Made by a program: the position numbers and the translations under genes
Origin: Myxococcota bacterium
Lineage (GTDB): Bacteria; Myxococcota_A; Polyangia; Polyangiales; Houyiibacteriaceae
Length of the DNA: 60,857 nucleotides
Assembly: GCA_039186435.1 (NCBI GenBank)
Contig: JBCDAA010000003.1
Span: 1 to 60,857, forward strand
Direction: 5' to 3'
The notes under the pieces: model-generated
Seen by the model: the letters and a program-made list of their open reading frames with translations, nothing else
What the model was told of the DNA's origin: nothing
The model's database searches: none
Part shown: piece by piece, positions 1 to 60,857 of the stretch
How the letters are laid out: every line of letters starts with the position of its first letter
Position numbering within the stretch: the first letter of the stretch is position 1

Positions 1-1
1 C

Positions 2-166
2 GCGGTGAAGTTGATGGTTCGCCACAAACTGACCCGAATCGAACAGTTCGGGCTGGACCTGCGTGACACCGACCAGGTGAAAGCGATTCTCGCCAGTGCC
101 CCAGGAGAGGTCGTGGACGCGTTCCGCTCGACCTTTGCCCCGGTCATGGCGGGACTCGGCCTCTGA
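2..166 (+). CDS. 3' end of a hypothetical protein (partial, begins upstream of the window)
   Basis: Frame 2 is open from the window edge (AVKLMVRHKLTRIEQFGLDLRD...MAGLGL) to TGA at 164-166, with GC3-rich codons. Confidence 0.45.
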   Translation, partial: AVKLMVRHKLTRIEQFGLDLRDTDQVKAILASAPGEVVDAFRSTFAPVMAGLGL

Positions 167-360
167 GACCGCCCGTCGCGAGCTTGGTGCCTGGCAGCTG
201 GCCCAGGCACCGAGCACCGCTCAGCCGCCGGCAGAGCAATTTTGGCGCGATCTGTCCGAAGGGCGCGGTGTGTTCGGGATCGCGCGCGAAAAGAGAGGAT
301 CACTTTGCGACACCGTGACGAGATCAGCCGTCCCGGCGCATTGACGCGCGGCACAAACGA

Positions 361-1143
361 ATGAAACCGATGCATTCACAATTGCTTGTCCGAAACCTCC
401 ATTCAGCGGGCCTTGCAGTCCTCACCTTCGCTTCGTCCGTAGCCGTTGCTCAGCCCATGCACGCCGAGCTCGACGAACATGCGGACTACAATGTTGACGA
501 GGCCCGAGCCCTCCTTCAGGCGGGAACCGCGGCGTACAACGACGGGCGTTTCGCGGATGCAGAAGCCCACTTCCGAGCCTGCTTCGTCGTGAGCGGGCAG
601 GGTGAGCTCCTCTTCAACATCGCGATTTCCGCCGATCAGGCACGCCACAACCGCGACGCGTTGGCTGCGTATCGTGATTTCGCGGCCCGCTACCCGGACC
701 ATTCGGTGATTCGACGGGTCCGAACTCGAATAGCCGCCCTCGAGGAGCTCGAAAATGGGCCGCCAAACGTGGATGCCACCCCCGAAACCATCGACGAGGA
801 GTCAGAGCAGTCCGAACCCGAACGAGGCCAGGAGGAACCGAGAGGCATCGAAACGGGGATCGCGTTGATCGCGATCGGCGTTGCATCCCTTGGCGCGGGT
901 GGAGTGTTGATCGGCTTGGGAGCGCGCGACGCATCAACGGTCGAAGACGCCGAGGATGGAACTCCGTTCAACGCGGTCCGTTCGGAATACGACCGAAGTG
1001 GCCGCCGCACGATCTCGGGGGTTGTTGCGGGCGCCGTTGGCGTGATCGTGCTGGCCATCGGAATCGCGGTCACCCGAGGATCCCGGGACGAACCCAGGCT
1101 CCGTGTGGGACTGGGGCGAGTCACCTTCGAAGGCAGGTTCTAG
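361..1143 (+). CDS. Secreted TPR protein with C-terminal hydrophobic segments (myxobacterial type)
   Basis: Signal peptide (AVA|Q), TPR-like ARALLQAGTAAYNDGRFADAEAHF...LLFNIA, two Gly-rich hydrophobic helices, and a terminal GRF. The stop overlaps the next start. Confidence 0.75.
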   Translation: MKPMHSQLLVRNLHSAGLAVLTFASSVAVAQPMHAELDEHADYNVDEARALLQAGTAAYNDGRFADAEAHFRACFVVSGQGELLFNIAISADQARHNRDALAAYRDFAARYPDHSVIRRVRTRIAALEELENGPPNVDATPETIDEESEQSEPERGQEEPRGIETGIALIAIGVASLGAGGVLIGLGARDASTVEDAEDGTPFNAVRSEYDRSGRRTISGVVAGAVGVIVLAIGIAVTRGSRDEPRLRVGLGRVTFEGRF

Positions 1144-2645
1144 TGCGCGGGAAACTGCTCTCGCTGGCCGTGCTCTCCCTTGCGTGCGGCGCCGATCTTC
1201 CCGAGGGACGCTTCCTCTGCGAGAGCGCCGAAAACTGTCCCAACAACTGGGTCTGCATTGACGCGCGCTGTTACTCGTCGCCCTTCGTGCCCCGGCGGGA
1301 TGCGTCGAGGACGGATGCTGGCATCGACGCCCCCGAGGACGTCGGTGTGGATGTCCGACGTGATGCCGCTTTCGTCCCGGAAAACACGGTCGCGCTCTGT
1401 TCCGACGAGCGCGACAACGACGGCGACGGCCGAGTGGATTGCGCCGACGACGATTGTTGCCGTGTCCGCTTCGAGGAGTGCGACGCGTGCCGCATGCGAT
1501 GCCCGGACTTTTCCGCTCGCGAGGAGGTCGTCGTGACCGAGTCCCGAATTGCGGAAGACACCACGTGGGACTGCTTTCACGACTACGTTCTCGATGCGCT
1601 TGTCGTCGTCGACGAGGCTACACTCACCATCGAAGCGGGGACTCGAATTCGCGCGCGTTCCTTTTCGGGACTCATCGTGACGCGGGGCGCACGTCTCACG
1701 GCCGTCGGGCAAGCGACGCGCCCTATCGTGTTTACCTCGGCGAGCGAGGACCCTGAACCGGGCGATTGGTTTGGCGTTTATCTTGCGGGCAACGCAATCA
1801 CGAGTCGCGGGCCAGACCAGCGGCCGGACGGAACCGGCGACGAGTTTCTCTTTGGGGGCGGCGACGACCGTCACAACTGCGGCAGGCTTTCCTTCGTGCG
1901 CGTTGAGTTTGCGGGGGGTGACAGTGGGCCAGACGGGCTGGATCTCGGTGCGCTCATGCTGATGGGGTGTGGCGATGAGACAAGCGTCGACCACGTGCAG
2001 GTTCATCGGAGCAAGGACGACGGACTGGCGATATTTGGCGGTACCGTCAACGTGCGCGAAGTCCTCGTGACTCACGCCGCGGACGACGGTTTGGATTGGG
2101 AGCGCGGATGGCGCGGCGTCGGAGAGCGGATCGCGATTTGGCAGGACCCGGGGGGTGGAAACGCTGCGATCGAAGGTTCGAATAACGACCCCTCCGGAAT
2201 TCGCGACGCGGAACCCCGTTCCAATCCGGAACTCTGGTACGTGACGACCTTCGGAGGACGGGTGAGCATCCGCCTGGCGGATGGAACCTTTGCGGCGCTT
2301 CGCAACTCGGTTCTTCACTCCGGCAGGGAGCGCTGCGTCGAGCTCGCGGCAGAGCTGGAGGACAGTGTTATGGCTGGTGATATCGCGGTCACAAACAGCA
2401 TCGTTCATGGGTGCCCCGAGCCGTACGCGCCGGCTGGCGTTGCAGCGGCGTTTTCGGCGCCGGCCGCAGCCAACGAGTCCGAGGACCCGGGCATCGACGG
2501 GATCGACGATGCGGAATCTCCCCGGTGGCTGCCGGATGTTTCTGTGACGCGAAGCGTCCCGCAAGCGGCAGCGCCGACTCCGCAGCTCTCAGTGGGCGCG
2601 TTTGACGAGGATAATTGGACGGCGGGCTGGGTCGCCTATCCCTGA
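1143..2645 (+). CDS. Lipoprotein with a Cys-rich N-terminus and a parallel beta-helix-like domain
   Basis: Lipobox SLAC, DNDGDGRVDCADDDC motif, LTIEAGT..GLIVTRGARL..G...PIVFTS...PGDWFG, DDGL repeats, and C-terminal NWTAGW. Confidence 0.75.
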   Translation: MRGKLLSLAVLSLACGADLPEGRFLCESAENCPNNWVCIDARCYSSPFVPRRDASRTDAGIDAPEDVGVDVRRDAAFVPENTVALCSDERDNDGDGRVDCADDDCCRVRFEECDACRMRCPDFSAREEVVVTESRIAEDTTWDCFHDYVLDALVVVDEATLTIEAGTRIRARSFSGLIVTRGARLTAVGQATRPIVFTSASEDPEPGDWFGVYLAGNAITSRGPDQRPDGTGDEFLFGGGDDRHNCGRLSFVRVEFAGGDSGPDGLDLGALMLMGCGDETSVDHVQVHRSKDDGLAIFGGTVNVREVLVTHAADDGLDWERGWRGVGERIAIWQDPGGGNAAIEGSNNDPSGIRDAEPRSNPELWYVTTFGGRVSIRLADGTFAALRNSVLHSGRERCVELAAELEDSVMAGDIAVTNSIVHGCPEPYAPAGVAAAFSAPAAANESEDPGIDGIDDAESPRWLPDVSVTRSVPQAAAPTPQLSVGAFDEDNWTAGWVAYP

Positions 2646-2827
2646 GTCCTTGCGACCGACGGGAAGGTCGCCCTCGGAGAACCTGTCTACGGCGGTTCGA
2701 CGCGACCTCAACGGCATTCGGTCGAATGGCACGAACTGCCCCGAGTTCGGCGCGTGCCGTCAACCTCGGTTGCTGTATCGGTTGGTAGGTTGAAGGCACG
2801 GTTTGAGCCGAAGGGAGCGAACCACGA

Positions 2828-4861
2828 ATGCGGAGGACAGCGGTGCGATGGATGGCCTGGATCGTCCCCTTGGTTGCGAGCGTCGCGTCGGCGCAAAGTG
2901 ACAACGCGATGGTCGACGCAGTGATTCGCGGCGCGGCAGAGTCTCAGTCGATCGCGCGCTGGGAAGCGCACCTGGACGACAGCCGCTCCAGCCGTACCCT
3001 GCGGCAGGCGTTCGAATACGGTCGCAACCGCGAGGCGGAGTCCGCCGTATTCAATCTTGCGCAGGGGCGCGATCTCACCGTCCAGAACGAATGGCTACGC
3101 AGCTATCTCGCGGAAACGGGCGGGGTTAACCATCACCTTCGCTACCTTCTTTGGCTTTTTGGTACCGCGAGCGGCCAGTTTCCCGGGCGGCTCGAGGAGG
3201 ACGTTGAAGTCGAGATCCTGGAGCGTGCGTTTGGAGAAGTCGAACGCGAGGCGCCAACGACGACGGCTCTCGAGGAGACGTTGCGTACTCCTGAATCGCA
3301 GCGCGTCATGGGCCTCCATAACCTCACCACGCGATCGACGGCCAAGATCTATTTGTTGCTCCAGTCTCTGGCCGGCCATCCTCGCTTTTGGGACCGCACG
3401 TTTCGCGAAGGCGACACCTGCGAAGCTCGGTTTGGCGCGTGGACCCAGGTTTGGCGGCGAGGGATTTCTGAGCTTGCCCGCTACGGAATGTTCACCGAGC
3501 TCGCGAGCGGACACTACGAGCACAGGACGTACTTCGGCCTCTTCAATCTCGCCGATTTTGCGACGGATGCGCTGTTGCGTCAGCGAATGCACATGTTTCT
3601 CGACGTTGCGTTCATCGACATCGCTGAGTTCTCGCTCTACCTGGGAACGGGCGCCAATCACGCCCGAGGCGGGCACAAGTCGCGCGCAAAGAGTGGTGGG
3701 ATGGGCTCCAGTTTCGAAGGCGGGCTCAAGCAGCTCTACGGTGAGATATGGATGCTGGAGCCCCCTGGCATGAATACCTGGCGGCCTCCGGTGCCCGCGA
3801 TCCTCCTGCGGCATCGCCACGAACGTCCAGTACCCATCTACGAGATCGCGAATCGCCACCCGAGCGAATATGACAACCGGTTGCGATCCCGCCGCTACAA
3901 CTATGCGTTCGTGACGCCCGTGTACGTCATGGGTGCCAGCCTCTTCGACCCCAACGTCTTCAACAGCCCAAGGTTGAACCGCGGCTCTTTTGGGGCGTGG
4001 AGCGGCGTGATCACGCGAGACCCAGACGGGGGTCATCGGCGTGGCGTGTACCTCGACCCCGATTACTCCGAAGGATCCGGATACCACGGGAGCGAGCGAT
4101 GGTACGTCCAGGATCGCGACGTCATGATCGCGCAGCGATGGAGAGGGGGCTTCTACCAGGGGCACTCTCGTATCGATTTTCGGGAGGGGTTTGAGCTCGT
4201 CGAGCGAGACGGCTGGATCTTCTGCAACAACGAAGACGAGGCGTACATTGCTGTACGGGTGGCCCGAGGTGGCTACGACTGGCTCACGCCGAATCAGCGC
4301 CTTGAGATGAACGACGAAGACTCGCCGATCATCTTTCAGACGGGACGCGCGGTCGAGTACGGTGCGTTCGAGGACTTTCAGGACGAGGTTCTCGCGGCGC
4401 CGATCCGCATGGACGACGAGAGCCTCGTATACACCGGGCCAAACAGTCCAACGATCGAGTTCTTTCTTTCGGTCGACCCGTACCGGATGCCGACGATCGA
4501 CGGGGAACCGGTCCAGGTCGATCGCGAAAGCAACTACGACAGCCCATACCTCCAAGGCCGCGCGGGCAGCTGCATCGTCACCGCGCTCTACGGCGAGCGG
4601 CGGTGGGAGTATGACTTCTGTGAGACAACGATGCGCGAGGTCGACCCGACTCTGGTGGACGCGGGCCCTTCCTTCGATGGAGGGAGCGAGAGCGACGCGG
4701 GCCTGGGCACTGACTCCGGCGCCGGAGATCACGACGCGGGCCAGTCTGATATGGACACGGATCCTGATCGCGCAGCTGGAGGTGGGTGCGCTGCTGCGGG
4801 AGGCTCGTCGCACTCTCTCGCCCTCCTCTGCGTTTGGGTGTTGGCCCGGCGTCGTCGCTAG
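2828..4861 (+). CDS. Secreted protein with a MYXO-CTERM-like sorting tail
   Basis: Signal peptide (ASA|Q), a D/G-rich linker, then GGGCAAAGGSSHSLALLCVWVLARRRR (Gly-Cys, TM helix, basic tail). Confidence 0.75.
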   Translation: MRRTAVRWMAWIVPLVASVASAQSDNAMVDAVIRGAAESQSIARWEAHLDDSRSSRTLRQAFEYGRNREAESAVFNLAQGRDLTVQNEWLRSYLAETGGVNHHLRYLLWLFGTASGQFPGRLEEDVEVEILERAFGEVEREAPTTTALEETLRTPESQRVMGLHNLTTRSTAKIYLLLQSLAGHPRFWDRTFREGDTCEARFGAWTQVWRRGISELARYGMFTELASGHYEHRTYFGLFNLADFATDALLRQRMHMFLDVAFIDIAEFSLYLGTGANHARGGHKSRAKSGGMGSSFEGGLKQLYGEIWMLEPPGMNTWRPPVPAILLRHRHERPVPIYEIANRHPSEYDNRLRSRRYNYAFVTPVYVMGASLFDPNVFNSPRLNRGSFGAWSGVITRDPDGGHRRGVYLDPDYSEGSGYHGSERWYVQDRDVMIAQRWRGGFYQGHSRIDFREGFELVERDGWIFCNNEDEAYIAVRVARGGYDWLTPNQRLEMNDEDSPIIFQTGRAVEYGAFEDFQDEVLAAPIRMDDESLVYTGPNSPTIEFFLSVDPYRMPTIDGEPVQVDRESNYDSPYLQGRAGSCIVTALYGERRWEYDFCETTMREVDPTLVDAGPSFDGGSESDAGLGTDSGAGDHDAGQSDMDTDPDRAAGGGCAAAGGSSHSLALLCVWVLARRRR

Positions 4862-5706
4862 CGCGCTCGCACCGCCGTCGGACGAACTCGATCGCCGTCG
4901 CTGCGAAGCACGATGATTTGGTGCTCGCCTAGTTGGCCGCGGCGCGTCCCCGCGGAAGGTTCGCGCCCCCAGGGGCCGATCTGCGTGACGTCGCGTTCCA
5001 TGATTTGGTTTCCGTTCGCGTAGAAGGCGAGAATCCGTTCGCCGCTTCGGGCGAGATGAACATTGGTGATCGCGCCCGCCGCGCTGGCCCAGTCCGGATG
5101 TTGCTGGGGACGTCCCGCCGGCGTGGTCGACACCATGCTGAGGCGCATGCCTCGCCCGTTGCCGGGATAGATGAGGGCCAAATGATATCCCTCGCCGTTC
5201 CAAATCGCGTCCGCGAGGCCCCACGGAATCGCGACTTCGCGGGCGGGTTCGCGCAGCACTCCTTCCGCGGAAAAGCGCGCGAGATAGGTGTGCGCGGCGC
5301 TGGGGTCGTTGGTCTGAACCTCCTGAAAGAACACCGCGAATCCATCGGGCAGGGGGGTTGCGACCACCGAAAAGGGCACGTGGGATTGCCCCGAGGGCCG
5401 CGCGAGCGTGACTTCCTCGCCGACCTCATCCCGTCGAACGACGCGCACGCGAAAGGGCTCTTCGTCGTCGGTCACGTAGGCGACGAGCCCAACCCCGTGG
5501 CCCTGAACGATCGTGGCGATTCCCTGCCCTCGAAAGAGCTCGGTGCTCTGGCGTCCCCGTCGAACTCGTCCGAGGCCTTCGCCGAAGTGGGTCTCGACGG
5601 AGACCGTCTGTCCGTCGAGGCGAATTCCGCGGGTTTCGATAGGGCTGGGTTGCGCGTTGGCGGTGGAAATCGACAACACGCCGAGGATTGCGAGCGTTCG
5701 AAGCAT
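4858..5706 (-). CDS. Hypothetical secreted protein
   Basis: RBS GAGGAGG, signal peptide MLRTLAILGVLSISTANA|Q, and a beta-rich globular sequence. Confidence 0.7.
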   Translation of the reverse strand: MLRTLAILGVLSISTANAQPSPIETRGIRLDGQTVSVETHFGEGLGRVRRGRQSTELFRGQGIATIVQGHGVGLVAYVTDDEEPFRVRVVRRDEVGEEVTLARPSGQSHVPFSVVATPLPDGFAVFFQEVQTNDPSAAHTYLARFSAEGVLREPAREVAIPWGLADAIWNGEGYHLALIYPGNGRGMRLSMVSTTPAGRPQQHPDWASAAGAITNVHLARSGERILAFYANGNQIMERDVTQIGPWGREPSAGTRRGQLGEHQIIVLRSDGDRVRPTAVRAR

Positions 5707-5763
5707 GGGGCCTCCTCACGCGGTGGGCACGAGCCACCGTTTTGTGACCGAGTTTTTTTGGGT

Positions 5764-6357
5764 CTAGAACCGGAGGGTGGTTGGCCGGGTCTGCTCGTCG
5801 CAGGGAACCAGCACGGCCCGGCGAGGTCGCCAGCGGATCCGGCAGGTGTTCCAGGCGTCCGGTCGCTCGTAGACGCGGGTTTCCCGGCCCGTCGCAAGGT
5901 CGGTAAGAGACACGCGGTTGCTGAAGCCCGGCGCGGTGAACGTCGGAACGGAGAGCGCGTAGCGGCCGTCGGGCGAAACCGAGTGCGTGCCGAGCGTGGA
6001 AAGCTGGTGACCGTAAGGAGTGAAGAGCGGCGCGGTCGTGCAGTCGCTTCCGCAACTCCACGAAGCGAGAATGTTGTGGCCCGCGACGAAGCGCACTTGA
6101 AGGCTCGTCCTGCTGACGCTGCCGCCGGGGTTCGGGTCGATTCGAGCGATGATCTCACCCCGGCGCCGAACGACGATCGCGACGTGATGCGATCCTTTGG
6201 GAAGGACTTCGAGGGAGTAGACCCCGCTTCGCCGGGGCTGCGCTGCGCTCGGCGTTGCGCTCATCAACATGCACGCGAGTCCACTCACCCACATCCGCGT
6301 CCACGTCCACGTCCACGTCCACGTCCACGTCCACGACGTCCACCCCCACACACGCAT
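5764..6357 (-). CDS. Hypothetical secreted protein (start uncertain: 6357 or 6294)
   Basis: Signal-like MWVSGLACMLMSATPSAA|Q and a WSCGSDC motif. The longer start includes the hexamer repeat, read as WT repeats. Confidence 0.55.
   Translation of the reverse strand: MRVWGWTSWTWTWTWTWTWTRMWVSGLACMLMSATPSAAQPRRSGVYSLEVLPKGSHHVAIVVRRRGEIIARIDPNPGGSVSRTSLQVRFVAGHNILASWSCGSDCTTAPLFTPYGHQLSTLGTHSVSPDGRYALSVPTFTAPGFSNRVSLTDLATGRETRVYERPDAWNTCRIRWRPRRAVLVPCDEQTRPTTLRF
6299..6343. repeat. (GTCCAC)n hexanucleotide tandem repeat
   Basis: Six perfect GTCCAC units at 6299-6334, then GAC, then one more unit at 6338-6343. Confidence 0.9.
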
Positions 6358-6732
6358 GCGGCGCGAACGTATCGAGCGCGTTGCGCTATTCCCTCGCCTC
6401 GCGATCGCGAAGCAGCATTCGAATCGTCAGGTCCGCTTCGCAACGCGCGAGGCTCACCACTGCGAGCTCGAGATCGGGGTGGCTTCGCTGAGGGGGCGCG
6501 AGAACCGGGGCGAGGGCACATCACTCCACACCATCGCTGCCCTCTGGAGTGCACGTTTCGATTCGCAATGCTGCTTTGCGGCCATCGAACACTGCCATCG
6601 AACACTGCCTTTCGGGCTGCGCCGAGGACCCGATGAGCGGGCCCTGTCTTGCTTATCGATGCGGCGGGAACTCGGCTGGCGCGAACTGCGTCGGTGATTT
6701 TGAAGTCTGCGCCGGACTGCTGAGTCCGCTCT

Positions 6733-8454
6733 GTGAGGCGTCGATCCCTAGGGGAGGTCGGTGCTACCCTACGACCGTTGCGCGGGGTGGTTTACGGTGG
6801 GTTGCTGCTGCTCGTCGGGTGTGTCGATGCAGCAACGCAGCTGGATGCGGTGACGGCGGACGAAGGGTCCGAGCCGTGGTCGCTGGAGCATGCCCGAGCG
6901 GAGCTGGCGAGCGGAACGCCCTCGACGTCATCGAGCTTCGGTTTTCGCCGCGGTCCGATTTGGCTTCGCGCGAGGGCAGACGCACCTGGCGTTCTTGAGG
7001 TTGGGCTTCCGCAGCTCGATCAGCTGGATGTCTATGTTGGCGATGCGCACTATCGCTTTGGCGATCACTTTCCGTTTTCCGCGCGGCCGCTGCGACAGCC
7101 CTTTTACGCGGTGCCCATCGATGCGCCCGGTGAGGTGATCGTTCGAGCTCAGTCCACCGGCGCGCTGGCGGTTCCGCTGCGTTTGTGGGCCCCCGACGAC
7201 TTCGACGCCTACGCGTCCGATCTTCACGTCGGGCTTGGTGCCTACTACGCGTTTCTTTTCGCGCTCGCATTCTACAACCTCTTTCTCTTCGCGTCGCTGA
7301 GGCTTCGTGCGTACGGATATTACTTCGGGTGGATCGCGGGCGTTGCCCTCTCGCAGGCGAGCTTCATGGGTCACACCGCGATGTACCTTTGGCCCAACTC
7401 GCCGGTGCTCGCCGATGCGATGCCGGCGGTCGCGGTCGCGCTCTCCGCGGCGTCGGGTTGCCTCTTCGTCGACGCGATGCTGGACGCCCGAAGACTCTCG
7501 CGGCGTGCTTCGCTCGCCCTTCGGGGCACCGCGGCGGTGCTCTTCGCGATCGCGGTGCTTCTCTTCGTCGACTACGGCGCCGTCATTCTTGCGCTGCCCA
7601 TCGCCGGGTTCACTTCAATGGCGGTGATCATCACGGCGGTGGTAGTGGGCGTTCGGGCCCGCAACCGGGCGGCGTATTTCCTCGCGTTTGGCGCGCTGAG
7701 TTTCTTGCCCTTCTATTTTCTCTTCGCGCTGGCGAACCAGGGCGTTCTGCAGACCAGCTTTCTCACGTTGCACGCGTTCAAAATTGGAACATGCATCGAG
7801 GCGCTGATCCTCGCCTTCGCCCTGGCCGATCGAGTGCGCGTTCTCGAGGGTGAAAAACTCGAGGCGCAGCGCGCGCTCTCCGTTGGTCTACTTCAAGCGC
7901 AGGATGAGGAGCGCCGAAGGATTGCCCGCGAGCTTCACGACGGGGTGGGGCAGGAGCTCAGCGTTCTTGCCGGGGAGCTCGGAGGGAGCTCCGCGGAGGC
8001 GGCGCGGCATTGCATCGACGATCTTCGTCGGCTGTCTCACGACCTCCATCCCGATCGCTTGGAGCGTCTCGGTCTCCGGGCGGCTTGTGAGCGCGCTGTA
8101 GAGACGACGCTCGATGCGTCCGGACTCGAGTACGATCATGAGCTCGAAGATGTCGATTCGCTCTTGTCTGACGCGCAGGCGCTGCATGTGTATCGAATCC
8201 TCCAGGAGGCTTTGCGAAACGTGGTGCAACACGCGGAGGCGTCCCTCGCGAGAGTCCGCCTCGGGCGACGCGCGGAGACGCTCGAGCTGATCGTGGAAGA
8301 CGATGGATTGGGTATCGACGCGGGGAGCGCGGACGGCCTCGGGCTCTCGTCGATGCGTGAGCGAGCCCGCGCTGCGGGAGGACGGCTGACCCTTGCGCAA
8401 AGGGAAGGTGGCGGGACGCGGGTGGTGATGAAGATTCCGGTGACCCACGCATGA
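6733..8454 (+). CDS. 7TM-DISM sensor histidine kinase (HisKA_3 / NarX-like)
   Basis: DISMED2-like extracellular region (GDHFPFSARP), about 7 TM helices, H-box ERRRIARELHDGVGQ, EALRNVVQHA, DDGLG, and GLGLSSMRER. Exact start uncertain. Confidence 0.9.
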   Translation: MRRRSLGEVGATLRPLRGVVYGGLLLLVGCVDAATQLDAVTADEGSEPWSLEHARAELASGTPSTSSSFGFRRGPIWLRARADAPGVLEVGLPQLDQLDVYVGDAHYRFGDHFPFSARPLRQPFYAVPIDAPGEVIVRAQSTGALAVPLRLWAPDDFDAYASDLHVGLGAYYAFLFALAFYNLFLFASLRLRAYGYYFGWIAGVALSQASFMGHTAMYLWPNSPVLADAMPAVAVALSAASGCLFVDAMLDARRLSRRASLALRGTAAVLFAIAVLLFVDYGAVILALPIAGFTSMAVIITAVVVGVRARNRAAYFLAFGALSFLPFYFLFALANQGVLQTSFLTLHAFKIGTCIEALILAFALADRVRVLEGEKLEAQRALSVGLLQAQDEERRRIARELHDGVGQELSVLAGELGGSSAEAARHCIDDLRRLSHDLHPDRLERLGLRAACERAVETTLDASGLEYDHELEDVDSLLSDAQALHVYRILQEALRNVVQHAEASLARVRLGRRAETLELIVEDDGLGIDAGSADGLGLSSMRERARAAGGRLTLAQREGGGTRVVMKIPVTHA

Positions 8455-9035
8455 AGCGCGTCCTCCTCGCCGATGACCATCCAATCGTGCGCCACGGACT
8501 CCGAAGCGTGATCGCGGAAACGGCCGACATGCGCGTCGCCGTTGAGGTGGAGCGCGGCGACGAGGTCCTCAGGGGCCTCGCGGGGATCGATGTCGCGGTT
8601 CTCGACATCTCGATTCCGGGAAAAGGCGGACTGACCCTCTTGAAGGAATGGCCGATAGATGGGCCGCCGGTGGTGATGCTGACGATGCATCACGACTATG
8701 TGCGCGCGGCGCTCGAACTTGGCGCGCGCGGATATCTCGTAAAGGAAGACGCGACCGCTGAGATCGTCGACTGCCTACGAAGCGTTCTCGCAGGGGAGGT
8801 CTACGTCAGCCAAAGCGTTCGACAGCCGGCCGCGAGCCTTGCGGACCTCACAGAAGCAGAACGACGCGTTCTCCGGCTTGTGGCCAAACACCAAACCAGT
8901 CGCGAGATCGCCGACGCGCTCGGGATTCAACTGCGGACCGTGCAGAACCATCGCGCCAATGTGGTCGCCAAGCTTGGGCTTCGGGGACCGGGGGCCCTCT
9001 TGCAGTTTGTGCTCGCCCACGAGCACGAGCTCTAA
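8451..9035 (+). CDS. NarL/LuxR-family response regulator
   Basis: LADDHPIVR, LDISIPG, GYLVKE, and a LuxR HTH (LTEAE...TVQNHRANV). ATGA overlap with the kinase. Confidence 0.93.
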   Translation: MKRVLLADDHPIVRHGLRSVIAETADMRVAVEVERGDEVLRGLAGIDVAVLDISIPGKGGLTLLKEWPIDGPPVVMLTMHHDYVRAALELGARGYLVKEDATAEIVDCLRSVLAGEVYVSQSVRQPAASLADLTEAERRVLRLVAKHQTSREIADALGIQLRTVQNHRANVVAKLGLRGPGALLQFVLAHEHEL

Positions 9036-9057
9036 GCGGAGTTCAAAGGAAGCGCGG

Positions 9058-11256
9058 TCAGAGCATCGGTTCGCAGACGTCGCGAAGAATGCGATCGCGC
9101 CCGACCGCGTCGGTGTCCGGGTTCATTCCGTCGAGATACATCTCGCCGCACTCCGGTGGAGCGAGGGGTCGAAGGAAGAATCCGCGCACCCGCGGGCAGA
9201 GTTCGAGGGCTGCTTCCTCCGCCGTTGCGAACGGACCCGCGATCCGGCGGAACTCCCACGGCGTTGCGGTCGTGCCCCCGCACGCGAGGGAGCTCAACGC
9301 CGGCGGCGGATCAAGGGTGTCTTCGTGGCGTACGGCCCAATAGCCTTTGTCGCGGGGAAAGTTGGTGACCTGCACGAGGTAGTAGCCCGTCGCAGGCGCC
9401 GACGAGGAGATCGGACGCCAGTCTCCGAGGTCCGAGCGGCAGTTGATCTCTGCGCTCTCGACGTCGAAAGAAGGCGGATAGTAGACGACCTCGAGGTTGC
9501 CGATTTCGCACGCCCCGACCGCCGTCGATTCGTCGCAGCGACTCGTGGACCAAACGCCGCCGCTGGCGGTGCAGTTGTCTTGCGTGGTCGCACCTTCGGC
9601 GAAGTGGTTCGTGCAAAGACGGCTCCCTCCGCAGGAACCGGCCACGCGGCGTCCGTTTCCACCACGTCCGCAGGTCGGTCCGTCGCGTCGCGCGCGGAGC
9701 GAAGGCGGGACCACGCGAAGGTGGAGCCAGCTTCGCGCAAGGCGCGGCCGGTTGGGGTTTGAGGCTTCGTCGGTCACGAGGGCGCGGACTTTGACGTAGA
9801 AGCCGAGCGGAAAGTTCGGCTGGCTACCGGTCATGAAGTCGTTGCCGACGACGAAGTCGCAGTCGGGGGCCAGGTAGACGACCGAGGTTCCCTCGTAGGG
9901 AGCGCCGCTGGTCGGAAGCACGACCTGCCCGCCGGCGCTGCGGCCGAGGAGCGCGTTGGTGGGCGGCGTGTACGCGTAGAAGTTCCCCGGAAGTGCGTGG
10001 TCCCAGGTCACCGTGAGCATGTCTCCGTCGGGATCTTCGGCGTCGACGGTCAGGACGGTCGCGCCGGGCGTTCGAGCGGGATCGCCGGGGGGCTCCTCGG
10101 TGGCGGTGACGCTCATCAACGCACCCATGCTGAGGTCGTGAGGGCCGGGGCCGAGCACCTCGCGGTCGGCAGTGAGGGCGTTGATCCGCGGGGGACGGTT
10201 TGACGCCGTAACCTCTACCACCACGTTGGCTTCCCCAAAGATGGCGGTGGGGCCGGCGCCCGCTTCGTAGGCGGTGAGGTAGATGATGTGACGTCCGATG
10301 GAGGTCGGCCGAAACGTCCATTCGAGGGTTTCACCGCGGGTTGTGCCGCTTCGGCCGCCGGCGATGAGCTGCCCACCCCGGGAGAGGTTCAAAAACCAAT
10401 CAACGCTGCCGGCGCTCGCGATCGCACCGCTGAGGGCGACGTCCTCACCGACTTTGACGCGGAGGGGCTCCGCTCTGAGCTGCGGCGTGGGCGCGTCGCA
10501 GCTGCTCATTGAGGGTTCCAACGTGAGTTCGACGTCTCCCGTCGTGAGGTCCGCGCGAGCGCAGCGAGGTCCGCTTCCAAAGTCGGCCTCGATGACATAG
10601 TTCCCGGGCGGCAGGTCGCGAGTGATGCGCTCCGCACCGATGCGGCGAGGGAACGCGGCTTCCTCGATGGCGATCACGCCGCTGTCGTCGACAAAGCCCC
10701 GCGCGCGAATCCGGACTTGGGGGGTTCCGCTCGCGGCTCGAAGTCCGAGCGTGCGAGTGTTGCGAAAGACCGCCCGGTAGCGCGAGAAGTGATCTGTTTG
10801 AAACTCGATCTCGCCTTCTCGCTCGGCGTCGGGGAGCAGGTAGCGGCCGGTACTCGCGAGCACCGAATCCCAACTTTGCGCGTCTTCGTTCCACACGCGT
10901 GCCTCAAGGGCATCGACCGGCGTGGTTTCCGGAACCGGGAGCAGCACCGTCACGGGCTCGAGGAACTCGGTGCCGTCCGGGAGAAGCTCGAGTACCGCAC
11001 CAACGCCCGCGCGACTGGAGGTGTCCGGCAGCCGACCCTCTCGGAGGCGAATGGTGGTCGGTTCGGAAAGGGCGCCCGGAGGCACGATGACCGACGCGCC
11101 GTAGAGAGGAGAGTTCGGGTTCGTGATGGAGGCAACGCCGCCCTGTTCGTCCATTCGGACTCTCGCGTCGACGTCCGGGGCGGGAAGTCCGGCGGTGATC
11201 CCCGGCGGGCTGCCGGTGCACCCGAGAAGCGCGAGCACGGCGAAGAGCCGGGTCAA
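9058..11256 (-). CDS. Large lipoprotein with a ZU5-like N-terminal domain and Cys-rich C-terminus
   Basis: Lipobox LLGC, ZU5-like [11 protein letters not shown]...[18 protein letters not shown]...TDHFSRY, Ig-like NRPPRI and AEDPDGD segments. Confidence 0.7.
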
Positions 11257-12320
11257 AAGAGCACTCCGACGTTGATCAAGGTCTGCCGAAGTACGGTGTT
11301 GATCGTCCGGCCGCCGGAGCTCGTGCGCTGCGCGTGGCGCAGCCAGCCGAGTTCAACGAGAACGCCGAACCCGGATGCGAAGTGGTACCGGCCGCCGAGC
11401 ACCCATCCGATGTTCCAGCCGCCGCGAACCTTACCGGAGTTGTCCGGGTGCGGAAGGTAGATGCTTCCGCCGACGGGGATGCCGGCGTAGACGTCGAGGT
11501 GGCCTCGAGGGAGATCGATCGGATAGCGACCACGGGGCATGAGGTTGAGGTCGACGTAGAAGTTTCGTTTGGCGCCCGCCGAGTTCGCCGAGTCGCTCTG
11601 CCACGCTGCCGCCGTAATCATCGGCGCAAGCGCGACGTAGCGATGGATGGGGATGTCCAGGCGCGCGTGAATCCCGAGGGTCGCGATCAGATCGTCCTTA
11701 AGGCCGGCAACTTGGATCCGTCCTCCCGCGCCCAGGTGAAACCCGATACCGAAGTGGTTGGCCATGATCGCCGCGTCGAAGGAATCGATCGCTTCTGGTT
11801 GCGCCACTGGCTGCGGGGCCGTTTGCGCAGGGGCCGTTTGCGCAGGTTGGGGCGCCGGCTGCACCGGCGGAGGCTGCGTTGGCTGAACAGGCTGCGCGGG
11901 CTGAACAGGCTGCGTTGGCTGAACAGGCTGCGTTGGCTGAACAGGCTGCGCGGGTTGAACAGGCTGCGCGGGTTGAACAGGCTGCGCTGGCTGAACAGGC
12001 TGCGCTGGTTGGACAGGCTGCGCTGGTTGAACAGGCTGCGCTGGTTGAACAGGGTGCGCCGGTTGAATCACGGGGGGAGCTGGATCGGGTGCCGGTTGGG
12101 CGGGTGGAGCAGGCGCCGCAGGAAGCGGCACGCACTCCGCCTGGTCGGTGCATTGAAACCCGCTCGGGCACGCGGGGTTGCACCGTGAGATGCAGGTGCC
12201 CTGGTGGCAGAAAAAGCCTCGGCGACACTCGGGAAAGCAAGCCTGTGCGTCGACGACCGAGGCCGCGCCAAACGTGATCCAAACGACGAGGGCAAGTCGC
12301 CCCCCCAACCCCTCAAACAT
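11253..12320 (-). CDS. Outer-membrane beta-barrel-like protein with a Cys-rich N-terminus and Pro/Gln linker
   Basis: Signal peptide, [25 protein letters not shown](A/T)Q repeats, amphipathic strands, and a terminal Phe (INVGVLF). Confidence 0.75.
11874..12053 (-). repeat. Coding 18-bp tandem repeat, about 10 x PVQP(A/T)Q
   Basis: Seen directly in the DNA and in the translation. Confidence 0.85.
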
Positions 12321-12379
12321 GCTCCATCGTTAACTCAGACTGAAAAAATCCGCCTGAGCACATCTACTCAGATCTGGGC

Positions 12380-13921
12380 TCAGGTCATGATCGGAAGCGG
12401 GTCGGCGCAGCTCGCATCCATCGCGGCCTGGTCGTACTGCATCATCATCCAGCTGTGGTTCGGGCCCATGCCGCTGAACGCGCTGCGCCCAGGAACCTGC
12501 CACTCGGACCGCGGAATCCCGAACGCATCGAGGTAGGTCGTCGTCCACTGGAAGTAGCAGACGCCCGGACGTCGTCCGACGTGCGCGAGAACCTCCGCGC
12601 GTCGGCCATCGTCCGCGGGGTTGTTCTCGCGGTTTCGAAGGTCGAGGTAGTTGCCGGTCGTGATGGCGCCTCCGGCGCTTCCGGCTGCGACCACGGGAAT
12701 GGAGTCGCCGTTGTGGGTGACGCAACCAGCTTCCGGACTCCACCACACGAGGCTGTTGTCGAGCATCGTGCCTTCGCCCTCGAGAACGGCATCGAGTTTG
12801 CCGACGAGGTCGAGAAACGCGCCGCGAAAAAACGCCTGTGAGCTCCGAAGAAGCATGCCTCGAAGACGTTCCGCGAGCGCCGCGTCTTCGCGGGTCGGCG
12901 CCTGGTGTGCAACCTCGTGGTATCCGCCCGGGTAGGCGCGAACCTCTTCGGTGAAGGGATCGTTCACGCGGATGACGGCGACGCGGCTCGAGTCGCACAT
13001 GAAGCCGGCCATGATGACGTCGTTGTAGAGCTGGTAGTTGTCGCTGCCGTAGCGATCCCAGCGTCCTGGAAGATCATCGATGGGATCGACATCGTCGCAC
13101 GACGCGATCGGTGGCGTGATAAGGGCGGCCCGAATGTCGCTCAAGCGGTCCATGTACTGCGTGAGGCGACGGCGATCTTCGCTGCCCAGGCGGGCGCCGG
13201 CGCCGAACGCTCCCGACTGCAGGCGCGCATAGCTCTCGTAGATGGCGTTGATCGGCGGCTCGCGCATGGGCATCCCCTCGTCCGGCGTCGGCACGTACAC
13301 CGAATCGAAGACGGTCGCAGCGCTGACCTCTTCCGTTGGCTGAACGCCCCCCGCAGGACCACGGCTCCGATCGACGAGCTCGACGCTCAGGGCTTGGTTG
13401 CCGAAGTGGATCAAGCGGCGACGCGGAGGAGTTGCGTACACCGCGGTCGAATGGGCCATGACCTGATCGGCGGTTTCCTGGTCCGGCGGAAACTCGTCGT
13501 GGTTGTTCGACATGTCGCCGTAGTTCCCGAGCAGGTGTCGCGCGTGCCCGTAGTAAAAGGGCACGTCGAGCCCGCGGAAGAGGTTCATCTTGCTCGCGAT
13601 GGACTCGGTGAGAACACCGGCGGGCGCCCGGAGCGCTTCCGAGACCAACCGGTCGCCGTCTTCCATGCGCGGCGTAAGCGGCCCGCGATGACAGGTGTGA
13701 AGGGGATGCGAAAAGCTCGTGCTGGCCGCGGATTCGTCCGGGTACATATCCTGCTGCCACACGCCGCCGTGCTCGGTCATGAACATGACCATTCGCTTCG
13801 GGATCGCGGGTCCCTGCGCCTGCGTGCGGTTGCCGCGAATCAGACTGGGAAGGGCAGGGATGAGGAGCGACGCACCGCCCCCGAGAAGCATCCAACGTCG
13901 TCCAAACTTCCGTACCGTCAT
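12380..13921 (-). CDS. DUF1552-family protein (Tat-like N-terminus)
   Basis: GRRWMLLGGGASLLIPALPSL, PKRMVMF..HG, F.CDSSRV, and GTMLDNSLV...H....IPVV.AG, which are typical of DUF1552. Paired with the upstream DUF1592 gene. Confidence 0.85.
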   Translation of the reverse strand: MTVRKFGRRWMLLGGGASLLIPALPSLIRGNRTQAQGPAIPKRMVMFMTEHGGVWQQDMYPDESAASTSFSHPLHTCHRGPLTPRMEDGDRLVSEALRAPAGVLTESIASKMNLFRGLDVPFYYGHARHLLGNYGDMSNNHDEFPPDQETADQVMAHSTAVYATPPRRRLIHFGNQALSVELVDRSRGPAGGVQPTEEVSAATVFDSVYVPTPDEGMPMREPPINAIYESYARLQSGAFGAGARLGSEDRRRLTQYMDRLSDIRAALITPPIASCDDVDPIDDLPGRWDRYGSDNYQLYNDVIMAGFMCDSSRVAVIRVNDPFTEEVRAYPGGYHEVAHQAPTREDAALAERLRGMLLRSSQAFFRGAFLDLVGKLDAVLEGEGTMLDNSLVWWSPEAGCVTHNGDSIPVVAAGSAGGAITTGNYLDLRNRENNPADDGRRAEVLAHVGRRPGVCYFQWTTTYLDAFGIPRSEWQVPGRSAFSGMGPNHSWMMMQYDQAAMDASCADPLPIMT

Positions 13922-15651
13922 CAGTTCTCTCCTCGCACGCGAAAGCTAGGCTCCAGCACGACGGCCGTGAGGACCTCGGTCAGCGGTCGTCCCTCGTCGA
14001 TTCCTTCGTCGATGGTTCGCAGCAGGCATCCGTCTTCGACGAGGCGCTCCGTCCGGCCTGTCGTGAAGCGCACGTAGTGACGCGCAAAGCACGCGCCCAC
14101 CTTTTCGGAGTCGAAGAGCACCTGTCCGAGCTCTTCGCCGCCGCGGACCGGGTCGTTCGATTCGAAGATCGTGGTCTCGTCGTCGATCGGAAGTCTCGCG
14201 GTTTCAGTGCCCTCGGAATCGAAGAGGGGTTCATCGCTGCGGAGCTGGCCGATCGCGTCGAAGGCTTCCAGGGCGTAGCCGGTCGGGTTGATATTCCCGT
14301 GGCACTGGCTGCACCCAATGTCGGACGTGAGCGTTTCGGTCGCTTCCCGCGACCCGACCATCGTTCGATCGACCGCGGGAAGGTTGTCCATCGCGCCTCC
14401 TGGTGCCGGCGGAAGGTTGTCGCAGGTGATCTGGCGCCGGACGAACACTCCGCGGAGGATCGGGTGGGTGATCGAGTTGATGTCCGGGAGTGCTACCTCG
14501 GCGCGCGCGAGCAGGGTGCCGACGCGGGTGAGGATGCCGCGGCGTTCGGACGGCACCGCGACCGTCTCACCCTCCGTGGCCGGTTCGATGCCGTAGATGG
14601 AGGCGAGCACCGGATGCGTAGTCGTCGTGATCTCGGTGAGGAAGAAGTCTTCGAAGGTGCCTCCGGTGCGAAGCACGTGCAGGAAGATGTCGATGAGTTC
14701 GTTTTCGGCGGCGAGGTCAAAGGCCTCGTCGAGGTCGAGGTGGCCGGCGATCGCTTCGAAGTCTGCGCCCGTCCCGCTGCTTGCGGTGTTGATCTGGTCG
14801 AAGCGGAACCACTCTGTGAGCAGCGCGCGTACCGATCGGCGCGTCCGCGGATCCGCGACGACGCGAGCGACCTGCGCATCCCATCCTTCGGCGGTCAGGA
14901 TCGCACCGGACTCGGCGGCCGCAAAGAGTTCCTCATCCGGCATGGAGTCCCAGAGGTGGTAGCTGAGTCGGTTGGCCGCTTCGTAGGCGTCGAGTTCACC
15001 GGTGCCTTCGACGTGAAAAAGAAAGCGCGGCTGCGCGAAGAGGACGGCGATCACGTCGCGGAGGTCTTCAACGCTCACCGTATCTCCGGCTTGGTAGACC
15101 TCGTCGCGGTAGAAGGCGAACTCGTCATCAGCGACGGGACGGCGATGGGTGAGGGCGCCGAGGGTGCGAATGAAGTCGTCGATGCAGCCGCCGTCGGTCG
15201 CGCCGACGCTGAGGCAGTCGAAGCCCATCGCGGAGAGGCGTTCCGGCGTCGCGAGCGCGTTGCCCATCTCTTCCGCGAGGCGGTAGTGCGCCTCGACCGC
15301 GGAGTTGCCGATCGACTGGTCGGCGCGGAAGAACGCGAGCTGGCCTTCCTGCTGGTTCTCGTCGGTGGTTCGAAGGTCGTTGGGGAGCCCGCCAAGCCTC
15401 GTGTCGAGCTCTGCCATCACCGGGCCGGGATCGCCGAGGAGTCTTCGCAGCGTGTCCTCGATCGTGTTGAGGAGCTGGCTGCGACTGAGGCGCCGGAGGG
15501 GAGGATCCACGGGGACGAAGGAGTCACCGCATTCGAAGTCGACCTCGGCTTCGGTGAACTCGATGTCCTCAGGGGGCGTCCACTCCGGCGATGAGATGGT
15601 CCCCTCGCAGGCGAGGAGGAGGACGAGCGAATACCACCGCGAAACACGCAT
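13921..15651 (-). CDS. DUF1587/1592/1588/1595 multi-domain lipoprotein
   Basis: Lipobox LLAC, LRRLS....NTI, YEAANRLSYHLWDSMPDEEL, R.GILT, HPILRGVFV, and CSQCH..INP.G..LE.FD.IG..R. Confidence 0.85.
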   Translation of the reverse strand: MRVSRWYSLVLLLACEGTISSPEWTPPEDIEFTEAEVDFECGDSFVPVDPPLRRLSRSQLLNTIEDTLRRLLGDPGPVMAELDTRLGGLPNDLRTTDENQQEGQLAFFRADQSIGNSAVEAHYRLAEEMGNALATPERLSAMGFDCLSVGATDGGCIDDFIRTLGALTHRRPVADDEFAFYRDEVYQAGDTVSVEDLRDVIAVLFAQPRFLFHVEGTGELDAYEAANRLSYHLWDSMPDEELFAAAESGAILTAEGWDAQVARVVADPRTRRSVRALLTEWFRFDQINTASSGTGADFEAIAGHLDLDEAFDLAAENELIDIFLHVLRTGGTFEDFFLTEITTTTHPVLASIYGIEPATEGETVAVPSERRGILTRVGTLLARAEVALPDINSITHPILRGVFVRRQITCDNLPPAPGGAMDNLPAVDRTMVGSREATETLTSDIGCSQCHGNINPTGYALEAFDAIGQLRSDEPLFDSEGTETARLPIDDETTIFESNDPVRGGEELGQVLFDSEKVGACFARHYVRFTTGRTERLVEDGCLLRTIDEGIDEGRPLTEVLTAVVLEPSFRVRGEN

Positions 15652-15860
15652 CAGGAAGTAGGTGAAGGGTCTGCGAAAAGCGGGTCAAAAACGGCGCGGC
15701 TTTCGGAAAAATCGTTCGTGAGCGGAATCGCGTTCAGGGCGTTCGTGAGGAGACGGAGTTCGTCCCTTGGTCAGCGCCTCTCTCAGAAAGCGACGAACGT
15801 GAAGAACTCCGTCCCCTGATTCATAACCAAGTGATCTCAGGAGTTTGCACGTTACTTGGG

Positions 15861-17156
15861 TTAGCGGAAGTAGTTGCTCGGGACCGGGCCGCCCTTTCGA
15901 AAGTGGACTCGCCGACCGGCAGTTCGGCGCAGCGAGAGCTGGTCCTGGAGCGCTTCCGCGATGCGAACGACGTCGTCCGAGGCGCGCGCGGATCGATCGG
16001 TGGCGCTCGCCTCGAGGATCCGAGCCGCAATCTCCTCCGCCGGCGAGTCGTCCGGATCCGAGCGCTCTCCGGGACCCACCATCTGGGGCTCCCACGGTGC
16101 CGCAAGGTGTTGGTAGAGCAGCGTCGTGGCGTCGGGCGCATAGGGAAAGGGGTCGACCCACGCGGACGCGTGACTGAAGAGGAGCTGAGCTGGGCGGTGC
16201 TGGTGAAGAAGGCCAAGAAGCGCCGCGTCCCCAATGCGGTCGAGGTCGTACGCCACGATCAGGCCCGGCTCCTCCGAATGGTCTGCGAAGTTCACGCGCG
16301 GAAGATCGAGATGCTTGGCGAGCGCTCGCCCCAGGATGTCGCTCCCGCGATCCGGTAGCGCGAGAATCCGGGGGGGCCGAAGCGCCAGTGCGTCGAGGAC
16401 GAGCGACAGCGTTTCGATGCCTTCCCGAACGAGCCCGTGACTGTCGCCCAGATAGGCGTAGCGCCCGTGCATCGGCGAATCGTGTCCGTGGGGCGACTCG
16501 TGGAGAAGAAGTCCACCGTGCAGAACCGCGTGCCATCCGGTCAAGTCACGCGCGTCCAACGAGGTCGCCTCGCGAACAAGCGCACGCCGGTCGATCATCC
16601 CCGCGAGCGCATTCGCCATGAAGACGAGTGATTCGTTTCCGGCGGCTTGCGATTGAAGCGCAGGTAGGAGCGCCGCAGCCTCGTCGGCGTCGCCCTGCAT
16701 CAGAAGATGAAATCCGAGCAGGTAGCGAAGGTGCGGGTCGCGATCGGCAAGTCCTGAGTGCTGAAGGAAGAGCACCGCCTCCCCAAAGCGCATCTCTTGC
16801 TCCAGGCATGCGGCAAGCTCACTGAGGATCGCTTGCTGTCCGGGTGCGAGGGCGTTCGCCTTTGCGAGGTAGGTCGCGCCGACGTCGAAGAGGCGTTGTT
16901 CGTAGAGCGCGTACCCAGCGTCGTAGAGCGCTTGCGGGTCCGCCCCCGAGGCCGCTCGCTGGATGGTTTCCGCGAAGTCAGCGCCTGCGAACGCTCGGGA
17001 AACATCGACGAAGAGGGCGAACGCGCCAGCGAGCGTTTCTTCAGGGGCCGGAAAGGCCAGGAGGGGTCGAAGCGCGGAAAACGCCTCCTGCGCATTCCCC
17101 GCTGCCATCGCCGCTTTGGCTCGCGTCAGGCGTGCCTCCGACGTTTCGTCAGTCAT
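15861..17156 (-). CDS. TPR-containing hypothetical protein
   Basis: Probable ATG at 17156 (MTDETSEARL). TPR-like helices (DPQALYDAGYALYE). The longer track ORF overlaps the divergent gene. Confidence 0.7.
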   Translation of the reverse strand: MTDETSEARLTRAKAAMAAGNAQEAFSALRPLLAFPAPEETLAGAFALFVDVSRAFAGADFAETIQRAASGADPQALYDAGYALYEQRLFDVGATYLAKANALAPGQQAILSELAACLEQEMRFGEAVLFLQHSGLADRDPHLRYLLGFHLLMQGDADEAAALLPALQSQAAGNESLVFMANALAGMIDRRALVREATSLDARDLTGWHAVLHGGLLLHESPHGHDSPMHGRYAYLGDSHGLVREGIETLSLVLDALALRPPRILALPDRGSDILGRALAKHLDLPRVNFADHSEEPGLIVAYDLDRIGDAALLGLLHQHRPAQLLFSHASAWVDPFPYAPDATTLLYQHLAAPWEPQMVGPGERSDPDDSPAEEIAARILEASATDRSARASDDVVRIAEALQDQLSLRRTAGRRVHFRKGGPVPSNYFR

Positions 17157-17273
17157 TTCATGTCCGTACCACGCGCGGGTGGCCCGAGCGACGAGACTCG
17201 CTATGCTCCCGCGCCGGAGGCGAATACGCGCGGTCCATGCGCTGTTCCCCCGCCGAGGGACGCCGAGGGACGG

Positions 17274-19127
17274 ATGACGGACGAAGCAGCAGAAGCGCGT
17301 GAAGAAGCGCCGAAGAAGCGCCGAATGCCCAAGAAGAAGGGCAAGAAGAAGCCGTCGACGAAGAAGAAGACCAAGAAGAAGGTCGAGAGCGGCGGATCGA
17401 AGCCGGCGAGCGGCGCGGAGGGCGATCGCTACCTCTGTGTGCATTGTGGCCACAAGTTCATGGCGGAAGCGGAGCCCAAGCGCTGCCCTTCGTGCATGCG
17501 AAAAGGGGGCCTCGAGCTTCTGGAAGAAAAGAGCGGGGACCGAAAGACGTGGAAGGTCCCGGCGATCGTGCTCGGCGCTGTGGCGGTGATCGCGATCGGC
17601 TACGTCGCTTGGTCGCGGAGCACTCCGGATGCCGTCTCCGGTGAGGTTCCCCTGGAGCCGCTCTCCTTTTCGGAGCTGCGCGGTTACCTGCGAGACAAAG
17701 ACGCCGACGGAGACCACGCGCATCTCTTCGACGTGAACGACGCCATCGAAACGCTTGCCTCGAACGCGTCCGGCGACTCGCCGCAGGCAAAGGCAGAAGC
17801 GCTCACGTCGCACATTCGAAGTCGCTCGTCGGCTCGCGCGTTCGTGAACTGGGCGATGGACACCCCGCGCGATACGCCCGTGCACAACGCGGGCTGGGCG
17901 GCGGAGCAGCTCGCGACCGACGAGGGCGACGTGCAGCTCTATCCCCTGGAGGTCGCTGCTGCTGCGGTGGCCGCGCTTCGCGAAGAAGGCGTGGACGCGA
18001 TGGTCGCGGAGGTCTGGGGGTACCCGGGCGATCGCGTGCCGCCCGATCCCTCTGGGTTTCTCGGGTACTTCGCGGTGGCGGTCTACGACGGCGAAGTCGG
18101 CGAAGGCACGCCGACGATTCACGATCCCTACGGCGGTCACAGCACCCAGCCGGAAGAGGACTCCTATCGCGTCCTGAACGACGCGCAGGCCGCGGCCGCG
18201 ATGATGGGCATCGACGCGGTCTATCACCTCGTTCACGAAAACGATGCGGTGCGCGCCCTCGACCGCTCACGGCGGGCGCTTCGAGTGGACGAACGCGCGC
18301 CTTACCTCCGCACCGTTCAGGGAAAGGTTCTCGTGGCGGGCGCGGGCGTCCAGCAAGGGATCGAAGAGCTGCAGGCGGCTTCGCAGATTCGCCCGGACGC
18401 GCCGCGGCGAAACAACCTCGCCGGCGTGTTCGTCGTGATGAACGACGTGGACCAGGCGGCCCGGGAAGCCGCCGCCGCGCTTGAGCGCTTTCCGGATTTT
18501 GCGGCGGCGCACGCGACGCTCGCAGCCATTCACCTCGCCCAGGGCGAAAACGATCTCGCCCGCGGCGAACTCGTGATCGCCGAACGTCTCGAGCCGCGCC
18601 TTTTGAACCTGCCGATGCTTTGGGCGAACTATTACCTTCAGACCGGCGAGCAAATGCAGGCGGTGGGCAAAGCCCGCGAAGCGGTCGAGCGCAACCCGAA
18701 CAACTGGGAGACGCGTTTTCAGGCGGCGCGGCTTTACCGCATGGTGGGACGCTACGGTCCGATGCGGCGAGAGGCCCGCAAGATCATGGAGCTCGTTCAA
18801 CCCGAGCAGCAGGCCCTCGTGCGGCAGCGCATTCTTGAGCTCCTCGGACCGACGGCTCTCGAGGAAGAGGATGACGATCTTCTCGCGGACCTCGACGACG
18901 AGGATCTTGAGGACTTTGACGACGAGGACCTCGGAGGCGGCGGATCCCTCGAGCTCGAGTCGGAGCTCTTCGGTGGCGGCGGTGGTGAGACCGGGGGTCC
19001 TTCGCTTCTCGACGAGGAGCTCGGCGGCGGTGGCTTCGACCTCGGTGGTGGAGGCGGTGGCGCGGCCGGCGGGTTTCAGCTCGGCGGTGGCGGTGGCGGC
19101 GGTCTTCGCCTCAACCTGAACGAGTAG
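17274..19127 (+). CDS. Membrane-anchored zinc-ribbon / TPR protein with an acidic Gly-rich tail
   Basis: ATG at 17274 after GAGGGA. Lys-rich N-terminus, CVHC...CPSC, one TM helix, TPR repeats, and a D/E/G-rich tail. Confidence 0.75.
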   Translation: MTDEAAEAREEAPKKRRMPKKKGKKKPSTKKKTKKKVESGGSKPASGAEGDRYLCVHCGHKFMAEAEPKRCPSCMRKGGLELLEEKSGDRKTWKVPAIVLGAVAVIAIGYVAWSRSTPDAVSGEVPLEPLSFSELRGYLRDKDADGDHAHLFDVNDAIETLASNASGDSPQAKAEALTSHIRSRSSARAFVNWAMDTPRDTPVHNAGWAAEQLATDEGDVQLYPLEVAAAAVAALREEGVDAMVAEVWGYPGDRVPPDPSGFLGYFAVAVYDGEVGEGTPTIHDPYGGHSTQPEEDSYRVLNDAQAAAAMMGIDAVYHLVHENDAVRALDRSRRALRVDERAPYLRTVQGKVLVAGAGVQQGIEELQAASQIRPDAPRRNNLAGVFVVMNDVDQAAREAAAALERFPDFAAAHATLAAIHLAQGENDLARGELVIAERLEPRLLNLPMLWANYYLQTGEQMQAVGKAREAVERNPNNWETRFQAARLYRMVGRYGPMRREARKIMELVQPEQQALVRQRILELLGPTALEEEDDDLLADLDDEDLEDFDDEDLGGGGSLELESELFGGGGGETGGPSLLDEELGGGGFDLGGGGGGAAGGFQLGGGGGGGLRLNLNE

Positions 19128-19190
19128 CCTCTCCACCGAGCGCTGTGTCTGGTCGCCTTGCGAAGACGGAAGAATTCGTTGAACTCTTGC

Positions 19191-19207
19191 TGTTTACATT
19201 GTAAACA
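19191..19207. promoter_or_regulatory. Perfect 8-1-8 palindrome, candidate transcription-factor operator
   Basis: TGTTTACA-T-TGTAAACA in an AT-rich gap about 30 bp upstream of the CDS at 19238. Confidence 0.6.
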
Positions 19208-19237
19208 AAAGAAATCGAATCACGTCAAACCAGAAAC

Positions 19238-20227
19238 GTGTGTACCTCCAGCTTGGCGATCGTTGCGCTGTGCTTCGCCTGCGCTGCGCGGACCACGCCT
19301 CCAGCGACCGCAAACGAAACCGAAGCGATCGAGCGGCTCGGCTGCGATTCCGTTGATGCACTCCTTCGAACAACCGAGCGCCAGGCGGAAGACCCGGAGT
19401 CGGCGCGCTTGCTGGCCCTGCAGCTTCGGCTGATTCGCGACGCCGAAATCGTTGTGCCCGACGAAGAGGTAGAACGCGCAGTCGAACTTTCTCAGCGCAC
19501 GAACAACCTGACGCCTGACGCGTTCTGGGCGGCTGTTGCACGCGAGGGTTACACGCCCACGTCGTATCGGCGCGAGCTTCGTTGGAATCTATTCAAGCTA
19601 CTTCTCGATGAACGGCTCGTCGCTGGGTACGGAAACGAAGGCGAGTACGAAGACCGGCTGGCCCAAGTTCTCGCGCGCTTTGCGCATGTCGAGACGACTC
19701 GTTCCGAATCGGGAGGCTGCGTTGAGGTCTGGCCGAGGCTCCAGGTGGGTGAGATTACGTTCGAGGGTGGCTTCCTCGACACGGACGAACCCGTCTTTGC
19801 TCCCATTCGCCCACACAATCCGGAGACCGTCGGTTCGCTAGGCGCGCGACCCTCGCTGATGTCGCACCTCCGACGCTCGTTGGAGGACCGGGGTCACTAC
19901 CACTCGACGATTCAGATGCGCTTCACGCCAGAGCTCATCATCGTGCGCGTCACACTCCAATCGTACGTGGTTCTGGCGTCTCTCGAAGTGGACGATAGCG
20001 AGTGTGAGGTTGGCGCTTTACTCGGCTCGCACGCCGAGGTTCTCGAAGCATTTCCCTATCGCGTCGGCGACAGGATGCACGAGTCCGTGGCGAACTGGAA
20101 CATGGAGGTGAACCAGCGCCTCGACCTTTCGCAGCACGAGTGTACGTTTGAGCCGCGCACGCGTGTCGACGCAGAGGGCGCCCACATTGTGCTTCGGTTC
20201 GTGCGCCGTGCCGAGCGAACGGAATGA
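19238..20227 (+). CDS. Hypothetical lipoprotein with a SurA N-terminal-like segment
   Basis: Lipobox-like CFAC. VPDEEVERAV...NNLTPDAFWAAVAREGYT...YRRELR resembles SurA_N. Confidence 0.55.
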   Translation: MCTSSLAIVALCFACAARTTPPATANETEAIERLGCDSVDALLRTTERQAEDPESARLLALQLRLIRDAEIVVPDEEVERAVELSQRTNNLTPDAFWAAVAREGYTPTSYRRELRWNLFKLLLDERLVAGYGNEGEYEDRLAQVLARFAHVETTRSESGGCVEVWPRLQVGEITFEGGFLDTDEPVFAPIRPHNPETVGSLGARPSLMSHLRRSLEDRGHYHSTIQMRFTPELIIVRVTLQSYVVLASLEVDDSECEVGALLGSHAEVLEAFPYRVGDRMHESVANWNMEVNQRLDLSQHECTFEPRTRVDAEGAHIVLRFVRRAERTE

Positions 20228-20266
20228 CTCCGTAGAGTGATTCGGCGGCGTGGCGCCAATCCATAC

Positions 20267-20797
20267 CTATGCGCTCTGCGCCACCAGGGTCAGGAGAACC
20301 GCTGAACCTTCGGTATGCGCTCGCCGGATCGCGGTTTGAAGATGAGAAACAAGGAGAGCGATGGCCTCGGCCTCCGTCTCTGCCGCGTTGGCGGGGTCCG
20401 GGTCCTCGGGAATCGGGTCCTCGAGAATCGCGCGTACGTCGTCGATGTGGCCCCCGACGTGATCGCAGAGTTCGTGCGCGACCTGAACGACATCGAGGGA
20501 GCGCGCAATCTGGGTTGCGTGGGAGAGTGGGTCACCGGAGAGCGACCGCAGTGCCGCGTCTCGTTCGAAGAGAGCCTCAAGCTCCATCTCCTCTGGCGAG
20601 AGGTGTGACCAGCGGAGCGGCAAGACCTGATCGACGACACCGAGCTGAATGGGCTCGCGACCAAGATGGACCCAGAGCACCTCGACAAGCTCTCCATCGA
20701 GAGTGTCAGAGTCGGGGTCCTCATCGAGCTCCTCGCAGCGCTCGGCGATCTCTTCTTCGTCGAGGAGGAAGATCCGAAACGACTGCGTGCCGCCCAT
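20267..20797 (-). CDS. Hypothetical acidic protein
   Basis: Probable ATG at 20797 (MGGTQSFRIFLL), 8 bp after the upstream stop, with globular composition. Confidence 0.6.
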   Translation of the reverse strand: MGGTQSFRIFLLDEEEIAERCEELDEDPDSDTLDGELVEVLWVHLGREPIQLGVVDQVLPLRWSHLSPEEMELEALFERDAALRSLSGDPLSHATQIARSLDVVQVAHELCDHVGGHIDDVRAILEDPIPEDPDPANAAETEAEAIALLVSHLQTAIRRAHTEGSAVLLTLVAQSA

Positions 20798-20805
20798 CGG
20801 AGCCC

Positions 20806-21438
20806 TTAGTGCAGGTGTTCGCGCAGGCCGCGGTTGAGTTCGCCGTGTGCGCGTTTGAAGTCGTACCACCCGCGGGCGATCGTGCTGACCTTGTCGCGGG
20901 CCGCGTCTTCGTCGTAGCGAGACTCGGGATCGATCGCTTCGAGATACGCGAGGTAGTCGCTGAATCCGCCGCGGAGAACGCCGACGGCGGCGACGAGGTC
21001 GTTGACGTTGGAGACCATGTCCTCGGGCGGGATCAAGGCACGAAGGCGAGGTTCGAGATCCTCGAGCCGGTCGAGGCACTCGCGGCGGATGTAGGTCGCA
21101 AAGCGTGCTCCGCCGCGGGTTGCGCGCTCGTTGAGCTCTGCCGCGAGCTCTTCGTTGTTCGAGACTTCTTCGCGCCCCTGAAAGACACAGCCCCAAAACC
21201 CGTCGAAGAGGTCTCGCTTGGCGCCGTTCACGTTTTGCCCGAGCGTCTCGTAGGCCTCGTCGTCGCCTCCCAGCATGAAGAACGCGAGGCCTCCGCCAAG
21301 GACGAGGACGAGCGCGGCGATCAGCCCAATGAGGCCGCCCTTTCCGGCGCGCATGGCGCGCTCCTCGTCCTCGAGAGAAGGGCTGGGTCCCAGAGGTGGG
21401 AGCCCCCCGCCCACGCGCTGGAGATCGTTGGGATCCAT
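20806..21438 (-). CDS. Hypothetical single-pass membrane protein
   Basis: ATG at 21438 (MDPNDLQ), one TM helix, and a helical C-terminal domain with 2 Cys. Confidence 0.65.
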   Translation of the reverse strand: MDPNDLQRVGGGLPPLGPSPSLEDEERAMRAGKGGLIGLIAALVLVLGGGLAFFMLGGDDEAYETLGQNVNGAKRDLFDGFWGCVFQGREEVSNNEELAAELNERATRGGARFATYIRRECLDRLEDLEPRLRALIPPEDMVSNVNDLVAAVGVLRGGFSDYLAYLEAIDPESRYDEDAARDKVSTIARGWYDFKRAHGELNRGLREHLH

Positions 21439-21598
21439 CGACCGAACGTACCTCGCGAGGGCGATGAGGGGAAAGCCGCGAACGTGCGTGCTCGCTGAAA
21501 CAAGGGAAGACGAGGGCGGGCGGGCTGTGTTTGCGCCCCGTGAGGGACCGCACGACCAAACGCGAAGGTCGTTCGTCTGCATCGCGAGGAGGAGTGAC

Positions 21599-22255
21599 AT
21601 GCAGCAGATTCTTTGGGCTGGCGTCCTAACGCTGGCGACTCTGGGTACCGCGAAAGCGGACGTTCTTTCCGGCCTCGAGCTCTCCGCGGGCATCGGTGTT
21701 CTTGGCCACAACACCACCGGCGTGGGCGATCCGCTTCTCGACTATGGCTACGACCGCGAGGCCGGGCCGGTTGCCGACGCGAAGCTTCGTTTTGTCTTCG
21801 GCAGCAACCGCTATTTTCGACATGGCGTGACCTTCCGCGGCGGCGTGCAGCGTGGCCGCGCCTTTGGCCGGGATGGCTTCGGGTACCGCTGGGGATTTGC
21901 AGACGTCGGCTATTCCTTTCGCACGATCCTGCCTTGCATGAGCAGTCAGGATCGGCGCATCTACGCGGCCGCCACGCTCGGGATCAGTGGCGCGCACGCG
22001 GACGCGGGAACGGGTCGCGGCGAGATGGGAACGGACGCGAACCTTCGCAGGGCGGCCTCTGACGAGTTCGACCACTGGGCGCTCGGCTGGGTCCTCGGCG
22101 GAGAGATCGAAGTGCATTTTAAGCACTTCCTCATCGGCCTCGACATCGACATGCGTCGCCTCTACGGCCTCGACACCGCCCAGGATCGGACGATGCTGAG
22201 CTCGGCCGTTCTTCGCCTCGGCATCGGCTTCGACTTCACCGATCACCAGTACTGA
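21599..22255 (+). CDS. Small outer-membrane beta-barrel-like protein
   Basis: RBS GAGGAGGAG, signal peptide (AKA|D), amphipathic strands, and C-terminal LRLGIGFDF. Confidence 0.7.
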   Translation: MQQILWAGVLTLATLGTAKADVLSGLELSAGIGVLGHNTTGVGDPLLDYGYDREAGPVADAKLRFVFGSNRYFRHGVTFRGGVQRGRAFGRDGFGYRWGFADVGYSFRTILPCMSSQDRRIYAAATLGISGAHADAGTGRGEMGTDANLRRAASDEFDHWALGWVLGGEIEVHFKHFLIGLDIDMRRLYGLDTAQDRTMLSSAVLRLGIGFDFTDHQY

Positions 22256-22346
22256 GGCGCCCGCCGGCCTTTGCTGGCCATCCCCGGGAAAGGTGCTAGC
22301 CCCAGGGATTGCGCTTCTGAGCATTCGAGGAGCGCGGGAGGCCCGC

Positions 22347-24767
22347 ATGACCCGCGAAGAGCTCGCGACACGGACCGAAAAAAAGCCAACGAAATCAAGC
22401 GCTGATGTTCCGCCTCCGTCGACCGACGAGGAGCTCGAGCGGATTGTTGGTGAGGAGGAAAAGGTCCTCGCCCGGGTCGCCCGAACTCTGAAGCAGAAGC
22501 GGGGCGGTCGGCGCACGCCACTGATCGATTACGACGCGGAGCTGGTCGCCCTTCGCGATCAGATCCGCAACGCCCGTCTCGAGGACATTCCGCCGCTCAT
22601 CGAAGAGATGGAGCGCCTTCAGGGCGTGGCGCAGCGTCGCGCCAAGGTTTCCGAAGGTATGGTCGATCCGATGGCGCCCTATTTTGGGCGACTGGTCCTC
22701 GAAGAAAACGAGCGCAAGCGCGAGGTCCTGATCGGGCGAAGCACGTACCTCGACTCCAAGACGGGCGTACGCATCGTGGACTGGCGCGACGCGCCGGTCA
22801 GCCGGATCTACTACCGCTACGAAGAGGGCGACGACTACGAAGAGACCTTCGGCACGCGGGAGATCGAAGGCGAGGTGCTCGTCCGCCGCGCCCTCTCCAT
22901 CGGTCAGGGTCGCCTGAAGCGCATCGGTTCGCCGCAGGGAACCTTCATTCGGAAGCTCGACGGAAGCTGGCGGCGTGCCGGCGCGAGCGCGGTGAAGCTC
23001 TCAGGCGGACAGGGCGCAGCGATGCGTCCCGAAAAGCATCACAAGCCGGGCAAGCTGGGCATTCAAGACGACGACCTCGAGCGCGCCGAGGACAAATCGC
23101 TCTCCGAGATCACCGCGCTGATCGATCCCGCGCAGTTCGACCTCATCACGAAGCCGACCTCGGGCCTGGTGGTGATTCAGGGCGGGGCCGGTAGCGGAAA
23201 GACGACGATCGGTCTGCACCGCTTGGCGTATCTCGCGTTCCAGGATCGCCGCCGCTTTCGTCCGGATCGAATGCTTGTGGTCGTCTTCAACGACGCGCTC
23301 GTTCGCTACATCGGTCGCGTTCTCCCGGCGCTCGGCGTCGAAGGCGTCACGGTGCTCACCTACGAGCGCTGGGCGTCGAAGTTCAGGGACAAGCACATCC
23401 CTCATCTGCCCAAGCGCTATGCCGAGGACACCCCCTCGGTCGTCACGCGATTCAAGAAGCATCCGGTGATGCTGCGGCTCATCGAGGAGTACGCGGAGTC
23501 CATTGCGCTGGACGTAGAGAACGCGATCCTCGACACCGCCAAGAAGCTCGAAGGTGGTGGCAAGGCCCTTCGCATCTGGCGGGGCACGCGCGAGCAGGCG
23601 CCGGTGGTTCGCGCCAAGGTGCTTCGCGAGTGGCTCAAGGGCGACGGCAAGGAGCTCGAGCTTGAGACCCGTCACGCGATCGAACGTGCGCTCGACCGTG
23701 CGGAGGAGCGCGCCTCCGACGTGGTTGGCGCGTGGGCTGAGATTCTGACGGACAAGACCCGCATCGAGTCGGCTTTCGCGAAGCATGCGCCCGAGGCCAT
23801 GAGCGCGACGGAGATCGGCTGGGCGCATTCGTGGTGCGCGCGGCGGATTCCCAAGGCGACCTTCTGGCGCGAGGAGCGTCTCGAAGCGATTCGGGATGGG
23901 GAGAAGCCTGCGTCGGCATCGCTCCGCGGCGTGGACGGCCGCGATGAAGCGGAGATCCCGACCCTCGACCGCGAGGATGACGCGATCCTTCTTCGCCTTC
24001 ATCAGCGTCTGGTCGGACCGCTCATGCGCAAGCGCGAGCGGCTTGCCTATGAGCATATGTTTGTCGACGAGACGCAGGACCTGAGCCCGCTGGAGCTTGC
24101 GGTCGTGCTCGAGACCTCGTCGAAGGGCAAGAGCGTGACCCTCGCCGGCGATGTCGCGCAGAAGCTCTACATGGACAACGGCTTCACCGACTGGCGAAGC
24201 GTTCTTGGCCAGCTCGGCCTCGATCACGTGGAGATCGAACCGCTTCGTTTGAGCTATCGATCGACGCACGAGATCCTCGACTTTGCGACGGAGGTGCTCG
24301 GGCCGCTTCGCAATCAGGTCGAAGGCCGGGCCACGCGTCACGGCGCCCCGGTGGAGCTCTTTCGTTTCACGACGAGCGGTGAAGCCGTCGCAATGCTCTC
24401 GGAGGCGCTGCGCGATTTGGTGCGCGCGGAGCCGATGGCCTCGGTGTGTGTGATCGCGCGTTACCCCGAGCAGGCGGACGTCTACTTCAAGGGGCTGCAG
24501 CGCGGTGAGGTCCCGAATCTCCGCCGCATTGCCGAGCAGGACTTTCCCTTTCGTCCGGGCATCGACGTGACCGATGTTCGTCAGGTGAAAGGCCTCGAGT
24601 TCGACTACGTCGTGCTCGTCGAAGCCAACGCCGCGACCTATCCCGAAGACGACGAAGCGCGTCACCTCGTGCACATCGCGGCGACTCGCGCGGCGCATCA
24701 GCTTTGGGTGATGTCGTCGGGGTCGCCTTCGCTGCTGATTCCGGAAGATCTTCGTAAGCGCGTCTAG
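22347..24767 (+). CDS. HelD-like SF1 (UvrD/Rep-family) ATPase
   Basis: PYFGR, IVDWRDAP, Walker A GGAGSGKTT..LHRLAYL, DETQD, GDVAQ, SYRST, and KGLEFD. This motif set is typical of HelD. Confidence 0.8.
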   Translation: MTREELATRTEKKPTKSSADVPPPSTDEELERIVGEEEKVLARVARTLKQKRGGRRTPLIDYDAELVALRDQIRNARLEDIPPLIEEMERLQGVAQRRAKVSEGMVDPMAPYFGRLVLEENERKREVLIGRSTYLDSKTGVRIVDWRDAPVSRIYYRYEEGDDYEETFGTREIEGEVLVRRALSIGQGRLKRIGSPQGTFIRKLDGSWRRAGASAVKLSGGQGAAMRPEKHHKPGKLGIQDDDLERAEDKSLSEITALIDPAQFDLITKPTSGLVVIQGGAGSGKTTIGLHRLAYLAFQDRRRFRPDRMLVVVFNDALVRYIGRVLPALGVEGVTVLTYERWASKFRDKHIPHLPKRYAEDTPSVVTRFKKHPVMLRLIEEYAESIALDVENAILDTAKKLEGGGKALRIWRGTREQAPVVRAKVLREWLKGDGKELELETRHAIERALDRAEERASDVVGAWAEILTDKTRIESAFAKHAPEAMSATEIGWAHSWCARRIPKATFWREERLEAIRDGEKPASASLRGVDGRDEAEIPTLDREDDAILLRLHQRLVGPLMRKRERLAYEHMFVDETQDLSPLELAVVLETSSKGKSVTLAGDVAQKLYMDNGFTDWRSVLGQLGLDHVEIEPLRLSYRSTHEILDFATEVLGPLRNQVEGRATRHGAPVELFRFTTSGEAVAMLSEALRDLVRAEPMASVCVIARYPEQADVYFKGLQRGEVPNLRRIAEQDFPFRPGIDVTDVRQVKGLEFDYVVLVEANAATYPEDDEARHLVHIAATRAAHQLWVMSSGSPSLLIPEDLRKRV

Positions 24768-24776
24768 GCGCATCGC

Positions 24777-26333
24777 ATGAATGCGTTCGCCGCGTTCGAT
24801 CCCGCATGGATCGTGCACCAGGATTCACACGTTCTCGTGCTGAACAAACCGGCGGGGGTGCCGTGCATGGCGCCCCGGCAAGGAATCGTCGATGACCTTC
24901 CCTCCCGCGCATCGAAGGCGCTCGGGCAAACGCTCAAGGTGCACCAGCGTCTCGACGCGGCGACCTCGGGGTTGATCGTCTACAGCCTTTCGGATGCCGC
25001 CACGCGCAGCCTTGCAGCGCAGTTTGAATCGCGCTCCGTGAAGAAGCGTTACCTCGTCGCGGCGAACTGGCGCGGCAACGGGCGGGTCCTCGACGGTCGT
25101 CTCGATGGGAAGAAGGCGCGTACGGAGGTGGAGGTACTCTCGCGCCGGGGAGACCGCGCGCTTCTCTCCGCGACCATCGAGACCGGGCGCCGCCATCAGA
25201 TCCGGCGCCACCTCGCCGATGCGGGAGCGCCAGTGGCAGGCGATCTTCGTTACGGCGGACCGCCGGCGCCGCACCTTCTGCTCCAGAGCGAGACCCTCGA
25301 GATCCACCAAGGCCGCTGGTCCCTTCCGGCGCTTCCGGTGTTCGATCACTGGCTCGAGGGGGAGGATTCAACGCCCCTCGACGAGGTTGGCGCGCTCGAA
25401 ACGCGTCTTCGCGGCGCGGCGCAGCAGCGGTACTGGCTCAGCCAAACGTCGACCACCTGTTTTCGTCTCGCCAACGGGGAGGGCGACGGTCTCCGCGGCT
25501 TCGCGGTGGACGTCTACGGCGATCACTTCGTGCTGCACCTCTACGACGAAGGAAGCAAGCACGAGGAGACGATCCTCGACGCGCTGATGCGCCTTGGACC
25601 GGGGGGCATCTACGTCAAGCGGCGTCCCCGTCAGGCGAACGAGTTGGTCGAGGCCGGTGAGCGCGCGCCTGCGGGGCCTCTTCGTGGTGTGCCGGCGCCC
25701 GATCCGCTGATCGTCCACGAGGAAGACGTCGCGTACTCAGTACGTCTCGGGGATGGGCTGAGCACGGGGCTCTTTCTCGATCAACGAGACGCGCGCCGTC
25801 GAGTTCGTGAGAGCGCCAAGGGAAAAAGTGTTCTGAACCTCTTCGCGTATACAGGCGGGTTTTCGATCGCTGCGGCGGTCGGCGGCGCGAATCGCGTTGC
25901 GAGTGTGGACGCGTCGAAGGGCGCTCTCGCGCGGGCGGAAGCCGCGATGCATACGCTCGGCTTCGCGGACCACGAAACCTGGCGGCACGACTGCTTCGAT
26001 GCGCTTGCGATTCTCAAGAAGCGCGGCGACCGTTTTGACATCGTCGTCGCCGATCCGCCGACCTATTCGCGGGTGAAGAAGAAGCGTTGGACGTCGGGGA
26101 AAGACTGGACCCGTCTCGCAGAGGCGTGCTTTCACGTTTGTGAGCGGGGAGCGACGCTTCTGCTGAGCAGCAACGACAGCCGCATGAGTGCCAGAGCCTT
26201 TCGCCGCTTTGTGCACGAAGGAGCGCGCCGCGCGAACGTGGAGATTCAGTCCCTTCGGGATCTTCCCGACCCGCCCGACTTTCCCGCGCGGGAGGCGGCG
26301 CTCAAGCGTCTGTGGGTGACACTTCTTCCGTGA
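24777..26333 (+). CDS. Fusion of an RluA-family pseudouridine synthase and an RlmI/RlmK-type SAM methyltransferase
   Basis: LNKPAG, HQRLDAATSG, TGRRHQIR.HL...G.PVAGD.RYG, then GEGDG...VD.YG, STGLFLDQR, VLNLFAYTGGFS, and DPPTY. Confidence 0.85.
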   Translation: MNAFAAFDPAWIVHQDSHVLVLNKPAGVPCMAPRQGIVDDLPSRASKALGQTLKVHQRLDAATSGLIVYSLSDAATRSLAAQFESRSVKKRYLVAANWRGNGRVLDGRLDGKKARTEVEVLSRRGDRALLSATIETGRRHQIRRHLADAGAPVAGDLRYGGPPAPHLLLQSETLEIHQGRWSLPALPVFDHWLEGEDSTPLDEVGALETRLRGAAQQRYWLSQTSTTCFRLANGEGDGLRGFAVDVYGDHFVLHLYDEGSKHEETILDALMRLGPGGIYVKRRPRQANELVEAGERAPAGPLRGVPAPDPLIVHEEDVAYSVRLGDGLSTGLFLDQRDARRRVRESAKGKSVLNLFAYTGGFSIAAAVGGANRVASVDASKGALARAEAAMHTLGFADHETWRHDCFDALAILKKRGDRFDIVVADPPTYSRVKKKRWTSGKDWTRLAEACFHVCERGATLLLSSNDSRMSARAFRRFVHEGARRANVEIQSLRDLPDPPDFPAREAALKRLWVTLLP

Positions 26334-26826
26334 AGGGGTGCTCCGTTTTCCACATGCGCCACATCAACACGATCGGGATCGTGAACCACGGGGCGTTGAG
26401 GGCGAGCACGAGCGGCAGGTAGTCGGTGGGATGACCGCCGACGGTTTCTTCAAAGCAGATGATGAACACGTTGGTCATCATCACGCTGCCCCAAACGAAG
26501 CACCAGTTGCGGATCCAGTCCTTGCCCTTGGTGAACGCGTAGATGCCCGCGATGTAGAAAGGCAGAAAGAAGAGCTGATCGATCCAAATCGTCGCGCGCC
26601 ACCAGGCTTCGCGCGCCATCAGCGGTGGGTCGAAGTTGCTTCCGTACCAGTGGATCAAGTCGACGAAGGGCGCGGGCGGCCAGATCGGGTAGTCGAAGTC
26701 GCTCGGGTCATCGATCATCAGCTGCTCGATGTCGACGATGGTCGTAATGAAGAGCGCGTTCAGAAGGAAGAAGCCGACGAAGAGGTAGTCGAGCTTCCGC
26801 TCTTTGAGGGGAATGACGCGTCGCAT
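26302..26826 (-). CDS. EXPERA/EBP-domain membrane protein (sterol isomerase/TMEM97-like)
   Basis: Four TM helices, WY..NFDP.L, W.DQLF..PFY, and NAPWFTIP. Confidence 0.7.
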   Translation of the reverse strand: MRRVIPLKERKLDYLFVGFFLLNALFITTIVDIEQLMIDDPSDFDYPIWPPAPFVDLIHWYGSNFDPPLMAREAWWRATIWIDQLFFLPFYIAGIYAFTKGKDWIRNWCFVWGSVMMTNVFIICFEETVGGHPTDYLPLVLALNAPWFTIPIVLMWRMWKTEHPFTEEVSPTDA

Positions 26827-26893
26827 GCGAGCGAGAGCATAGAGCACATCTCGAAATCGGACGCCAGCGTTTCGCGTGCTTGAGCGCGCGTCT

Positions 26894-28912
26894 TCAGGTT
26901 CGTTTGCAGGACGCGATCATCGCCCGCACGGCACCACGGAGGGTTTCTCCTTCGATCGGCTTTTCGAGCACAGGCAGGACGACGCTGTCCAAGAACACTC
27001 GGCCCTCGTCGGTGAATACGCCGCCGGTGATGAGGATCATGCGCTTTGCGAGTTCAGGGCGACTCGCGGCGATCGCCGCGTGAAAGGCAGGCCCGCTCAT
27101 GGAAGGCATCATCAGATCGCTCAAGATGACGTCCCAGACTTCGCCGTTCCGAATTCGCGCCAGGGCGATGGACGGCTCACTGACGACATCTACCTGGTGG
27201 GGTCGGAGAAGACGGGCAAGGGCTCGCCCCACGGCAAGGTCATCGTCCACGATCAGGACGCGCGCCGATCCGACTCGCGGGACCGGAGTCCGCGGAGGCT
27301 CCATCGCCGGAGTTGCGGAAGCCCTCGCGGCCGCGAGCCGTACGCGCACGCGCGTCCCTTGGCCGACCGTCGACCGAACCTCGACGCGGCCGCCGAAGGA
27401 CGAGACGATTCCGTGGCAGATCGCGAGACCAAGTCCGGTTCCCGTCCCCTGAGGTTTGGTGGTGAAGAAGGGCGTGAACGCTTCGCGCAGAACTTCGGGC
27501 GTCATCCCGACGCCGGAATCCTCCACTTCGAAGAACACGTCATCGCCGTCTTGGCCCGCGCGGACCGTGACCATGTTGTCCGCGACGCTGCCCGTCTGAA
27601 TTGCCTGGCACGCGTTGACGATCAGGTTCACGGCCACCTGCACGAGCTGCGCTTCATCCGCCTCCACCGGCGGGGTGTCGTCCGCGACCTCAATCGCAAA
27701 GCGCGTGCGATGTCGCAGTTCGTTTCCGCAGAGGCGCGCCGCCGTTTCGAGGATGCTGCGAAGCTCGAGAACCTCGGTGTTGCGATCGGCGGTTCGAGAG
27801 AACGTTTTGAGGCCGCCAACGATCTTCTTGATGCGCTGGGTGCCCTCCCGAATCTCCTCGATCAGCGTCGAGAGCTCTCGCAGCTCGGGTCTCGGGTCCG
27901 TGACAAGCTCGGCGATTTCCTCGGAGAGGGCGAGCGCGTTCGCGTGGATGTAGCTGAGCGGATTGTTGATCTCGTGGGCAACCCCGGCAGCCAGGGTGCC
28001 GACCGACGCCATCTTTTCCGCTTGAACGAGGCGCCGCTGCAACGCCCGGTCATCGGTGATGTCGCGGAACACGCCGAAGATCGCGGTCACGTCGCCGGTG
28101 TTGCGGTCGATCTGCGGTCTTCCCGACGTCTGGACGAGCCGAATGCTGCCGTCGGTTCGAAGCAAACGCCCTTCAAACTCGAACGGGGTTTGCGTCGTTC
28201 GCGTCCGCTCAAGAAGTTCGGAGAGACGACTCCGATCGTCCGGATGATAGGCGTTGACCGCAGCTTCGATCGTGGGCGTGTAGCTGCCGGGGTCGAGGCC
28301 GTGAATCTCGTAGACCTGCTGTGACCAGAACATGTGGTTTTGCACGAGGTCGACTCGCCAGTGACCCACGCCAGCGAGCTCTTCCGCGATCGTGAGGAGC
28401 TCCGTCCGCTCGACCGCTGTTTCGGTGATCTTGCGACTTCGCAGTAGCTCGAGCGTGGTGGCCGCGAGTGATTCAAGCACCGCTTTTTGGTGGTGGTCGA
28501 GCTTGCGTGGTTTGTGGTCGACGACGCAGAACGTACCGATCGAGCCGCGCGATGTGACGAGGGGGGCGCCCGCGTAAAACCTCACGTGGGGCTGTCCCTG
28601 CACCAGCGGGTTGTTCGCGAAGCGGGCGTCCTTGAGGGTGTCTTCGACCTCCATGAGCTGGTCACCGAGGATGGTCCACGAGCAAAGTCCGTGGTCGCGC
28701 GAGAGCTCCGGGACGTCGACACCCACGCGGGACTTGAACCAATGCCGCCGCTCGTCGACGAGCGACACCAGCGCGATCGGGACATCGAGAAAGGTGCAGG
28801 CGAGCTCCGTGAGGCGCTCAAAGACGTCCTCCGGTGCAGAATCGAGGACGCCGAGCTCACGAAGGGCGGCGAGTCGCTCTACCTCGCCGTCGGGTATCGG
28901 CGCTCGCTGCAT
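26894..28912 (-). CDS. Hybrid sensor kinase GAF-PAS-HisKA-HATPase-REC
   Basis: Start MQRAPIPDGEVERLAAL (GAF; VRFYAGAPL), PAS (YHPDDR), AHEINNPL, FTPFFTTKP.G.GTGLGL, and REC (VDDD, DLMMP, KP). Confidence 0.92.
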   Translation of the reverse strand: MQRAPIPDGEVERLAALRELGVLDSAPEDVFERLTELACTFLDVPIALVSLVDERRHWFKSRVGVDVPELSRDHGLCSWTILGDQLMEVEDTLKDARFANNPLVQGQPHVRFYAGAPLVTSRGSIGTFCVVDHKPRKLDHHQKAVLESLAATTLELLRSRKITETAVERTELLTIAEELAGVGHWRVDLVQNHMFWSQQVYEIHGLDPGSYTPTIEAAVNAYHPDDRSRLSELLERTRTTQTPFEFEGRLLRTDGSIRLVQTSGRPQIDRNTGDVTAIFGVFRDITDDRALQRRLVQAEKMASVGTLAAGVAHEINNPLSYIHANALALSEEIAELVTDPRPELRELSTLIEEIREGTQRIKKIVGGLKTFSRTADRNTEVLELRSILETAARLCGNELRHRTRFAIEVADDTPPVEADEAQLVQVAVNLIVNACQAIQTGSVADNMVTVRAGQDGDDVFFEVEDSGVGMTPEVLREAFTPFFTTKPQGTGTGLGLAICHGIVSSFGGRVEVRSTVGQGTRVRVRLAAARASATPAMEPPRTPVPRVGSARVLIVDDDLAVGRALARLLRPHQVDVVSEPSIALARIRNGEVWDVILSDLMMPSMSGPAFHAAIAASRPELAKRMILITGGVFTDEGRVFLDSVVLPVLEKPIEGETLRGAVRAMIASCKRT

Positions 28913-28985
28913 TCCATAACTATCACTGCAATCTTCTCTCAGGGCAACTGTTCTGAGCCCGTTCGACAAGAACGCCACCAAAGAT

Positions 28986-29729
28986 TCAGGCTCGCACGTT
29001 GTCGATCGCTCGGTTGATCGCATCGACGCCGAACCAGCGATACATCGCGCCCGCGACGCCGCCGAGGCGCTGGCTGTACGCCTCGCTCTGAAAGAAATCG
29101 AGGGCGTCGACGTACGTGCCGTGATCTTCGAGCACCATCGCCGGATCGCAGAGCTGGCCCATGGCGGCCTCGCGTCCATCCCACTCTTGAACCGCGTCTC
29201 GATGCATGCCCCACCCAAGACGCCGGCCACTTCGCTCGAGTTTCGCGCGGGCGCCTGCGAAGAGTGCGGGGTCGACGATGTAGCCATCCACCGGAATCCA
29301 ACCTCCGTCGAGACGCACCTCGGTGTAGGCGTGGTTGAGCCTTGCGGGAAATCCCCCGAGGCCGTGCAGGACCCGGTTGTCGATGGTCACGAAGTGCAGC
29401 AGCGCGTCGACGTTGACGGCGTGCAGCAAGCTCGCAAACAGGACGCCGGTGGGATTGCAATGCCCTCGTTTGGCGTCGAGGGTTTGACCGGGGCGCGCTT
29501 CGTCGAAGTAGGGCGTGAAGCCGAAGCGGATCTCGTCCCGGACGAAGCGGTAGATCGCGATGGCGCGTTCTCGGGGGGAGGTCGCGCCGGCAGTGATCGC
29601 TTCGGCGAGCTCCTGTACGGCAGGGGAGGGCTCGTCGACGCGAGGCAGGGTCTGCGCATTTCGAACGCACGCGGCGCCACCAAGAAGGGCCGCCGCGCCG
29701 AGAAAGCGGCGTCTTGTGGGGGAGATCAT
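28986..29729 (-). CDS. Tat-exported transglutaminase-like protein
   Basis: TRRRFL Tat motif. Cys-His-Asp triad in GHCNP, NHAYTEV and VDGY. Confidence 0.85.
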   Translation of the reverse strand: MISPTRRRFLGAAALLGGAACVRNAQTLPRVDEPSPAVQELAEAITAGATSPRERAIAIYRFVRDEIRFGFTPYFDEARPGQTLDAKRGHCNPTGVLFASLLHAVNVDALLHFVTIDNRVLHGLGGFPARLNHAYTEVRLDGGWIPVDGYIVDPALFAGARAKLERSGRRLGWGMHRDAVQEWDGREAAMGQLCDPAMVLEDHGTYVDALDFFQSEAYSQRLGGVAGAMYRWFGVDAINRAIDNVRA

Positions 29730-29740
29730 AACGGTGTTAT
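29728..29740. promoter_or_regulatory. Palindromic operator candidate for the divergent TetR
   Basis: ATAAC-GGT-GTTAT overlaps the start codon of the transglutaminase gene in the 51-bp divergent gap. Confidence 0.6.
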
Positions 29741-29780
29741 ATCAAGGTCTACTTCGAGCGATCGGCAAGGCGAAAAAGAG

Positions 29781-30341
29781 ATGAGTCGCAACGACGACGT
29801 CGCGCGGGCCCTTCGGGATGCCGCGAGCCAGCTTCTGACCATTCATGGGCCGACAGGGCTTTCGGTTCGCGCGGTGGCGACCGCGGCAGGCCAGACGACG
29901 ATGGCGGTCTACAGCCGCTTTGGCGGCAAGGCAGGCTTGCTCGATGCGCTCTATCAAGAGGGCTTCGGCGTGCTGGCCGATGCCCAAGCGGCGGTTCCGG
30001 AGAGCGAGGATCCGCTTCGGGATCTGGAAAAGCTCCTCATGCGCTATCGGCACACTGCGCTCGTTCATGCTGCGCACTACGCGCTGATGTTCGGCGGCAA
30101 AGGGTTCACGCCTTCAGACGCGAGTCGACAGGTGGCGTGGTCGACCTTTGAGCATCTCGCGGGGCGGGTGAAGCGCTGTCAGGATGCAGCGCAGCTTGCG
30201 CCGGGCGATCCCCTGAAGATTGCGCACGCGATTTTCGCGCTCTGTCACGGACTGGTCGCCGTGGAGATGGAGGGGATGGCGGAAGGTGCGGACGCATACC
30301 GCGAAGCCGTGCGCGCGCTCCTTCGCGGGTTCGCGCCATAA
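29781..30341 (+). CDS. TetR/AcrR regulator with a WHG-type C-terminal domain
   Basis: HTH LSVRAVATAAG..TMAVYSRFGGK, YALMFG, and FALCHGLV. Confidence 0.9.
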   Translation: MSRNDDVARALRDAASQLLTIHGPTGLSVRAVATAAGQTTMAVYSRFGGKAGLLDALYQEGFGVLADAQAAVPESEDPLRDLEKLLMRYRHTALVHAAHYALMFGGKGFTPSDASRQVAWSTFEHLAGRVKRCQDAAQLAPGDPLKIAHAIFALCHGLVAVEMEGMAEGADAYREAVRALLRGFAP

Positions 30342-30372
30342 CCCGATGCTACGCTCGAGGCGCCGTTTTCAT

Positions 30373-30633
30373 ATGCCCAGTCCATTTCGCAAGGCCGCTC
30401 ATGTTCCGAACGCAAACGCGGACGCGAACGACGCCATCGACGAAGCGATCGCTGCGTCTCGGTCTCGCCGATTGCAGGAGCAGCGACGCGTGTTGCGACG
30501 AAGGGTGATCGGTTCCGTTCTGGCGTGCGGCGCGTTGGTGGGACTCGGCCTGACCTTCTCCTTGGGAACCGGCGAAACCCTTGCCGTTGCATTGCTCGGT
30601 GGCGTCTTCTTCCTCCTCTATTCCCACCGATGA
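30373..30633 (+). CDS. Small 2-TM hypothetical protein, paralogue of the next gene
   Basis: MPSPFR...PNANADANDAIDEAIAAS followed by an Arg-rich stretch and two TM helices. Confidence 0.6.
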   Translation: MPSPFRKAAHVPNANADANDAIDEAIAASRSRRLQEQRRVLRRRVIGSVLACGALVGLGLTFSLGTGETLAVALLGGVFFLLYSHR

Positions 30634-30714
30634 GACACGGATCGGAATAACCATACGGCGTCCGATTTAGTGACGGCATCGCTCGCGGGTGAAGGCGTAA
30701 AGAAAGCGTCAGGC

Positions 30715-31278
30715 ATGAGCAGCCCTTTTCGTCAGCCGGCTTCGGCACCGAACGCGAACACGGAAGCAAACGACGCGATCGACGAAGCGATCGCCGCGTC
30801 CAAGGCCCGTCGTCGAAGGTCGCGGCGGCGAGCCCTGGTGGGAAAGGTGATCGCCGCCGTTCTCGTTTGCACGGCGCTGGTTGGGTTCGGCTTCACTTCG
30901 GGCGGCACCGCCTGGGCCGGGGTAGTTGCGGTAGCGATTCTAGGGGTCCTCTTCGTGCTGGTCTTTCACGGGCGTGACGATCCGGGACGCAGTGTCGATC
31001 CCGTCGCTGGGTGGGCCCAATCGGCGTACGACGCGCCTCCGCGGCCGGAGGAACCCGTGCGCTCTCGAAACGCGCGAAGGGCCGTTCTCGTGTGTTTGGC
31101 AGGCTGCGCCAACACGGGGTGGTTTCTTGCGGCGGGAACGATCAACGAACGGTCGATCGAGGAAGCACCGTTGCACGATGTCCTGCTGGGGGCCGGTTTT
31201 TCGTTCGTGTTCGGGGTGTTCTTCGCCGCAGTCTTTGGTGGCCTTGCGCTCGCGCTCTTGAAGAGAGTGAAGCGCTAG
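30715..31278 (+). CDS. Multi-TM hypothetical protein
   Basis: MSSPFR...PNANTEANDAIDEAIAAS followed by an Arg-rich stretch and about four TM helices. Confidence 0.6.
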   Translation: MSSPFRQPASAPNANTEANDAIDEAIAASKARRRRSRRRALVGKVIAAVLVCTALVGFGFTSGGTAWAGVVAVAILGVLFVLVFHGRDDPGRSVDPVAGWAQSAYDAPPRPEEPVRSRNARRAVLVCLAGCANTGWFLAAGTINERSIEEAPLHDVLLGAGFSFVFGVFFAAVFGGLALALLKRVKR

Positions 31279-31703
31279 ACGGAGGCGTCGCTTCCAGCGT
31301 CCGCGGCTGCGTCGCTGGCCGCATCGGCCCCGGTGTCCGCAGGAGCGTCCATCGCGGCGTCTTCCATTGCGGCGTCTTCCGTTGCTGCGTCTTCGGCAGC
31401 GTCTTCCGTTGCTGCGTCTTCGGCAGCGTCGACGGTCGCGTCTTCGACTGCAGCGTCTTCCCCGGCGTCAAATCCGCTGTCGAAACCGGCGTCGAATCCG
31501 CTGTCGAACCCGGCGTCAAAAGGAACGCATTCGCAGGCGGCGAAGTTGCCGTTGGGCATGCAGGTTTGCTCCCCGCGACATCCTCCCGGCCCAGCGCAGA
31601 TTTGACGGTCCCCGGTGTTGCATCGGACGGCGCCGCCTCCGTCGTCGTCTCCGCAGCCAATGCAAGCAAGCGCCGCGAGTGCGGCTATCCAAAGCGAACG
31701 CAT
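31275..31703 (-). CDS. Small Cys-rich lipoprotein with a D/A/E repeat tail
   Basis: MRSLWIAALAALACIGC, CNTGDRQIC.GPGGC.G.QTC...C.C, and FD(A/S)G and EDAA repeats. Confidence 0.7.
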   Translation of the reverse strand: MRSLWIAALAALACIGCGDDDGGGAVRCNTGDRQICAGPGGCRGEQTCMPNGNFAACECVPFDAGFDSGFDAGFDSGFDAGEDAAVEDATVDAAEDAATEDAAEDAATEDAAMEDAAMDAPADTGADAASDAAADAGSDASV

Positions 31704-31734
31704 GCAGTAGCCATACCCCGCGGTGGCGGTGATG

Positions 31735-31935
31735 TCAGGCAATCCGCGCAAGGACGGCGCGCGCGGTGCTGCTGAGCCCCTCCGGGTCGAGCGCCGCTTC
31801 GAACTCCCGCTGTCGCAGGGCACGTGCGTGGGCCTCGCGCCGCTCCTCCTCCGAAAGGTCGTACCAGGCGGCGTGATAGCGCAGTCCGCCCGCGCGATAC
31901 GCGCCCGCGACCTCTTCGATCAACTCGTCGTTCAT
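31735..31935 (-). CDS. Small hypothetical protein coupled to the ECF sigma gene
   Basis: ATGA overlap with the sigma stop. 66 aa, MNDELIEEVAGAYR...EAALDPEGLSSTARAVLARIA. Confidence 0.65.
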   Translation of the reverse strand: MNDELIEEVAGAYRAGGLRYHAAWYDLSEEERREAHARALRQREFEAALDPEGLSSTARAVLARIA

Positions 31936-32483
31936 GACCAGGCCTCTCGGAGTTCCACGCCGTACTTTCGAAGACACGCTTCGAGGAGCTTTCGTGCGCG
32001 GGTGAGGTTCTGCAGGAAGGTGTTCTTCTTCATGCCGAGGCGCGCGGCGGTTGTGAAGTCTGCTTCGCCGCCGGCCGCTTCCATGCGTGCGTTCAGCGCG
32101 GCCTTGGGTTTGGGGGGCAGCTTTTCTCGGCAGCGCACGATCGTTTCGCGCAGGAGCGGGTCAGGCTCATGCGCCACAGCGGCCGGGTCCTCCGTGAGGG
32201 AGGCCGGTTCCTTTCCGCGCCGGCGCAGCTCGCTGATGCAGAGGTTTCGACCGATGCGATGTCCGAGACGCAGCAGTCCGTTTTCCCGGCCGTCCGCTTG
32301 GAAGCGCGGAGCGACCTGCCACACGCGGAGAAGTGTTTCTTGAAGAACGGCTTCGACGTCGACCTGCGCGGCGAAACGCCCGAGGCTTCGGCGGAGCGGA
32401 GGCTCCGCGTCGGCCATCCAGCGCGCGAAGCTCTGGCTGTCCCCGGATGCGATCGCCGGCAGGTAGACGTCGAGGTTCTTCAT
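31932..32483 (-). CDS. ECF-subfamily RNA polymerase sigma factor
   Basis: GDSQSFARW, region 2 DVEAVLQETLLRVW...RNLCISELRR, and region 4 LPPK...AARLGM...TRARKLL. Confidence 0.85.
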   Translation of the reverse strand: MKNLDVYLPAIASGDSQSFARWMADAEPPLRRSLGRFAAQVDVEAVLQETLLRVWQVAPRFQADGRENGLLRLGHRIGRNLCISELRRRGKEPASLTEDPAAVAHEPDPLLRETIVRCREKLPPKPKAALNARMEAAGGEADFTTAARLGMKKNTFLQNLTRARKLLEACLRKYGVELREAWS

Positions 32484-34951
32484 CGACCCGTCGCGAGCGA
32501 GAGAATCTCCGAGACGGCGGCGCGGCGAAGGGAGCCGACGTCGGCGTCGACGTGCAGCTTCTTTGTGCGCTTCGGGGCGTTCACGCCGAGCCCAAGGAAA
32601 AGCCAGTTCCCGGAGCGTTTGAGCTCCTCCTCGGTGAAGTCGCCGACGCCCGCCTCGATCGTGAGGTTGACCTCTGCGGTCGAGAGCGTCGCGATCGCGG
32701 CGCGAAGCTCTTCGAGAGCGGCCGCGTTTCGTGCCCGAAGGAGGATGTGCAGCTCGATCGGCTTCGCTTTGACGTCGGCTCCGAGTCGGCGACTCGCCTC
32801 TGAGGCTTCGCCGATAGAGAGCATGGTGTCTTCGGACGCGCCGCGCTTTGTCAGCGCCATCAGAAGATCGTGGACCTTGATGCGCAGGATGGCAGCGAGT
32901 TCGCGGACCTTCATCGGGCGATGGATTTCGACCTTCTTCTTCTTGGTTTGCTTCAGCTTCCGGCGGGTCGGCTTCTTAGGGACTGGGGGCATCGACGGTG
33001 CCCCTACGCCACCTTCGCGACGAGGTACGGGCGCCCGGCGCCGACGACCGCGGCTCTGAGGAGCAGGCATAGATGCTGGCGCCGGCGCGGACATCGGGGC
33101 CCGCATCTCGCGCAGGACGCCGGTCTGCGTGACCGCTCGCGAGGCGCGCCGAAGCCCGAGGCCTTCGATCGAGATCCCGGCCGGAAGCGCGTGCGGCATC
33201 GCCACGCGCCGCTTCGGGTCACTCGCCCCGACGGTCGCTTCCTTCGTTGCGGCAATCCACGAGGTGAGACGGGTCGCAATCGAAAACGCGAGGCCTGTCT
33301 CTTCGATGGCCTTGTCCTGCGGTGAGCCCGCCGCCGTCTGCATTTCGAGGTCCGCTACCTTTTCGCGCCCGAAGCGCGTGACGACTCCCATCGATCCTGC
33401 GCCGAGCGTAAGCGCAGGAACCTCGAGCTCTCGCTCGAAGCGGCCCGTCGCCGTGCGTCCCTCGATCCGAAGCGTGCCGCCTTCCTGACGCAGCCGAAGC
33501 GAAATGGACGCCGGGCCTGCCGCGAAAAGATCGGGAAGCTGGGTCGGTGCGGTTTCGACAAGCGCACTCCCGCTCACCGTGACCTCCGTGACGATGGGTG
33601 CGCGGGTGTGGGCCACCAAGCGCGCGGCGGCGCGTTCCGCGTCTTCCCCAAGACCGACGATGAGCTCCGCGCCTTTGCCCGCGCGAGCCGCGTGCTGCGT
33701 CAGCGTTCGGTTCGGTGCCGAGCTCACGCCGAGCGTGTGCAGCCGAACCCCGGCTGGCAGCGAACTCATCAGCGTCGAAACGATCTGCTGCTCGAAGCCG
33801 ATGTAGCCGTCGGTCATGAGAACGATCTGGCGCTGCGCATCATCCCGAAGCGGCCGAAGGGCCTCGAGAAGCGCGGCGTGCATCTCGGTGCCGCCGCCCG
33901 CGCGAAGGGACTGGACCCACTCCGAGGCGGAGGCTTTCCCGTCCTTGGTCGCGACGATCGCTTCGGGACGAAAGCGCTGCGGCCGGGACGAGAACGCGAT
34001 CATCTCGATGCGGTCACTCGGGCTCAACGTATCGATGAGTGCGAGAGCCACGCGCTTCACCTGATCTAGGGGACGTCCGCCCATCGAGCCGCTGATGTCG
34101 AGGAGCAGTAGAAGATCGCGCGGCGTCGACGTCATGGCCACGCGAGGCGGAACCAATGAAAGCAGACCAAAGGTGTCGCCGGAATGGGCAGCGTCGCTGG
34201 GCCGTGCAAGCGTGAGCTTCGCGCCCACTTCCGGAGCGCGTCCTTCCCAACGAACGACCACGTCACGATCGAGCGCGGCGTTTTCGAAGCGAACTTCGGC
34301 ACGCTCGCCCTGGCGCTTGCTACTCGTGCGATGAGACGGCGATTCGATGGCCGCGTCTTCGGGTAGCGATGCGATGGCAAGGGCGAGGCTCGTGCGGGTG
34401 CCGATGTCGCGATCGGCGATGTCGACGGTGAGTTTGGCGGAGTCCGAGACGCCGGCGCTTTGATAGCGAGGCGCGACGACGGTGGGAAAGCGCCATTCCC
34501 AGCGACCGTCGGCGAGCCAGCGGAGCGGCTGGTCGATGACGATCTCTGCGACGACCTCTTCGCCGGGCGGAATGTTTCCGATCTCTTGCGTGAAGAGGCT
34601 CGTTCGATCTTCTTCGACAAGCGCCGCGGTGCGTCCTTCGGCGAGGGCGACTTCGAAACGCTCGCGGGCGCTTGCCCGGCGATCGACTTCGCCGACAATG
34701 CGGCGCTCCCCGATCTGAAAGGAAAAGGCGCTGACGGCTCCGTCGGAGGGAAGCGGCAGTAGATAGGTGACGTGAAGCGGTTCAGCGTGCGGATTGCGAA
34801 AGCGCTGCGTCAGCGTGACGCGAGCGAGGCTGCCGGTGGCTTCGGCGTCGAGATGCGTGCTCGTTAGGGGGAGCGTGCCTTGGGCGGTGACGAGGCGGCC
34901 ACCGGACGAGTTCGGATTCGCGGGGGTGAGAGGTGTGGTGGATAGGTTCAT
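32480..34951 (-). CDS. VIT + vWA domain protein with an IF2-like C-terminal extension
   Basis: RBS AAGGAG before ATG 34951. VIT (Q.F.NP...Y.LPLP.DGAV, F...IGNIPPG), MIDAS DISGSM, GGGT and MTDG. The C-terminus resembles IF2. Confidence 0.88.
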   Translation of the reverse strand: MNLSTTPLTPANPNSSGGRLVTAQGTLPLTSTHLDAEATGSLARVTLTQRFRNPHAEPLHVTYLLPLPSDGAVSAFSFQIGERRIVGEVDRRASARERFEVALAEGRTAALVEEDRTSLFTQEIGNIPPGEEVVAEIVIDQPLRWLADGRWEWRFPTVVAPRYQSAGVSDSAKLTVDIADRDIGTRTSLALAIASLPEDAAIESPSHRTSSKRQGERAEVRFENAALDRDVVVRWEGRAPEVGAKLTLARPSDAAHSGDTFGLLSLVPPRVAMTSTPRDLLLLLDISGSMGGRPLDQVKRVALALIDTLSPSDRIEMIAFSSRPQRFRPEAIVATKDGKASASEWVQSLRAGGGTEMHAALLEALRPLRDDAQRQIVLMTDGYIGFEQQIVSTLMSSLPAGVRLHTLGVSSAPNRTLTQHAARAGKGAELIVGLGEDAERAAARLVAHTRAPIVTEVTVSGSALVETAPTQLPDLFAAGPASISLRLRQEGGTLRIEGRTATGRFERELEVPALTLGAGSMGVVTRFGREKVADLEMQTAAGSPQDKAIEETGLAFSIATRLTSWIAATKEATVGASDPKRRVAMPHALPAGISIEGLGLRRASRAVTQTGVLREMRAPMSAPAPASMPAPQSRGRRRRAPVPRREGGVGAPSMPPVPKKPTRRKLKQTKKKKVEIHRPMKVRELAAILRIKVHDLLMALTKRGASEDTMLSIGEASEASRRLGADVKAKPIELHILLRARNAAALEELRAAIATLSTAEVNLTIEAGVGDFTEEELKRSGNWLFLGLGVNAPKRTKKLHVDADVGSLRRAAVSEILSLATGR

Positions 34952-34987
34952 GGTGGGCTCCTTGCGTTGGAATGGGTTCACCCCGTC

Positions 34988-35013
34988 AACGCAAGGGCAG
35001 GGCGCTGGTGACA
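34988..35013 (-). promoter_or_regulatory. Candidate ECF sigma promoter for the VIT-vWA/ECF operon
   Basis: Minus strand TGTCAC-N16-CGTT, about 37 bp upstream of ATG 34951. Confidence 0.45.
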
Positions 35014-35102
35014 AAGAAAATCACGAATCGGCATCTACCCGAAATCACAGACTCAATTTCCAACCCCGCGCTCGAGCCCCTCGGGATGAACCGAGGCTGA
35101 AC

Positions 35103-35331
35103 CGAGGCCATCCACAAGTTTTGACACCTGAACCGCGGCTCCAAGGCGGCCAAAGTCGAGGCCATCCACGTTTTTTGACAGTGGTTTTCTGCGAACTCGA
35201 TAGCGGCTCTAGGGCGGCCGAAGTCGAGTGGTTTTCTGCTAACTCGATCGTGGTGGACGCGTGCCCCCTTCGAAGACCCGTCCAAGAGCGGCCATGGACG
35301 AACGCGATGTCAAAAACTGTGGATGGCCTCG
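35103..35331. repeat. REPIN/MITE-like element (family member 1)
   Basis: CGAGGCCATCCAC..TTTTGACA at 35103-35126 and 35157-35180, with an inverted copy at 35308-35331. Confidence 0.75.
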
Positions 35332-35466
35332 ACCGGCTCATGGCCTCTCGGCACCCAGGACGCTGAAATCACTCGCGATCTTTCGCCTTCTGCAGCGGTC
35401 CTTGAGGATTCTTTCAGCAACGTTTCCAAGCCTTTACACCGAAGTAAAATCAGCTACCTTCACGGC

Positions 35467-37179
35467 GTGACTCGGATTGGGGTTACTAATGGGGCGTTGG
35501 GGCGCTCCTTAGGGCTGGTGCTGCTCTTCGGAGGCATCGCAGAGGCGCAGTCCGTCCCCGAAGACACTGCCGTCGCGACGCCTGCCGAAGCGCCCGAGGC
35601 GCCGGCTGAGGTCGAGCAGGCTGAAGCCGACACAGACGCCACCAACGCAAACACCACCAACACAAACGCCACCGACCCAAGCACAACCGACGCAAACGTC
35701 GCGATCGACGACACCTCGACGAATCAACGCCCCTGGTGGAGCGGAAATCAGCCGGACGGGGTCGCCCGTTCCACGGCCGCGCCGAGCTCCCAGCGCGCTG
35801 ATGAGCCAACCCCAGCCGCCGACGCCGCGGACAGCGAGCCCGAAGACGAAGACGACACGCGCCCCGTCGAGTCCGGCTTCGCGTTTGGCTCCTACGGTCG
35901 TCTCGTGGCGGCGAGCAACCTCGATGGCGGTCTTGGCCGCACCGCGAACATCGTCGCCTTCGCACCGCGCATCGACGAAGACGTCTACATGGAGCTCGAG
36001 CTTCGCCGCACCGACGTGTGGACCGGCGGGCTTCGGAGCCGCGTTGTTGCGACCGTCGCCTTCGGCGGCCCCTTCTTTCACCTCGACGGGAACTTCGACG
36101 AGAGCATCGCCGTTCGCAACCTCTACGCGGCGGTCGAAAACGCGTTGGTCGACGGCCTTGAGCTGTGGGCCGGTTCGCGCATGTGGCGCGGCGACGACGT
36201 CTACCTTTTGAACTTCTGGCCTCTCGACAACATCAACGCCCTCGGCGGCGGCGCTACCTATCGCTGGGACGCTGCGGAAGACGGCTTTGGCCTCGACGTC
36301 GCGACAGTCGTCGGCCTCACACGCCTCGATGATCCCTTTCAGCGCCAGGTCGACGGAGCGATTCCCATCGACGGGTTTTTGCCGGCGGACGTCGTCGTCC
36401 TCGATCGCCCTCGAACGACTCTCGGACTCAAAGTCACGGGCTACCCCTTCGGTCGTCGGGCGCGTACCGGACTGAAGTTCATCCTCTACGGCGAAGGCCA
36501 CTTCATTGCGGAGGGGACCCGCGAGGTAGAGGTCGGCGTAACCGAGCGACTGCCGCAGGACGGCGGCTACGTGCTCGGCGGCCAAATCGGCGGGTGGATG
36601 GCCGACAGCAACACCTTCATCAACCTGTTCTTTAAGTGGGGACGCGGCCTCGGCGCCTACAACCCCCTCGGCGTTCCCTTTCGCGAGGGTCGCGTTCAGG
36701 ACACGGAGCGCGCCCGCGAGATCTTGATTGCGCTGAGCGCCAACTACGAGACCGGGCCCTTCGGGCTTCAGCTCGGCGCGTACTACCGAAACTTTCGCGA
36801 CGCGGACCCCAGCCTCTTCGAGCGAACGCGTCTTGCCGAAGGCGTCGTGAATGTGCGCCCGCACGTTTGGATCGGACAGCGCGCGGGCCTTTCCTGGGAC
36901 CTCAGCTACCAGGCGCTGCAGGCCAATCAGCTCGACGAACGCACCGGCCAGGTCGTGCGCGGCGGCGTGACCAAGCTCGGGTTTATCCCCTTCTACTCCC
37001 CCTTCGGTCGCGGCACCTACACGCGACCTCACCTACGTTTGATCTATTCGCTGACGCTTCGGGACGCCGACGCGCAGCGCCTTTATCCTGAAGACGATCC
37101 TCGTTCACGTACCAAGGTCGAGCATTTCCTCGGCATCGGTGCGGAGTGGTGGTTCGACAGCAGCAGTTACGGACAGTGA
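35467..37179 (+). CDS. Carbohydrate porin (LamB/maltoporin-like)
   Basis: Signal peptide (AEA|Q), low-complexity linker, F.FGSYGR, Y.ELE, RNLYA, W.GSRMWRGDD.YL...WPLD, and terminal GAEWWF. Coupled to the amylase. Start uncertain. Confidence 0.75.
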   Translation: MTRIGVTNGALGRSLGLVLLFGGIAEAQSVPEDTAVATPAEAPEAPAEVEQAEADTDATNANTTNTNATDPSTTDANVAIDDTSTNQRPWWSGNQPDGVARSTAAPSSQRADEPTPAADAADSEPEDEDDTRPVESGFAFGSYGRLVAASNLDGGLGRTANIVAFAPRIDEDVYMELELRRTDVWTGGLRSRVVATVAFGGPFFHLDGNFDESIAVRNLYAAVENALVDGLELWAGSRMWRGDDVYLLNFWPLDNINALGGGATYRWDAAEDGFGLDVATVVGLTRLDDPFQRQVDGAIPIDGFLPADVVVLDRPRTTLGLKVTGYPFGRRARTGLKFILYGEGHFIAEGTREVEVGVTERLPQDGGYVLGGQIGGWMADSNTFINLFFKWGRGLGAYNPLGVPFREGRVQDTERAREILIALSANYETGPFGLQLGAYYRNFRDADPSLFERTRLAEGVVNVRPHVWIGQRAGLSWDLSYQALQANQLDERTGQVVRGGVTKLGFIPFYSPFGRGTYTRPHLRLIYSLTLRDADAQRLYPEDDPRSRTKVEHFLGIGAEWWFDSSSYGQ

Positions 37180-38960
37180 TGAAGAACGCCTCGACGATAG
37201 TTGCGCTTGCGCTCGTGATGGCCTGTGTCGACGGCGACGTGTCGGAGATCGAGTTCACGGTCGACACGCACGTCGAGGATTGGCGCGACGAAGTGATCTA
37301 CCAGCTGATGGTGGATCGCTTCGCGAATGGAAACGCGGGTAACGATTTTCGCCTCGACCCCAACCCGCTCTCGCTCGGACGTTTCAAGGGTGGCGACTGG
37401 CAGGGCGTCATCGACCAGCTCGACTACCTCGAAGAGCTCGGCGTGACGACGCTGTGGATCAGTCCGATCATTCGCAATGTCGACACCGACGCGGGCTTCG
37501 ACGGCTATCACGGCTATTGGGCGCAGCACCTCGAGCGTGTGAACCCACACTTCGGGGATCTCGCGACGCTGCGGCGCATGGTTGACGAATGCCACGCGCG
37601 CGACATCAAGGTGGTTCTCGACATCGTGACCAACCACCTCGGGCAGGTCTATTTCTACGACGTCAACATGAACGGACGGCCCGACGAGTTCCTCTCGGGC
37701 GGCTTTCCGACAAACCCGGGCGACCCGCAGGCGCCGCCCGGAAGTCCGGTGACGCGCATCACCGAGTTCGATCCGGACTACGACCCGCGAGGCGTGCAGG
37801 CGATCACCTCCCTCGGCGAAGCGGGTCCGGCGCCGGTGCGCTTTTTCGATCTGCCCGAGATCTTTCGCGTCCCGCCGGAGCCGGCGGTCTTTCAGCGGCC
37901 GGAGTCCTACAACCGGCGCGGCAAAGTCACCGATTGGGGAAGTCGTGAGCAGGTGGTGCTTGGCGACTTTCCGGGTGGTCTGAAAGACATCGATACCACC
38001 AACCTCGAGGTGCGCGACGAGATGGTGCGCGTCTACTCCGACTGGGTGCTCAAGCTCGACCTCGACGGCTTTCGCATCGATACGATCAAGCATGTGGAGC
38101 ACGAGTTTTGGCAGGACTTTTCTCGGCGCGTGCGTGAGCGGGTGGCGGTCGGCGGTAAGACGAACTTCCTGATGTTCGGGGAAGCGTTCGACGGGGACGA
38201 CGTGCTGGTTGGTAGCTACACCTTTCCCGGCGAGCTCGATTCGGTCTTCTACTTCCCGCAGAAGTTTCAGGTCTTCGACAACGTCTTCGCGGACGGTGGC
38301 GCGACGTCGGCGGTGCAGCGGCTCTTCGATGCGCGCGCGTCGAACTACGGCACCGAAGCGCAGCCGGGTGGCATTGGCATTGCGCCGACGTCCGCGCTCG
38401 TAAACTTCATCGACAACCACGACGTGCCGCGCTTTCTTTGGCGGCAGCCCGACGCGCGAGCGCTGCGTGCGGCCCTCGGATTTCTTCTTACCGAAGAGGG
38501 GATCCCGTGCATCTACTACGGGACCGAGCAGGATTTTAATGGCGGCAACGATCCGGGGAATCGTGAGCCGCTCTGGTGGAGCGACTACCGCACGGACGGC
38601 GAGACCTTTCGCTGGATCGCGCGTTTGAATCGCGTGCGTGCGCGCTACGCACCCCTTCGACGCGGCGACATGGTCTTTCGCTGGACAACGGATCGCACGG
38701 GCGATGCCGTCGACGCCGGCATCCTTGCGTTCGAGCGCACCATTGGCGAAGAGCGCGCCCTGGTGGTGATCAACGCGCAGGGAGCGCACGCCAGCCGAAC
38801 GAGCTTCGAGGGCACCGCGATGAGCGTGGGAATGAGCGGCGCGATCGTCGATGTGCTCAGCGGTGATCGATTCACGGTCGACGCAGGAACTTTGGACGTT
38901 GAGGTTGGGCCTTTCGGCGTTCGGATTTTTGTGCCCGAAGCGCAATTCGTCGCCGAGTGA
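37179..38960 (+). CDS. GH13 alpha-amylase-family lipoprotein
   Basis: Lipobox VMAC, YHGYW, and conserved regions DIVTNH, DGFRIDTIKH, GEAF, FIDNHD, plus GIPCIYYGTEQ. Confidence 0.93.
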   Translation: MKNASTIVALALVMACVDGDVSEIEFTVDTHVEDWRDEVIYQLMVDRFANGNAGNDFRLDPNPLSLGRFKGGDWQGVIDQLDYLEELGVTTLWISPIIRNVDTDAGFDGYHGYWAQHLERVNPHFGDLATLRRMVDECHARDIKVVLDIVTNHLGQVYFYDVNMNGRPDEFLSGGFPTNPGDPQAPPGSPVTRITEFDPDYDPRGVQAITSLGEAGPAPVRFFDLPEIFRVPPEPAVFQRPESYNRRGKVTDWGSREQVVLGDFPGGLKDIDTTNLEVRDEMVRVYSDWVLKLDLDGFRIDTIKHVEHEFWQDFSRRVRERVAVGGKTNFLMFGEAFDGDDVLVGSYTFPGELDSVFYFPQKFQVFDNVFADGGATSAVQRLFDARASNYGTEAQPGGIGIAPTSALVNFIDNHDVPRFLWRQPDARALRAALGFLLTEEGIPCIYYGTEQDFNGGNDPGNREPLWWSDYRTDGETFRWIARLNRVRARYAPLRRGDMVFRWTTDRTGDAVDAGILAFERTIGEERALVVINAQGAHASRTSFEGTAMSVGMSGAIVDVLSGDRFTVDAGTLDVEVGPFGVRIFVPEAQFVAE

Positions 38961-39065
38961 ACGGGCGGGGTTCGTTGTCCTAGGTGGCAAGCGATCTGGC
39001 CACCTGGAGGGTCGACTTGCCACCTCGGAGTGCGGAAGTGGTAGCGATTTCGCGGAGCGGCTTGC

Positions 39066-39080
39066 TGGCACGAGGCTTGT
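39066..39080 (+). promoter_or_regulatory. Sigma-54-like -24/-12 element
   Basis: TGGCACG-AGGC-TTGT, one mismatch to TGGCACG-N4-TTGC. Upstream inverted repeat AGGTGGCAAG (38982-38991) / CTTGCCACCT (39016-39025). Confidence 0.4.
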
Positions 39081-39095
39081 AGGAGTTCCCTTCCC

Positions 39096-39797
39096 ATGAA
39101 CGCATCGGGAACGAGCTTCGTTGGCCGCCGCGACAACAACGAGGACACCTTTCGGGTTTGTCACGACCTGGGGCTCTACTTGGTTGCGGATGGCATGGGG
39201 GGACACGAAGGCGGCGAAATCGCCAGTCGAGTCGTTGCAGAAACGGTGACGAACTACCTCAGCGCGCAGTTTGCCGACGGACTTGCGGAAGGCTCGCTGA
39301 ACAAGGCGATTCGTGAGGCGACGAGTGAGGTCGAGCGTCTTGCCGTTGGCGGTTTGCGCGAGATGGGCACGACGCTCGCGGCGCTTTGGGTGCGTGAGGA
39401 TGTTGCCGTCGTCGCGCACGTCGGCGACAGCCGTGTTTATCGTCTTCGGGACGCTCGTTTGGAGCGACTGACCCTCGATCATTCCTTCGTCGCGGAGCTG
39501 GAGGAAGCCGGCGCCACGGCGTTGCTCCAGAGTCTGCCGCCGTCGATGAGTGCGATGGTGACGCGGTGCATCGCCCTTGGGGCGAATACGGAGCCGGACA
39601 TCGCAATTCATCCCACCCAGCCGGGCGACGTGTTCCTGCTATGCAGCGACGGGCTGACCGATGTGCTCAGCGACGCGGAGATCGCCGAAGTGCTGATGGA
39701 GTTCGCGGAGCCGAAGCGCGCGAGCAACGAGTTGACGCGGCTGGCGTACGAGAGTGGCAGTCAGGACAACATCACCTGTGTGGTGGTGGTGGCGTAG
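39096..39797 (+). CDS. PP2C/PPM-family Ser/Thr protein phosphatase
   Basis: R..NED, VADGMGGH, MGTT, HVGDSR, LCSDGL, and DNIT. Confidence 0.95.
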   Translation: MNASGTSFVGRRDNNEDTFRVCHDLGLYLVADGMGGHEGGEIASRVVAETVTNYLSAQFADGLAEGSLNKAIREATSEVERLAVGGLREMGTTLAALWVREDVAVVAHVGDSRVYRLRDARLERLTLDHSFVAELEEAGATALLQSLPPSMSAMVTRCIALGANTEPDIAIHPTQPGDVFLLCSDGLTDVLSDAEIAEVLMEFAEPKRASNELTRLAYESGSQDNITCVVVVA

Positions 39798-39879
39798 CGG
39801 CTGAGCCGCGGCACGTGGAAATCCACGTGTCCGCTGAGCCCGTCGCCAACCTGTGTTCGGCCGGGTGCGACGGGAAGTC

Positions 39880-40245
39880 GAGGCCATCCACGTTTTTTGA
39901 CACGTGGTCGCAAACCCGAGGCTATCCACGGCGCGATAGCGGCTCGCTGTCGGCCGGTCTTGATTGGCGGCTGGTAGAAAACCGCGAGTCAAAAAGGTGG
40001 ATTGCCTGCATCTCAGGCACCGAGATTGACGACGGTTGGTAGAAAACCGCGAGTCAAAAAGGTGGATGGCCTGCATTCTCAGGCACCGTTGATCAGGCAC
40101 CGAGGTTGACCGTGGTTGGCAGAAAACTGCGAGTCAAAAAAGGTGGATGGCCTGCATCTCAGGCACCGAGGTTGGCCTGCATCTCAGGCACCGAGGTTGA
40201 CCGCGGTTGGCAGAAAACCACGTGTCAAAAAACGTGGATGGCCTC
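39880..40245. mobile_element. 366-bp MITE/REPIN-like element with a perfect 28-bp terminal inverted repeat and internal tandem units
   Basis: GAGGCCATCCACGTTTTTTGACACGTGG at 39880-39907 and its exact reverse complement at 40218-40245. Internal units of about 65-90 bp start at 39972, 40037 and 40117. Confidence 0.7.
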
Positions 40246-41347
40246 AGTCTTCGCGCGCGGCCCAAAACGCTGCCGCGGTGATCGGTGTCGGCTGAGCGCC
40301 CAGCAGCATCGCGAGCCGCGTCGCGGGAAGGCGCGCGTGTTCGAGGAGGGCAACGTCGATTGGCGTCCCGCGCGCAACGTCGGCGGCGAATCCTTGCAGA
40401 CTCGCCGGCACTTCGTTCGCTTCGAAGAGAAGCGCGGGATGGACGAGACCCGCCGTTGGAATACGGCGAAGAGACTCCGTCACGCGCGGGACGCGGTTCG
40501 ACTCGAGAAGGGCGCGAGCGAGGGAGGGGCATTCCTCGCCGCGAAGTTGTTGTTCGCGCGCAGCGCCTGCGGCTGCCGCGATGAGGGCCTCGAGTTCGCG
40601 ACAGAGAGGGGCAGCGTCGTCGTGACGAGCCTCGTTCCCGCTCTCGCAAAGGGCCTCCCAGATCCGCGCGATCTGCGCGAGGGTGCCGGCACAAACCTGC
40701 GCGCCACCGACGAGCCACGACGGCGCACCGGCCGGCTCGAGCCAGCGAAGAAAGTCCTCGGTGGTCGGAACCGGATCGTCCGCGTCGATCGCGCCTTCGA
40801 GAAGCATCGTCGTAGCGAGCTCGTGAAAACCGACGCAGACTTTGTAGAGCGCGGCCAAGAGAACGGGCGGACGCGCGGGCGAATCCAAAGACGTGCGGCC
40901 CTCACCCGAACACGTGTGCAAGCCCGAGGGCGCACCCAATACCGCACCCAACACCACATCGTTCGACGCTTCACTCGTCGCGACCGAACCCGTGGCGATC
41001 GACGCAGCGCCCAACCCCGCTGAGCATGCGAGCGACGCGAGAGGCGCCTGCCTCGTCGCCCAGTCCGCGCGTCGTGCAACGCGCCCCATCGTTGCCGGGC
41101 GATCCGCTTCGTAGGACGAGAGCAACGTTCCGAGGGTCGGCCAGCATCCTTGGAGCTGCCGCAACGCCGCAAGGTTCGAGGGCAAACGCGCGTGGTCCCG
41201 GGCGTCACCGTAGTCGCGATGGGCTTCATCCCGCGCCGCGTTCTTGTAGCCGCGGGCGGAAACCTCGCCGAGCGGTCGCCCTTCCACATCGCAGATCTCG
41301 AGCGCCGAAGGCCCGAGGAGCGATGCGACGAGGGCGTCCGTGTTCAT
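40244..41347 (-). CDS. Hypothetical protein
   Basis: ATG at 41347 (MNTDALVASLLG) overlaps the upstream stop (ATGA). Helical, globular composition. Confidence 0.6.
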   Translation of the reverse strand: MNTDALVASLLGPSALEICDVEGRPLGEVSARGYKNAARDEAHRDYGDARDHARLPSNLAALRQLQGCWPTLGTLLSSYEADRPATMGRVARRADWATRQAPLASLACSAGLGAASIATGSVATSEASNDVVLGAVLGAPSGLHTCSGEGRTSLDSPARPPVLLAALYKVCVGFHELATTMLLEGAIDADDPVPTTEDFLRWLEPAGAPSWLVGGAQVCAGTLAQIARIWEALCESGNEARHDDAAPLCRELEALIAAAAGAAREQQLRGEECPSLARALLESNRVPRVTESLRRIPTAGLVHPALLFEANEVPASLQGFAADVARGTPIDVALLEHARLPATRLAMLLGAQPTPITAAAFWAARED

Positions 41348-41880
41348 GCCGCTTCGCCGTCGGGGATACGGATCTGCAGCGTGCCGGTCAGCTGCCCGAG
41401 GGGCGCAGGATCGACACCCCACCCATTTCGTACTGGCTGCACTCGCGCAGCGATCTGAACTTGGACGGTCGTCCCGTAGAGCCCGAAGCTGTAGGGCCAC
41501 GGCGCTGAAAAGGTGTCGTAGGAACGCTCTTCGGTTCCCGAGAGGAGGATCGGCCTCGGCGGCCTCGGTCCGATTCGCGACACAAAGCGGGGGCTCGGTG
41601 CCTCCGTTGGAACGAGACTCATCGTCCACTCCCCACGCTGCGGGTGGGTCAAGCGCGCCTCCAGCGCGATCGCCTTTTGCGGGACTTGAACACCCGGACC
41701 TCCGCTCTGGCGAAGAAAGAGCGTAATCGCGAGTTTCTCTGGCGTAGGCTCCGCCACCCAGCGCGGCGTAAGGCCATCCGCACGGGCCGTCGGCATCCAG
41801 AGCGAAGCCGCTCCCGCCGCCATAACCCCAACAAATCCGCGGCGACTGAGCCCATCGAGGGCGCTCTTCGGGCCTTTCAT
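41344..41880 (-). CDS. Tat-signal hypothetical protein
   Basis: MKGPKSALDGLSRRGFVGVMAAGAA...ARA|D. Confidence 0.7.
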   Translation of the reverse strand: MKGPKSALDGLSRRGFVGVMAAGAASLWMPTARADGLTPRWVAEPTPEKLAITLFLRQSGGPGVQVPQKAIALEARLTHPQRGEWTMSLVPTEAPSPRFVSRIGPRPPRPILLSGTEERSYDTFSAPWPYSFGLYGTTVQVQIAARVQPVRNGWGVDPAPLGQLTGTLQIRIPDGEAA

Positions 41881-41973
41881 GGTCCCAGTGTGGTGTGGAG
41901 CCCGAGGCCGTGTTGTTCGAGTTTCGTAAATTGCGATTTGGGGGGTCTCTGTGCGCTTTGTCATACTGAGCAG

Positions 41974-42744
41974 GTGCTGGCTTGCGTCGACGGCGACCAC
42001 ATCGCGCTCGACGATGGTCGCCTCCTCGGCGGCGACCTCTCCTTCTCGCGCTTCTGCCCCGATCCGGACGCATTGCGACGGCACGTGTACGGCCTCGGCC
42101 TTGGGGTCCGCGATGGCGTTCGGCTCCTCAAGCGGTTTCAGATCCGTTTTCCCATTCACCGCCTCGTGTCTCTCGTCGGCGGTCCTTGGCCGGTGCTGGA
42201 GGTTTCCTGGCGTGAGGGATGGAGCGTTGACAAACGCCGCCTCGGCATCGGGTGGTCCCCACGCGCGACATGGTCTCCCTCGACGGGCGAGCGTGCATCC
42301 GGGCGGGCGATCGAAGAGCTTCTTCGCTTCGCGGAAGAGAAGGGCTGGCCTGGGTTCAAACGGGGCTGGTGGGGGATTCCGAACGTGCCGTGGGAGCCGG
42401 TGAGCCGAATGCCGCTTTCGGGGGCGGGGTACCGACGTCGGGGCGAGCCGATCATCGCGACGACGACCTTTCCCAAGGGCGTGCGCGCGTGGTGGGGGTC
42501 GCTCAACCGGCGCGCGCGAGAGAGCGCGCCTCGCGAAGTCGTCCTCACGGCGGACTATGTCTACGGCGCGTTTCCGCGACCCAAGCGTCTTCCGCGCAGC
42601 GCACTTCGCGCGTCCCTCGAGGACGGACCCTTTCGCGTGTTTGTCTTTGGCCGGCGAACGACCCTCGTCGTCGAAGCGGACGGGTCGCTCGCGGCGGCAC
42701 TCGACGCGCAGCTTGCTCGCACGCGGCCTTTCCTCGGGTCCTGA
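41974..42744 (+). CDS. Hypothetical protein (start uncertain)
   Basis: Open frame filling the gap between neighbours; no family recognised. Confidence 0.4.
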   Translation: MLACVDGDHIALDDGRLLGGDLSFSRFCPDPDALRRHVYGLGLGVRDGVRLLKRFQIRFPIHRLVSLVGGPWPVLEVSWREGWSVDKRRLGIGWSPRATWSPSTGERASGRAIEELLRFAEEKGWPGFKRGWWGIPNVPWEPVSRMPLSGAGYRRRGEPIIATTTFPKGVRAWWGSLNRRARESAPREVVLTADYVYGAFPRPKRLPRSALRASLEDGPFRVFVFGRRTTLVVEADGSLAAALDAQLARTRPFLGS

Positions 42745-42789
42745 CCCGCTTGAGCAACGCCGGGCGCGCCTGCTACACGCGAGGAATCC

Positions 42790-43707
42790 ATGCGACGACT
42801 CTTTCTCGTGCTTCTCTTGGCGTGCTCCGGCGGCAATGGCGGTTTGGATGGTTCCGTCTCCGTCGACGCGGGAGACGGAGAGGACGCCGCGACGGAGGAC
42901 GCCGCGACGGAGGACGCCGCCGATGCTCGCCTGGATGCGGGCGTAGCGACGTACGCCCTGATGCGGATTGCCGATGGAGTCGGTGGCGCCCACGGGTTTG
43001 CTCGCGGACCTAGCGGAGACCTCTGGATTGCGGACTCCCATTCGAGTCTCGGAACTCCCGGCGCGGTCTACCGCTGGGAGGAGCCCTTCACCGGCGCTCT
43101 TGAACGCACCACGATCGAAGGGCCTCGACCCTCAGGGCTCTTCTTCGAAGCCGACGGCGCGCTCGTCGTTTCGGATCCGGGGGCGCGCACGGTGGTGCGC
43201 TACCGAGATGGCGCGGAGCCCGAAACGATCGCGAGCGTGGACGCGTGGAACGTCATTCCCGATGGTTCCGGCTTTATCGCCATCACGTTTTCCGGAAGCC
43301 TCCTTCGCGTTGCGTCCGGCGGTGACGTGTCCGCGATTCGCGGCGGCTTGCAGAATCCCTTCGACGTCGCGCGCGATCCGAGTGGCTGTTTTTGGGTTTC
43401 CGAACAGGGACCGAGCGGCGAGGTCGGTGGCGGCGTGCGCTGCTGGAGCCCGAGCGGTGAACTTGTCCGCGAGATCCCCTACGAGTGGGTCAACCCAGAA
43501 GGCGTTGCGGTCGACGTCGATGGCGGCGTGTGGATCGCCGAAACCGCGCGGGGCGAGCTCCTTCGCTGGGACGGATCGGCCGTAGAGGTGGTCGCGGCCG
43601 ACCTTTCTGTCCCGGTGGTGCTGACAAACGACGGAGAGGACTTGCTCCTCGCCACTGTGGGACGTCCAACTCCGACGCTCTACCAAATCGTCCGCAGCGT
43701 TCGGTGA
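42790..43707 (+). CDS. Beta-propeller lipoprotein (SMP-30/NHL-like)
   Basis: Lipobox LLAC, EDAAT linker repeats, and P.G/D-(V/L)A.D..G..W(I/V)(A/S)(D/E) blades. Confidence 0.8.
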   Translation: MRRLFLVLLLACSGGNGGLDGSVSVDAGDGEDAATEDAATEDAADARLDAGVATYALMRIADGVGGAHGFARGPSGDLWIADSHSSLGTPGAVYRWEEPFTGALERTTIEGPRPSGLFFEADGALVVSDPGARTVVRYRDGAEPETIASVDAWNVIPDGSGFIAITFSGSLLRVASGGDVSAIRGGLQNPFDVARDPSGCFWVSEQGPSGEVGGGVRCWSPSGELVREIPYEWVNPEGVAVDVDGGVWIAETARGELLRWDGSAVEVVAADLSVPVVLTNDGEDLLLATVGRPTPTLYQIVRSVR

Positions 43708-43711
43708 GGCG

Positions 43712-45022
43712 CTACGCGATGAGCTTCCGGAGCACCTTGGACTTTCGCTGTCGGTCGTAGCCCTTTCGCTCGGGCGGGAGGTCCTTCGGTTTCGCCGGCG
43801 AAAACCCGCGCTCCTGAAACCAATGCCCCGACTGCGTCGTGAGCACGTAGAGCTCGGTGAGCTTTGCGTCGCGCGCGCGTCGTTCAATGGCTCGTAGCAG
43901 GACTTCTCCGCGGCCGTAACGCTGAAAATCTCGCCGCACGCCAAGGCACGCGAGTTCGCCTTTGCCGTCCTCGTACGGGTAGAGGGCCGCGCAGCCGAGC
44001 ACAAGCCCGTCGCGCTCCACGACTACAAAGTTGTCGATGTCCTCTTCGAGAAGCTCTCGCGAGCGATGAACGAGGACGCCTTCTTCTTCGAGCGGTTCGA
44101 GAATGTGCAATAGGCTCGGAACGTCGTTGAGGCGCGCCGGCCGAACGCCCTCGTAGAGTTCGCTCGTGACGAGCGTTCCGATCCCGTCGCGCGTAAAGAG
44201 CTCGCGAAGCAAACCGCCACTCTCCCGCCGATCGATGAGATGCGCGCGGGGCACACCTCGCTCCACCGCCGTCGTCGCCGCCGCGAGATGTTGTCGAACG
44301 TCCTGCGCGAGGCGCCGTTTGGACCCGAGAATCTCCCGCGCGGACGCAGGGTCGAGCTCGGTGTGAATCCCGCCCTTACCGTCGATGACGCCGCGTCCTT
44401 CCACAAGGGAAACAAGCTTTTCCGCGTTCAGCGCGACGGCCGTTTCCGCGGCGAGTTCAGGGGTGCTGAGGTTGAAGCACTCGCCGGTGACCGAGTAGCC
44501 GATGGGCGTGAGCGTGACGACCGCGCCGCGATCGAGGCGCTCGCGAATCGCTTCGTGGTCGATGCGCCGAACGCGTCCGGTGAAACCAAAGTCGACTCCG
44601 TCGATCACGCCGTGGGGGCGCGCCGTCACGAAGTTGCCCGTCGCAACGCGAACGCGAGCGCCAGCCATCGGTGAACCCGGCAATCCCATTGAGAGAAGAC
44701 GCTCGAGTTCCACTCGGTTGGTGCCCGCCGCTTCCATCGCGGCGGCGAGGGCGGCGCGGTCGGTGACCCGAAGGCCTTCGTGCATGCGCGAGGCGACGCC
44801 GCGGTCGGAGAGGCGTCGCTCGATCTGCGGGCGAGACCCGGCCACGAGGACAATGCGAACGCCAAGGCTGTTGAGGAGCGCCACGTCGCCAACGAGGTCG
44901 CGCAGGCCGCTCGAACGCATGACCTCGCCGCCGAAAACGACCACCATGGTGCGCCCGCGGTGCTGCCGAATGTAGGGGGCGGACTGCCGAAACCACTCCA
45001 CGAACTGCAGGTCGTCGCTCAC
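43712..45022 (-). CDS. argA: Amino-acid N-acetyltransferase (N-acetylglutamate synthase, AAK+GNAT)
   Basis: FVEWFRQSAPYI..HRGRT, GSRPQI, ELFTRDGIGT, GELACL, and LTTQSGHWFQERGF. The GTG start overlaps the argE stop. Confidence 0.95.
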   Translation of the reverse strand: MSDDLQFVEWFRQSAPYIRQHRGRTMVVVFGGEVMRSSGLRDLVGDVALLNSLGVRIVLVAGSRPQIERRLSDRGVASRMHEGLRVTDRAALAAAMEAAGTNRVELERLLSMGLPGSPMAGARVRVATGNFVTARPHGVIDGVDFGFTGRVRRIDHEAIRERLDRGAVVTLTPIGYSVTGECFNLSTPELAAETAVALNAEKLVSLVEGRGVIDGKGGIHTELDPASAREILGSKRRLAQDVRQHLAAATTAVERGVPRAHLIDRRESGGLLRELFTRDGIGTLVTSELYEGVRPARLNDVPSLLHILEPLEEEGVLVHRSRELLEEDIDNFVVVERDGLVLGCAALYPYEDGKGELACLGVRRDFQRYGRGEVLLRAIERRARDAKLTELYVLTTQSGHWFQERGFSPAKPKDLPPERKGYDRQRKSKVLRKLIA

Positions 45023-46173
45023 GCGGCCTCCACGCAATAACGCTGAATCAACTGGGCGTAGAACTCTTCGGCGGCGGTGAGACCCGCGCGGGAAATGTAC
45101 TCGTTCGGCTGGTGCGCGACGTCGATGCTCCCGGCGCCACAGACGATCGTCTCCATGCCCATCGCAGCGAAAAACGGGCTTTCGGTGCAGAACATGACGG
45201 CCTGCGGCGCGTGGCCGGTGAGCTTTTCGGCGAGCGCTACGAGCTCCGAGCCTTCCGGCGCCGCGAACGAAGGGACGCCCTCGACGAGGCTTTCAAAGGC
45301 GACCTCGACGGCGGCTTGATCGAAGCGCTCCGCGACCGCGTCGCGAATTCGCTCCGCGGTTTCGAGAAGATCCATGGAAGGCAAGAGCCGCACGTCGTAC
45401 GTCAACGAGCAGTGCGCGCAGATGCGATTTGGACTGTCGCCGCCCTCGATGCGGCCGAGGTTCAGCGTTGGCACCGGCACGGCGAAGGCCTCGTTGCGAT
45501 GTTCCTTTTGAAGTTCTTCGCGAACGGCGAGGAGCGCCGCGATGGCTTCGTGCATCGCTTCGAGCGCGCTGACGCCAAGGCTCGGATCCGACGAATGCCC
45601 GCTGCGTCCGGTGATCGTGATCGCCTCCATGAGGATGCCCTTGTGCATGTGCACCGGAACAAGCCCCGTGGGCTCGCCCACAACGCATCGCGAGGCGGTC
45701 GGCCGCTTCGCCTCGAGGAGGGCTCGGGCGCCATCCATGGTGCTCTCTTCGTCGGCGGTCGCCAAAAGCACCACCGGTTCCCGAAGCTGGCCCGCACGGA
45801 ACTTTGAGGCCGCGTGCAGCGCCGCACCGAAGAACCCCTTCATGTCTGCGGAACCGAGGCCGAAGAGCGCGCCGTCCTTCTCGGTGAGCTCGAAGGGCAC
45901 GGTGGCCCAGGACGCTTCGTCGAAGGGAACGGTGTCGCTATGACCCGCGAGCACCAACCCTCCTGGTCCGTCCCCGAGGGTTGCGATGAGGTTGGCTTTG
46001 GTCGGGTCGTTTGGAAGTGGCATGACCTCCACGCGAAACCCGACGTGCTCGGCCCACTCGGCAAGACGATCGATCACGCCGCGGTTGGACTGATCAAAAC
46101 GCGGGTCGGGTGAGCTCACCGAAGGCTGCGAGACGAGCTCGGCGACGAGGTCCGGCGATGAGGGGAGGGTCAC
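45019..46173 (-). CDS. argE: Acetylornithine deacetylase (M20A)
   Basis: LAGHSDTVP, GSADMKGF, ADEEST, GEPT, HKG, GHSS.P, and AHQPNEY. Adjacent to argA. Confidence 0.93.
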   Translation of the reverse strand: MTLPSSPDLVAELVSQPSVSSPDPRFDQSNRGVIDRLAEWAEHVGFRVEVMPLPNDPTKANLIATLGDGPGGLVLAGHSDTVPFDEASWATVPFELTEKDGALFGLGSADMKGFFGAALHAASKFRAGQLREPVVLLATADEESTMDGARALLEAKRPTASRCVVGEPTGLVPVHMHKGILMEAITITGRSGHSSDPSLGVSALEAMHEAIAALLAVREELQKEHRNEAFAVPVPTLNLGRIEGGDSPNRICAHCSLTYDVRLLPSMDLLETAERIRDAVAERFDQAAVEVAFESLVEGVPSFAAPEGSELVALAEKLTGHAPQAVMFCTESPFFAAMGMETIVCGAGSIDVAHQPNEYISRAGLTAAEEFYAQLIQRYCVEAA

Positions 46174-46203
46174 CGCCGGAGGGTAGCGCGCTCACGCCCA
46201 AGG

Positions 46204-46235
46204 AAAAGGCCCCGGCTCCGAAGAGCCGAGGCCTT
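46204..46235 (-). terminator. Intrinsic terminator after the vWA lipoprotein gene
   Basis: Minus strand GGCCTCGGCTC-TTCG-GAGCCGGGGCC followed by TTTT. Confidence 0.65.
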
Positions 46236-46272
46236 GCCGCGATGGTTGTGTGTCGTCCTTGGCGTCCGGGCG

Positions 46273-47664
46273 TCAGTACCCTTCGGCTTCCATTGCGGCG
46301 TCAAAGCTGTCGAGAGCAGCCCCGCGCGCTGCCGCCGGTGTTGCAGCTTCCGCCGCTCGGCGACGAACGCGCTGATTTGAGGTTCGCGTTCGCTGAAGGC
46401 GCTCCCGCTCTTCGGCCCGGACCGGGGCCGCGAGCGCTCCCTCGATTTGGGCATCGGCGAACTCGAAATGACGCTCGGCCGCCGCGCGGTCGCCACGGTT
46501 GAGCGCTTCCGCTGCCTGACGCTGGGCGCGCGCGGCTTCCACGGTCGCGACCATGGCCTGGACGGTCGGCTGCACCGCATTGGCGGGCGGCGCGCCCCGG
46601 GTCACTCGGTAGGCGACGTCGGTGGTCTGCACCTGTTCGCCCTGGTTGCTTCCGGCCGGGCGATAGACGAAGCGCGCCGTCGCAAGACTGCGCTGACCCG
46701 CTGAGCTCGTGTCAACAGCGGCGCGGAAGAGAACGTCGCGGCGCTGACCCGCGAAGACGCTACCGATGGGGACACGAAGACGGTTGTTCTGAAGCGTCGC
46801 GCCCTGCGTCACGCCTTCGAGGATGCGCACGCCCGGGGCGGGGATGATCTCGATGTAGGCGTCCGTCGCGACGGTACTCGCAAGGAGGTTCACCTCGCGC
46901 TCCAGGATCTGCGCCATCTGGTAGGGATGCTCGAGGTGGTAAAGGCGCCCGGAGCTGCGCACCGCGAGCGTGCCGAGGGTGTTCTCGTCGTAGTCGAGGC
47001 CGACGCCGATGGCGCTGATCTGCACGCCGTACTCGGTGCCGTTGGCCGCGAGGTTACCGAGGGACATCGGATCCGCCGGACCGATATTCGCGTGGCCGTC
47101 ACTGATGAGCACGAGGCGACGAACCGTGTGCGTCGACGGCGTCGTCTGCGCGATGCGCTGAATTCCCGTCGTGACACCGGCATACATATTCGTGCCACCG
47201 CCCGCGTGAAGGTATTGAACCCGCTGCATAAGGCTTGCCCGCGTCGCTTGGTTCACCGGCGTCGGCGGCGCGATCTCCACGACGCCGTTGCTGAAGGCGT
47301 AGAGGCTGACGATGTCTCCGTCGGCAACCGTTTCGAGCAGGCTCGCCGCGGCCATGCGCGCGTTTTGAATCTTGGCGCCGCTCATCGAACCGGAGGTGTC
47401 GACCACGAGGGAGAGCGCCATGGGGGGCCGCACCTGAACGTTTGGTGCCGAGTCCGGCGCGTCGATCCAAACGCCGACGTAGGTCTGACCATCCGCGCCG
47501 ACCTGCACCTGCGTTCGCACTGGCGCACCGGAGATCCACTGGGTGCCGCTTCCGGTTTCACCGCCGCTGCTTTGCACGACGACGCGCGTCGTTTGGGCGG
47601 TGGTTTCAGTCGGCGCGGTGCAGCCGAGAGCGGCCACGATGGCCAGGTACAGAGTTCGTCGCAT
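46273..47664 (-). CDS. vWA-domain lipoprotein (YfbK/Ca-activated chloride channel homolog type)
   Basis: Lipobox ALGC, DTSGSM, GGGTNM, ISDGHAN.G, and GVGLDYDE. Confidence 0.88.
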   Translation of the reverse strand: MRRTLYLAIVAALGCTAPTETTAQTTRVVVQSSGGETGSGTQWISGAPVRTQVQVGADGQTYVGVWIDAPDSAPNVQVRPPMALSLVVDTSGSMSGAKIQNARMAAASLLETVADGDIVSLYAFSNGVVEIAPPTPVNQATRASLMQRVQYLHAGGGTNMYAGVTTGIQRIAQTTPSTHTVRRLVLISDGHANIGPADPMSLGNLAANGTEYGVQISAIGVGLDYDENTLGTLAVRSSGRLYHLEHPYQMAQILEREVNLLASTVATDAYIEIIPAPGVRILEGVTQGATLQNNRLRVPIGSVFAGQRRDVLFRAAVDTSSAGQRSLATARFVYRPAGSNQGEQVQTTDVAYRVTRGAPPANAVQPTVQAMVATVEAARAQRQAAEALNRGDRAAAERHFEFADAQIEGALAAPVRAEERERLQRTRTSNQRVRRRAAEAATPAAARGAALDSFDAAMEAEGY

Positions 47665-47853
47665 GGGGTCTCCTTCGGCGGCGCCCGTCGTTCCTCGGGT
47701 CGCGCGGTACCTCTACCGACGACTCACCTCTGAAAAGGATCTCAAAAAGCATTGACGATGACGCGCTGCGGCATGGTGAAAGGCACGCTTTCTCACGAAA
47801 TTCGTTGGAAAACGGGTTGCCAGGGCCGCGCGCGGCTTGAGATATTCCGCGCC

Positions 47854-48537
47854 ATGTCGATGGCTCAAGCTGCCTTGGATGCTGCCCGCGGATACCTCCG
47901 CACTCACCCGGAAGAGATTGGTCGCGCGATGCGAAATGCCCTTGGACTTCGTGTCGGTGTCCCGCTTGTGGCCCTGCGCTGGCTCGGTGCACAGGCGGAG
48001 AAGACCGGCAAGGTCGAAAACCTGAAAATCGACAGTCTCCCTCCTGGAATTCGGGTGGGCGCGGACATCGATCTGATGAAGACGCCGATTCGTGCGTCCG
48101 CGGTGGTGTTCATCGACCGCATCGTCTTCAACGAGGAAGAGCTCACGGTCGCGCTTCGCTTGGAGCAGGTCAGCCTGAAGCTCAACGGTGACGCGGCGAC
48201 GCCCGTGGCCGCGCTGATCAAGAGCGGCGCCCTCGATCTTTCGAGCCCGGGCACTCTGGTCGGCTTCATGCCCGATCGAAATCCGGTGCTCGCCGAGGCG
48301 AACGAAAACCGCATCGTCCTCGACCTGATGCGCGACCCGAAGATCGGCAAGAACCCCCTCGTTCGAAATATTGTCAGCGTGCTCACGTCGTTTGTGACCC
48401 TGCAGGGGGTTTCGAGCGACGAGAGCCATGTCGACGTCGCGTTTCGCGCGCTCCCGACCGGTCTTCGCGGCGCGGCCCGTTCGGTGCGACAGCACGTGCT
48501 TTTGCCTTCGATCGGCCGACTTCTTCCCGGTCGTTGA
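47854..48537 (+). CDS. Conserved hypothetical protein
   Basis: Probable ATG at 47854 (MSMAQAALD), with globular alpha/beta composition. Confidence 0.65.
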   Translation: MSMAQAALDAARGYLRTHPEEIGRAMRNALGLRVGVPLVALRWLGAQAEKTGKVENLKIDSLPPGIRVGADIDLMKTPIRASAVVFIDRIVFNEEELTVALRLEQVSLKLNGDAATPVAALIKSGALDLSSPGTLVGFMPDRNPVLAEANENRIVLDLMRDPKIGKNPLVRNIVSVLTSFVTLQGVSSDESHVDVAFRALPTGLRGAARSVRQHVLLPSIGRLLPGR

Positions 48538-48555
48538 GGATCGCTGAGTTCGCCG

Positions 48556-50583
48556 TTAGCCGTCTTCGGCGGCTTCGGCCTGCGCCTGTCTCGCGAGGTG
48601 TTCCGGCAAGAGTCGGTACCCGCGGACAGGTTCGCGCACGCCTCCTCGAACGCGACCTTCCCGGACGATCACGGGCACCGGCGGCGTGAGCTCGTAGCGG
48701 TAACCCCGCGAGCGAATGCGAAAGTTAATGCCACGTACGTTGCGCCGGTAGCGAACGGTGATGGAGCCGTGACGCGTAAAGCGCCGGTGGCGAAGCACGA
48801 AGCTCGCTAGGCGCACCGCGAGATGGTTGTAGAGACGGTGGCATCCGTGGCTGGTGCCGCGCGTGATCGATCGGTAGCTCACCGAGCCGTGGACTCGGAT
48901 GCCCTGATCGTAGAAGCGCGGCTGTGCTTCGGGGCTCGCCGGGTCCGCGTCGGGATCGAGAGGATCGAGAACGCGGTGGTGCATCAACATCGCAAGGCCG
49001 TACGCCGATCGATAGCCCGGGCCGAAGAGCCCGTAGTTCGGCACCAGGCGACCGTTCACGCGCCGTAGCAGGTCATCGTCGGGTGTGCTGGGAGGCGGCA
49101 ACCACGCGGGCGCAGCGATCACGTCGCGCCAGACTCGCTCGCCCACGTACGACTCTTTGTACTTGAGGGCCGTTCCGCCGCCGGGCGCGCGCTCCGGTTT
49201 CCATCCACCGATCGTCGTCGGCCAACGAACCAGCGCAACGTCGCCGCTCGCCGTCTGCGCGTAGAGTGTCACGATGGGGCGCGCTTCGATGCGCTGCCCC
49301 CGCCGCGTTCCTTCAGAGGTATAGGGATACGCGTAGTGGACGTCGCCGCGATCGACTTCCGCGCGAAGGTCCATGGTGCCGGTGTAGTAGGCGGGAAGCG
49401 ACGGAAGCGCGACGGCGACGTGTTGGTGACCCCGCGCCCGAAGACGAGTGAGCGAAGCGAGCGTCTCCGCCGGGCCCGTCCATCCGAGGGCCCGCGCCGC
49501 GGCCTCCGTTGCAGGTGAAACCGCATCCGGCGCCGGGTTCTCCGCAGCAGGCTGACCAGAATCGAAACGAAACTCCGGCGCGTCCAGCGAAACCCCGAGG
49601 ACATCGCCCCAGGTGTGACCCGCCGAACCGTCTTCCAAAAGGCCCGTCGCATCGACGACGCGTTCGCGAAGCGTTCTTAAGGTGGACTGCCAGTCCTGCA
49701 CGCGGCTGTCCTCCGCAAGCGCGGTTTTTGTCGGACCGTCGAGCGCACCGCCGGAAACGATCAGGTGATGACGCTGGTACTTCGCGAGCGCGCCCGCCGT
49801 GCGCCAGTCGAAGACGCCTTCCTCGACGCGAATGCGCCGCGTGATCAGCCCTTCGCAACGGAGCATCGCCTGGGTCGCGTTGATCGCGTCGTGCACGATG
49901 CCGAGGCGTCGCGCGCGTTCGTGGTGAGGCCCCCAGGTTTCGTGCGTTGAGAGGTCGTCCTCCGAAACGCCGAGTTCGCGAGCGGCGCGCGCGAGGCGAT
50001 GACGAAGATAGCGCACCGTTCGCGCGCGATCCTGCTGGGCTTCGCGCGTCGGTGCCCACGGGCGAAGCGTGTAGGCGAGTTCCGAAAGCGCGGAGGTGTC
50101 GACCGTTTCGTGGCAGGCGTGACGCTCTTCGTCGGCGAGGCGCTCCTGAAGAACACGAAAGGAGGGCGGAATCCCGAAGAGCTCGAGGTACGGCTCTTTG
50201 TCGAGCTCGTCGGGCACGTCGTCCAAGCGCTCGTCGGCCAGCGCCACGAAGACCGATCGATAGGGCTGCATGCCGACGTCACCGAGGGAAGGGTCTTCGG
50301 AAAAGAGAAAGGGCGCCCATTCGTCGGAGAGATCGAGGACGGTCAGATCGCCGAGGTGATCGGGGCAGATGTCGCGGGTGTGTTCGCCGTCCGCGTAAAC
50401 CGGGAGCGGGTCGTCGCAGGTTGGTTCGGGCTCTGGGTCCGGTTCTTCCGGTTCCGGCTCTGGCGCCTGCTCAGTGAGGACTTCGGACGGTTCCGAGGTG
50501 GGAGGCGCAGAGTCTTCCGCGAGGTCCGGCGCCTTGGAGCAAGCGACGAGTAGGAGCCACAGGGCGCAGGTTCTCGAGCTCAT
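48556..50583 (-). CDS. L,D-transpeptidase-family lipoprotein with a peptidoglycan-binding domain
   Basis: Lipobox LVAC, G.FD..T..AL..YQ...G.LD..T (PG-binding), W.PP, and catalytic IRVHGS...SHGCHRL. Confidence 0.82.
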   Translation of the reverse strand: MSSRTCALWLLLVACSKAPDLAEDSAPPTSEPSEVLTEQAPEPEPEEPDPEPEPTCDDPLPVYADGEHTRDICPDHLGDLTVLDLSDEWAPFLFSEDPSLGDVGMQPYRSVFVALADERLDDVPDELDKEPYLELFGIPPSFRVLQERLADEERHACHETVDTSALSELAYTLRPWAPTREAQQDRARTVRYLRHRLARAARELGVSEDDLSTHETWGPHHERARRLGIVHDAINATQAMLRCEGLITRRIRVEEGVFDWRTAGALAKYQRHHLIVSGGALDGPTKTALAEDSRVQDWQSTLRTLRERVVDATGLLEDGSAGHTWGDVLGVSLDAPEFRFDSGQPAAENPAPDAVSPATEAAARALGWTGPAETLASLTRLRARGHQHVAVALPSLPAYYTGTMDLRAEVDRGDVHYAYPYTSEGTRRGQRIEARPIVTLYAQTASGDVALVRWPTTIGGWKPERAPGGGTALKYKESYVGERVWRDVIAAPAWLPPPSTPDDDLLRRVNGRLVPNYGLFGPGYRSAYGLAMLMHHRVLDPLDPDADPASPEAQPRFYDQGIRVHGSVSYRSITRGTSHGCHRLYNHLAVRLASFVLRHRRFTRHGSITVRYRRNVRGINFRIRSRGYRYELTPPVPVIVREGRVRGGVREPVRGYRLLPEHLARQAQAEAAEDG

Positions 50584-50742
50584 CCCATCACCTCACGCGA
50601 GTCGAGGCGCGAAAGCGCGGCCAGGCGTTCCATGGATCCCCAAGCATAGACGGCGCACCGGCGGCGCAAACTGCGAGTCAAAAGAAATGGTTGTCCTGAT
50701 TCAGGCCCCTCGGTGGCCCCTAGTTTCGCAGCTTCGACGATA

Positions 50743-50761
50743 AATGAATTTGACTTTCATT
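50743..50761. promoter_or_regulatory. Fur-box-like 19-bp palindrome
   Basis: AATGAATTTGACTTTCATT (AATGAA-N7-TTCATT), an AT-rich island 17 bp upstream of ATG 50779. Confidence 0.55.
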
Positions 50762-50778
50762 AGCAAAGCGCTAGCCAG

Positions 50779-51213
50779 ATGAGCATGCAGAAGTTGACCG
50801 TGTTCGTGTTGTTCGCCTCTGCGGTCACCGGGTGTGGTCAGTCCCGCGTTCGGTCCGATGCCGGCGGGGAAGACGCGCGGCCGCGTCCCGACGCGCGGTC
50901 TCTCGACGCGACGTTTCGCGACGTACCCGACCCACGCTGCCCGCCCGCGCTTCCAGAGGATCTCTCGGTCTGCGACGCATCGATGATGGAACCCTGCGTA
51001 TACCTGATCTGCGACGGTGCCATCGAAGCGTCCGTGAGCTGTCGCGCGGACGGTCTCTGGGCTTCGAGGCCTCCTCTTTGTCCGGGTGAGGTTTGTCAGC
51101 AACGAGAACGCTGCTCGACCGAAGGCGCGCGGTGCTCGAGTGGTGAATGCGGGCCAATCCTCGTTTGCGAGGGAGGCGAGCTAGTCGCGCTCTTTGCGAG
51201 CGACTGCGACTAG
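50779..51213 (+). CDS. Small Cys-rich lipoprotein
   Basis: Lipobox VTGC, a D/A linker, then a Cys-rich domain (CP..LP.....C.....C.Y..C.......C..DG.W). Confidence 0.7.
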   Translation: MSMQKLTVFVLFASAVTGCGQSRVRSDAGGEDARPRPDARSLDATFRDVPDPRCPPALPEDLSVCDASMMEPCVYLICDGAIEASVSCRADGLWASRPPLCPGEVCQQRERCSTEGARCSSGECGPILVCEGGELVALFASDCD

Positions 51214-51266
51214 GAGAAACGCGCGTTCGGCACCCAAGGAGTGCGTTCCGGGCTAGACTCCTGGGC

Positions 51267-53075
51267 GTGAAGGCGCTCATCAAGGTCGGCTATGCGTGCA
51301 ACGACCATTGCGGCTTCTGCCACACCCTTCACGTGCGTCATATCGATGGCAGCGCGGACGAGGTGCATCGCAAGATCGAACGCGCGAAGGAGCTCGGACA
51401 CAGCATGGTGGTGCTGAGCGGTGGTGAACCCACCATTCGCCCTGAGCTTACTGAGTGGGCCGCGCACGTCGCGTCCCTCGACATGGACTTCGGTCTCGTC
51501 ACCAACGGCCGCATGCTCGCGTACCCCGACGTCGTCGAGACGTTGCTCAAGCATCGCCTTCGCTACGTCTATCTTTCGCTCCACGGTGGGAGCGCGAAGG
51601 TGCACAACCTCATGGTGCGTTCGCAGGCGTTTGAGGAGACCTACGGCGCGCTGGCCAACCTCACCGGGCGCGGTATCGATCTTCACGTGAACTGTGTGAT
51701 CACGCGCCACAACATGGATCACCTCCGGCCGCTGGTGGACTCGGTGCTTCCCTACGAGGACGCGTCGGTGAAGTTCTCGATGGTCGAGCCCAAGGGCGGC
51801 GGCGACGTCCTCTTTCGAAACCTCATGCCTCGCGTGAGCGACGTGGCCAAGAGGGTGGCGGACGCTCTCGCCTACGCGCGCGAGAAAACAGCGGGGCGGC
51901 CAGGACCACGCTTCGCCCACGGTGCAATTCCGCTCTGTCTCCTGCCGGGGGAGGAGAGCGGCTTCGATGATCTGAAGACCCACCAGTACTGGACGATGAT
52001 CGAGGTCGGGGAGTCGGACTTCTTTCCCGTCGACGACCTCAACAAAGTTCACCCCGCGCGGTGCGAGGGCTGCGCGCTCAAAGGCCCCTGTCCCGGGCTC
52101 TACCGCGGCTACCACGAGACCTTCGGCGACGAGGAGCTCAAGCCGGTGCGCGAAGGCGTGCGGAGCAACTCCTTCAACTACACCCTCGAGCGCGTCGTTC
52201 GAAGCGACCTGCCGTGCCCGCTTCGCGACGGGGCGCTCGGCATCACGCCGTGGGATCGGGGACGGCATCTCATCGTGCGCAACGGCGAGCGAGTCGGGAT
52301 CTATCGCGCGCCAACCCGTGACTTTTCGGACGCGGAGATCGCCGCCCTCAAACACGACGTCGGCCAGGTCTACGTCGACGCGTCACGTGGCAAGCCTGCG
52401 CCCGACGACTTCGCACGGGATCTCGTCAAGCTCCAGCGCGCGGGCGAGTGCGCTGGCTGTGAACACCAAGCCACCTGCAGCGGACTCTTCGAACCCGTGT
52501 TCGAGGATGTTTTCAGCCGCGACGATCAAGTCGTGCGCGCGCTTCTGGGATCCCTGGAAGGCGACGTTCTCGACATTGGCTGCGGCGAGGGCCCCTACGG
52601 CGATCTTCTCGGCGAACGCGTGCAAGCCGGCGCGCTCCGCTACGTCGGCATCGACCCCGATGCGCGGGCCATCCGCGGTCTTACCAAACGCTGGCCCTGG
52701 GCCGACCTGCACTGTGCGACGGCGGAGGACTTCGACCCCGGCCAGCAATTCGACCACGTCTTCATCCTACGAAGCTGGAACCACCTCTTCGATCCCGCCG
52801 GCTCCCTCGCGCGCGTCCGCGAATGGCTACGCCCCGGCGGCTGGCTCACCGTCGTCGACAACGTCGCCTTCGGCCTTGCCCGCACGGCGGCCCACACCTC
52901 TCGCGCCGAACGCTCCAGCGCTGAGCTCGAGCACCACCGCAACGACGACTCGGTCCAAGCCCGCAAAGTCGTGGAGGACGCCGGCTTCGAGGTTGTCCAG
53001 GAGATCGCGGTCGGGCCCGAGACCAGCAACCAGTGGCTCCTCCGCGGGCGGCCCGTCGACGAACGAGGCTCGTAG
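51267..53075 (+). CDS. Radical SAM (HxsC-like) plus class I methyltransferase fusion
   Basis: GTG at 51267, CNDHCGFC, SGGEPT, TNG, IPLC, two CxxC-x5-CxG motifs (CEGCALKGPCPG, CAGCEHQATCSG), VLDIGCGEG, and LRPGG. Confidence 0.85.
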   Translation: MKALIKVGYACNDHCGFCHTLHVRHIDGSADEVHRKIERAKELGHSMVVLSGGEPTIRPELTEWAAHVASLDMDFGLVTNGRMLAYPDVVETLLKHRLRYVYLSLHGGSAKVHNLMVRSQAFEETYGALANLTGRGIDLHVNCVITRHNMDHLRPLVDSVLPYEDASVKFSMVEPKGGGDVLFRNLMPRVSDVAKRVADALAYAREKTAGRPGPRFAHGAIPLCLLPGEESGFDDLKTHQYWTMIEVGESDFFPVDDLNKVHPARCEGCALKGPCPGLYRGYHETFGDEELKPVREGVRSNSFNYTLERVVRSDLPCPLRDGALGITPWDRGRHLIVRNGERVGIYRAPTRDFSDAEIAALKHDVGQVYVDASRGKPAPDDFARDLVKLQRAGECAGCEHQATCSGLFEPVFEDVFSRDDQVVRALLGSLEGDVLDIGCGEGPYGDLLGERVQAGALRYVGIDPDARAIRGLTKRWPWADLHCATAEDFDPGQQFDHVFILRSWNHLFDPAGSLARVREWLRPGGWLTVVDNVAFGLARTAAHTSRAERSSAELEHHRNDDSVQARKVVEDAGFEVVQEIAVGPETSNQWLLRGRPVDERGS

Positions 53076-53155
53076 AAAACCACCGTCAAAACTAATGGGT
53101 GGCCTCAACGCGTCGATGACGCTTCGCGCCTCGCTTCGCTCGGAGGTTCGCGAAC

Positions 53156-53848
53156 CTATTCACCACCAAACGCTTCACGCCGAAGCGCTTCGATCTGCGC
53201 CTCTCGGTCGCGATGCATCTTTTCGATGCGCCCCCGAAGCTCCTGGAGAATCCCCATCCGCTCCCCTTCCGGTGCGTTTGCCACCGCGCCCTCCTCACAG
53301 AGCTCGCCCGAACGCCGCACCTCCGACAACGTCCGCGACGCCGACGTCAGCGTGTGCGTCAGCACCCCCAAGAAGAGCAAGAGCGGGATCACCAGCGCGA
53401 GCAACCGAATCCACTTCGGCGCACCCACCCGCCGCGCGACGAAGGGCCCAGAGAGCAAGAGCAAGAGGATCACCCCGCCGATGGCTAGCCAATGGCCGTG
53501 GTGGTCGAGCGTCTCCTCCCACAAACTGCGCGCCGCCCCCTCCCGCTGGTCGTGGCAGAAGTCGCTCTCCACCAAACGCTCATGCTCGCGCTCGATCGCC
53601 TCGTTGAGCTCGTTGCCAAGCTCCTGGTTCAAGTCCACGTGCGAGACATCAAAGGGCTCGGCAGAGGTCCCCTCCGGAACCAGCGAAGGATCGGACACAA
53701 AGACCGTTCGGCCCTCGTCGTTCTCGTAGCTGTAGAACGCCGGACCGTCGGGTTCACCCCAACTCTCGAGCGGTGAGCCCGCACATCCCGCGACCCACAC
53801 CCAAAGCAGCGCCCACCAAGCCGAGCGAGATCGCGTGCGCCAGGACAT
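53156..53848 (-). CDS. Membrane lipoprotein with a DUF4124-like motif
   Basis: Lipobox VAGC, FYSYENDEGRTVFVSDP, and two TM helices. Confidence 0.6.
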   Translation of the reverse strand: MSWRTRSRSAWWALLWVWVAGCAGSPLESWGEPDGPAFYSYENDEGRTVFVSDPSLVPEGTSAEPFDVSHVDLNQELGNELNEAIEREHERLVESDFCHDQREGAARSLWEETLDHHGHWLAIGGVILLLLLSGPFVARRVGAPKWIRLLALVIPLLLFLGVLTHTLTSASRTLSEVRRSGELCEEGAVANAPEGERMGILQELRGRIEKMHRDREAQIEALRREAFGGE

Positions 53849-53974
53849 CCTCATTTCCTCCGGCCCAAGACGCGTCATCTCCGGCAGCCGTACCACGAAT
53901 TCGCTCTCTCGGACGCTCCTCCTTTTCGCGTCTCCGGTATGGTACCCACCTCGGTCCCGGTGTATTTTCCGCCT

Positions 53975-54460
53975 ATGAGCGACGACTTCGTCGGCGTGCC
54001 CGACGCGATCGCCCGTGCGGACCTCCGAGAGAGTTCCGCCGAGCTTTACCTAGACGACTCCCTATACCCCCTCGAAGCCGTGTACGGCGCGAGCTTTACC
54101 TTCATCGATCGCTGCTTCGTGTTTATCGACCGGCCGGAAGCCAACCGCTTTCGCGTGACCCTCTCGACCAAGAAGCCAGGCACCGAGGAAGACGTGCTTC
54201 GTACGCTGGTCGGCGAGTTTTCGAACGAGCTCCTCGCGTGCGCCTGGCGGGCGAAGATTACCGAGCAGAACCGCGCCACGTTGGAAGCTGTCACCATGCA
54301 AGCCATCGGCGGAGCTATGGGTCCGCCGAGCCTCGACGATCTCGAGGACTTCGACTTCTCCGAGGAACCCTTCGAAGACCCACTCGGTATCGCCATGAGT
54401 TGGGAAGAGAAATACGGCAAGAAGTCACCGCCCAAGAAAAAGAAGAAAGAAGAAGAATGA
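53975..54460 (+). CDS. hxsD: His-Xaa-Ser system protein HxsD
   Basis: LDDSLYPLEAVYGASFTFIDRC and GEFSNELL..AWRAKI...N, ending in DPLGIA.SWEEKY. First gene of the hxs operon. Confidence 0.8.
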   Translation: MSDDFVGVPDAIARADLRESSAELYLDDSLYPLEAVYGASFTFIDRCFVFIDRPEANRFRVTLSTKKPGTEEDVLRTLVGEFSNELLACAWRAKITEQNRATLEAVTMQAIGGAMGPPSLDDLEDFDFSEEPFEDPLGIAMSWEEKYGKKSPPKKKKKEEE

Positions 54461-54675
54461 GGGAGCTCCGATTTTCGAAGGAGATCTACCGCGGCGAGGA
54501 CGTCGACGCCGCGCTGAGGGTCTTCGAGAAATACGGTGACTTCGAACAGGAAGCGACCGACGACGCTTGGGTGATCCGCGTGAGCGCCGGCTCCCGCGCA
54601 AGAGAGCGCCGCCTCGCTGGCGAACTTGGCAACTACGCGCTTGGCCTTACGATTCGTCATCGGGGTGTCTCGTGA
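54457..54675 (+). CDS. Second, short HxsD-like protein
   Basis: ATGA overlap. MRELRFSKEIY....VDAA..F...GELGNYAL has the same pattern as the HxsD core. Overlaps the hxsB GTG start. Confidence 0.7.
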   Translation: MRELRFSKEIYRGEDVDAALRVFEKYGDFEQEATDDAWVIRVSAGSRARERRLAGELGNYALGLTIRHRGVS

Positions 54676-56192
54676 GCGCACAAGTCGATTTTGCAGCGTT
54701 GGGCCTTGAGCGACTTTCCTTTGACCACGCCGCACCCTTTCGGATGCGGAAACTGGGCGACAAAACCCTGCTCACGAGCGTCGCGGGGCGATACGCGCTT
54801 CTCGACGACGAAGAGCTCCGTGCATTCGCCACCGGTGCGATCAAGGAGGGCACGCCCCTCTATGAGACGCTGAGCGAAGCAAACCTACTTCGCGACACGT
54901 TCGACGTGCCCGCGGCTGCGCAGATGCTTCAAGCGCGGCGCGCGTTCGTGGGTGCTGGACCGAATCTGCACGTTTTCGTCGTGACGCTCCGCTGCAACAC
55001 GACGTGCGTTTACTGCCATGCGTCGCGCGCCAACATGGACGCTGTCCACACGGACATGACGCCTGCCGTCGCGGAGAAGTGCGTCGACTTCGTGCTCTCA
55101 TCGACCAACCCTGCGATCACGATTGAGTTCCAGGGCGGTGAACCGCTTGTCGCCTTCGACACGGTTAAGCACATCATCGAGTACGCTCTCGAGAAGAACA
55201 AAACCATCGGGAAGGAACTCGAGTTCACGATGGTCTCGAACCTTTCCTTGATGGATGAGGAAAAGCTCACGTACTTGCTCGAGCATCGCGTGCAGCTTTG
55301 CACCAGCATCGATGGTCCGCCGGACATCCACGACAAGGTTCGCAAGCTCCCCAAGGCCTACGGCGATAGCGGTCACGACCTCGCGGTGCAGTGGACCCGT
55401 CGAATCAACGAGCGGTACCGAGAGATGGGCCTTGACGAGACCCTCTACCATGTCGAAGCGCTCGTCACGACGACCCGCGGGCTCCTTCCGCGCTGGAAGG
55501 AGCTCGTCGACACCTACGTTGGCCTCGGGTGCCGGGCGCTCTTTCTGCGGCCGCTCGATCCCTTCGGCTTCGCGGATCGAACCGGCAAGCGCATCGAATA
55601 CCCGCGCGAGGAGTACCTCGAGTACTACCGCAACGCGGTCGAGTACATGATCGAGCTAAACCACCAGGGGGTGGAGATCCTCGAGCGCTACGCGGCCATC
55701 TTTCTGACGAAGATCCTTCGGGGCGAAGACCCCAACTTCCTCGACATTCGTCAGCCCGCCGGCGCGGGCATCGGGCAGCTCGCGTACAACTACGACGGGC
55801 AGATCTTCACCTGCGACGAAGGTCGTATGTTGCACGAGATGGGTGACGATGCGTTTCACCTCGGTCATGTGGACACGTCGTCCTACCGCGACATCGTCGG
55901 CCATCCGACCGTCCGCGCGGTGGTCATCGCGGGGCAGCTTCAGGGACTCCCTGACTGCACCGACTGTACGTACCAGCCCTACTGCGGCGTCCCGCCAGTT
56001 CACAGCCACAAGGTTCAGGGGACCATCTTCGGTCGGATGCGCGAGTCGACCCTTTGTCAGGTACACAAGGGCATCCAGGACTACCTCTTCGAGAAGATTG
56101 CGGAGGGCGATCCCAAGACTCTGGAGGTCTTTGAACGCTGGACGACCATTCGCCCGCGGGAGCACTTTCTTCACCCGCCGGGCGAAGAGTAG
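54672..56192 (+). CDS. hxsB: His-Xaa-Ser system radical SAM maturase HxsB
   Basis: N-terminal PFR.RKL..LLT..G, GPNLH.FVVTLRCNTTCVYCHAS, IEFQGGEP, CTSIDGP, GAGIGQLAYNYDG.IFTCDEGRM, and CTDCTYQPYCG. Confidence 0.9.
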   Translation: MSAQVDFAALGLERLSFDHAAPFRMRKLGDKTLLTSVAGRYALLDDEELRAFATGAIKEGTPLYETLSEANLLRDTFDVPAAAQMLQARRAFVGAGPNLHVFVVTLRCNTTCVYCHASRANMDAVHTDMTPAVAEKCVDFVLSSTNPAITIEFQGGEPLVAFDTVKHIIEYALEKNKTIGKELEFTMVSNLSLMDEEKLTYLLEHRVQLCTSIDGPPDIHDKVRKLPKAYGDSGHDLAVQWTRRINERYREMGLDETLYHVEALVTTTRGLLPRWKELVDTYVGLGCRALFLRPLDPFGFADRTGKRIEYPREEYLEYYRNAVEYMIELNHQGVEILERYAAIFLTKILRGEDPNFLDIRQPAGAGIGQLAYNYDGQIFTCDEGRMLHEMGDDAFHLGHVDTSSYRDIVGHPTVRAVVIAGQLQGLPDCTDCTYQPYCGVPPVHSHKVQGTIFGRMRESTLCQVHKGIQDYLFEKIAEGDPKTLEVFERWTTIRPREHFLHPPGEE

Positions 56193-56308
56193 TGATTTCA
56201 GGAGTTTGTCGTCTTTTCCGCGCGAACCCTCTCCGCCGAAAATTGCAGGCTCCCGGGAGTCCATCGCGTGACAAGAGCCCGCCGGGGAGGCTAAGATAGC
56301 CACATATC

Positions 56309-56626
56309 ATGGCGGATTCGGATCACCGAGACGACGATCAAGATCAAGACTGGGGCGACGACTTCGGCGACGAGCTTCCGAGCTTTGAGCGGGAAGCGGC
56401 GGGGTCCTTGAACGTCGAGGAAAAGGAAATGTCCGAACGTGCGCGCGCCAACGCGGACGAGGTGGACGCTTCCGGAAGCCAGCGCGGTGCACAGCACTGT
56501 TCGCACGGCTCCCATGGCTCGCACGGAAGCCACGGTTCGCACGGCAGTCACGGCTCGCACGGCAGTCACGGCTCGCACGGCAGCCACGGCTCGCACGGCA
56601 GCCACGGATCCCACGGCAGCTGGTAG
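56309..56626 (+). CDS. hxsA: His-Xaa-Ser repeat precursor peptide (HxsA-type)
   Basis: 62-aa acidic leader, then HCS, 13 x HGS and a terminal W. Lies between two radical SAM genes. Confidence 0.9.
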   Translation: MADSDHRDDDQDQDWGDDFGDELPSFEREAAGSLNVEEKEMSERARANADEVDASGSQRGAQHCSHGSHGSHGSHGSHGSHGSHGSHGSHGSHGSHGSHGSHGSW

Positions 56627-56632
56627 GCCCCG

Positions 56633-57682
56633 ATGGAAGGCAAACTGCGCCTTCCTCTCGCGGATCGGGCCGACACCGCGCGCGATGTAAGCGCACGGAT
56701 TCAGGAGAAGGCCGAACGCGTCCACATCCTTACCGGCCCGGTGTGCAACAACAACTGCATCTTCTGCATGGAGGAAGATCGGGAGGGTCGAAAGATCCTC
56801 AACTCGCAAACGGACGACGCCCTCGTGGACTGGATCCTCGAGCAGAACGCGCCCTGTGAGGAGGTCTGCTTTACCTCCGGCGAGCCGACGATGAACAAGA
56901 GCCTTCCGCGCTGGGTGCAGAAAGCGCGAAAGGCGGGTGTGGATCGGGTCAGCGTGATGACCAACGCGCGAGCGCTCTCCTACCTGCGCTACGCCCAGAT
57001 GCTCGTCAAAGCGGGGATGAACCGCTTCTACGTGTCCATTCATGGTCACACCGCTCGGCTTCACGAGAGTTTGGTGCGAACACCAGGCGCTTTCGACCAG
57101 ACCGTCGAGGGCATCCGCAACATCACAAAGCTCAAGCGCTACGGCGTCGAGCTTCACACCAGCACCGTGGTGACCAAGCGGAACCTTCCGCACCTCAAGG
57201 ACATCTATCGGTTCCTTCGAGCACTTGGCGTCGATCAAGTGGTCTTCAACATCATGCAGGCGAACGGCCGGGCCGATACCTACTTCGAGCGTATCTTTCC
57301 CCGCTACTCGGATATCGCCGCGGAGGCCGCGCGTTTTGTGGAGGGGGAGACCGGGCCGGTGATGGCGTTCTTCGTCGACATTCCGCTCTGCACGACGACC
57401 GCCCTGCCCGACTTCAACCGAGGCTTTGTCGAGGCCTACAAACACTACGAGCCCGACGACGGAAGCGCGGGCGGTCACGACGTTCGCCTGAAGGTGCTCG
57501 ACCGCGCGGAGGACGAAGAGGGCCCCGTTGCCGTTCGGCGAAGCGACCTTGATGACGACCTCCGCCAAAAGCGGGCGGAATGCCGGAGCTGCCGCTACGA
57601 CGCGGTGTGTGAGGGCGTTTGGTCGAACTACCTGAAGCGTTTTGGCTGGGACGAGATGGTGCCGGTGCCCTTCGATGACTGA
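56633..57682 (+). CDS. hxsC: His-Xaa-Ser system radical SAM protein, HxsC-like
   Basis: CNNNCIFC, FTSGEPT, MTN, SIHGH...H, GAFDQT..G, IPLC, and C-terminal CRSCRYDAVCEG. Starts 6 bp after the precursor. Confidence 0.82.
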   Translation: MEGKLRLPLADRADTARDVSARIQEKAERVHILTGPVCNNNCIFCMEEDREGRKILNSQTDDALVDWILEQNAPCEEVCFTSGEPTMNKSLPRWVQKARKAGVDRVSVMTNARALSYLRYAQMLVKAGMNRFYVSIHGHTARLHESLVRTPGAFDQTVEGIRNITKLKRYGVELHTSTVVTKRNLPHLKDIYRFLRALGVDQVVFNIMQANGRADTYFERIFPRYSDIAAEAARFVEGETGPVMAFFVDIPLCTTTALPDFNRGFVEAYKHYEPDDGSAGGHDVRLKVLDRAEDEEGPVAVRRSDLDDDLRQKRAECRSCRYDAVCEGVWSNYLKRFGWDEMVPVPFDD

Positions 57683-58175
57683 GCGGCGTGTCGTCCTGAT
57701 GCGGCATGCGAAGAGTTCCTGGAAAAGCGATGCGCCGACGGACCACGCGCGGCCACTAAACAAACGAGGGCGACGAGCCGCCCCGAAGGTCGCGCTGGAG
57801 CTAAAGCGTCTCGACTGGGTGCCTGACCTCGTTCTCTCGAGCGATTCGGTGCGAACGACCGAGACCTGGGATCTCATGCACGAGGCGATGGGAGGGGAGC
57901 GTCCGGTGCGTTTTCTGCCGGAGCTCTACCACGGCGACACGGACGACATTCGTAGCGCGCTCGCCACGGTGGGCGAGTCCTTTCGCACGGTGCTAGTGCT
58001 CGGCCACAACCCCGGCTGGGAGGAAGCGCTCTTTTGGTTTTCGGGTCGCGACGAAGAAATGAAGACGGCGTGCGCGGCGCTTCTGACGAAGAAGGCGATC
58101 AGCTGGGCGGAGGCGTCGCAGTCCGCGACGACCTGGGCCCTCGCTCATTTTATTGCGCCGCGGGAGCTCGAGTAG
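57675..58175 (+). CDS. SixA-type histidine phosphatase
   Basis: LMRHAKS, D..RPL..RG, SS...RT.ET, LY, and GHNPG. The ATG overlaps the hxsC stop. Confidence 0.9.
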   Translation: MTERRVVLMRHAKSSWKSDAPTDHARPLNKRGRRAAPKVALELKRLDWVPDLVLSSDSVRTTETWDLMHEAMGGERPVRFLPELYHGDTDDIRSALATVGESFRTVLVLGHNPGWEEALFWFSGRDEEMKTACAALLTKKAISWAEASQSATTWALAHFIAPRELE

Positions 58176-58383
58176 GCGCGGTCCGTCCGACCCAGACACT
58201 CGCCGCACCAAGTCTTGCCCATGCCCGTGCCCGTGCGCTTGCCCGAATCAGCCAGACACCCGCCGCGGAACTCCATCGGCAAGGGCACGGGCAAGCCTGC
58301 TGTCGTGGAACCAGAACTGCAACAACCGAACACCGTGCGAGAGCACTTTCGCTGGAGCGGCTGCAGCGACCTATGCTCGTCGC

Positions 58384-59088
58384 ATGCGGGTCGTTACTGC
58401 AGTACTCCTGCTCTTCGGGTGCGAAGGCGCGAACGACTACAGCGATACCCCCGATCTTGCGTCGATTCGCCGCGCGTTCCTCTGCGGCTCGGCAGTGGGA
58501 TCCGCCCGCGACGCTTGCGACACGGTCGATGCGTTTGAGCGTGCTAGCGCTGTACGCTTTCCAGCAACCCGAACTGTTTACGTTGGGCAACCGATCTGTT
58601 CGACCGGTCTCAATCCTGGTGCCTTCAAGCGTTACGCACTCGAGGCGGGCACGCCGACAGCCAGCCGCCGTGTCGACGTCGCCCACCTCCCTGCCGGGTT
58701 TCTCTACGAGCGCATCATTTCCTACAACGACCAGTTGCCTGGCTTGATCCCTGCCGCCGAGCAGACCCTCCGTGCCCTTGCGAACGAAGAGCCCACGCCA
58801 GGCGTGGCGGCTTCCGCGACCGAAGCGATGCCTCGTCGCTGGGAGGAATGGCGCGGGCGTCGTTCGACTTCGCCGGTGTCCGACCTCGCCCAAAGCGACG
58901 GGAGAAGCCTCCTGATTGCCCCCGGCCGTACCCCGGCGGCGTGGGACGATGCGCAACCCCGAGCGAGCTTTACCTACATCCGGCAGGAAGGCCGGGAGCT
59001 CTACGCGATCCGTCCGCCAACAGGCAGTGGCCCCCTCGGTCACGAAGCCTGCGTTGTCCGCGCCTTCTCCTTGCCCGAGGGCGAGTAG
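58384..59088 (+). CDS. Hypothetical lipoprotein
   Basis: MRVVTAVLLLFGC lipobox at 58384. Confidence 0.55.
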   Translation: MRVVTAVLLLFGCEGANDYSDTPDLASIRRAFLCGSAVGSARDACDTVDAFERASAVRFPATRTVYVGQPICSTGLNPGAFKRYALEAGTPTASRRVDVAHLPAGFLYERIISYNDQLPGLIPAAEQTLRALANEEPTPGVAASATEAMPRRWEEWRGRRSTSPVSDLAQSDGRSLLIAPGRTPAAWDDAQPRASFTYIRQEGRELYAIRPPTGSGPLGHEACVVRAFSLPEGE

Positions 59089-59322
59089 CGTCCGGACACG
59101 GTGTGCACGCTCGCCGCGTTTGCGACGGAGGCGCGTTCGGTCCTTCCCTCGGAGTGGAGCCGCGTGTGGAAACGCGACCGCTTTCGGGGATCTGACCGTT
59201 CGACAGACCTGTCAGTTCATCAATCGGTGCGACTCCCAGTCAGTGCGAGACGCTGAAACTAACCGCACGGTCGGTTTAAGCAGAGAGCCCCTTCGAACGC
59301 CCAGCCGAACGTTGCGTTCGCA

Positions 59323-59862
59323 TCACGTCGGCTCGGCTCTCCACGTCGGTCCTTCGGAGACGTCGATCGAAACGGCGTCCCGCGCGCGAAACTCGTCTCC
59401 CTCGAAGCGGTCGCGATAAACGGTGCTCACGCCCGGGCACGCGCTTCGCGCCGCGCACGTCTCACAGGCGCTTCCGAAGGACTGTGCTTCCGTACGTCGC
59501 GCGCGGGTTGCGTAGGGCCCGAGCAAGCAGAGCGGCCACGCCAAGAGGGAGACCTCGATGCCCTGACGTTCGGCGCGAGTAAGCGCGTGCAACACCCGAG
59601 GCGCGGCGAGCGCTAACCGCGGCGCCACCGCGTCGATTTCGCCGGCCGTGGGTACTGGCGCCAGGGACCAGCGCTCTACCTTTTCGCGAACGAGAACGGG
59701 CAAGAGGTGATCGAGGGCGCGCATGTTGGAGCGCGTCACCCACGTCAGAACGGTCCGCGGGGTTGAGGCCCGTAGCGCCTTGAGAGACTCCGTATAGACG
59801 GGAAACCCGAGGGCCGAGTGATAGTCGTGAACCTGCTGCGTCCCGAAGAGGACGGTGCTCAT
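59323..59862 (-). CDS. Truncated radical-SAM-like protein (HxsC-like C-terminal half, no CxxxCxxC)
   Basis: LFG...VHD, VTRSN, APRL, WPLCLLGP, and CETCAARSACPGV...Y..RF...E. The ATG overlaps the upstream stop. Confidence 0.65.
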   Translation of the reverse strand: MSTVLFGTQQVHDYHSALGFPVYTESLKALRASTPRTVLTWVTRSNMRALDHLLPVLVREKVERWSLAPVPTAGEIDAVAPRLALAAPRVLHALTRAERQGIEVSLLAWPLCLLGPYATRARRTEAQSFGSACETCAARSACPGVSTVYRDRFEGDEFRARDAVSIDVSEGPTWRAEPT

Positions 59863-60857
59863 GTGTCGAAGAGGCCGTTGCTGATCTGAATCTCGAAGGG
59901 CGCACAGGTCACCGCCGCACCCATGCGCCGCACTACCTGAAGGAAGTACGTCTGGGAGTTGTCGGAGCACTTGCTGACGTTGGTCGTGTTGACGCTGCTG
60001 GCCGTGCACGGACATTCGCCAGTGCGTCGCCCAGCGAGGGTTTCGCGGAAGTCGGTGGCCCAGCTGAAGCCGGTAAACCCGGACGCCGGACAGACTGCGC
60101 TGTCGCAGGTGCCCTGAAAGACGTTGAAGCGATAGGTGTCGTCCGGGTTCGTCATAAAGCGGACGTCGACGTGAAAGTTGTCGCAGCTTGTGTCGGGCGC
60201 GTCGATCGCGCGGAATTGGTACCAAATCTCTCGACCCGCAGGCACGAGGTTGCCGGTCACCATCTGCATTTGTCCGTCATCGCGCACGTCACCGAGGTTG
60301 ATCGGCGCGCCGCACGCCATGCCCATCCCCATCGCCGGGGTCGCAGTGCACTCGCATCCGTTGTCGGCCACGCCGTCGACGTCGTACTGGTTCGGCGGGC
60401 ACCCGCACGCGCCGTCGATGCACTCGCCGCCCATCGGGTCGTCCGCGCAGAGAAGGCCCGGGTTGCCCTCGTCGATCATCTCATCGCAGTCCTCGTCCAT
60501 GAGGTTGCAGAGCTCCATCGCGAGCGGGCTGATGTTCGGGTCAGCTTCGTTGCAATCTTCGGCGGCCGGCGAGCCGTCTCCATCGATGTCGAGGTCCCCT
60601 GGAACGCAGTTGTTGTTCCGGCAGAGGCTGAGTTCGCCGGGGCACTCCGCGTCGCTGAAGCATCCGGGGAAGGGTTCGCAGCTTCCACCGACGCAGCGCG
60701 TGAAGCCTTCGCACACCACCCCATCACACGGGTCCGGGGCTGTGTCGACGCCCGCGTCGACGCCCGTATCGCGACCCCCACCGTCGGTTGTGCCTCCGTC
60801 CGAGGGTGTCGGTCGGTCCGTGCATCCTTGCAGGCTGTCGCAGAACTGACCCATGCC
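59859..60857 (-). CDS. Cys-rich secreted protein with putative metal-binding repeats (partial, begins beyond the window)
   Basis: DIDGDGSPAAEDCNEADPNISPLAMELCNLMDEDCDEMIDEG (myxobacterial putative metal-binding motif) and DVDGVADNGCEC. Confidence 0.8.
   Translation of the reverse strand, partial: GMGQFCDSLQGCTDRPTPSDGGTTDGGGRDTGVDAGVDTAPDPCDGVVCEGFTRCVGGSCEPFPGCFSDAECPGELSLCRNNNCVPGDLDIDGDGSPAAEDCNEADPNISPLAMELCNLMDEDCDEMIDEGNPGLLCADDPMGGECIDGACGCPPNQYDVDGVADNGCECTATPAMGMGMACGAPINLGDVRDDGQMQMVTGNLVPAGREIWYQFRAIDAPDTSCDNFHVDVRFMTNPDDTYRFNVFQGTCDSAVCPASGFTGFSWATDFRETLAGRRTGECPCTASSVNTTNVSKCSDNSQTYFLQVVRRMGAAVTCAPFEIQISNGLFDT

Follow-up and report, generated by a model that had tools for sequence, protein, structure and literature searches.

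We found that the last ~200 residues of an 844-residue VIT-vWA protein from an uncultured marine myxobacterium derive from translation initiation factor IF2 but lack its GTPase: a basic linker is followed by an IF2_N domain of the N2 type and by domain III (C1). The protein is encoded by a minus-strand ORF (32480..35014) of the window, by which we mean the whole 60,857-nt stretch of contig JBCDAA010000003.1 analysed here, and its sequence is exactly as quoted in the first-pass annotation. That annotation had proposed two IF2-like domains and no GTPase at the C-terminus of a VIT-vWA protein, and this was confirmed: at the sequence level the evidence is faint yet consistent, and the predicted structures of both halves match clearly. 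The domains run in the order VIT, vWA, Pro/Arg/Lys linker, IF2_N-like and then, with no spacer, C1-like:

33095..34951, minus strand, VIT-vWA core (residues 22-640 of the 844-aa ORF; ATG as in the public gene call)
34538-34867, minus strand, VIT domain (PF08487, residues 50-159)
33680-34117, minus strand, vWA domain (PF00092, residues 300-445)
32933..33094, minus strand, Pro/Arg/Lys linker (residues 641-694, net charge +16)
32759-32932, minus strand, IF2_N-like domain (residues 695-752; most like the pre-G-domain copy of IF2, the N2 domain)
32483-32758, minus strand, IF2 domain III (C1)-like domain (P0001 residues 753-844; ends where C2 would start)

Both core domains exceeded their Pfam gathering scores (VIT, 102.6 bits against 26.5; vWA, 55.8 bits against 23.8), and the MIDAS motif of the vWA domain is intact (DISGS, a DxSxS at residue 285 of P0004). 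No signal peptide or membrane segment was found in the protein (maximum 19-residue hydropathy 1.08), which is cytoplasmic. Giant VIT-vWA paralogs, in which a PQQ propeller is combined with VIT and vWA, were set aside as a separate family.

The C1-like half was matched by TIGR00487 (IF-2) at profile positions 379-455 of 587 with E=2.2e-5; the tail alone scored 23.4 bits and the whole protein 17.2, below the curated cut-off of 424.4. PF11987 gave E=0.0014 (18.9 bits, gathering score of 27 not reached) and, across the whole 9.47-Mb genome, matched only infB and the C1-like site. When a lineage HMM was run over 126,493 six-frame ORFs, the 844-aa ORF came first behind infB (E=0.0098, next best 6.3). 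Profile-profile comparison with seven Polyangia IF2 sequences (hhalign) gave a probability of 83.8% and E=7.9e-6 over 87 columns with 31% identity, and the Smith-Waterman score against the genome's own IF2 (83) was matched by 0 of 1000 shuffles. All six matches listed for the ESM Atlas model of residues 746-843 were IF-2 domain clusters (TM 0.56-0.58). Profile-profile and predicted-structure comparison together argue for homology to the C1 fold, despite the sub-threshold Pfam score.

By sequence, the IF2_N-like half is weaker than the C1-like half. PF04760 (IF2_N) matched residues 695-752 with E=0.11 (12.7 bits, gathering score of 25.3 not reached), and in the genome-wide search the tail site ranked third behind the two infB copies (E=0.36). 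The hhalign match fell in the correct place with E=0.0052 and a probability of just 6.9%, and a narrow IF2_N lineage HMM was not significant for the tail (E=20). The Smith-Waterman score against own IF2 was matched by 3 of 1000 shuffles. The ESM Atlas model of residues 690-752 found IF-2 proteins in 10 of the 10 matches listed (TM 0.81-0.86), 9 of which fell on the IF2_N domain. The domain was aligned to residues 315-347 of own IF2, i.e. to the second, pre-G copy and not to N1, and this second copy in turn aligned to residues 306-365 of E. coli IF2, inside the N2 domain. The Pfam matches that the first-pass annotation had anticipated were found for both IF2_N and domain III, each below its gathering score, and the Atlas models of the two halves matched their IF2 counterparts.

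The linker bears PQSRGRRRR and RKLKQT and is similar to the segment preceding IF2_N in the genus's own IF2; the motif PQSRGxRR...RK.KQT was present in the IF2 of all three same-genus genomes and in 0/7 other Polyangia IF2. Taken by itself, the linker did not score significantly against own IF2 (Smith-Waterman score matched by 44 of 1000 shuffles), whereas linker and IF2_N in order were matched by none of 1000.

In the alignment with own IF2, linker and IF2_N correspond to residues 285-347 and C1 follows at 693-791. The ~345 IF2 residues absent between the matched stretches comprise the G domain, domain II and flanking linkers. No match to GTP_EFTU (G domain, with its GHVDHGKT-type P-loop) or domain II was obtained anywhere in the 844-aa protein, while own infB and the IF2 paralogs of other genomes have GTP_EFTU. 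A lineage HMM for domain IV (C2), the barrel that binds fMet-tRNA, had no match on the contig, and the protein stops at the C1/C2 boundary. Among positions invariant in the seven Polyangia IF2, the tail keeps 15/45 in C1 and 11/34 in IF2_N; the KADVQGS block, invariant in IF2 C1, is lost, and LST..V and GVG..TE (C1) and K..DLLM.L...G.S (IF2_N) are kept. Plain BLASTP of the tail against own IF2 returned nothing useful (best E=0.6, in the wrong places), and an AlphaFold2 model of the tail made without an alignment was too poor for a fold search (pLDDT 46.2).

We consider it extremely unlikely that the fusion of an infB fragment to a VIT-vWA gene is the product of an assembly chimera or a frameshift. 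The source is a metagenome-assembled bin (768 contigs, 7.6% contamination) and the tail is known from one record only, but a contig made by a second assembler (Logan, 3099 nt, depth 9.55) covers 31700-34499 with 0 differences and extends from the neighbouring sigma gene through the tail and linker and across the vWA domain. It bridges the core-tail junction at even depth, though it is probably from the same sample and hence does not represent independent data. Moreover, the core and its sigma-gene flank keep the order conserved with orthologs, and the tail is only ~30% identical to the genome's infB and so is no misjoined infB read. Codon-position GC was 0.70/0.45/0.80 for the tail and 0.70/0.46/0.80 for infB. 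No RNA runs were listed among the sequencing runs, and runs X2 and X3 held only scraps of 18-24 bases.

The earlier impression that no VIT-vWA protein with an IF2-like tail had been described agrees with our protein, metagenome and literature searches. A word-indexed search of 5.8 billion clustered proteins with the IF2_N+C1 tail returned only the query itself; no relative of the tail was found in the genomes of 60 relatives or in JGI metagenome contigs, and the literature on a VIT-vWA/IF2 architecture yielded nothing relevant. Exhaustive phmmer against 1.84 billion representatives gave two repetitive Ig-like proteins with 4-7 matched stretches, which we judged spurious. A second PF11987 match was present in 21 of 300 other genomes of the class; the five of these that were checked were all full-length IF2 paralogs and not GTPase-less tails.

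A conserved three-gene Polyangia cassette begins with the VIT-vWA gene: the VIT-vWA protein, with its variable end, is followed by a probable ECF sigma factor and a protein of 66-75 aa. The cassette genes and their neighbours are:

31932..32483, minus strand, gene for a probable ECF-type sigma factor (183 aa), in translational coupling with the VIT-vWA gene
31735..31935, minus strand, conserved small protein of 66 aa (alignment A4), its ATG overlapping the sigma stop codon
31275..31703, minus strand, Cys-rich, Asp/Ala-repeat putative lipoprotein lying further downstream, no family match
35323..37179, plus strand, LamB-type porin gene, divergent, with an alpha-amylase gene next

Both junctions within the cassette are ATGA overlaps (VIT-vWA stop with sigma ATG, sigma stop with small-protein ATG). 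The sigma gene lies downstream of the VIT-vWA gene in 13/14 loci and the small-protein gene was found in 11/14. The sigma gene scored 23.2 bits with Sigma70_r2 (gathering score 24; the ortholog in G002 scored 25.8), 31.5 bits with TIGR02937 (cut-off 42.9) and E=4e-12, below cut-off, with TIGR02989. The 66-aa protein had no Pfam or NCBIfam match, and an FF-domain match (E=0.011) was dismissed as weak and unreliable. In the complex prediction the small protein sits between sigma regions 2 and 4 with a score of 0.92 (best of three controls 0.00), a value that may partly mirror the model's memory of solved sigma/anti-sigma complexes. The score mark was reached by 116/157 solved complexes and 2/215 mismatched pairs, counts that hold only roughly here because our own alignments were used. 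The runs shared at least 91% of contacts, with a partner pLDDT of at least 88. Given this predicted binding to sigma regions 2 and 4, the 66-aa protein is likely a soluble anti-sigma factor.

The LamB-type porin gene also adjoins the cassette in G002 and G015; it is probably a matter of shared gene order and not part of the system. No ECF promoter pattern of the GGAAC...CGT type was seen upstream in the 8/14 loci with a located gene start. A sigma-70 promoter scan of 31100-35400 gave 0 sites, and terminator-like sites there were not above chance. The sigma cassette and the exchangeable C-terminal module had both been missed by the first-pass annotation, and it is this context that matters most.

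Sixteen related proteins with a known end carry different C-terminal modules: five end in a membrane anchor, seven in an Ig-like domain, three in an IF2 C2-like domain and one, the protein described here (G000), in IF2_N+C1. Two close sisters, L036 and L041 (support 100/99), end in an Ig-like domain and a membrane anchor, respectively. The Ig-like tail was modelled by AlphaFold2 with pLDDT 85.1, its best Foldseek match being FlaG/FlaF (TM 0.54). We also considered whether this common beta tail might be IF2-like and rejected the idea (hhalign E=0.39; Foldseek matches generic Ig-like, 0 at E<=0.001); a word search with it returned only itself.

In a tree that leaves out 2 of the 16 sequences, G000 is sister to the clade with an IF2 C2-like barrel (G002, P0008 and P0009), with moderate support (86/85), and the membrane-anchored G015 lies outside (100/99). 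The C2 tail of the sister clade was matched by TIGR00487 (E=3.6e-7) and by hhalign (probability 97.1%, E=6.6e-11), and among 5.8 billion proteins its next match was a genuine IF-2 (E=1.5e-5); the RRFKDDV block is lost. The end of the G000 tail and the start of the G002 barrel both fall at the C1/C2 boundary of IF2. The proposed capture from infB is therefore supported by the order of the tail, which is that of own IF2, by the shared linker motif and by the complementary C2 in the sister clade. A single capture of the lineage's own infB minus the GTPase, followed by reciprocal loss, is the simplest account. In an ancestor of the genus-level clade, the protein would have gained an infB copy that lacked the G domain and domain II (IF2_N-C1-C2), after which the G000 lineage would have retained IF2_N-C1 and the sister lineage C2.

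The C2 tails of P0008 and P0009 share 54.8% identity, compared with 87.2% for the core and 41.7% for the linker before the tail. Such fast divergence would fit weak constraint on the C2 tail. It is compatible with a near-neutral remnant, i.e. a partial infB duplicate that was fused by chance and is decaying, with no specific partner and no role beyond that of a generic folded cap or spacer; the IF2_N+C1 tail is moreover a singleton, invariant IF2 motifs are gone, and each piece is dispensable somewhere, IF2_N-C1 having been lost in the sister clade and C2 here. We nevertheless regard a remnant as unlikely: 150 codons have stayed in open frame with the codon-position GC pattern of infB, both domains are predicted to fold as their IF2 counterparts, the tail stop codon still overlaps the sigma start, and the C2 tail persists in three proteins at an identity above that of the preceding linker.

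In the reading that we favour, with a rough probability of 0.4, the IF2-like tail was swapped in as an anchoring or partner module. The C-terminal module would then be an exchangeable unit for anchoring or partner recognition, and in G000 it would tether the VIT-vWA protein to the small ribosomal subunit, or to a partner of IF2, rather than to the membrane. The contact would run via the basic linker (net charge +16) and the N2-like domain, whose counterpart in IF2 docks on 16S h16 independently of the G domain. This would couple the sigma/anti-sigma switch to the translation-initiation apparatus, and the vWA domain might act by drawing an acidic residue of the small anti-sigma into its MIDAS site. 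A bioRxiv preprint (10.64898/2026.06.26.734871) reports the IF2 N2 domain as docked in the minor groove of 16S h16, where it stabilises IF2 on the 30S subunit. This lends the tether indirect support: as the IF2_N copy of the tail corresponds to N2, it could bring the protein to 30S subunits. However, the few IF2-invariant positions kept disfavour canonical IF2-like contacts, and the IF2_N+C1 ending is found once. The sister clade keeps only C2, which has no h16 contact, and has lost RRFKDDV, so a common ribosome function is not obvious. We are doubtful of the more specific proposal that the IF2 remnant docks the switch on the initiating 30S at h16, with ECF transcription reading out or interfering with translation initiation and with each of the two tails being one half of an ancestral VIT-vWA-IF2(delta G) fusion.

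The rapid evolution of the C2 tail relative to the core, the swapping of C-terminal modules among close relatives and the presence of different pieces of one target protein in sister lineages could also be read as signs of an integrated decoy, whose tail would mimic IF2 surfaces hit by a phage protein or toxin while VIT-vWA senses the attack and frees the sigma factor. A bait, however, should retain the conserved surface of its target, of which little is left (C1 15/45, IF2_N 11/34), and in most relatives the protein ends in a plain membrane anchor or an Ig-like domain instead. PADLOC defence models matched 0/4 cassette proteins, and neither a phage nor a defence island is present among the ordinary chromosomal genes around the cassette. 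We therefore find a decoy quite unlikely.

A link to transcription was also weighed, in which the IF2_N fold binds NusA and the protein sits on elongating RNA polymerase beside its sigma factor. The genome's own nusA lies just upstream of infB and has an acidic-repeat-like match (TIGR01954, E=7.8e-10, 42.4 bits, cut-off of 48.15 not reached). Yet the NusA interaction was shown for E. coli N1 only, the tail domain aligns to the pre-G copy instead, and the C1 domain and the C2 of the sister clade are left unexplained, which makes this reading highly unlikely.

To our knowledge, and within the reach of our searches, IF2 domains are otherwise found only within IF2/eIF5B-type GTPases; here they have been freed from the GTPase and put to use at the end of a signalling protein. 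Should the tail still dock on the 30S subunit, a sigma-factor system would be physically bound to translation initiation. Even without docking, the family is a clean natural case of end-module swapping (membrane anchor, Ig-like domain, pieces of IF2), and it illustrates the reciprocal partition of a captured housekeeping gene. It also defines an uncharacterised Polyangia cassette of a VIT-vWA protein, an ECF sigma factor and a new small predicted anti-sigma.

Among known systems, the marine proteobacterial sortase targets (TIGR03788, secreted VIT-vWA proteins) resemble the core: VIT, vWA and the next region align over residues 53-623 (376.1 bits, cut-off of 551.65 not reached). A signal peptide and a sorting signal at the C-terminus are features of that family, and neither is present here. 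In ECF289 (Casas-Pastor et al. 2021, PMC7826278), the anti-sigma is a DUF3520 fused to a von Willebrand domain; the main text of that paper does not contain the term 'VIT'. Both systems place a gene for a vWA protein next to an ECF sigma gene, but the vWA protein described here has a VIT domain, shows no recognisable anti-sigma domain and is encoded upstream of the sigma gene. A further difference from ECF289 is that the predicted sigma binder is a separate 66-aa protein. The C2-tailed proteins of the sister clade have an orthologous core (62-64% identity), the same cassette and a basic linker leading into an IF2-derived end; they carry domain IV (C2) behind an acidic linker, without IF2_N and C1, and G000 has the complementary pieces. 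Finally, the tail shares with bacterial IF2 (InfB, TIGR00487) the same two folds in the same order, at ~26-30% identity to own IF2, whereas the G domain, domain II and C2 belong to IF2 alone. IF2 is encoded in the nusA-infB operon, while the tail is attached to a VIT-vWA protein in a sigma-factor cassette.

Six features of the VIT-vWA gene and the two genes that follow it were placed as listed here:

32480..35014, minus strand: VIT-vWA ORF, 844 aa from a TTG start
residues 50-159 of this protein: VIT domain (Pfam, 102.6 bits)
residues 300-445: vWA domain (Pfam, 55.8 bits)
54 residues after the conserved core: Pro/Arg/Lys linker, net charge +16
31932..32483, minus strand: ECF-type sigma gene, its ATG overlapping the VIT-vWA stop codon
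31735..31935, minus strand: small-protein ORF, 66 aa, its ATG overlapping the sigma stop codon

The public gene call starts at an ATG 21 codons inside the VIT-vWA ORF and gives 823 aa. The MIDAS motif of the vWA domain (DISGS) is intact, and no signal peptide or membrane helix of sufficient hydrophobicity was found in the protein (maximum 19-residue hydropathy 1.08).

We found that the second half (residues 753-844) of the 150-residue C-terminal tail is clearly IF2-like. Its assignment to IF2 domain III (C1) in the first-pass annotation was borne out by PF11987 (18.9 bits, under the curated cut-off of 27), by TIGR00487 (E=2.2e-5, profile positions 379-455, also under the curated cut-off), by hhalign (probability 83.8%, E=7.9e-6, 87 columns, 31% identity) and by an ESM Atlas model of residues 746-843, for which all six matches listed were IF-2 domain clusters (TM 0.56-0.58, 150-residue query). 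The signal is specific, since PF11987 matched only infB and the tail site in the whole genome. When 126,493 six-frame ORFs were scored with an HMM of 7 Polyangia IF2 proteins, the tail ORF came immediately behind infB (E=0.0098, against 6.3 for the ORF below it), and the Smith-Waterman score of 83 against the genome's own IF2 was equalled by 0 of 1000 shuffles. PDB sequence matches were all weak, six of the eight being IF2. When the tail was searched against six-frame translations of 60 relatives' genomes (Polyangia/Myxococcota MAGs), 55 gave any match at E<=1; the best match lay inside infB in 39 of these 55, and some match did so in 48 of the 60, which amounts to one comparison repeated because the genomes are kin.

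For the first half of the tail (residues 695-752), the sequence signal for IF2_N was weak. PF04760 gave E=0.11 and placed it third genome-wide, after the two infB copies (E=0.36); hhalign aligned it in the right place (E=0.0052) with a probability of only 6.9%, and its Smith-Waterman score was equalled by 3 of 1000 shuffles. A narrow lineage IF2_N HMM was not significant, plain BLASTP of the tail gave no match and AlphaFold2 without an alignment gave no usable model of it. In the Atlas structure search, where short stretches easily reach high TM, all ten matches listed were IF-2 proteins, nine of them on the IF2_N domain (TM 0.81-0.86). A chance match is unlikely because these matches are unanimous and the domain adjoins C1. 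The GTPase had been described as missing; Pfam indeed detected neither G domain nor domain II in the VIT-vWA protein, and a lineage HMM found no C2.

The tail is colinear with the genome's own IF2, linker and IF2_N pairing with IF2 residues 285-347 and C1 with 693-791. The IF2_N-like half pairs with the second, pre-G copy of IF2_N and not the first. Linker segments PQSRGRRRR and RKLKQT resemble RPQSRGxRR...RKPKQTE, which precedes IF2_N in the IF2 of 3/3 same-genus genomes and 0/7 other Polyangia; the linker match alone was not significant (44/1000 shuffles). Codon-position GC of the tail (0.70/0.45/0.80) equals that of infB and is similar to that of the VIT-vWA core.

The source MAG (9.47 Mb, 768 contigs, completeness 93.9%, contamination 7.6%) contributes the window as one 60.9-kb contig, and the sole sequencing run holding the stretch is labelled marine metagenome. 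The core/tail junction was bridged by a Logan contig (3099 nt, depth 9.55) that matches window positions 31700-34499 with 0 differences, running through sigma gene, tail, linker and vWA domain; it is probably from the source sample, hence a second assembly and not second data. At 34470-35062 the second assembly branches; a 593-nt contig has 7 differences to the window, suggesting that a strain variant co-occurs whose VIT-vWA gene differs in its N-terminal part.

Among 16 family members with readable ends, the C-terminus proved exchangeable. Five terminate with one membrane helix, whose hydropathy, measured for two of the proteins, was 2.14 and 2.63, with basic residues before it and a few to about 30 residues after. 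Seven (loci L036, L038-L040, L042, L043 and L025; alignment A5) end in an all-beta domain of about 100 aa, confidently folded (pLDDT 85.1) as an Ig-like sandwich (FlaG/FlaF, TM 0.54), which showed no relation to IF2 and no Pfam family in the two tails scanned. Three, from the same-genus genome G002 and as proteins P0008 and P0009, end in an IF2 domain IV/C2 barrel (TIGR00487 positions 511-578, E=3.6e-7; hhalign probability 97.1%, E=6.6e-11; genuine IF-2 the next database match, E=1.5e-5). Only the window's protein (1/16) ends in IF2_N+C1. In a maximum-likelihood core tree of 14 rows (L035 and L040 were dropped, the motif not being found in them), its sister group is the C2 clade (support 86/85), with membrane-anchored G015 outside both (100/99); elsewhere one Ig-ended and one membrane-ended protein pair as sisters (100/99).

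The C1/C2 boundary of IF2 is both the end of the window protein's tail and the start of the G002 barrel. The simplest history would be that the lineage's own infB, without G domain and domain II, was fused once and that reciprocal loss followed. The capture is not recent: synonymous sites differ and identity to IF2 is 26-30%. P0008 and P0009 are 54.8% identical in the C2 tail and 87.2% in the core, the related C2 tail evolving much faster than the core. Extra PF11987 matches occurred in 21 of 300 other class-level genomes (at least 2 matches each); all five carriers checked (L062-L066, in G183, G236, G266, G307 and G108) were full-length IF2 paralogs with an intact G domain. The relatives' genomes and the other sequence collections searched contained no protein with an IF2_N+C1 tail, and literature searches yielded nothing on VIT-vWA with IF2 domains, in agreement with the earlier claim of an undescribed architecture.

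Because relatives put a bare membrane anchor at the same position, we read the C-terminal module as a putative unit for anchoring or partner recognition. The IF2_N copy kept in the tail is equivalent to residues 306-365 of E. coli IF2. These fall inside the N2 domain, which according to a 2026 preprint (10.64898/2026.06.26.734871) docks in the 16S h16 minor groove and stabilises IF2 on the 30S. Tail and the +16 linker in front could tether the protein to 30S or RNA, which would be the most concrete mechanism. Only 11/34 (IF2_N) and 15/45 (C1) IF2-invariant positions are kept and the KADVQGS block is lost, which speaks against such a tether, as does the sister clade with C2 only, where the RRFKDDV block, which we take to be part of the fMet-tRNA site, is gone. 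The tail may instead be a decoy for an IF2-targeting factor or a decaying remnant. NusA binding is a further rival, based on PMC12297416, where the interaction concerns E. coli N1, and on the genome's own NusA, which has an acidic-repeat-like match; against it, the tail pairs with the pre-G copy.

The trio of VIT-vWA, sigma and small-protein genes recurs in Polyangia MAGs. Thirteen of 14 loci have a sigma gene downstream of VIT-vWA (L041 lacked a match to the search pattern), and a conserved 66-75 aa protein follows the sigma gene in 11 of 14 (alignment A4). The small protein belongs to no Pfam or NCBIfam family; its profile gave a weak FF-domain match (E=0.011). It was predicted to pack against sigma regions 2 and 4 with a score of 0.92 (best of 3 controls 0.00), a mark reached by 116/157 solved complexes and 2/215 mismatched pairs, custom alignments being used here; contact agreement between runs was at least 91% and partner pLDDT at least 88. 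Part of this score may be the model's memory, because sigma/anti-sigma complexes are already solved. We read the small protein as a predicted soluble anti-sigma and, because of the predicted contacts with regions 2 and 4, as a candidate new family of such proteins, with the VIT-vWA protein as accessory or sensor.

The remainder of the window holds ordinary chromosomal genes. A LamB-type porin gene and then an alpha-amylase gene (35323-38957, plus strand) are divergent from the cassette, and the porin gene also adjoins in G002 and G015. Tandem paralogous ORFs at 30220-30633 and 30670-31278 (both plus) share an N-terminal ...ANDAIDEAIAAS... followed by a hydrophobic stretch, and had no reliable family. 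A single ORF (24777-26330, plus) joins pseudouridine synthase and S-adenosylmethionine-dependent methyltransferase domains. At 51147-58172 (plus) lie, clustered, three radical SAM genes, of which one carries a methyltransferase fusion, together with a histidine phosphatase and a 105-aa ORF of collagen-like Gly-X-Y repeats (56309-56623), possibly a peptide-modification cluster.

The cassette matched no PADLOC model. Casas-Pastor et al. 2021 (PMC7826278) describe an anti-sigma with a vWA domain in ECF289; 'VIT' is absent from the main text of that paper. We rate domain shuffling on a signalling protein as known, and IF2 as the donor as unusual.

What the first reader, a model, noticed from the sequence alone, without database searches (positions are those of the whole stretch)
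51267..59862. Expanded His-Xaa-Ser radical-SAM peptide-modification locus with extra tailoring enzymes
Seen: a tightly linked run of hxsD, hxsD-like, hxsB (rSAM), an HGS-repeat peptide, hxsC-like (rSAM) and sixA. It is flanked by a radical SAM-methyltransferase fusion (51267-53075) and a truncated HxsC-like gene (59323-59862). The HxsC-like gene, the fusion and the truncated gene all carry a PLC motif followed by CxxC-x5-CxG. Known: TIGRFAMs defines HxsA-D as a peptide plus paired radical SAM system from gene context; I know of no established chemistry or product. Inference: this is a RiPP-like pathway with three intact rSAM enzymes and a methyltransferase acting on a poly-His/Ser core, possibly giving a crosslinked or methylated metal-binding peptide.
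Basis: partly seen in the sequence, partly recalled or inferred. Interest (0 to 1): 0.88.

Follow-up and report, generated by a model that had tools for sequence, protein, structure and literature searches.

The report
Expanded myxobacterial His-Gly-Ser peptide maturation locus
This is a real, conserved myxobacterial variant of the His-Xaa-Ser radical-SAM system that matures a short (His-Gly-Ser)n peptide using extra enzymes the studied E. coli antiphage version lacks, and its product and role are still unknown.

Summary
HxsD, HxsD-like, HxsB, HxsA4 and HxsC4 all pass their NCBIfam cut-offs.

The core is NCBIfam's curated "type 4" Hxs cassette, so it is not new in itself.

What I found no record of in the library searches or family names: the rSAM-methyltransferase fusion is a near-obligate partner. 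Of 401 same-class genomes, 105 hold it and 102 of those hold HxsB; 70 of 71 HxsC4 genomes hold it.

The "truncated" gene really is truncated. Its full-length relatives are about 345-aa rSAM enzymes. The short form is inherited, keeps four Cys, and lies within 10 kb of Hxs genes in at least 50 of 77 strong hits.

SixA is in the operon here but in only 1 of 80 related loci.

HxsA4 looks like a RiPP precursor: conserved acidic leader, HCS(HGS)n core, invariant C-terminal Trp.

E. coli HXS is a published antiphage system (PMC13128918), but this variant fails its defining features.

Verdict: new variant of a known kind; function open.

The parts
51267..53075 (+). Three-part fusion. Residues 1-293: HxsC-like radical SAM domain (CxxxCxxC at 11; PLC at 222; CxxCx5CxG at 266). 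About 294-420: family-specific middle domain with four invariant Cys (C317 plus CxxCx5C at 395). About 425-602: class-I SAM methyltransferase domain.
   Evidence: Pfam. NCBIfam best hit is HxsC4 at 101.8 bits, far below its cut-off of 500. Motifs. Aligns to HxsC4 over residues 5-294, 27% identity, E 6e-31. Middle-domain alignment A2. Middle-domain profile finds only 203 representative clusters among 1.84 billion proteins; most of the 150 listed are about 600-aa proteins with the match near residues 270-430, or about 300-aa proteins with it at the N-terminus. The start at 51267 fits the consensus N-terminus of 25 homologues.
53156..53896 (-). 246-aa ORF with a lipobox-like N-terminus and hydrophobic segments. 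It is a lineage-specific insert between the fusion and hxsD, probably not part of the system.
   Evidence: Coding-like codon bias: GC3 0.80, GC2 0.47. No family. 0 of 80 related loci. No similarity to the same gap in the same-genus locus L010.
53939..54460 (+). HxsD. The start may instead be the Met at 53975.
   Evidence: TIGR03976 52.2 bits, cut-off 50. Found in 35 of 80 related loci.
54457..54675 (+). HxsD-like small protein. Its ATG overlaps the hxsD stop (ATGA).
   Evidence: NF038315 65.5 bits, cut-off 41. DNA read. Found in 33 of 80 loci.
54672..56192 (+). HxsB, a SPASM-type radical SAM maturase. Its GTG start overlaps the hxsD-like stop (GTGA).
   Evidence: TIGR03978 533.7 bits, cut-off 370. 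DNA read. The frame error led to the corrected start at 54672.
56309..56626 (+). HxsA4 precursor, 105 aa. Acidic leader, 56309-56494 (62 aa, net charge -14). Core HCS plus 13 HGS, 56495-56620. Terminal Trp, 56621-56623.
   Evidence: NF038313 101.2 bits, cut-off 55. Composition. Orthologue comparison.
56633..57682 (+). HxsC4, a radical SAM enzyme with one C-terminal auxiliary-cluster motif. It starts 6 nt after hxsA4.
   Evidence: NF038332 582.4 bits, cut-off 500; canonical HxsC model TIGR03977 only 92.6, cut-off 267.9. Closest solved structure by sequence is BlsE, 7vob, E 7e-12.
57675..58175 (+). SixA-like protein of the histidine phosphatase superfamily. It overlaps hxsC4 by 8 nt, so it is in the operon here, but it is lineage-specific.
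   Evidence: TIGR00249 38.0 bits, cut-off 74.5. Pfam His_Phos_1 33.7, cut-off 21.7. Found in 1 of 80 loci, L011.
58381..59088 (+). Uncertain ORF with a lipoprotein-like N-terminus. Not conserved.
   Evidence: No family. 0 of 80 loci. Weak codon signal, GC3 0.71.
59323..59862 (-). N-terminally truncated member of a fourth HxsC-like radical SAM family. It lacks the SAM-cluster loop and keeps PLC plus CxxCx5CPG. Its ATG overlaps the stop of the upstream Cys-rich gene.
   Evidence: Full-length relatives. Tree. Linkage to Hxs genes. Family profile hits BlsE residues 129-216, E 1.7e-5.
59859..60857 (-). Cys-rich protein with a MopE-type 'putative metal-binding' motif, cut by the contig end. The same-genus orthologue is about 500 aa with a lipoprotein signal.
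   Evidence: Pfam PF11617 33.8 bits, cut-off 27. L010 orthologue. Orthologues at 39% identity or more in 11 of 80 loci.

Best explanation
The locus is a Polyangia-specific 'type 4' His-Xaa-Ser system that matures a ribosomal peptide.

Shown:
- HxsA4 has a conserved acidic leader and a core of HCS(HGS)n ending in Trp.
- It is encoded with HxsD, an HxsD-like protein, the SPASM rSAM enzyme HxsB and the rSAM enzyme HxsC4.
- Two further genes belong to the same conserved gene set. One is an rSAM, second-auxiliary-cluster and SAM-methyltransferase fusion. The other is a fourth HxsC-like rSAM, which in this lineage is reduced to its C-terminal half.

Inferred mechanism:
- The small HxsD-type proteins present the leader-bound peptide to the rSAM enzymes. 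An HxsC-HxsD complex was shown by pull-down in E. coli.
- HxsB, HxsC4 and the fusion then act repeatedly on each His-Gly-Ser unit.
- Because His-X-Ser is an aromatic-X-X triplet, one plausible step is a His-to-Ser-C-beta crosslink of the triceptide kind (-2 Da per unit). The fusion's methyltransferase domain would add one-carbon units.
- The truncated protein cannot cleave SAM. At most it is an Fe-S or scaffold partner.
- SixA and the two lipoprotein-like ORFs are local additions.

The end product is probably an intracellularly made, heavily modified His-rich peptide. Its role is not established; metal binding, a peptide-derived small molecule and phage defence all remain possible.
For: Family membership over curated cut-offs.

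Operon coupling by 4-nt and 8-nt overlaps.

Related loci (80, all Myxococcota):
- The order fusion, HxsD, HxsB, HxsC4 on one strand within 7 kb recurs in 19 loci.
- HxsB and the fusion are together in 26 loci.

Whole genomes (401 of the same class):
- HxsC4 is over its cut-off in 71.
- HxsB is at E<=1e-60 in 119.
- The fusion is at E<=1e-40 in 105.
- The HxsB-by-fusion table is 102 / 17 / 3 / 279.
- 70 of 71 HxsC4 genomes hold the fusion.

Fourth rSAM family:
- 110 of 401 genomes match its profile.
- Of 77 hits at 100 bits or more, 43 lie within 2 kb and 50 within 10 kb of an Hxs gene. The nearest gene is the fusion in 33.

Precursor:
- A conserved leader motif around LP(S/T)F...L...(Q/E)(R/K)E(I/M)S is seen across about 57 orthologues.
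- 694 of 695 non-first units are HGS.
- 55 of 59 runs end in Trp then stop.
- Ser uses both TCN (524) and AGY (230) codons, so selection acts on the amino acids rather than on a DNA repeat.
- Copy number varies from 4 to 21.

All three rSAM CxxxCxxC motifs are intact, as is the GxGxG methyltransferase motif.

From the E. coli paper (PMC13128918, sections 8-9 read): HxsB/C/D-dependent processing, an HxsC-HxsD pull-down, and a modification localised to an HxS unit.

From PMC11499958 (passages read): His-C2 to X3-C-beta crosslinks made by rSAM/SPASM enzymes on HAA, HTK and HNR motifs.
Against: - No chemistry was tested, and no structure or complex could be predicted because those tools were off.
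- HxsB scores far below the cut-offs of the cyclophane-synthase families: YhhB 49.5 against 445, XyeB 42.4 against 450. The crosslink type is therefore a guess.
- The E. coli mass shift is +8 Da, not -2 Da.
- I found no leader protease, exporter or recognisable RRE domain among recurrent neighbours.
- In 14 of 40 loci with HxsB the fusion is not in the fetched stretch. About half of those are cut by the locus end.
- 17 of 119 HxsB genomes show no fusion.
- In genus g54 the short fourth-rSAM gene is usually on another contig or far away.
- The window's truncated copy evolves fast: 37-39% identity to L009 and L010 against 76-83% for HxsC4 and HxsB, and an end branch of 1.42 against a median of 0.28. 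It may be nearly functionless.
- The genomes are related, so the co-occurrence counts overstate independent support.
Confidence: 0.7

Rival explanations
1. It is an antiphage defence system that works like E. coli HXS. Matured HxsA would sit in the periplasm and block phage DNA entry.
For: HxsB and HxsD belong to the same families as in the characterised system. That system is shown to be antiphage in PMC13128918 (abstract and sections 8-11 read).
Against: - HxsA4 has no signal peptide and no recognisable domain. Its N-terminus is strongly acidic, with leader net charge -14.
- E. coli HxsA needs a signal peptide, a peptidoglycan-binding domain and basic repeats.
- The gene order is D-D'-B-A-C, not D-B-C-A.
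- The system is near-universal in one family: the fusion in 60 of 71, HxsB in 58 of 71 and HxsC4 in 48 of 71 genomes of f19. That looks more like vertical inheritance than a patchy defence island.
- The neighbours are housekeeping or envelope genes, and no mobile or defence genes were seen.
- PADLOC gives only generic rSAM hits, but that library predates the HXS paper.
Confidence: 0.2
2. The truncated rSAM gene at 59323-59862 is a decaying relic with no function. The locus effectively has three enzymes.
For: - It lacks the N-terminal ~100 residues of its full-length relatives (P0138: CxxxCxxC at residue 12, conserved HDYH at 113), including the CxxxCxxC loop.
- It is the fastest-evolving gene of the cluster.
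- The HDYH motif is missing in several of its closest relatives, which were dropped from the tree for that reason.
- Full-length versions exist in other lineages.
Against: - The short form is inherited. It sits in a 15-row group (SH-aLRT 87) and a separate 7-row clade (99). The tree needs 8 changes of state against about 22 in shuffles.
- 17 of the 80 loci, plus the window, share roughly the same N-terminal boundary.
- The ORF is intact.
- The four auxiliary-cluster Cys are kept in 23 of 24 hits and are invariant in alignment A1.
- It stays next to Hxs genes through several rearrangements.
- It is translationally coupled to the upstream gene.
Confidence: 0.35
3. The flanking fusion and truncated rSAM are unrelated neighbours that happen to lie beside an hxs operon.
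For: - A non-conserved opposite-strand ORF and two extra genes separate them from the core in this window.
- This genome holds many HxsC4-like paralogues, 17 matches.
Against: - Genome-wide co-occurrence: 102 of 105 fusion genomes hold HxsB, and 3 of 282 genomes without HxsB hold the fusion.
- Direct adjacency recurs in many lineages and in several different gene orders.
Confidence: 0.04

Closest known systems
E. coli HXS antiphage system (HxsD-HxsB-HxsC-HxsA; Li et al., Nat Commun 2026, PMC13128918)
   Same: An HxsB-family SPASM rSAM, an HxsD-family small protein, a second rSAM of the HxsC type, and a substrate with His-Xaa-Ser repeats encoded in the same operon.
   Different: - The substrate here is a 105-aa acidic peptide with 14 HxS units and no signal peptide or peptidoglycan-binding domain. 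The E. coli substrate has five basic repeats on a protein of at least 214 residues.
- The gene order differs.
- HxsC4 fails the canonical HxsC model: 92.6 bits, cut-off 267.9.
- There are extra genes: an HxsD-like protein, the rSAM-methyltransferase fusion and a fourth rSAM.
- The host is Polyangia, whereas the paper reports 99.7% of systems in Pseudomonadota.
NCBIfam 'type 4' models: NF038313 HxsA4, NF038332 HxsC4, NF038315 HxsD-like
   Same: The window's proteins score over all three curated cut-offs. The core cassette is therefore already catalogued.
   Different: No NCBIfam model reaches its cut-off on the fusion or on the truncated or fourth rSAM. No paper in the library mentions HxsA4 or HxsC4.
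Triceptide (three-residue cyclophane) rSAM/SPASM synthases acting on His motifs: HaaB, HtkB, YhhB (PMC11499958, passages read)
   Same: A SPASM rSAM enzyme acts on a repeated aromatic-X-X triplet in a leader-bearing peptide. His-Gly-Ser fits the motif form.
   Different: HxsB is well below those families' cut-offs. No crosslink is shown. The system has two or three further rSAM enzymes and a methyltransferase.
Peptide-derived cofactor pathways: PqqA/PqqE/PqqD, and mycofactocin MftA/MftC/MftB (recalled from general knowledge)
   Same: A small precursor peptide, an rSAM enzyme with an auxiliary cluster, and a small accessory protein. PqqE and mycofactocin rSAM models appear among the fusion's weak hits.
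   Different: All scores are far below the cut-offs. The multi-copy HGS core has no counterpart in those pathways.
BlsE (cytosylglucuronate decarboxylase, PDB 7vob/7voc)
   Same: It is the closest solved structure by sequence for HxsC4 (E 7e-12) and for the truncated family's profile (E 1.7e-5, chain residues 129-216).
   Different: It acts on a nucleoside sugar, not a peptide. The similarity is at superfamily level only.

Membership tests
His-Xaa-Ser system (TIGRFAM/NCBIfam HxsA-D) | HxsB equivalog TIGR03978 over its cut-off | tested here: met
   533.7 bits, cut-off 370
His-Xaa-Ser system (TIGRFAM/NCBIfam HxsA-D) | HxsC: canonical equivalog TIGR03977 over its cut-off | tested here: not met
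   92.6 bits, cut-off 267.9. The variant model NF038332 HxsC4 is met instead: 582.4, cut-off 500.
His-Xaa-Ser system (TIGRFAM/NCBIfam HxsA-D) | HxsD TIGR03976 over its cut-off | tested here: met
   52.2 bits, cut-off 50, so marginal. A second, HxsD-like gene scores NF038315 65.5, cut-off 41.
His-Xaa-Ser system (TIGRFAM/NCBIfam HxsA-D) | Adjacent protein with tandem His-Xaa-Ser repeats | tested here: met
   NF038313 HxsA4 101.2 bits, cut-off 55. 14 HxS units.
E. coli-type HXS antiphage defence (PMC13128918) | HxsA with a signal peptide and a peptidoglycan-binding domain | tested here: not met
   The only Pfam hit is a low-complexity match to Collagen (27.3 bits, cut-off 27.2). The N-terminus is acidic with no hydrophobic stretch. 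No dedicated signal-peptide predictor was run.
E. coli-type HXS antiphage defence (PMC13128918) | Four-gene D-B-C-A organisation | tested here: not met
   The order here is D, D-like, B, A4, C4, plus conserved extra genes. The paper gives D-B-C-A for 99.6% of systems.
E. coli-type HXS antiphage defence (PMC13128918) | Protection against phage infection | not testable with these tools
   Needs a phage challenge assay.
RiPP pathway | Short precursor with a conserved leader and a distinct core next to its maturases | tested here: met
   Leader motif conserved across about 57 orthologues; core is HCS(HGS)n followed by Trp.
RiPP pathway | Leader-recognition element, leader protease or exporter in the cluster | tested here: inconclusive
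   No Pfam-recognisable protease, transporter or RRE among the ten recurrent-neighbour representatives scanned.
Triceptide synthases (3-residue cyclophane-forming rSAM/SPASM) | Enzyme scores over the cut-off of a cyclophane-synthase family | tested here: not met
   YhhB NF041707 49.5 bits, cut-off 445. XyeB TIGR04496 42.4, cut-off 450. AmcB 45.5, cut-off 425.
Triceptide synthases (3-residue cyclophane-forming rSAM/SPASM) | Aromatic-X-X motif in the core peptide | tested here: met
   His-Gly-Ser units. The motif definition is from PMC11499958.
Cobalamin-dependent (class B) radical SAM methylases | B12-binding domain next to the rSAM domain | tested here: not met
   Pfam finds only Radical_SAM plus class-I methyltransferase domains in the fusion. 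The class definition is recalled.
SixA phosphohistidine phosphatase | TIGR00249 over its cut-off | tested here: not met
   38.0 bits, cut-off 74.5. Superfamily-level Pfam His_Phos_1 is met: 33.7, cut-off 21.7.

The most novel reading that the evidence does not exclude
Each His-Gly-Ser triplet is a separate unit of chemistry. Three or four radical SAM enzymes and a methyltransferase would turn every HGS into the same crosslinked or heterocyclic, C1-decorated imidazole unit. HxsA4 would then be a multi-copy precursor of 4-21 units, for either a new peptide-derived small molecule or cofactor or a poly-chelating metallophore. Polyangia would keep this as a vertically inherited physiological trait rather than as phage defence. 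It would also bear on the unexplained +8 Da ('+C/-4H') chemistry of the E. coli HXS effector.
Probability: 0.2. Interest if true: 0.85.

Novelty: new variant of a known kind. Interest (0 to 1): 0.6.

Why it matters
The His-Xaa-Ser system was an orphan family for over a decade. Only in 2026 was it tied to a function, and its radical chemistry is still unsolved.

This myxobacterial variant may be an easier route to that chemistry:
- The substrate is short and soluble-looking. It has up to 21 identical HGS units, so any modification should show as a multiplied mass shift.
- The enzyme set is conserved and clearly delimited, and it includes a dedicated one-carbon (methyltransferase) module.

It also shows that Hxs enzymes are not confined to periplasmic antiphage effectors. 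The family may therefore have more than one biological role.

Tried and rejected
PADLOC scan: only generic viperin-like rSAM hits, which are uninformative. The library dates from 2023, before the HXS paper.

Promoter and terminator scan: 2 promoter-like sites against 0.9 expected, one of them 12 nt upstream of hxsA4 (56268-56297). This is not significant, so I did not use it.

Search for further conserved neighbours:
- I ran an all-against-all comparison of 5,995 stop-to-stop ORFs from 59 related loci plus the window.
- It found no recurrent protease or transporter with a Pfam match.
- Single-linkage clustering merged all rSAM paralogues and their shadow ORFs into one giant cluster, so it could not separate the paralogues.

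Middle domain of the fusion:
- No relative by sequence in the PDB.
- No usable ESM Atlas match; all TM scores were 0.5 or less.

TM246 against the equivalent gap in the same-genus locus: no similarity.

RNA evidence: no RNA holder was listed.

My first reading of the truncated gene, was 'a conserved family that is short by nature'. I rejected it when the 'longer' search found equally similar full-length rSAM enzymes.

My first HxsB start, 54671, was out of frame. The codon-position GC showed this, and I corrected it to 54672.

Limits on the counts:
- The genome lists were copied by hand from the outputs.
- In one search I entered 85 HxsB places, not all of those listed. I also omitted the lower-identity or partial fusion hits and the sub-cut-off HxsC4 hits, apart from a few.
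- The adjacency counts are therefore lower bounds.
- In the tree, 11 rows were dropped before building because my trimming motif (HD[YFHW][HLF]) was not found. These were L010, L012, L013, L014, L018, L019, L041, L042, L032, L062 and one L067 hit.

Literature: the statements that nothing is in print on HxsA4, HxsC4 or HGS-repeat peptides rest on the searches only. Supplements of PMC13128918 were not seen.

Full report
WHAT IS THERE

The window is a whole 60.9-kb contig (C3) of a 9.47-Mb assembly in 768 contigs, 93.9% complete. Its closest relatives are Polyangiales and Polyangiaceae genomes.

Between 51267 and the contig end, the ORF list and family scans give this order:

| Gene | Coordinates | Strand |
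|---|---|---|
| rSAM-methyltransferase fusion | 51267-53075 | + |
| 246-aa membrane/lipoprotein-like ORF | 53156-53896 | - |
| HxsD | 53939-54460 | + |
| HxsD-like | 54457-54675 | + |
| HxsB | 54672-56192 | + |
| HxsA4 | 56309-56626 | + |
| HxsC4 | 56633-57682 | + |
| SixA-like phosphatase | 57675-58175 | + |
| uncertain lipoprotein-like ORF | 58381-59088 | + |
| truncated HxsC-like rSAM | 59323-59862 | - |
| Cys-rich MopE-motif protein, cut by the contig end | 59859-60857 | - |

- HxsD, HxsD-like, HxsB, HxsA4 and HxsC4 each exceed the curated NCBIfam cut-off.
- The SixA-like protein does not reach the SixA equivalog cut-off (38.0 bits, cut-off 74.5). It does pass Pfam His_Phos_1.
- Reading the DNA shows an ATGA overlap between hxsD and hxsD-like, and a GTGA overlap between hxsD-like and hxsB.
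- There is a 6-nt gap between hxsA4 and hxsC4, and an 8-nt overlap between hxsC4 and sixA.
- The plus-strand genes from hxsD to sixA therefore form one tightly coupled operon.
The fusion carries a second copy, and the truncated gene has no CxxxCxxC.

THE CORE IS ALREADY CATALOGUED, AND ITS RELATIVES NOW HAVE A FUNCTION

NCBIfam holds dedicated models for HxsA4, HxsC4 and the HxsD-like protein, and the window's proteins match them. A 2026 paper (PMC13128918; I read the abstract and sections 8-11) reports the following:

- The E. coli HxsD-B-C-A cassette is a broad antiphage system that blocks DNA entry.
- HxsB, HxsC and HxsD are needed for its N-terminal processing.
- HxsC and HxsD pull down together.
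- A +8 Da ('+C/-4H type') change maps to an SHRSS unit.
- 99.7% of systems are in Pseudomonadota, and over 99.8% have just the four genes.

No paper in the library mentions HxsA4, HxsC4 or HGS-repeat peptides.

THE FLANKING FUSION BELONGS TO THE SYSTEM

A scan of one genome per species found 147 stretches encoding HxsC4 relatives. The best 80 loci were kept, and all are Myxococcota. tblastn of the window's proteins against these 80 loci gave:

| Gene | Loci with a hit (of 80) |
|---|---|
| HxsB | 40 |
| HxsD | 35 |
| HxsD-like | 33 |
| fusion | 31 (26 with all three parts) |
| HxsB and fusion together | 26 |
| same-strand order fusion, HxsD, HxsB, HxsC4 within 7 kb | 19 |

- In 14 loci with HxsB the fusion was not seen. 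About half of those are cut by the end of the fetched stretch.
- In 5 loci the fusion was seen without HxsB.

Whole-genome searches of 401 genomes of the same class gave:

| Query | Genomes with a match (of 401) |
|---|---|
| HxsC4 over its cut-off | 71 |
| HxsB at E<=1e-60 | 119 (115 over the cut-off) |
| fusion at E<=1e-40 | 105 |

- The fusion matches split into 81 full-length at 50% identity or more (a few of these cut or split by contig ends), 14 full-length at 29-43%, 8 with only the middle-plus-methyltransferase half (all in family f2), and 2 split.
- 102 genomes have both HxsB and the fusion, 17 have only HxsB, 3 have only the fusion (these are 72-84% complete), and 279 have neither.
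- 70 of 71 HxsC4 genomes have the fusion.
- Related genomes are not independent, so these counts overstate the support. Even so, the association holds across many families and several gene orders.
- Sources name the fusion's relatives only as generic 'radical SAM protein' or the like: 959 clusters at E<=1e-20, with the best 120 listed.

The fusion's architecture is as follows:

- Residues 5-294 align to HxsC4 (27% identity, E 6e-31).
- The roughly 130-residue middle domain has four invariant Cys (alignment A2).
- That domain has no PDB or Atlas relative.
- A profile search of 1.84 billion representatives finds it in only 203 clusters. Most of the 150 listed have it at the same place in about 600-aa proteins, or at the N-terminus of about 300-aa proteins.

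THE 'TRUNCATED' GENE

A near-length search found 17 clusters of 179-280 aa, none with a CxxxCxxC in the alignment. HDYH, P-x-C-LLGP and CxxCx5CPG are invariant. I first read this as a family that is short by nature.

The 'longer' search overturned that reading:

- 41 proteins of 315-666 aa are just as similar (37-46% identity).
- 40 of the 41 carry CxxxCxxC near the N-terminus.
- The family is therefore a fourth, normally full-length, HxsC-like rSAM enzyme.

With a full-length member as tblastn query:

- 10 of the 80 loci hold a full-length copy.
- 17 loci and the window hold only the part from about residue 87-110 onward.
- The window matches residues 66-270.

On a tree of 74 rows:

- The short forms cluster. 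A 15-row group includes the window (SH-aLRT 87), and a separate 7-row clade has support 99.
- The tree needs 8 changes of state against about 22 in shuffles.
- Eleven rows were dropped because they lacked my trimming motif.

The truncation is therefore old and inherited. It is neither a fresh lesion nor an assembly artefact.

The family is tightly linked to the system:

- 110 of 401 genomes match its profile.
- Of the 77 hits at 100 bits or more, at least 43 lie within 2 kb and 50 within 10 kb of a fusion, HxsB or HxsC4 gene. The fusion is the nearest gene in 33.
- 8 hits are on the same contig but 16-68 kb away, and 19 are on other contigs.
- 75 of the 77 are in genomes that hold Hxs genes.

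Against a role for the window's copy:

- It is by far the fastest-evolving gene of the cluster. It shares 37-39% identity with L009 and L010, against 76-83% for HxsC4 and HxsB.
- It sits on a long branch.
- It aligns to fusion residues 122-292, and its family profile hits BlsE residues 129-216. That is the back half of the rSAM barrel plus the auxiliary-cluster motif.
- It cannot cleave SAM.

WHAT DOES NOT BELONG

- SixA was found in 1 of 80 loci (L011). It is absent from the same-genus locus L010, where HxsC4 is followed directly by the truncated gene.
- The 246-aa ORF, the 58381-59088 ORF and the two upstream ORFs had 0 of 80 hits.
- These look like local insertions, although sixA is translationally coupled here.

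THE PRECURSOR

- HxsA4 has a 62-residue leader with net charge -14. The core is HCS plus 13 HGS, followed by Trp.
- Orthologues lie just upstream of HxsC4 or beside HxsB in 54 of the 80 loci. None was found in the 21 loci with the lowest HxsC4 identity, 57-61%.
- They share a leader motif around LP(S/T)F...L...(Q/E)(R/K)E(I/M)S...AD, followed by a variable linker.
- Across 59 repeat runs, the first unit is HCS in 42, HAS in 11, HGS in 5 and HSS in 1.
- 694 of 695 later units are HGS, and 55 runs end in Trp then stop.
- The unit number ranges from 4 to 21.
- Ser is encoded by TCN (524) as well as AGY (230) codons. The triplet is therefore held by selection on the protein, while copy number drifts.
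- This is the anatomy of a RiPP precursor, and unlike the E. coli effector.

HOW IT MOST LIKELY WORKS

Shown: the conserved gene set and the precursor anatomy.

Inferred:
- The HxsD-type proteins act as adaptors, by analogy with the E. coli HxsC-HxsD complex.
- HxsB, HxsC4 and the fusion's rSAM domain each modify every HGS unit, and the methyltransferase domain adds carbon.
- Published rSAM/SPASM enzymes make His-C2 to X3-C-beta crosslinks on HAA, HTK and HNR triplets (PMC11499958, passages read). A His-to-Ser crosslink is therefore a reasonable first guess for HxsB.
- HxsB is nevertheless far below those families' cut-offs, and the E. coli mass shift is +8 Da, not -2 Da.

I could not test folds or complexes.

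WHAT IT IS FOR

An E. coli-like periplasmic defence role is unlikely to transfer directly, for four reasons:
- HxsA4 has no export signal or cell-wall-binding domain.
- The leader is acidic.
- The gene order and gene content differ.
- In family f19 the system is near-universal: the fusion in 60 of 71 genomes, HxsB in 58 of 71, the fourth rSAM in 59 of 71 and HxsC4 in 48 of 71.

The neighbours are housekeeping or envelope genes: an ArgA-like protein, an M20 peptidase, VWA/VIT proteins and a porin.

A conserved Cys-rich lipoprotein with a Pfam 'putative metal-binding' motif accompanies the locus in 11 of 80 loci. That is only a weak hint towards metal chemistry.

My rough odds for the role are:
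- defence: about 0.2
- metal-binding peptide: about 0.25
- peptide-derived small molecule: about 0.15
- the rest is unknown

VERDICT

- The locus is real and conserved, and it is partly catalogued already.
- The expansion by the fusion and by a fourth (here truncated) rSAM is well supported. I found no description of it in the searches I ran.
- It is a new variant of a known kind, with an attractive substrate for solving Hxs chemistry.

Noticed in passing
L089 = G000 contig C417, 1-7710: The same genome holds a second Hxs-like locus on a 7.7-kb contig. It has HxsB (491 bits, cut by the contig end), an HxsD-like protein (54.6, cut-off 41) and an HxsD relative (39.6, below 50). These are divergent from a very long open frame that contains an HxsC-like rSAM domain (residues about 774-1048) and an oxidoreductase-like stretch. 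I did not scan L089 for an HxS-repeat peptide.
   Followed up: partly
G000 contigs C297, C164, C115, C566 and others; L010:13253-14188 and 19919-20941: The genome has 17 matches to the HxsC4 model, of which one is over the cut-off. In the same-genus locus, further HxsC4-like rSAM genes lie beside Cys-rich secreted proteins (LDL-receptor class A repeats, the MopE-motif protein) and a C92 amidase-like protein. This points to a wider paralogous family of such rSAM enzymes in these myxobacteria, possibly paired with Cys-rich substrates.
   Followed up: partly
Related loci, e.g. L036:13378-14118 and L055:11033-12199: In the loci where HxsB and HxsC4 are on opposite strands (L022, L023, L028, L035, L036 and L055 among them), a conserved ORF with a 'G(Y/F)PxCC(I/V)DAF' motif lies between HxsC4 and the short rSAM gene. 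It gives a weak DUF483 hit: 23.7 bits, cut-off 25. It is not present in the window.
   Followed up: partly
Family f2 genomes, e.g. G142:C12:541813-542730 and G203:C5:439386-440315: In 8 genomes of one family, only the middle-domain-plus-methyltransferase half of the fusion is found, as a gene of about 300-375 aa. It lies 8-44 kb from HxsC4 or on another contig. The related loci L068-L088 show no HxS peptide within 10 kb of HxsC4. The system appears dispersed or remodelled there.
   Followed up: no
L013, L014, L019 (upstream of HxsC4): Some relatives carry two tandem hxsA4 genes with different repeat numbers, for example 13 and 18 units.
   Followed up: no
window 56268-56297 (+): A sigma-70-like site (GTGACA, 18 nt, TAAGAT; 9 of 12 matches) lies 12 nt upstream of the hxsA4 start, inside the 116-nt gap after hxsB. 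It could give the precursor its own promoter, but the scan as a whole is not above chance (2 found, 0.9 expected).
   Followed up: no
window 43712-46173 (-): Adjacent ArgA-like (amino-acid kinase plus GNAT) and M20 peptidase genes, together with VWA/VIT proteins and a LamB-like porin further upstream, form the housekeeping and envelope context of the locus. The VWA gene is syntenic with the same-genus locus L010.
   Followed up: partly

Follow-up and report, generated by a model that had tools for sequence, protein, structure and literature searches.

A candidate substrate of a myxobacterial Hxs-type radical-SAM maturation system: the His-Gly-Ser repeat protein HxsA4

The question raised by this locus is what becomes of a short protein whose C-terminal 43 residues consist of one HCS triplet, 13 HGS triplets and a final tryptophan, and which is encoded between genes for two radical-SAM enzymes. 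The window analysed, a stretch of 60,857 nucleotides of Myxococcota DNA, comes from a MAG with an estimated contamination of 7.6%. A sequence-only reading of the open reading frame had taken it for a ribosomally made precursor and substrate of the neighboring Hxs radical-SAM enzymes, and had gone on to make claims about its leader, the selection acting on its repeats and the chemistry that they undergo. Recomputation of the ORF returned the same coordinates, strand and sequence, with an ATG at 56309, 105 codons and a TAG stop at 56624-56626, giving a protein that reads MADSDHRDDDQDQDWGDDFGDELPSFEREAAGSLNVEEKEMSERARANADEVDASGSQRGAQ followed by HCS-(HGS)13-W. We consider it likely that hxsA4 is a genuine predicted gene whose product serves as substrate in a myxobacterial version of Hxs radical-SAM maturation, and we infer the working of that system from the comparisons set out below.

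Profile searches placed the protein in an existing family. The NCBIfam model NF038313 ("His-Xaa-Ser repeat protein HxsA4") matched at 101.2 bits (cut-off 55, E 4.6e-29), with HxsA4 residues 22-105 aligned to model positions 1-93 of 93, the non-repetitive leader included, and a genome-wide profile search gave 100.8 bits for NF038313 at the hxsA4 position. That HxsA4 is already catalogued under this accession went unmentioned in the sequence-only reading. When the whole, leader-bearing protein was used as a query, 101 matches at E <= 0.001 were obtained among 5105 candidates, but the search was dominated by the repeat and collagen-like false friends were among the matches. Leader residues 14-66 alone returned no candidate in a word-index protein search, for which shared 5-mers were needed. 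Pfam gave only a borderline, low-complexity Collagen match (27.3 bits, cut-off 27.2), attributable to the Gly-x-x period, so that no other domain is recognisable in HxsA4, as had been stated beforehand. Residues 1-62 are strongly acidic (20 D+E vs 6 K+R; pI 4.05), and the core, in which x is Gly or Cys, contains 0 K+R. Signal peptide and membrane segment are both absent from HxsA4, since none of its 19-residue windows is hydrophobic (maximum Kyte-Doolittle value -0.45).

The gene lies in an operon with the order hxsD, hxsD-like, hxsB, hxsA4 and hxsC4, and all five products score above curated cut-offs (Table 1). The presence of HxsB, HxsC4 and HxsD in this operon supports the proposal of a ribosomal precursor beside Hxs radical-SAM enzymes. 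HxsB scored 533.7 bits against TIGR03978 (cut-off 370), its long ORF aligning through residues 56-526 with model positions 2-466, and had Pfam matches to Radical_SAM, Fer4_12 and, weakly, SPASM; its ORF is open from 54567, and the start was taken as the Met that aligns with the model start. HxsD barely met the TIGR03976 cut-off (52.2 bits vs 50, residues 38-126), and the start of the hxsD-like gene overlaps the hxsD stop by 4 nt. HxsC4 matched NF038332 at 582.4 bits (cut-off 500) but the canonical HxsC model TIGR03977 at only 92.6 bits (cut-off 267.9). It carries the motifs CNNNCIFC near its N-terminus and CRSCRYDAVC near its C-terminus, and its gene starts 6 nt past the hxsA4 stop. The weak sigma-70-like match sits in the 116-nt spacer between hxsB and hxsA4 and ends 12 nt before the ATG; a consensus scan found 2 such sites in 6.5 kb, vs 0.8 +/- 0.9 in shuffles.

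Table 1. Features of the hxsA4 region; coordinates are those of the window, except for the parts of HxsA4, which are given as residues
Feature	Position	Strand	Remarks
HxsC-like radical-SAM/class I SAM-dependent methyltransferase fusion	51147-53075	+	642-aa ORF, true start not fixed
Membrane-protein ORF between the radical-SAM/methyltransferase fusion and hxsD	53156-53896	-	
hxsD	53939-54460	+	TIGR03976; 173 aa; HxsD core and conserved acidic C-terminal tail
hxsD-like	54457-54675	+	NF038315, 61-64.6 bits, cut-off 41; about 72 aa
hxsB, radical-SAM/SPASM peptide maturase	54744-56192	+	TIGR03978; 482 aa
Weak sigma-70-like promoter match	56268-56297	+	GTGACA-18-TAAGAT; pattern match only
hxsA4, precursor gene	56309-56626	+	NF038313 match; 105 aa
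HxsA4, variable acidic N-terminus	residues 1-21		
HxsA4, conserved leader	residues about 22-50		
HxsA4, variable linker	residues 51-62		
HxsA4, core	residues 63-105		
hxsC4, divergent HxsC-type radical-SAM enzyme	56633-57682	+	NF038332; 349 aa
SixA-like phosphohistidine phosphatase, downstream	57642-58175		SixA 37.7 bits, below cut-off of 74.5
Convergent neighbor with MopE-type putative metal-binding motif	59859-60854	-	33.8 bits, cut-off 27

Upstream of hxsD lies a further radical-SAM gene, encoding the methyltransferase fusion. Its best NCBIfam matches were to HxsC4 (101.8 bits) and HxsC (71.4 bits), both under cut-off, and Pfam recognised Radical_SAM (81.7 bits, residues 46-198) and Methyltransf_23/12/25/11 (residues 468-618). 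The 15 kb upstream hold arginine-biosynthesis-type genes; products encoded there include a LamB-like porin, a VWA protein, an M20 peptidase and a fusion of an amino-acid kinase with a GNAT domain. This upstream context of the module is housekeeping and not a defence island. PADLOC 2.0.0, which has no Hxs models, gave only generic viperin-type radical-SAM matches on the window.

For the distribution of the system, an HxsC4 search with one genome per species was carried out, which gave 147 relatives; the best 80 of these were kept (L009-L088), and all counts out of 80 below refer to this best 80 of 147. They are titled Polyangiaceae, Polyangiales, Nannocystaceae, Sandaracinaceae, Kofleriaceae, Archangium or Myxococcales, alongside Myxococcota, Polyangia and (delta)proteobacteria MAGs. 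Cultured hosts among them are Nannocystis pusilla, N. punicea, N. exedens DSM 71, N. bainbridge, Enhygromyxa salina DSM 15201 and Polyangium fumosum DSM 14668. HxsC4 was over cut-off in 23/401 sampled Myxococcota genomes, the window's own genome counted, and the myxobacterial system is thus patchy and rare.

An ORF with at least four HxS units was present in 52/80 HxsC4 loci, a recurrence of the HxsA4-like architecture that is far beyond chance. In 44/80 loci hxsA4 immediately precedes hxsC4 in the same orientation, as two tandem copies in 2 of the 44, and in 6 an HxS ORF was found on the opposite strand within 5 kb. No HxS ORF occurred within 5 kb of the hxsC4-like gene in 28/80, so adjacency of the two genes is not universal; these loci are mostly the most distant ones (Polyangium type, 57-61% identity), and in P. 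fumosum the precursor stands beside hxsB on another contig (L092). HxsB was over cut-off in 5/5 genomes searched; where the 5 kb around the hxsA4-hxsC4 pair contain no hxsB, it was encoded elsewhere in the genome in 4/4 cases; in N. punicea the distance from the pair is about 0.39 Mb. In one locus (L057) the stop codon TAG is replaced by TCG, fusing HxsA4 in frame to HxsC4. Searches of the 80 loci by tblastn with the window proteins found HxsB in 34, HxsD in 28 and HxsD-like in 25. An orthologue of the radical-SAM/methyltransferase fusion at >= 45% identity was found in 21/80 loci, and of the 28 loci with HxsD, 17 have the fusion gene as the next gene before hxsD.

In an all-against-all clustering of ORFs from 81 loci, only Hxs components recurred in more than 19 loci, and no conserved transporter, peptidase, metal transporter or regulator was found next to the module. 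Two neighboring genes were considered as members and rejected. The SixA-like phosphatase, a candidate partner for the His array, is below the SixA cut-off and syntenic in 1/80 loci (L011), and orf311 was found in 0/80. The neighbor with the MopE-type motif is syntenic in 8 close loci, with any match in 10/80.

Collection of orthologues by synteny, a check set beforehand, yielded HxsA4-type ORFs with 5-21 repeats and a conserved leader. Alignment of the pre-core regions gave a motif that can be written in short as LPxF...L...QREISxRA..NAD, the part after LPSF being ...L...(Q/E)(R/K)E(I/M)SxRA..NAD, and as a fuller consensus (L/I/V)P-x-(F/Y)-x-(R/K)-...-L-x3-(Q/E)(R/K)(E)(I/V/M)(S/A)-x-(R/K)-A-x3-A-(D/E). 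This motif was present across 35 sequences, in which columns P24, L34, A45 and A49 are invariant or >= 90% conserved. A variable linker of 15-25 residues separates the conserved leader from the core. The acidic N-terminal run varies in length and sequence, with a net negative charge in 32/35 leaders, and no hydrophobic segment was found in the 35 myxobacterial HxsA4 sequences (highest Kyte-Doolittle value 0.91). These data shift the putative point of enzyme docking. The acidic run DDDQDQDWGDDFGDE, proposed earlier as the docking site, is not conserved in sequence; the conserved element starts at LPSF, and the overlap between the proposed docking peptide and the motif is therefore limited to those first four residues.

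Structure prediction was applied to two possible recognition partners. A predicted complex of HxsB (482 aa) with the HxsA4 leader (residues 1-68) scored 0.06, a value that weighs neither for nor against their binding. The AF2 model of HxsD had a mean pLDDT of 74.6, with a beta-beta-alpha-beta-beta-alpha-alpha core at about 87-94. It had no match in the PDB at E <= 0.001, the best being an Rpb11-like alpha/beta fold (E 6e-3, TM 0.36), and as modelled it does not look like any known leader-recognition domain (RRE/PqqD-like), which makes such a role for HxsD neither more nor less probable. The C-terminal tail of HxsD in this lineage, ...FDFSxEPFxDPLGIAxSWEEKYGKK, is more conserved than its core, and in a 24-sequence alignment D147, P148, L149, G150, I151, A152, S154 and W155 are invariant.

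The repeats were counted in 53 complete ORFs, from the window and 50 loci, with a pattern that accepted only arrays closed by W and a stop codon. L057, where the Trp codon is not followed by a stop, was left out, as were two ORFs with N runs inside the array (in L019 and L059), and the counts for L023 and L049, clipped at the locus edge, are lower bounds. The first triplet was HCS in 39 ORFs, HAS in 10, HGS in 3 and HSS in 1, so the single Cys pointed out earlier in the first triplet is present in the window protein but is not required. All other triplets were HGS in 642/643 cases, the exception being one HGR. All 53 ORFs end in Trp, and an open pattern likewise found only ...HGSW, one HGRW and the read-through in L057. 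At the DNA level, all six Ser codons (TCG 253, AGC 166, TCC 124, AGT 46, TCT 30, TCA 23), four Gly codons and both His codons are used. Conservation of HGS in 642/643 triplets despite such heavy synonymous variation indicates strong purifying selection on the HxsA4 peptide, which bears out the earlier view that selection acts on the peptide.

That view had been coupled to a denial of recent slippage, and here the data point the other way. In the window array, a recount of the Ser codons (TCG 6, AGC 4, TCC 2, AGT 2) and Gly codons (GGC 10, GGA 2, GGT 1) reproduced exactly the mixture that had been described; the His codons are CAC 13 and CAT 1, and the 14 units comprise 9 distinct 9-mers. Tandem Repeats Finder, however, gave an 18-nt period with 6.7 copies, 89% matches and a score of 177, vs only 64% matches at a 9-nt period, and from unit 3 on a TCN codon for Ser is always followed by an AGY codon and vice versa. 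The array is thus purer in protein than in DNA, as claimed, in that its codons are mixed, but its DNA is less diversified than the claim implied. Arrays of relatives are all-TCN, all-AGY or strictly alternating, and the close relative L011 is all-AGY where the window alternates. Over the 53 ORFs, Ser class switched 270 times in 642 adjacent pairs, vs 192.6 +/- 8.8 in 2000 shuffles (maximum 222; none reached 270). Repeat number ranged from 5 to 21 with a median of 13: 5 in L009, 15 in L010, and 14 in both L011 and the window. Numbers from short-read MAGs may have been collapsed or misjudged; among cultured strains, five Nannocystis loci have 10 repeats and E. salina has 18. The 18-nt period, the codon-class patterns and the 5-21 range together indicate that units are being duplicated and lost alongside purifying selection. 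Units of 9 or 18 nt are thus gained and lost all the time, which keeps rebuilding the arrays, and selection retains only those that read HGS.

These results suggest a working scheme for the module. The conserved and probably helical leader element LPxF...L...QREISxRA..NAD would recruit the maturases, and HxsB and HxsC4, together with HxsD and the HxsD-like protein, would place covalent changes on the His and/or Ser side chains of (HGS)n-W. Translation of hxsC4 is proposed to be coupled to that of hxsA4, and the extra HxsC-like radical-SAM/methyltransferase fusion may belong to the set in the lineage of the window. The product would be a His-rich chain of free length (5-21 units), fixed in its unit sequence and at both of its ends (Q/T/G-H-C/A-S... 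and ...H-G-S-W), a combination more in keeping with a multivalent or multi-site product than with a folded domain. The modification chemistry expected for HxsA4 is an extrapolation, by analogy, from one distant relative with few, basic repeats.

As to what the product might do, we judge it somewhat unlikely that matured HxsA4 is an anti-phage effector like the canonical HXS product, possibly acting by a different route because it has no recognisable export signal. The canonical HxsD-HxsB-HxsC-HxsA system of E. coli and Klebsiella gives broad anti-phage protection (Li et al., Nat Commun 2026; PMC13128918), and 99.7% of the HXS systems in that study, whose set includes 10,369 HxsA proteins, are found in Pseudomonadota, Myxococcota not being mentioned there (PMC13128918). 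The first of these statements favors a defence role, as do the passing of the same curated models by HxsB and HxsD of the window and the patchy distribution of HxsC4; the second counts against it. HxsA4 moreover has no signal peptide, peptidoglycan-binding domain or basic repeat residues, PADLOC returned generic matches only, and the upstream 15 kb are not a defence island.

PQQ and mycofactocin are cofactors processed from peptide precursors, and a role of this kind for HxsA4, with its units or the invariant C-terminal HGSW being turned into a small redox or metal cofactor, is a further possibility that we rate as unlikely, as is intracellular binding of Ni, Zn or Cu by the His array, modified or not. 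In favor of such roles are the 14 evenly spaced His residues in a protein with no export signal, and the lack of any transporter or peptidase gene conserved with the module; the C-terminal Trp, which is invariant, is reminiscent of cofactor precursors of the C-terminal type, and a MopE-type motif occurs in the convergent neighbor. MopE-type motifs are, however, frequent in myxobacterial secreted proteins, this neighbor is limited to the closest relatives, and no metal transporter or regulator is conserved beside the module.

The sequence-only reading had likened the His-x-Ser spacing to the motifs that cyclophane synthases crosslink, with up to 14 iterative modifications. Spelled out, this is a model in which a three-residue cyclophane-type crosslink joins His to Ser in each triplet and a ladder of small macrocycles results, and this we consider improbable. 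Radical-SAM enzymes of the XyeB/YhhB type form three-residue cyclophanes on substrates with three-residue motifs whose first residue is aromatic; in the triceptide-type products a C-C bond connects the aromatic ring of residue 1 with C-beta of residue 3, at -2 Da per motif. The perfect three-residue period of HxsA4 with an aromatic position 1 resembles such substrates, and the systems of the XyeB, YhhB and AmcB type likewise combine a SPASM-type maturase, as HxsB is, with a leader-bearing peptide; the strict conservation of the unit also fits every unit being a substrate. The maturases themselves argue against it. HxsB scored 42.4 bits on XyeB (cut-off 450), 49.5 on YhhB (445) and 45.5 on AmcB (425), and HxsC4 49.5 on AmcB (425), values so far under the cut-offs that both enzymes fall outside the cyclophane-maturase families, whereas the better non-Hxs matches of HxsB were to thioether-type maturases (CcpM 104.9, PapB 100 and SCIFF 93.5 bits). 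The presence of three radical-SAM enzymes and a methyltransferase suggests more than one kind of reaction, and the one change measured in the family, in E. coli HxsA, is +8 Da at a single repeat and not -2 Da per crosslink (PMC13128918).

That there is no gene here, the array being a slippage-made 9/18-nt microsatellite open by chance or the real gene being the antisense ORF at 56291-57877 (-), has next to no probability, and the comparison with relatives practically refutes it: the hxsA4 DNA is a tandem repeat, and long antisense ORFs overlap it, as is usual at 65% G+C, but the full-length match to a curated HMM takes in the non-repetitive leader, 35 sequences share the leader motif, variation that is synonymous only holds HGS in all but one of 643 triplets, and the place before hxsC4 is fixed in 44 of the best 80 loci.

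The reading that we prefer remains that of a maturation substrate, and HxsA4 is a typical myxobacterial member of a catalogued Hxs radical-SAM branch (NF038313), correctly recognised and in itself an ordinary find. What is new here is the leader motif, the range of 5-21 repeats with near-absolute HGS, the lineage-wise turnover of the arrays, the six-gene module with its HxsC-like radical-SAM/methyltransferase, the conserved tail of HxsD and the lack of any export feature in HxsA4. A more far-reaching form of the substrate reading, which we put forward only as a rather improbable one, is that (HGS)n is a multi-site or multi-core substrate, with the methyltransferase and all three radical-SAM enzymes altering each unit. 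The outcome might be a ladder polymer, a regular chain of fused imidazole-containing rings, or, after proteolysis, a small compound derived from His-Gly-Ser, released in 5-21 copies and acting within the cell as a cofactor or metallophore. Such a reading is allowed by the varying number and conserved sequence of the units, the lack of an export signal and of a conserved transporter, and the extra enzymes. If it were true, a new class of radical-SAM chemistry would have HxS repeats as its general building block, and anti-phage HxsA would be only one of their uses.

Part of the interest of the myxobacterial system is practical. What HxsB and HxsC do chemically has yet to be solved, even in the anti-phage system of E. 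coli, where the authors of that study could not reconstitute the reaction (PMC13128918). Myxobacterial HxsA4 is a short, soluble-looking and naturally His-tagged substrate with 5-21 identical units and culturable hosts, and the Nannocystis, Enhygromyxa and Polyangium carriers could make the modification much easier to map. The HxS repeats are under very strong selection here without the export signal, wall anchor and positive charge that the published DNA-trap model needs, so that some more general function must reside in the repeats as such or in what modification makes of them.

The myxobacterial module can be compared with two groups of known systems. Its closest named relatives are in NCBIfam, where the HxsA4, HxsC4 and HxsD-like models (NF038313, NF038332, NF038315) are matched full length and above cut-off by all three window proteins; no paper naming HxsA4, HxsC4, HxsA2 or HxsA3 was found in the literature searched. 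The name HxsA4 already stands on proteins of Omnitrophota and Elusimicrobiales, and these too end in (HxS)n-HGSW or HGQW. In the non-myxobacterial HxsA4 proteins that were compared, the N-terminus is rich in Lys, a hydrophobic stretch resembling a signal or TM segment comes next, and the units are a mixture of HGS, HAS and HSS, whereas the myxobacterial ones have an acidic, non-hydrophobic leader with a motif of its own and pure HGS units.

The canonical HXS system was reportedly predicted by Haft and Basu in 2011. In E. coli, canonical HXS blocks the DNA entry of phages, and HxsA is N-terminally processed and acts as a periplasmic DNA trap (PMC13128918), a mechanism in which a signal peptide, a peptidoglycan-binding domain and basic repeat residues are needed or invoked (PMC13128918). 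The same study describes maturation as radical-SAM-dependent, with HxsC binding HxsD and with a site-specific change of +8 Da (+C/-4H) at S-H-R-S-S of the last repeat (PMC13128918), and gives the gene order hxsD-hxsB-hxsC-hxsA for 99.6% of canonical systems (PMC13128918). Against this description, the window module has the order D-D'-B-A-C, an extra HxsD-like gene and a third radical-SAM enzyme, the methyltransferase fusion, and its host is a member of the Myxococcota and not of the Pseudomonadota. HxsC4 lies below the canonical HxsC cut-off, and HxsA4 has no match to TIGR03979 (canonical HxsA) at E <= 0.01. The window HxsA4 has 14 repeats (5-21 in the family) with Gly as x, vs about 5 with a basic x in canonical HxsA as described there, and it is without the signal peptide, peptidoglycan-binding domain, wall anchor and basic repeat residues of the latter. 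Lacking these features and any hydrophobic segment, HxsA4 cannot work exactly by the periplasmic DNA trapping of E. coli HxsA, and the published mechanism cannot be carried over to it as it stands. What the two systems share is the enzymatic core and the form of the substrate: the same curated HxsB (TIGR03978) and HxsD (TIGR03976) families, a second radical-SAM enzyme of the HxsC type, and a His-x-Ser repeat protein whose end, S-H-G-S-W in HxsA4, resembles the S-H-R-S-S that is modified in canonical HxsA.

The C-terminal tail of HxsD (gene at 53939-54460, + strand; residues 127-173, beginning GAMGPPSLDDLEDFDFSEEPFEDPLGIAMSWEEKYGKK) was found to be more strongly conserved than the HxsD core, and it lies beyond residues 38-126, the part covered by the canonical HxsD model (90 positions). 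The tail has the appearance of a short linear motif at which a partner enzyme could dock. The same tail was seen in a further set of Hxs genes in the MAG (G000), located on contigs C417 and C566 and listed in the table with the genes flanking the window module. The C566 precursor has a leader starting MADDEIPSFTPKRPLALTREQRGIADG and a core of 15 HGS repeats followed by W, and no hxsC4 was found downstream of it on this contig. Because one translated stretch is common to the ends of both contigs, C417 and C566 are probably adjoining ends of one sequence. The MAG thus carries a second Hxs module, probably split over the two contigs; as the contamination estimate for G000 is 7.6%, this module could stem from another organism.

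Features flanking the window module and genes of the second Hxs module in G000 (coordinates refer to the window)
Feature	Location	Strand	Evidence or remark
Arginine-biosynthesis-type genes (amino-acid kinase/GNAT fusion, M20 peptidase) and VWA-domain protein	43712-46173	-	6-10 kb upstream
SixA-like histidine phosphatase	57642-58175	+	His_Phos_1, 33.5 bits; SixA model, 37.7 versus cut-off of 74.5
ORF, convergent to module	59323-60225	-	C-terminal 150 residues conserved in 23/80 related loci
ORF, convergent to module	59859-60854	-	MopE-type putative metal-binding motif, 33.8 bits
hxsD, 157 aa	C417 (loci L007/L008)		Tail DPLGIAESWESKYGKK as in window HxsD
hxsD-like gene	C417 (loci L007/L008)		
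hxsB	C417 (loci L007/L008)		Broken off at contig end
HxsA4-like ORF	C566 (locus L002)		57.3 bits on NF038313 (HxsA4 model)

Upstream of the window module, the arginine-biosynthesis-type and VWA-domain genes are ordinary housekeeping context. Downstream, the phosphatase gene shares 41 nt with the 3' end of hxsC4, and its proximity to the poly-His peptide HxsA4 is suggestive; yet synteny was seen in only one (L011) of the 80 related loci, the best 80 of 147 HxsC4 relatives. The MopE-type ORF is syntenic in eight of the closer loci (44-60% identity), and the conserved C terminus of the other convergent ORF weakly matches that of HxsC (E 4e-5). Immediately 5' of hxsA4, a pattern match gave a promoter-like hexamer pair (56268-56297, + strand) ending 12 nt upstream of the ATG, with the sole GGAGG 18 nt upstream; should this pair be a genuine promoter, the precursor would be translated from an almost leaderless mRNA.

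Variant precursors were observed in related loci. In L057 (4593-6017; Nannocystaceae MAG), compared with locus L060, the hxsA4 stop codon TAG is replaced by TCG, opening the frame into hxsC4, and a 21-nt insertion preserves the frame of the resulting precursor-enzyme fusion, which may be natural or else an assembly error. Three loci of Sandaracinus-type genomes (L013, L014, and L019) contain two tandem hxsA4 copies, with 13 and 18 repeats and almost identical leaders, before a single hxsC4. The precursor of L094 (G403:C38), a second Hxs locus within one genome, has a different, longer leader and an HCS-HSS-(HGS)n-HGQW core, the HGQW end of which is also present in Omnitrophota HxsA4 proteins.
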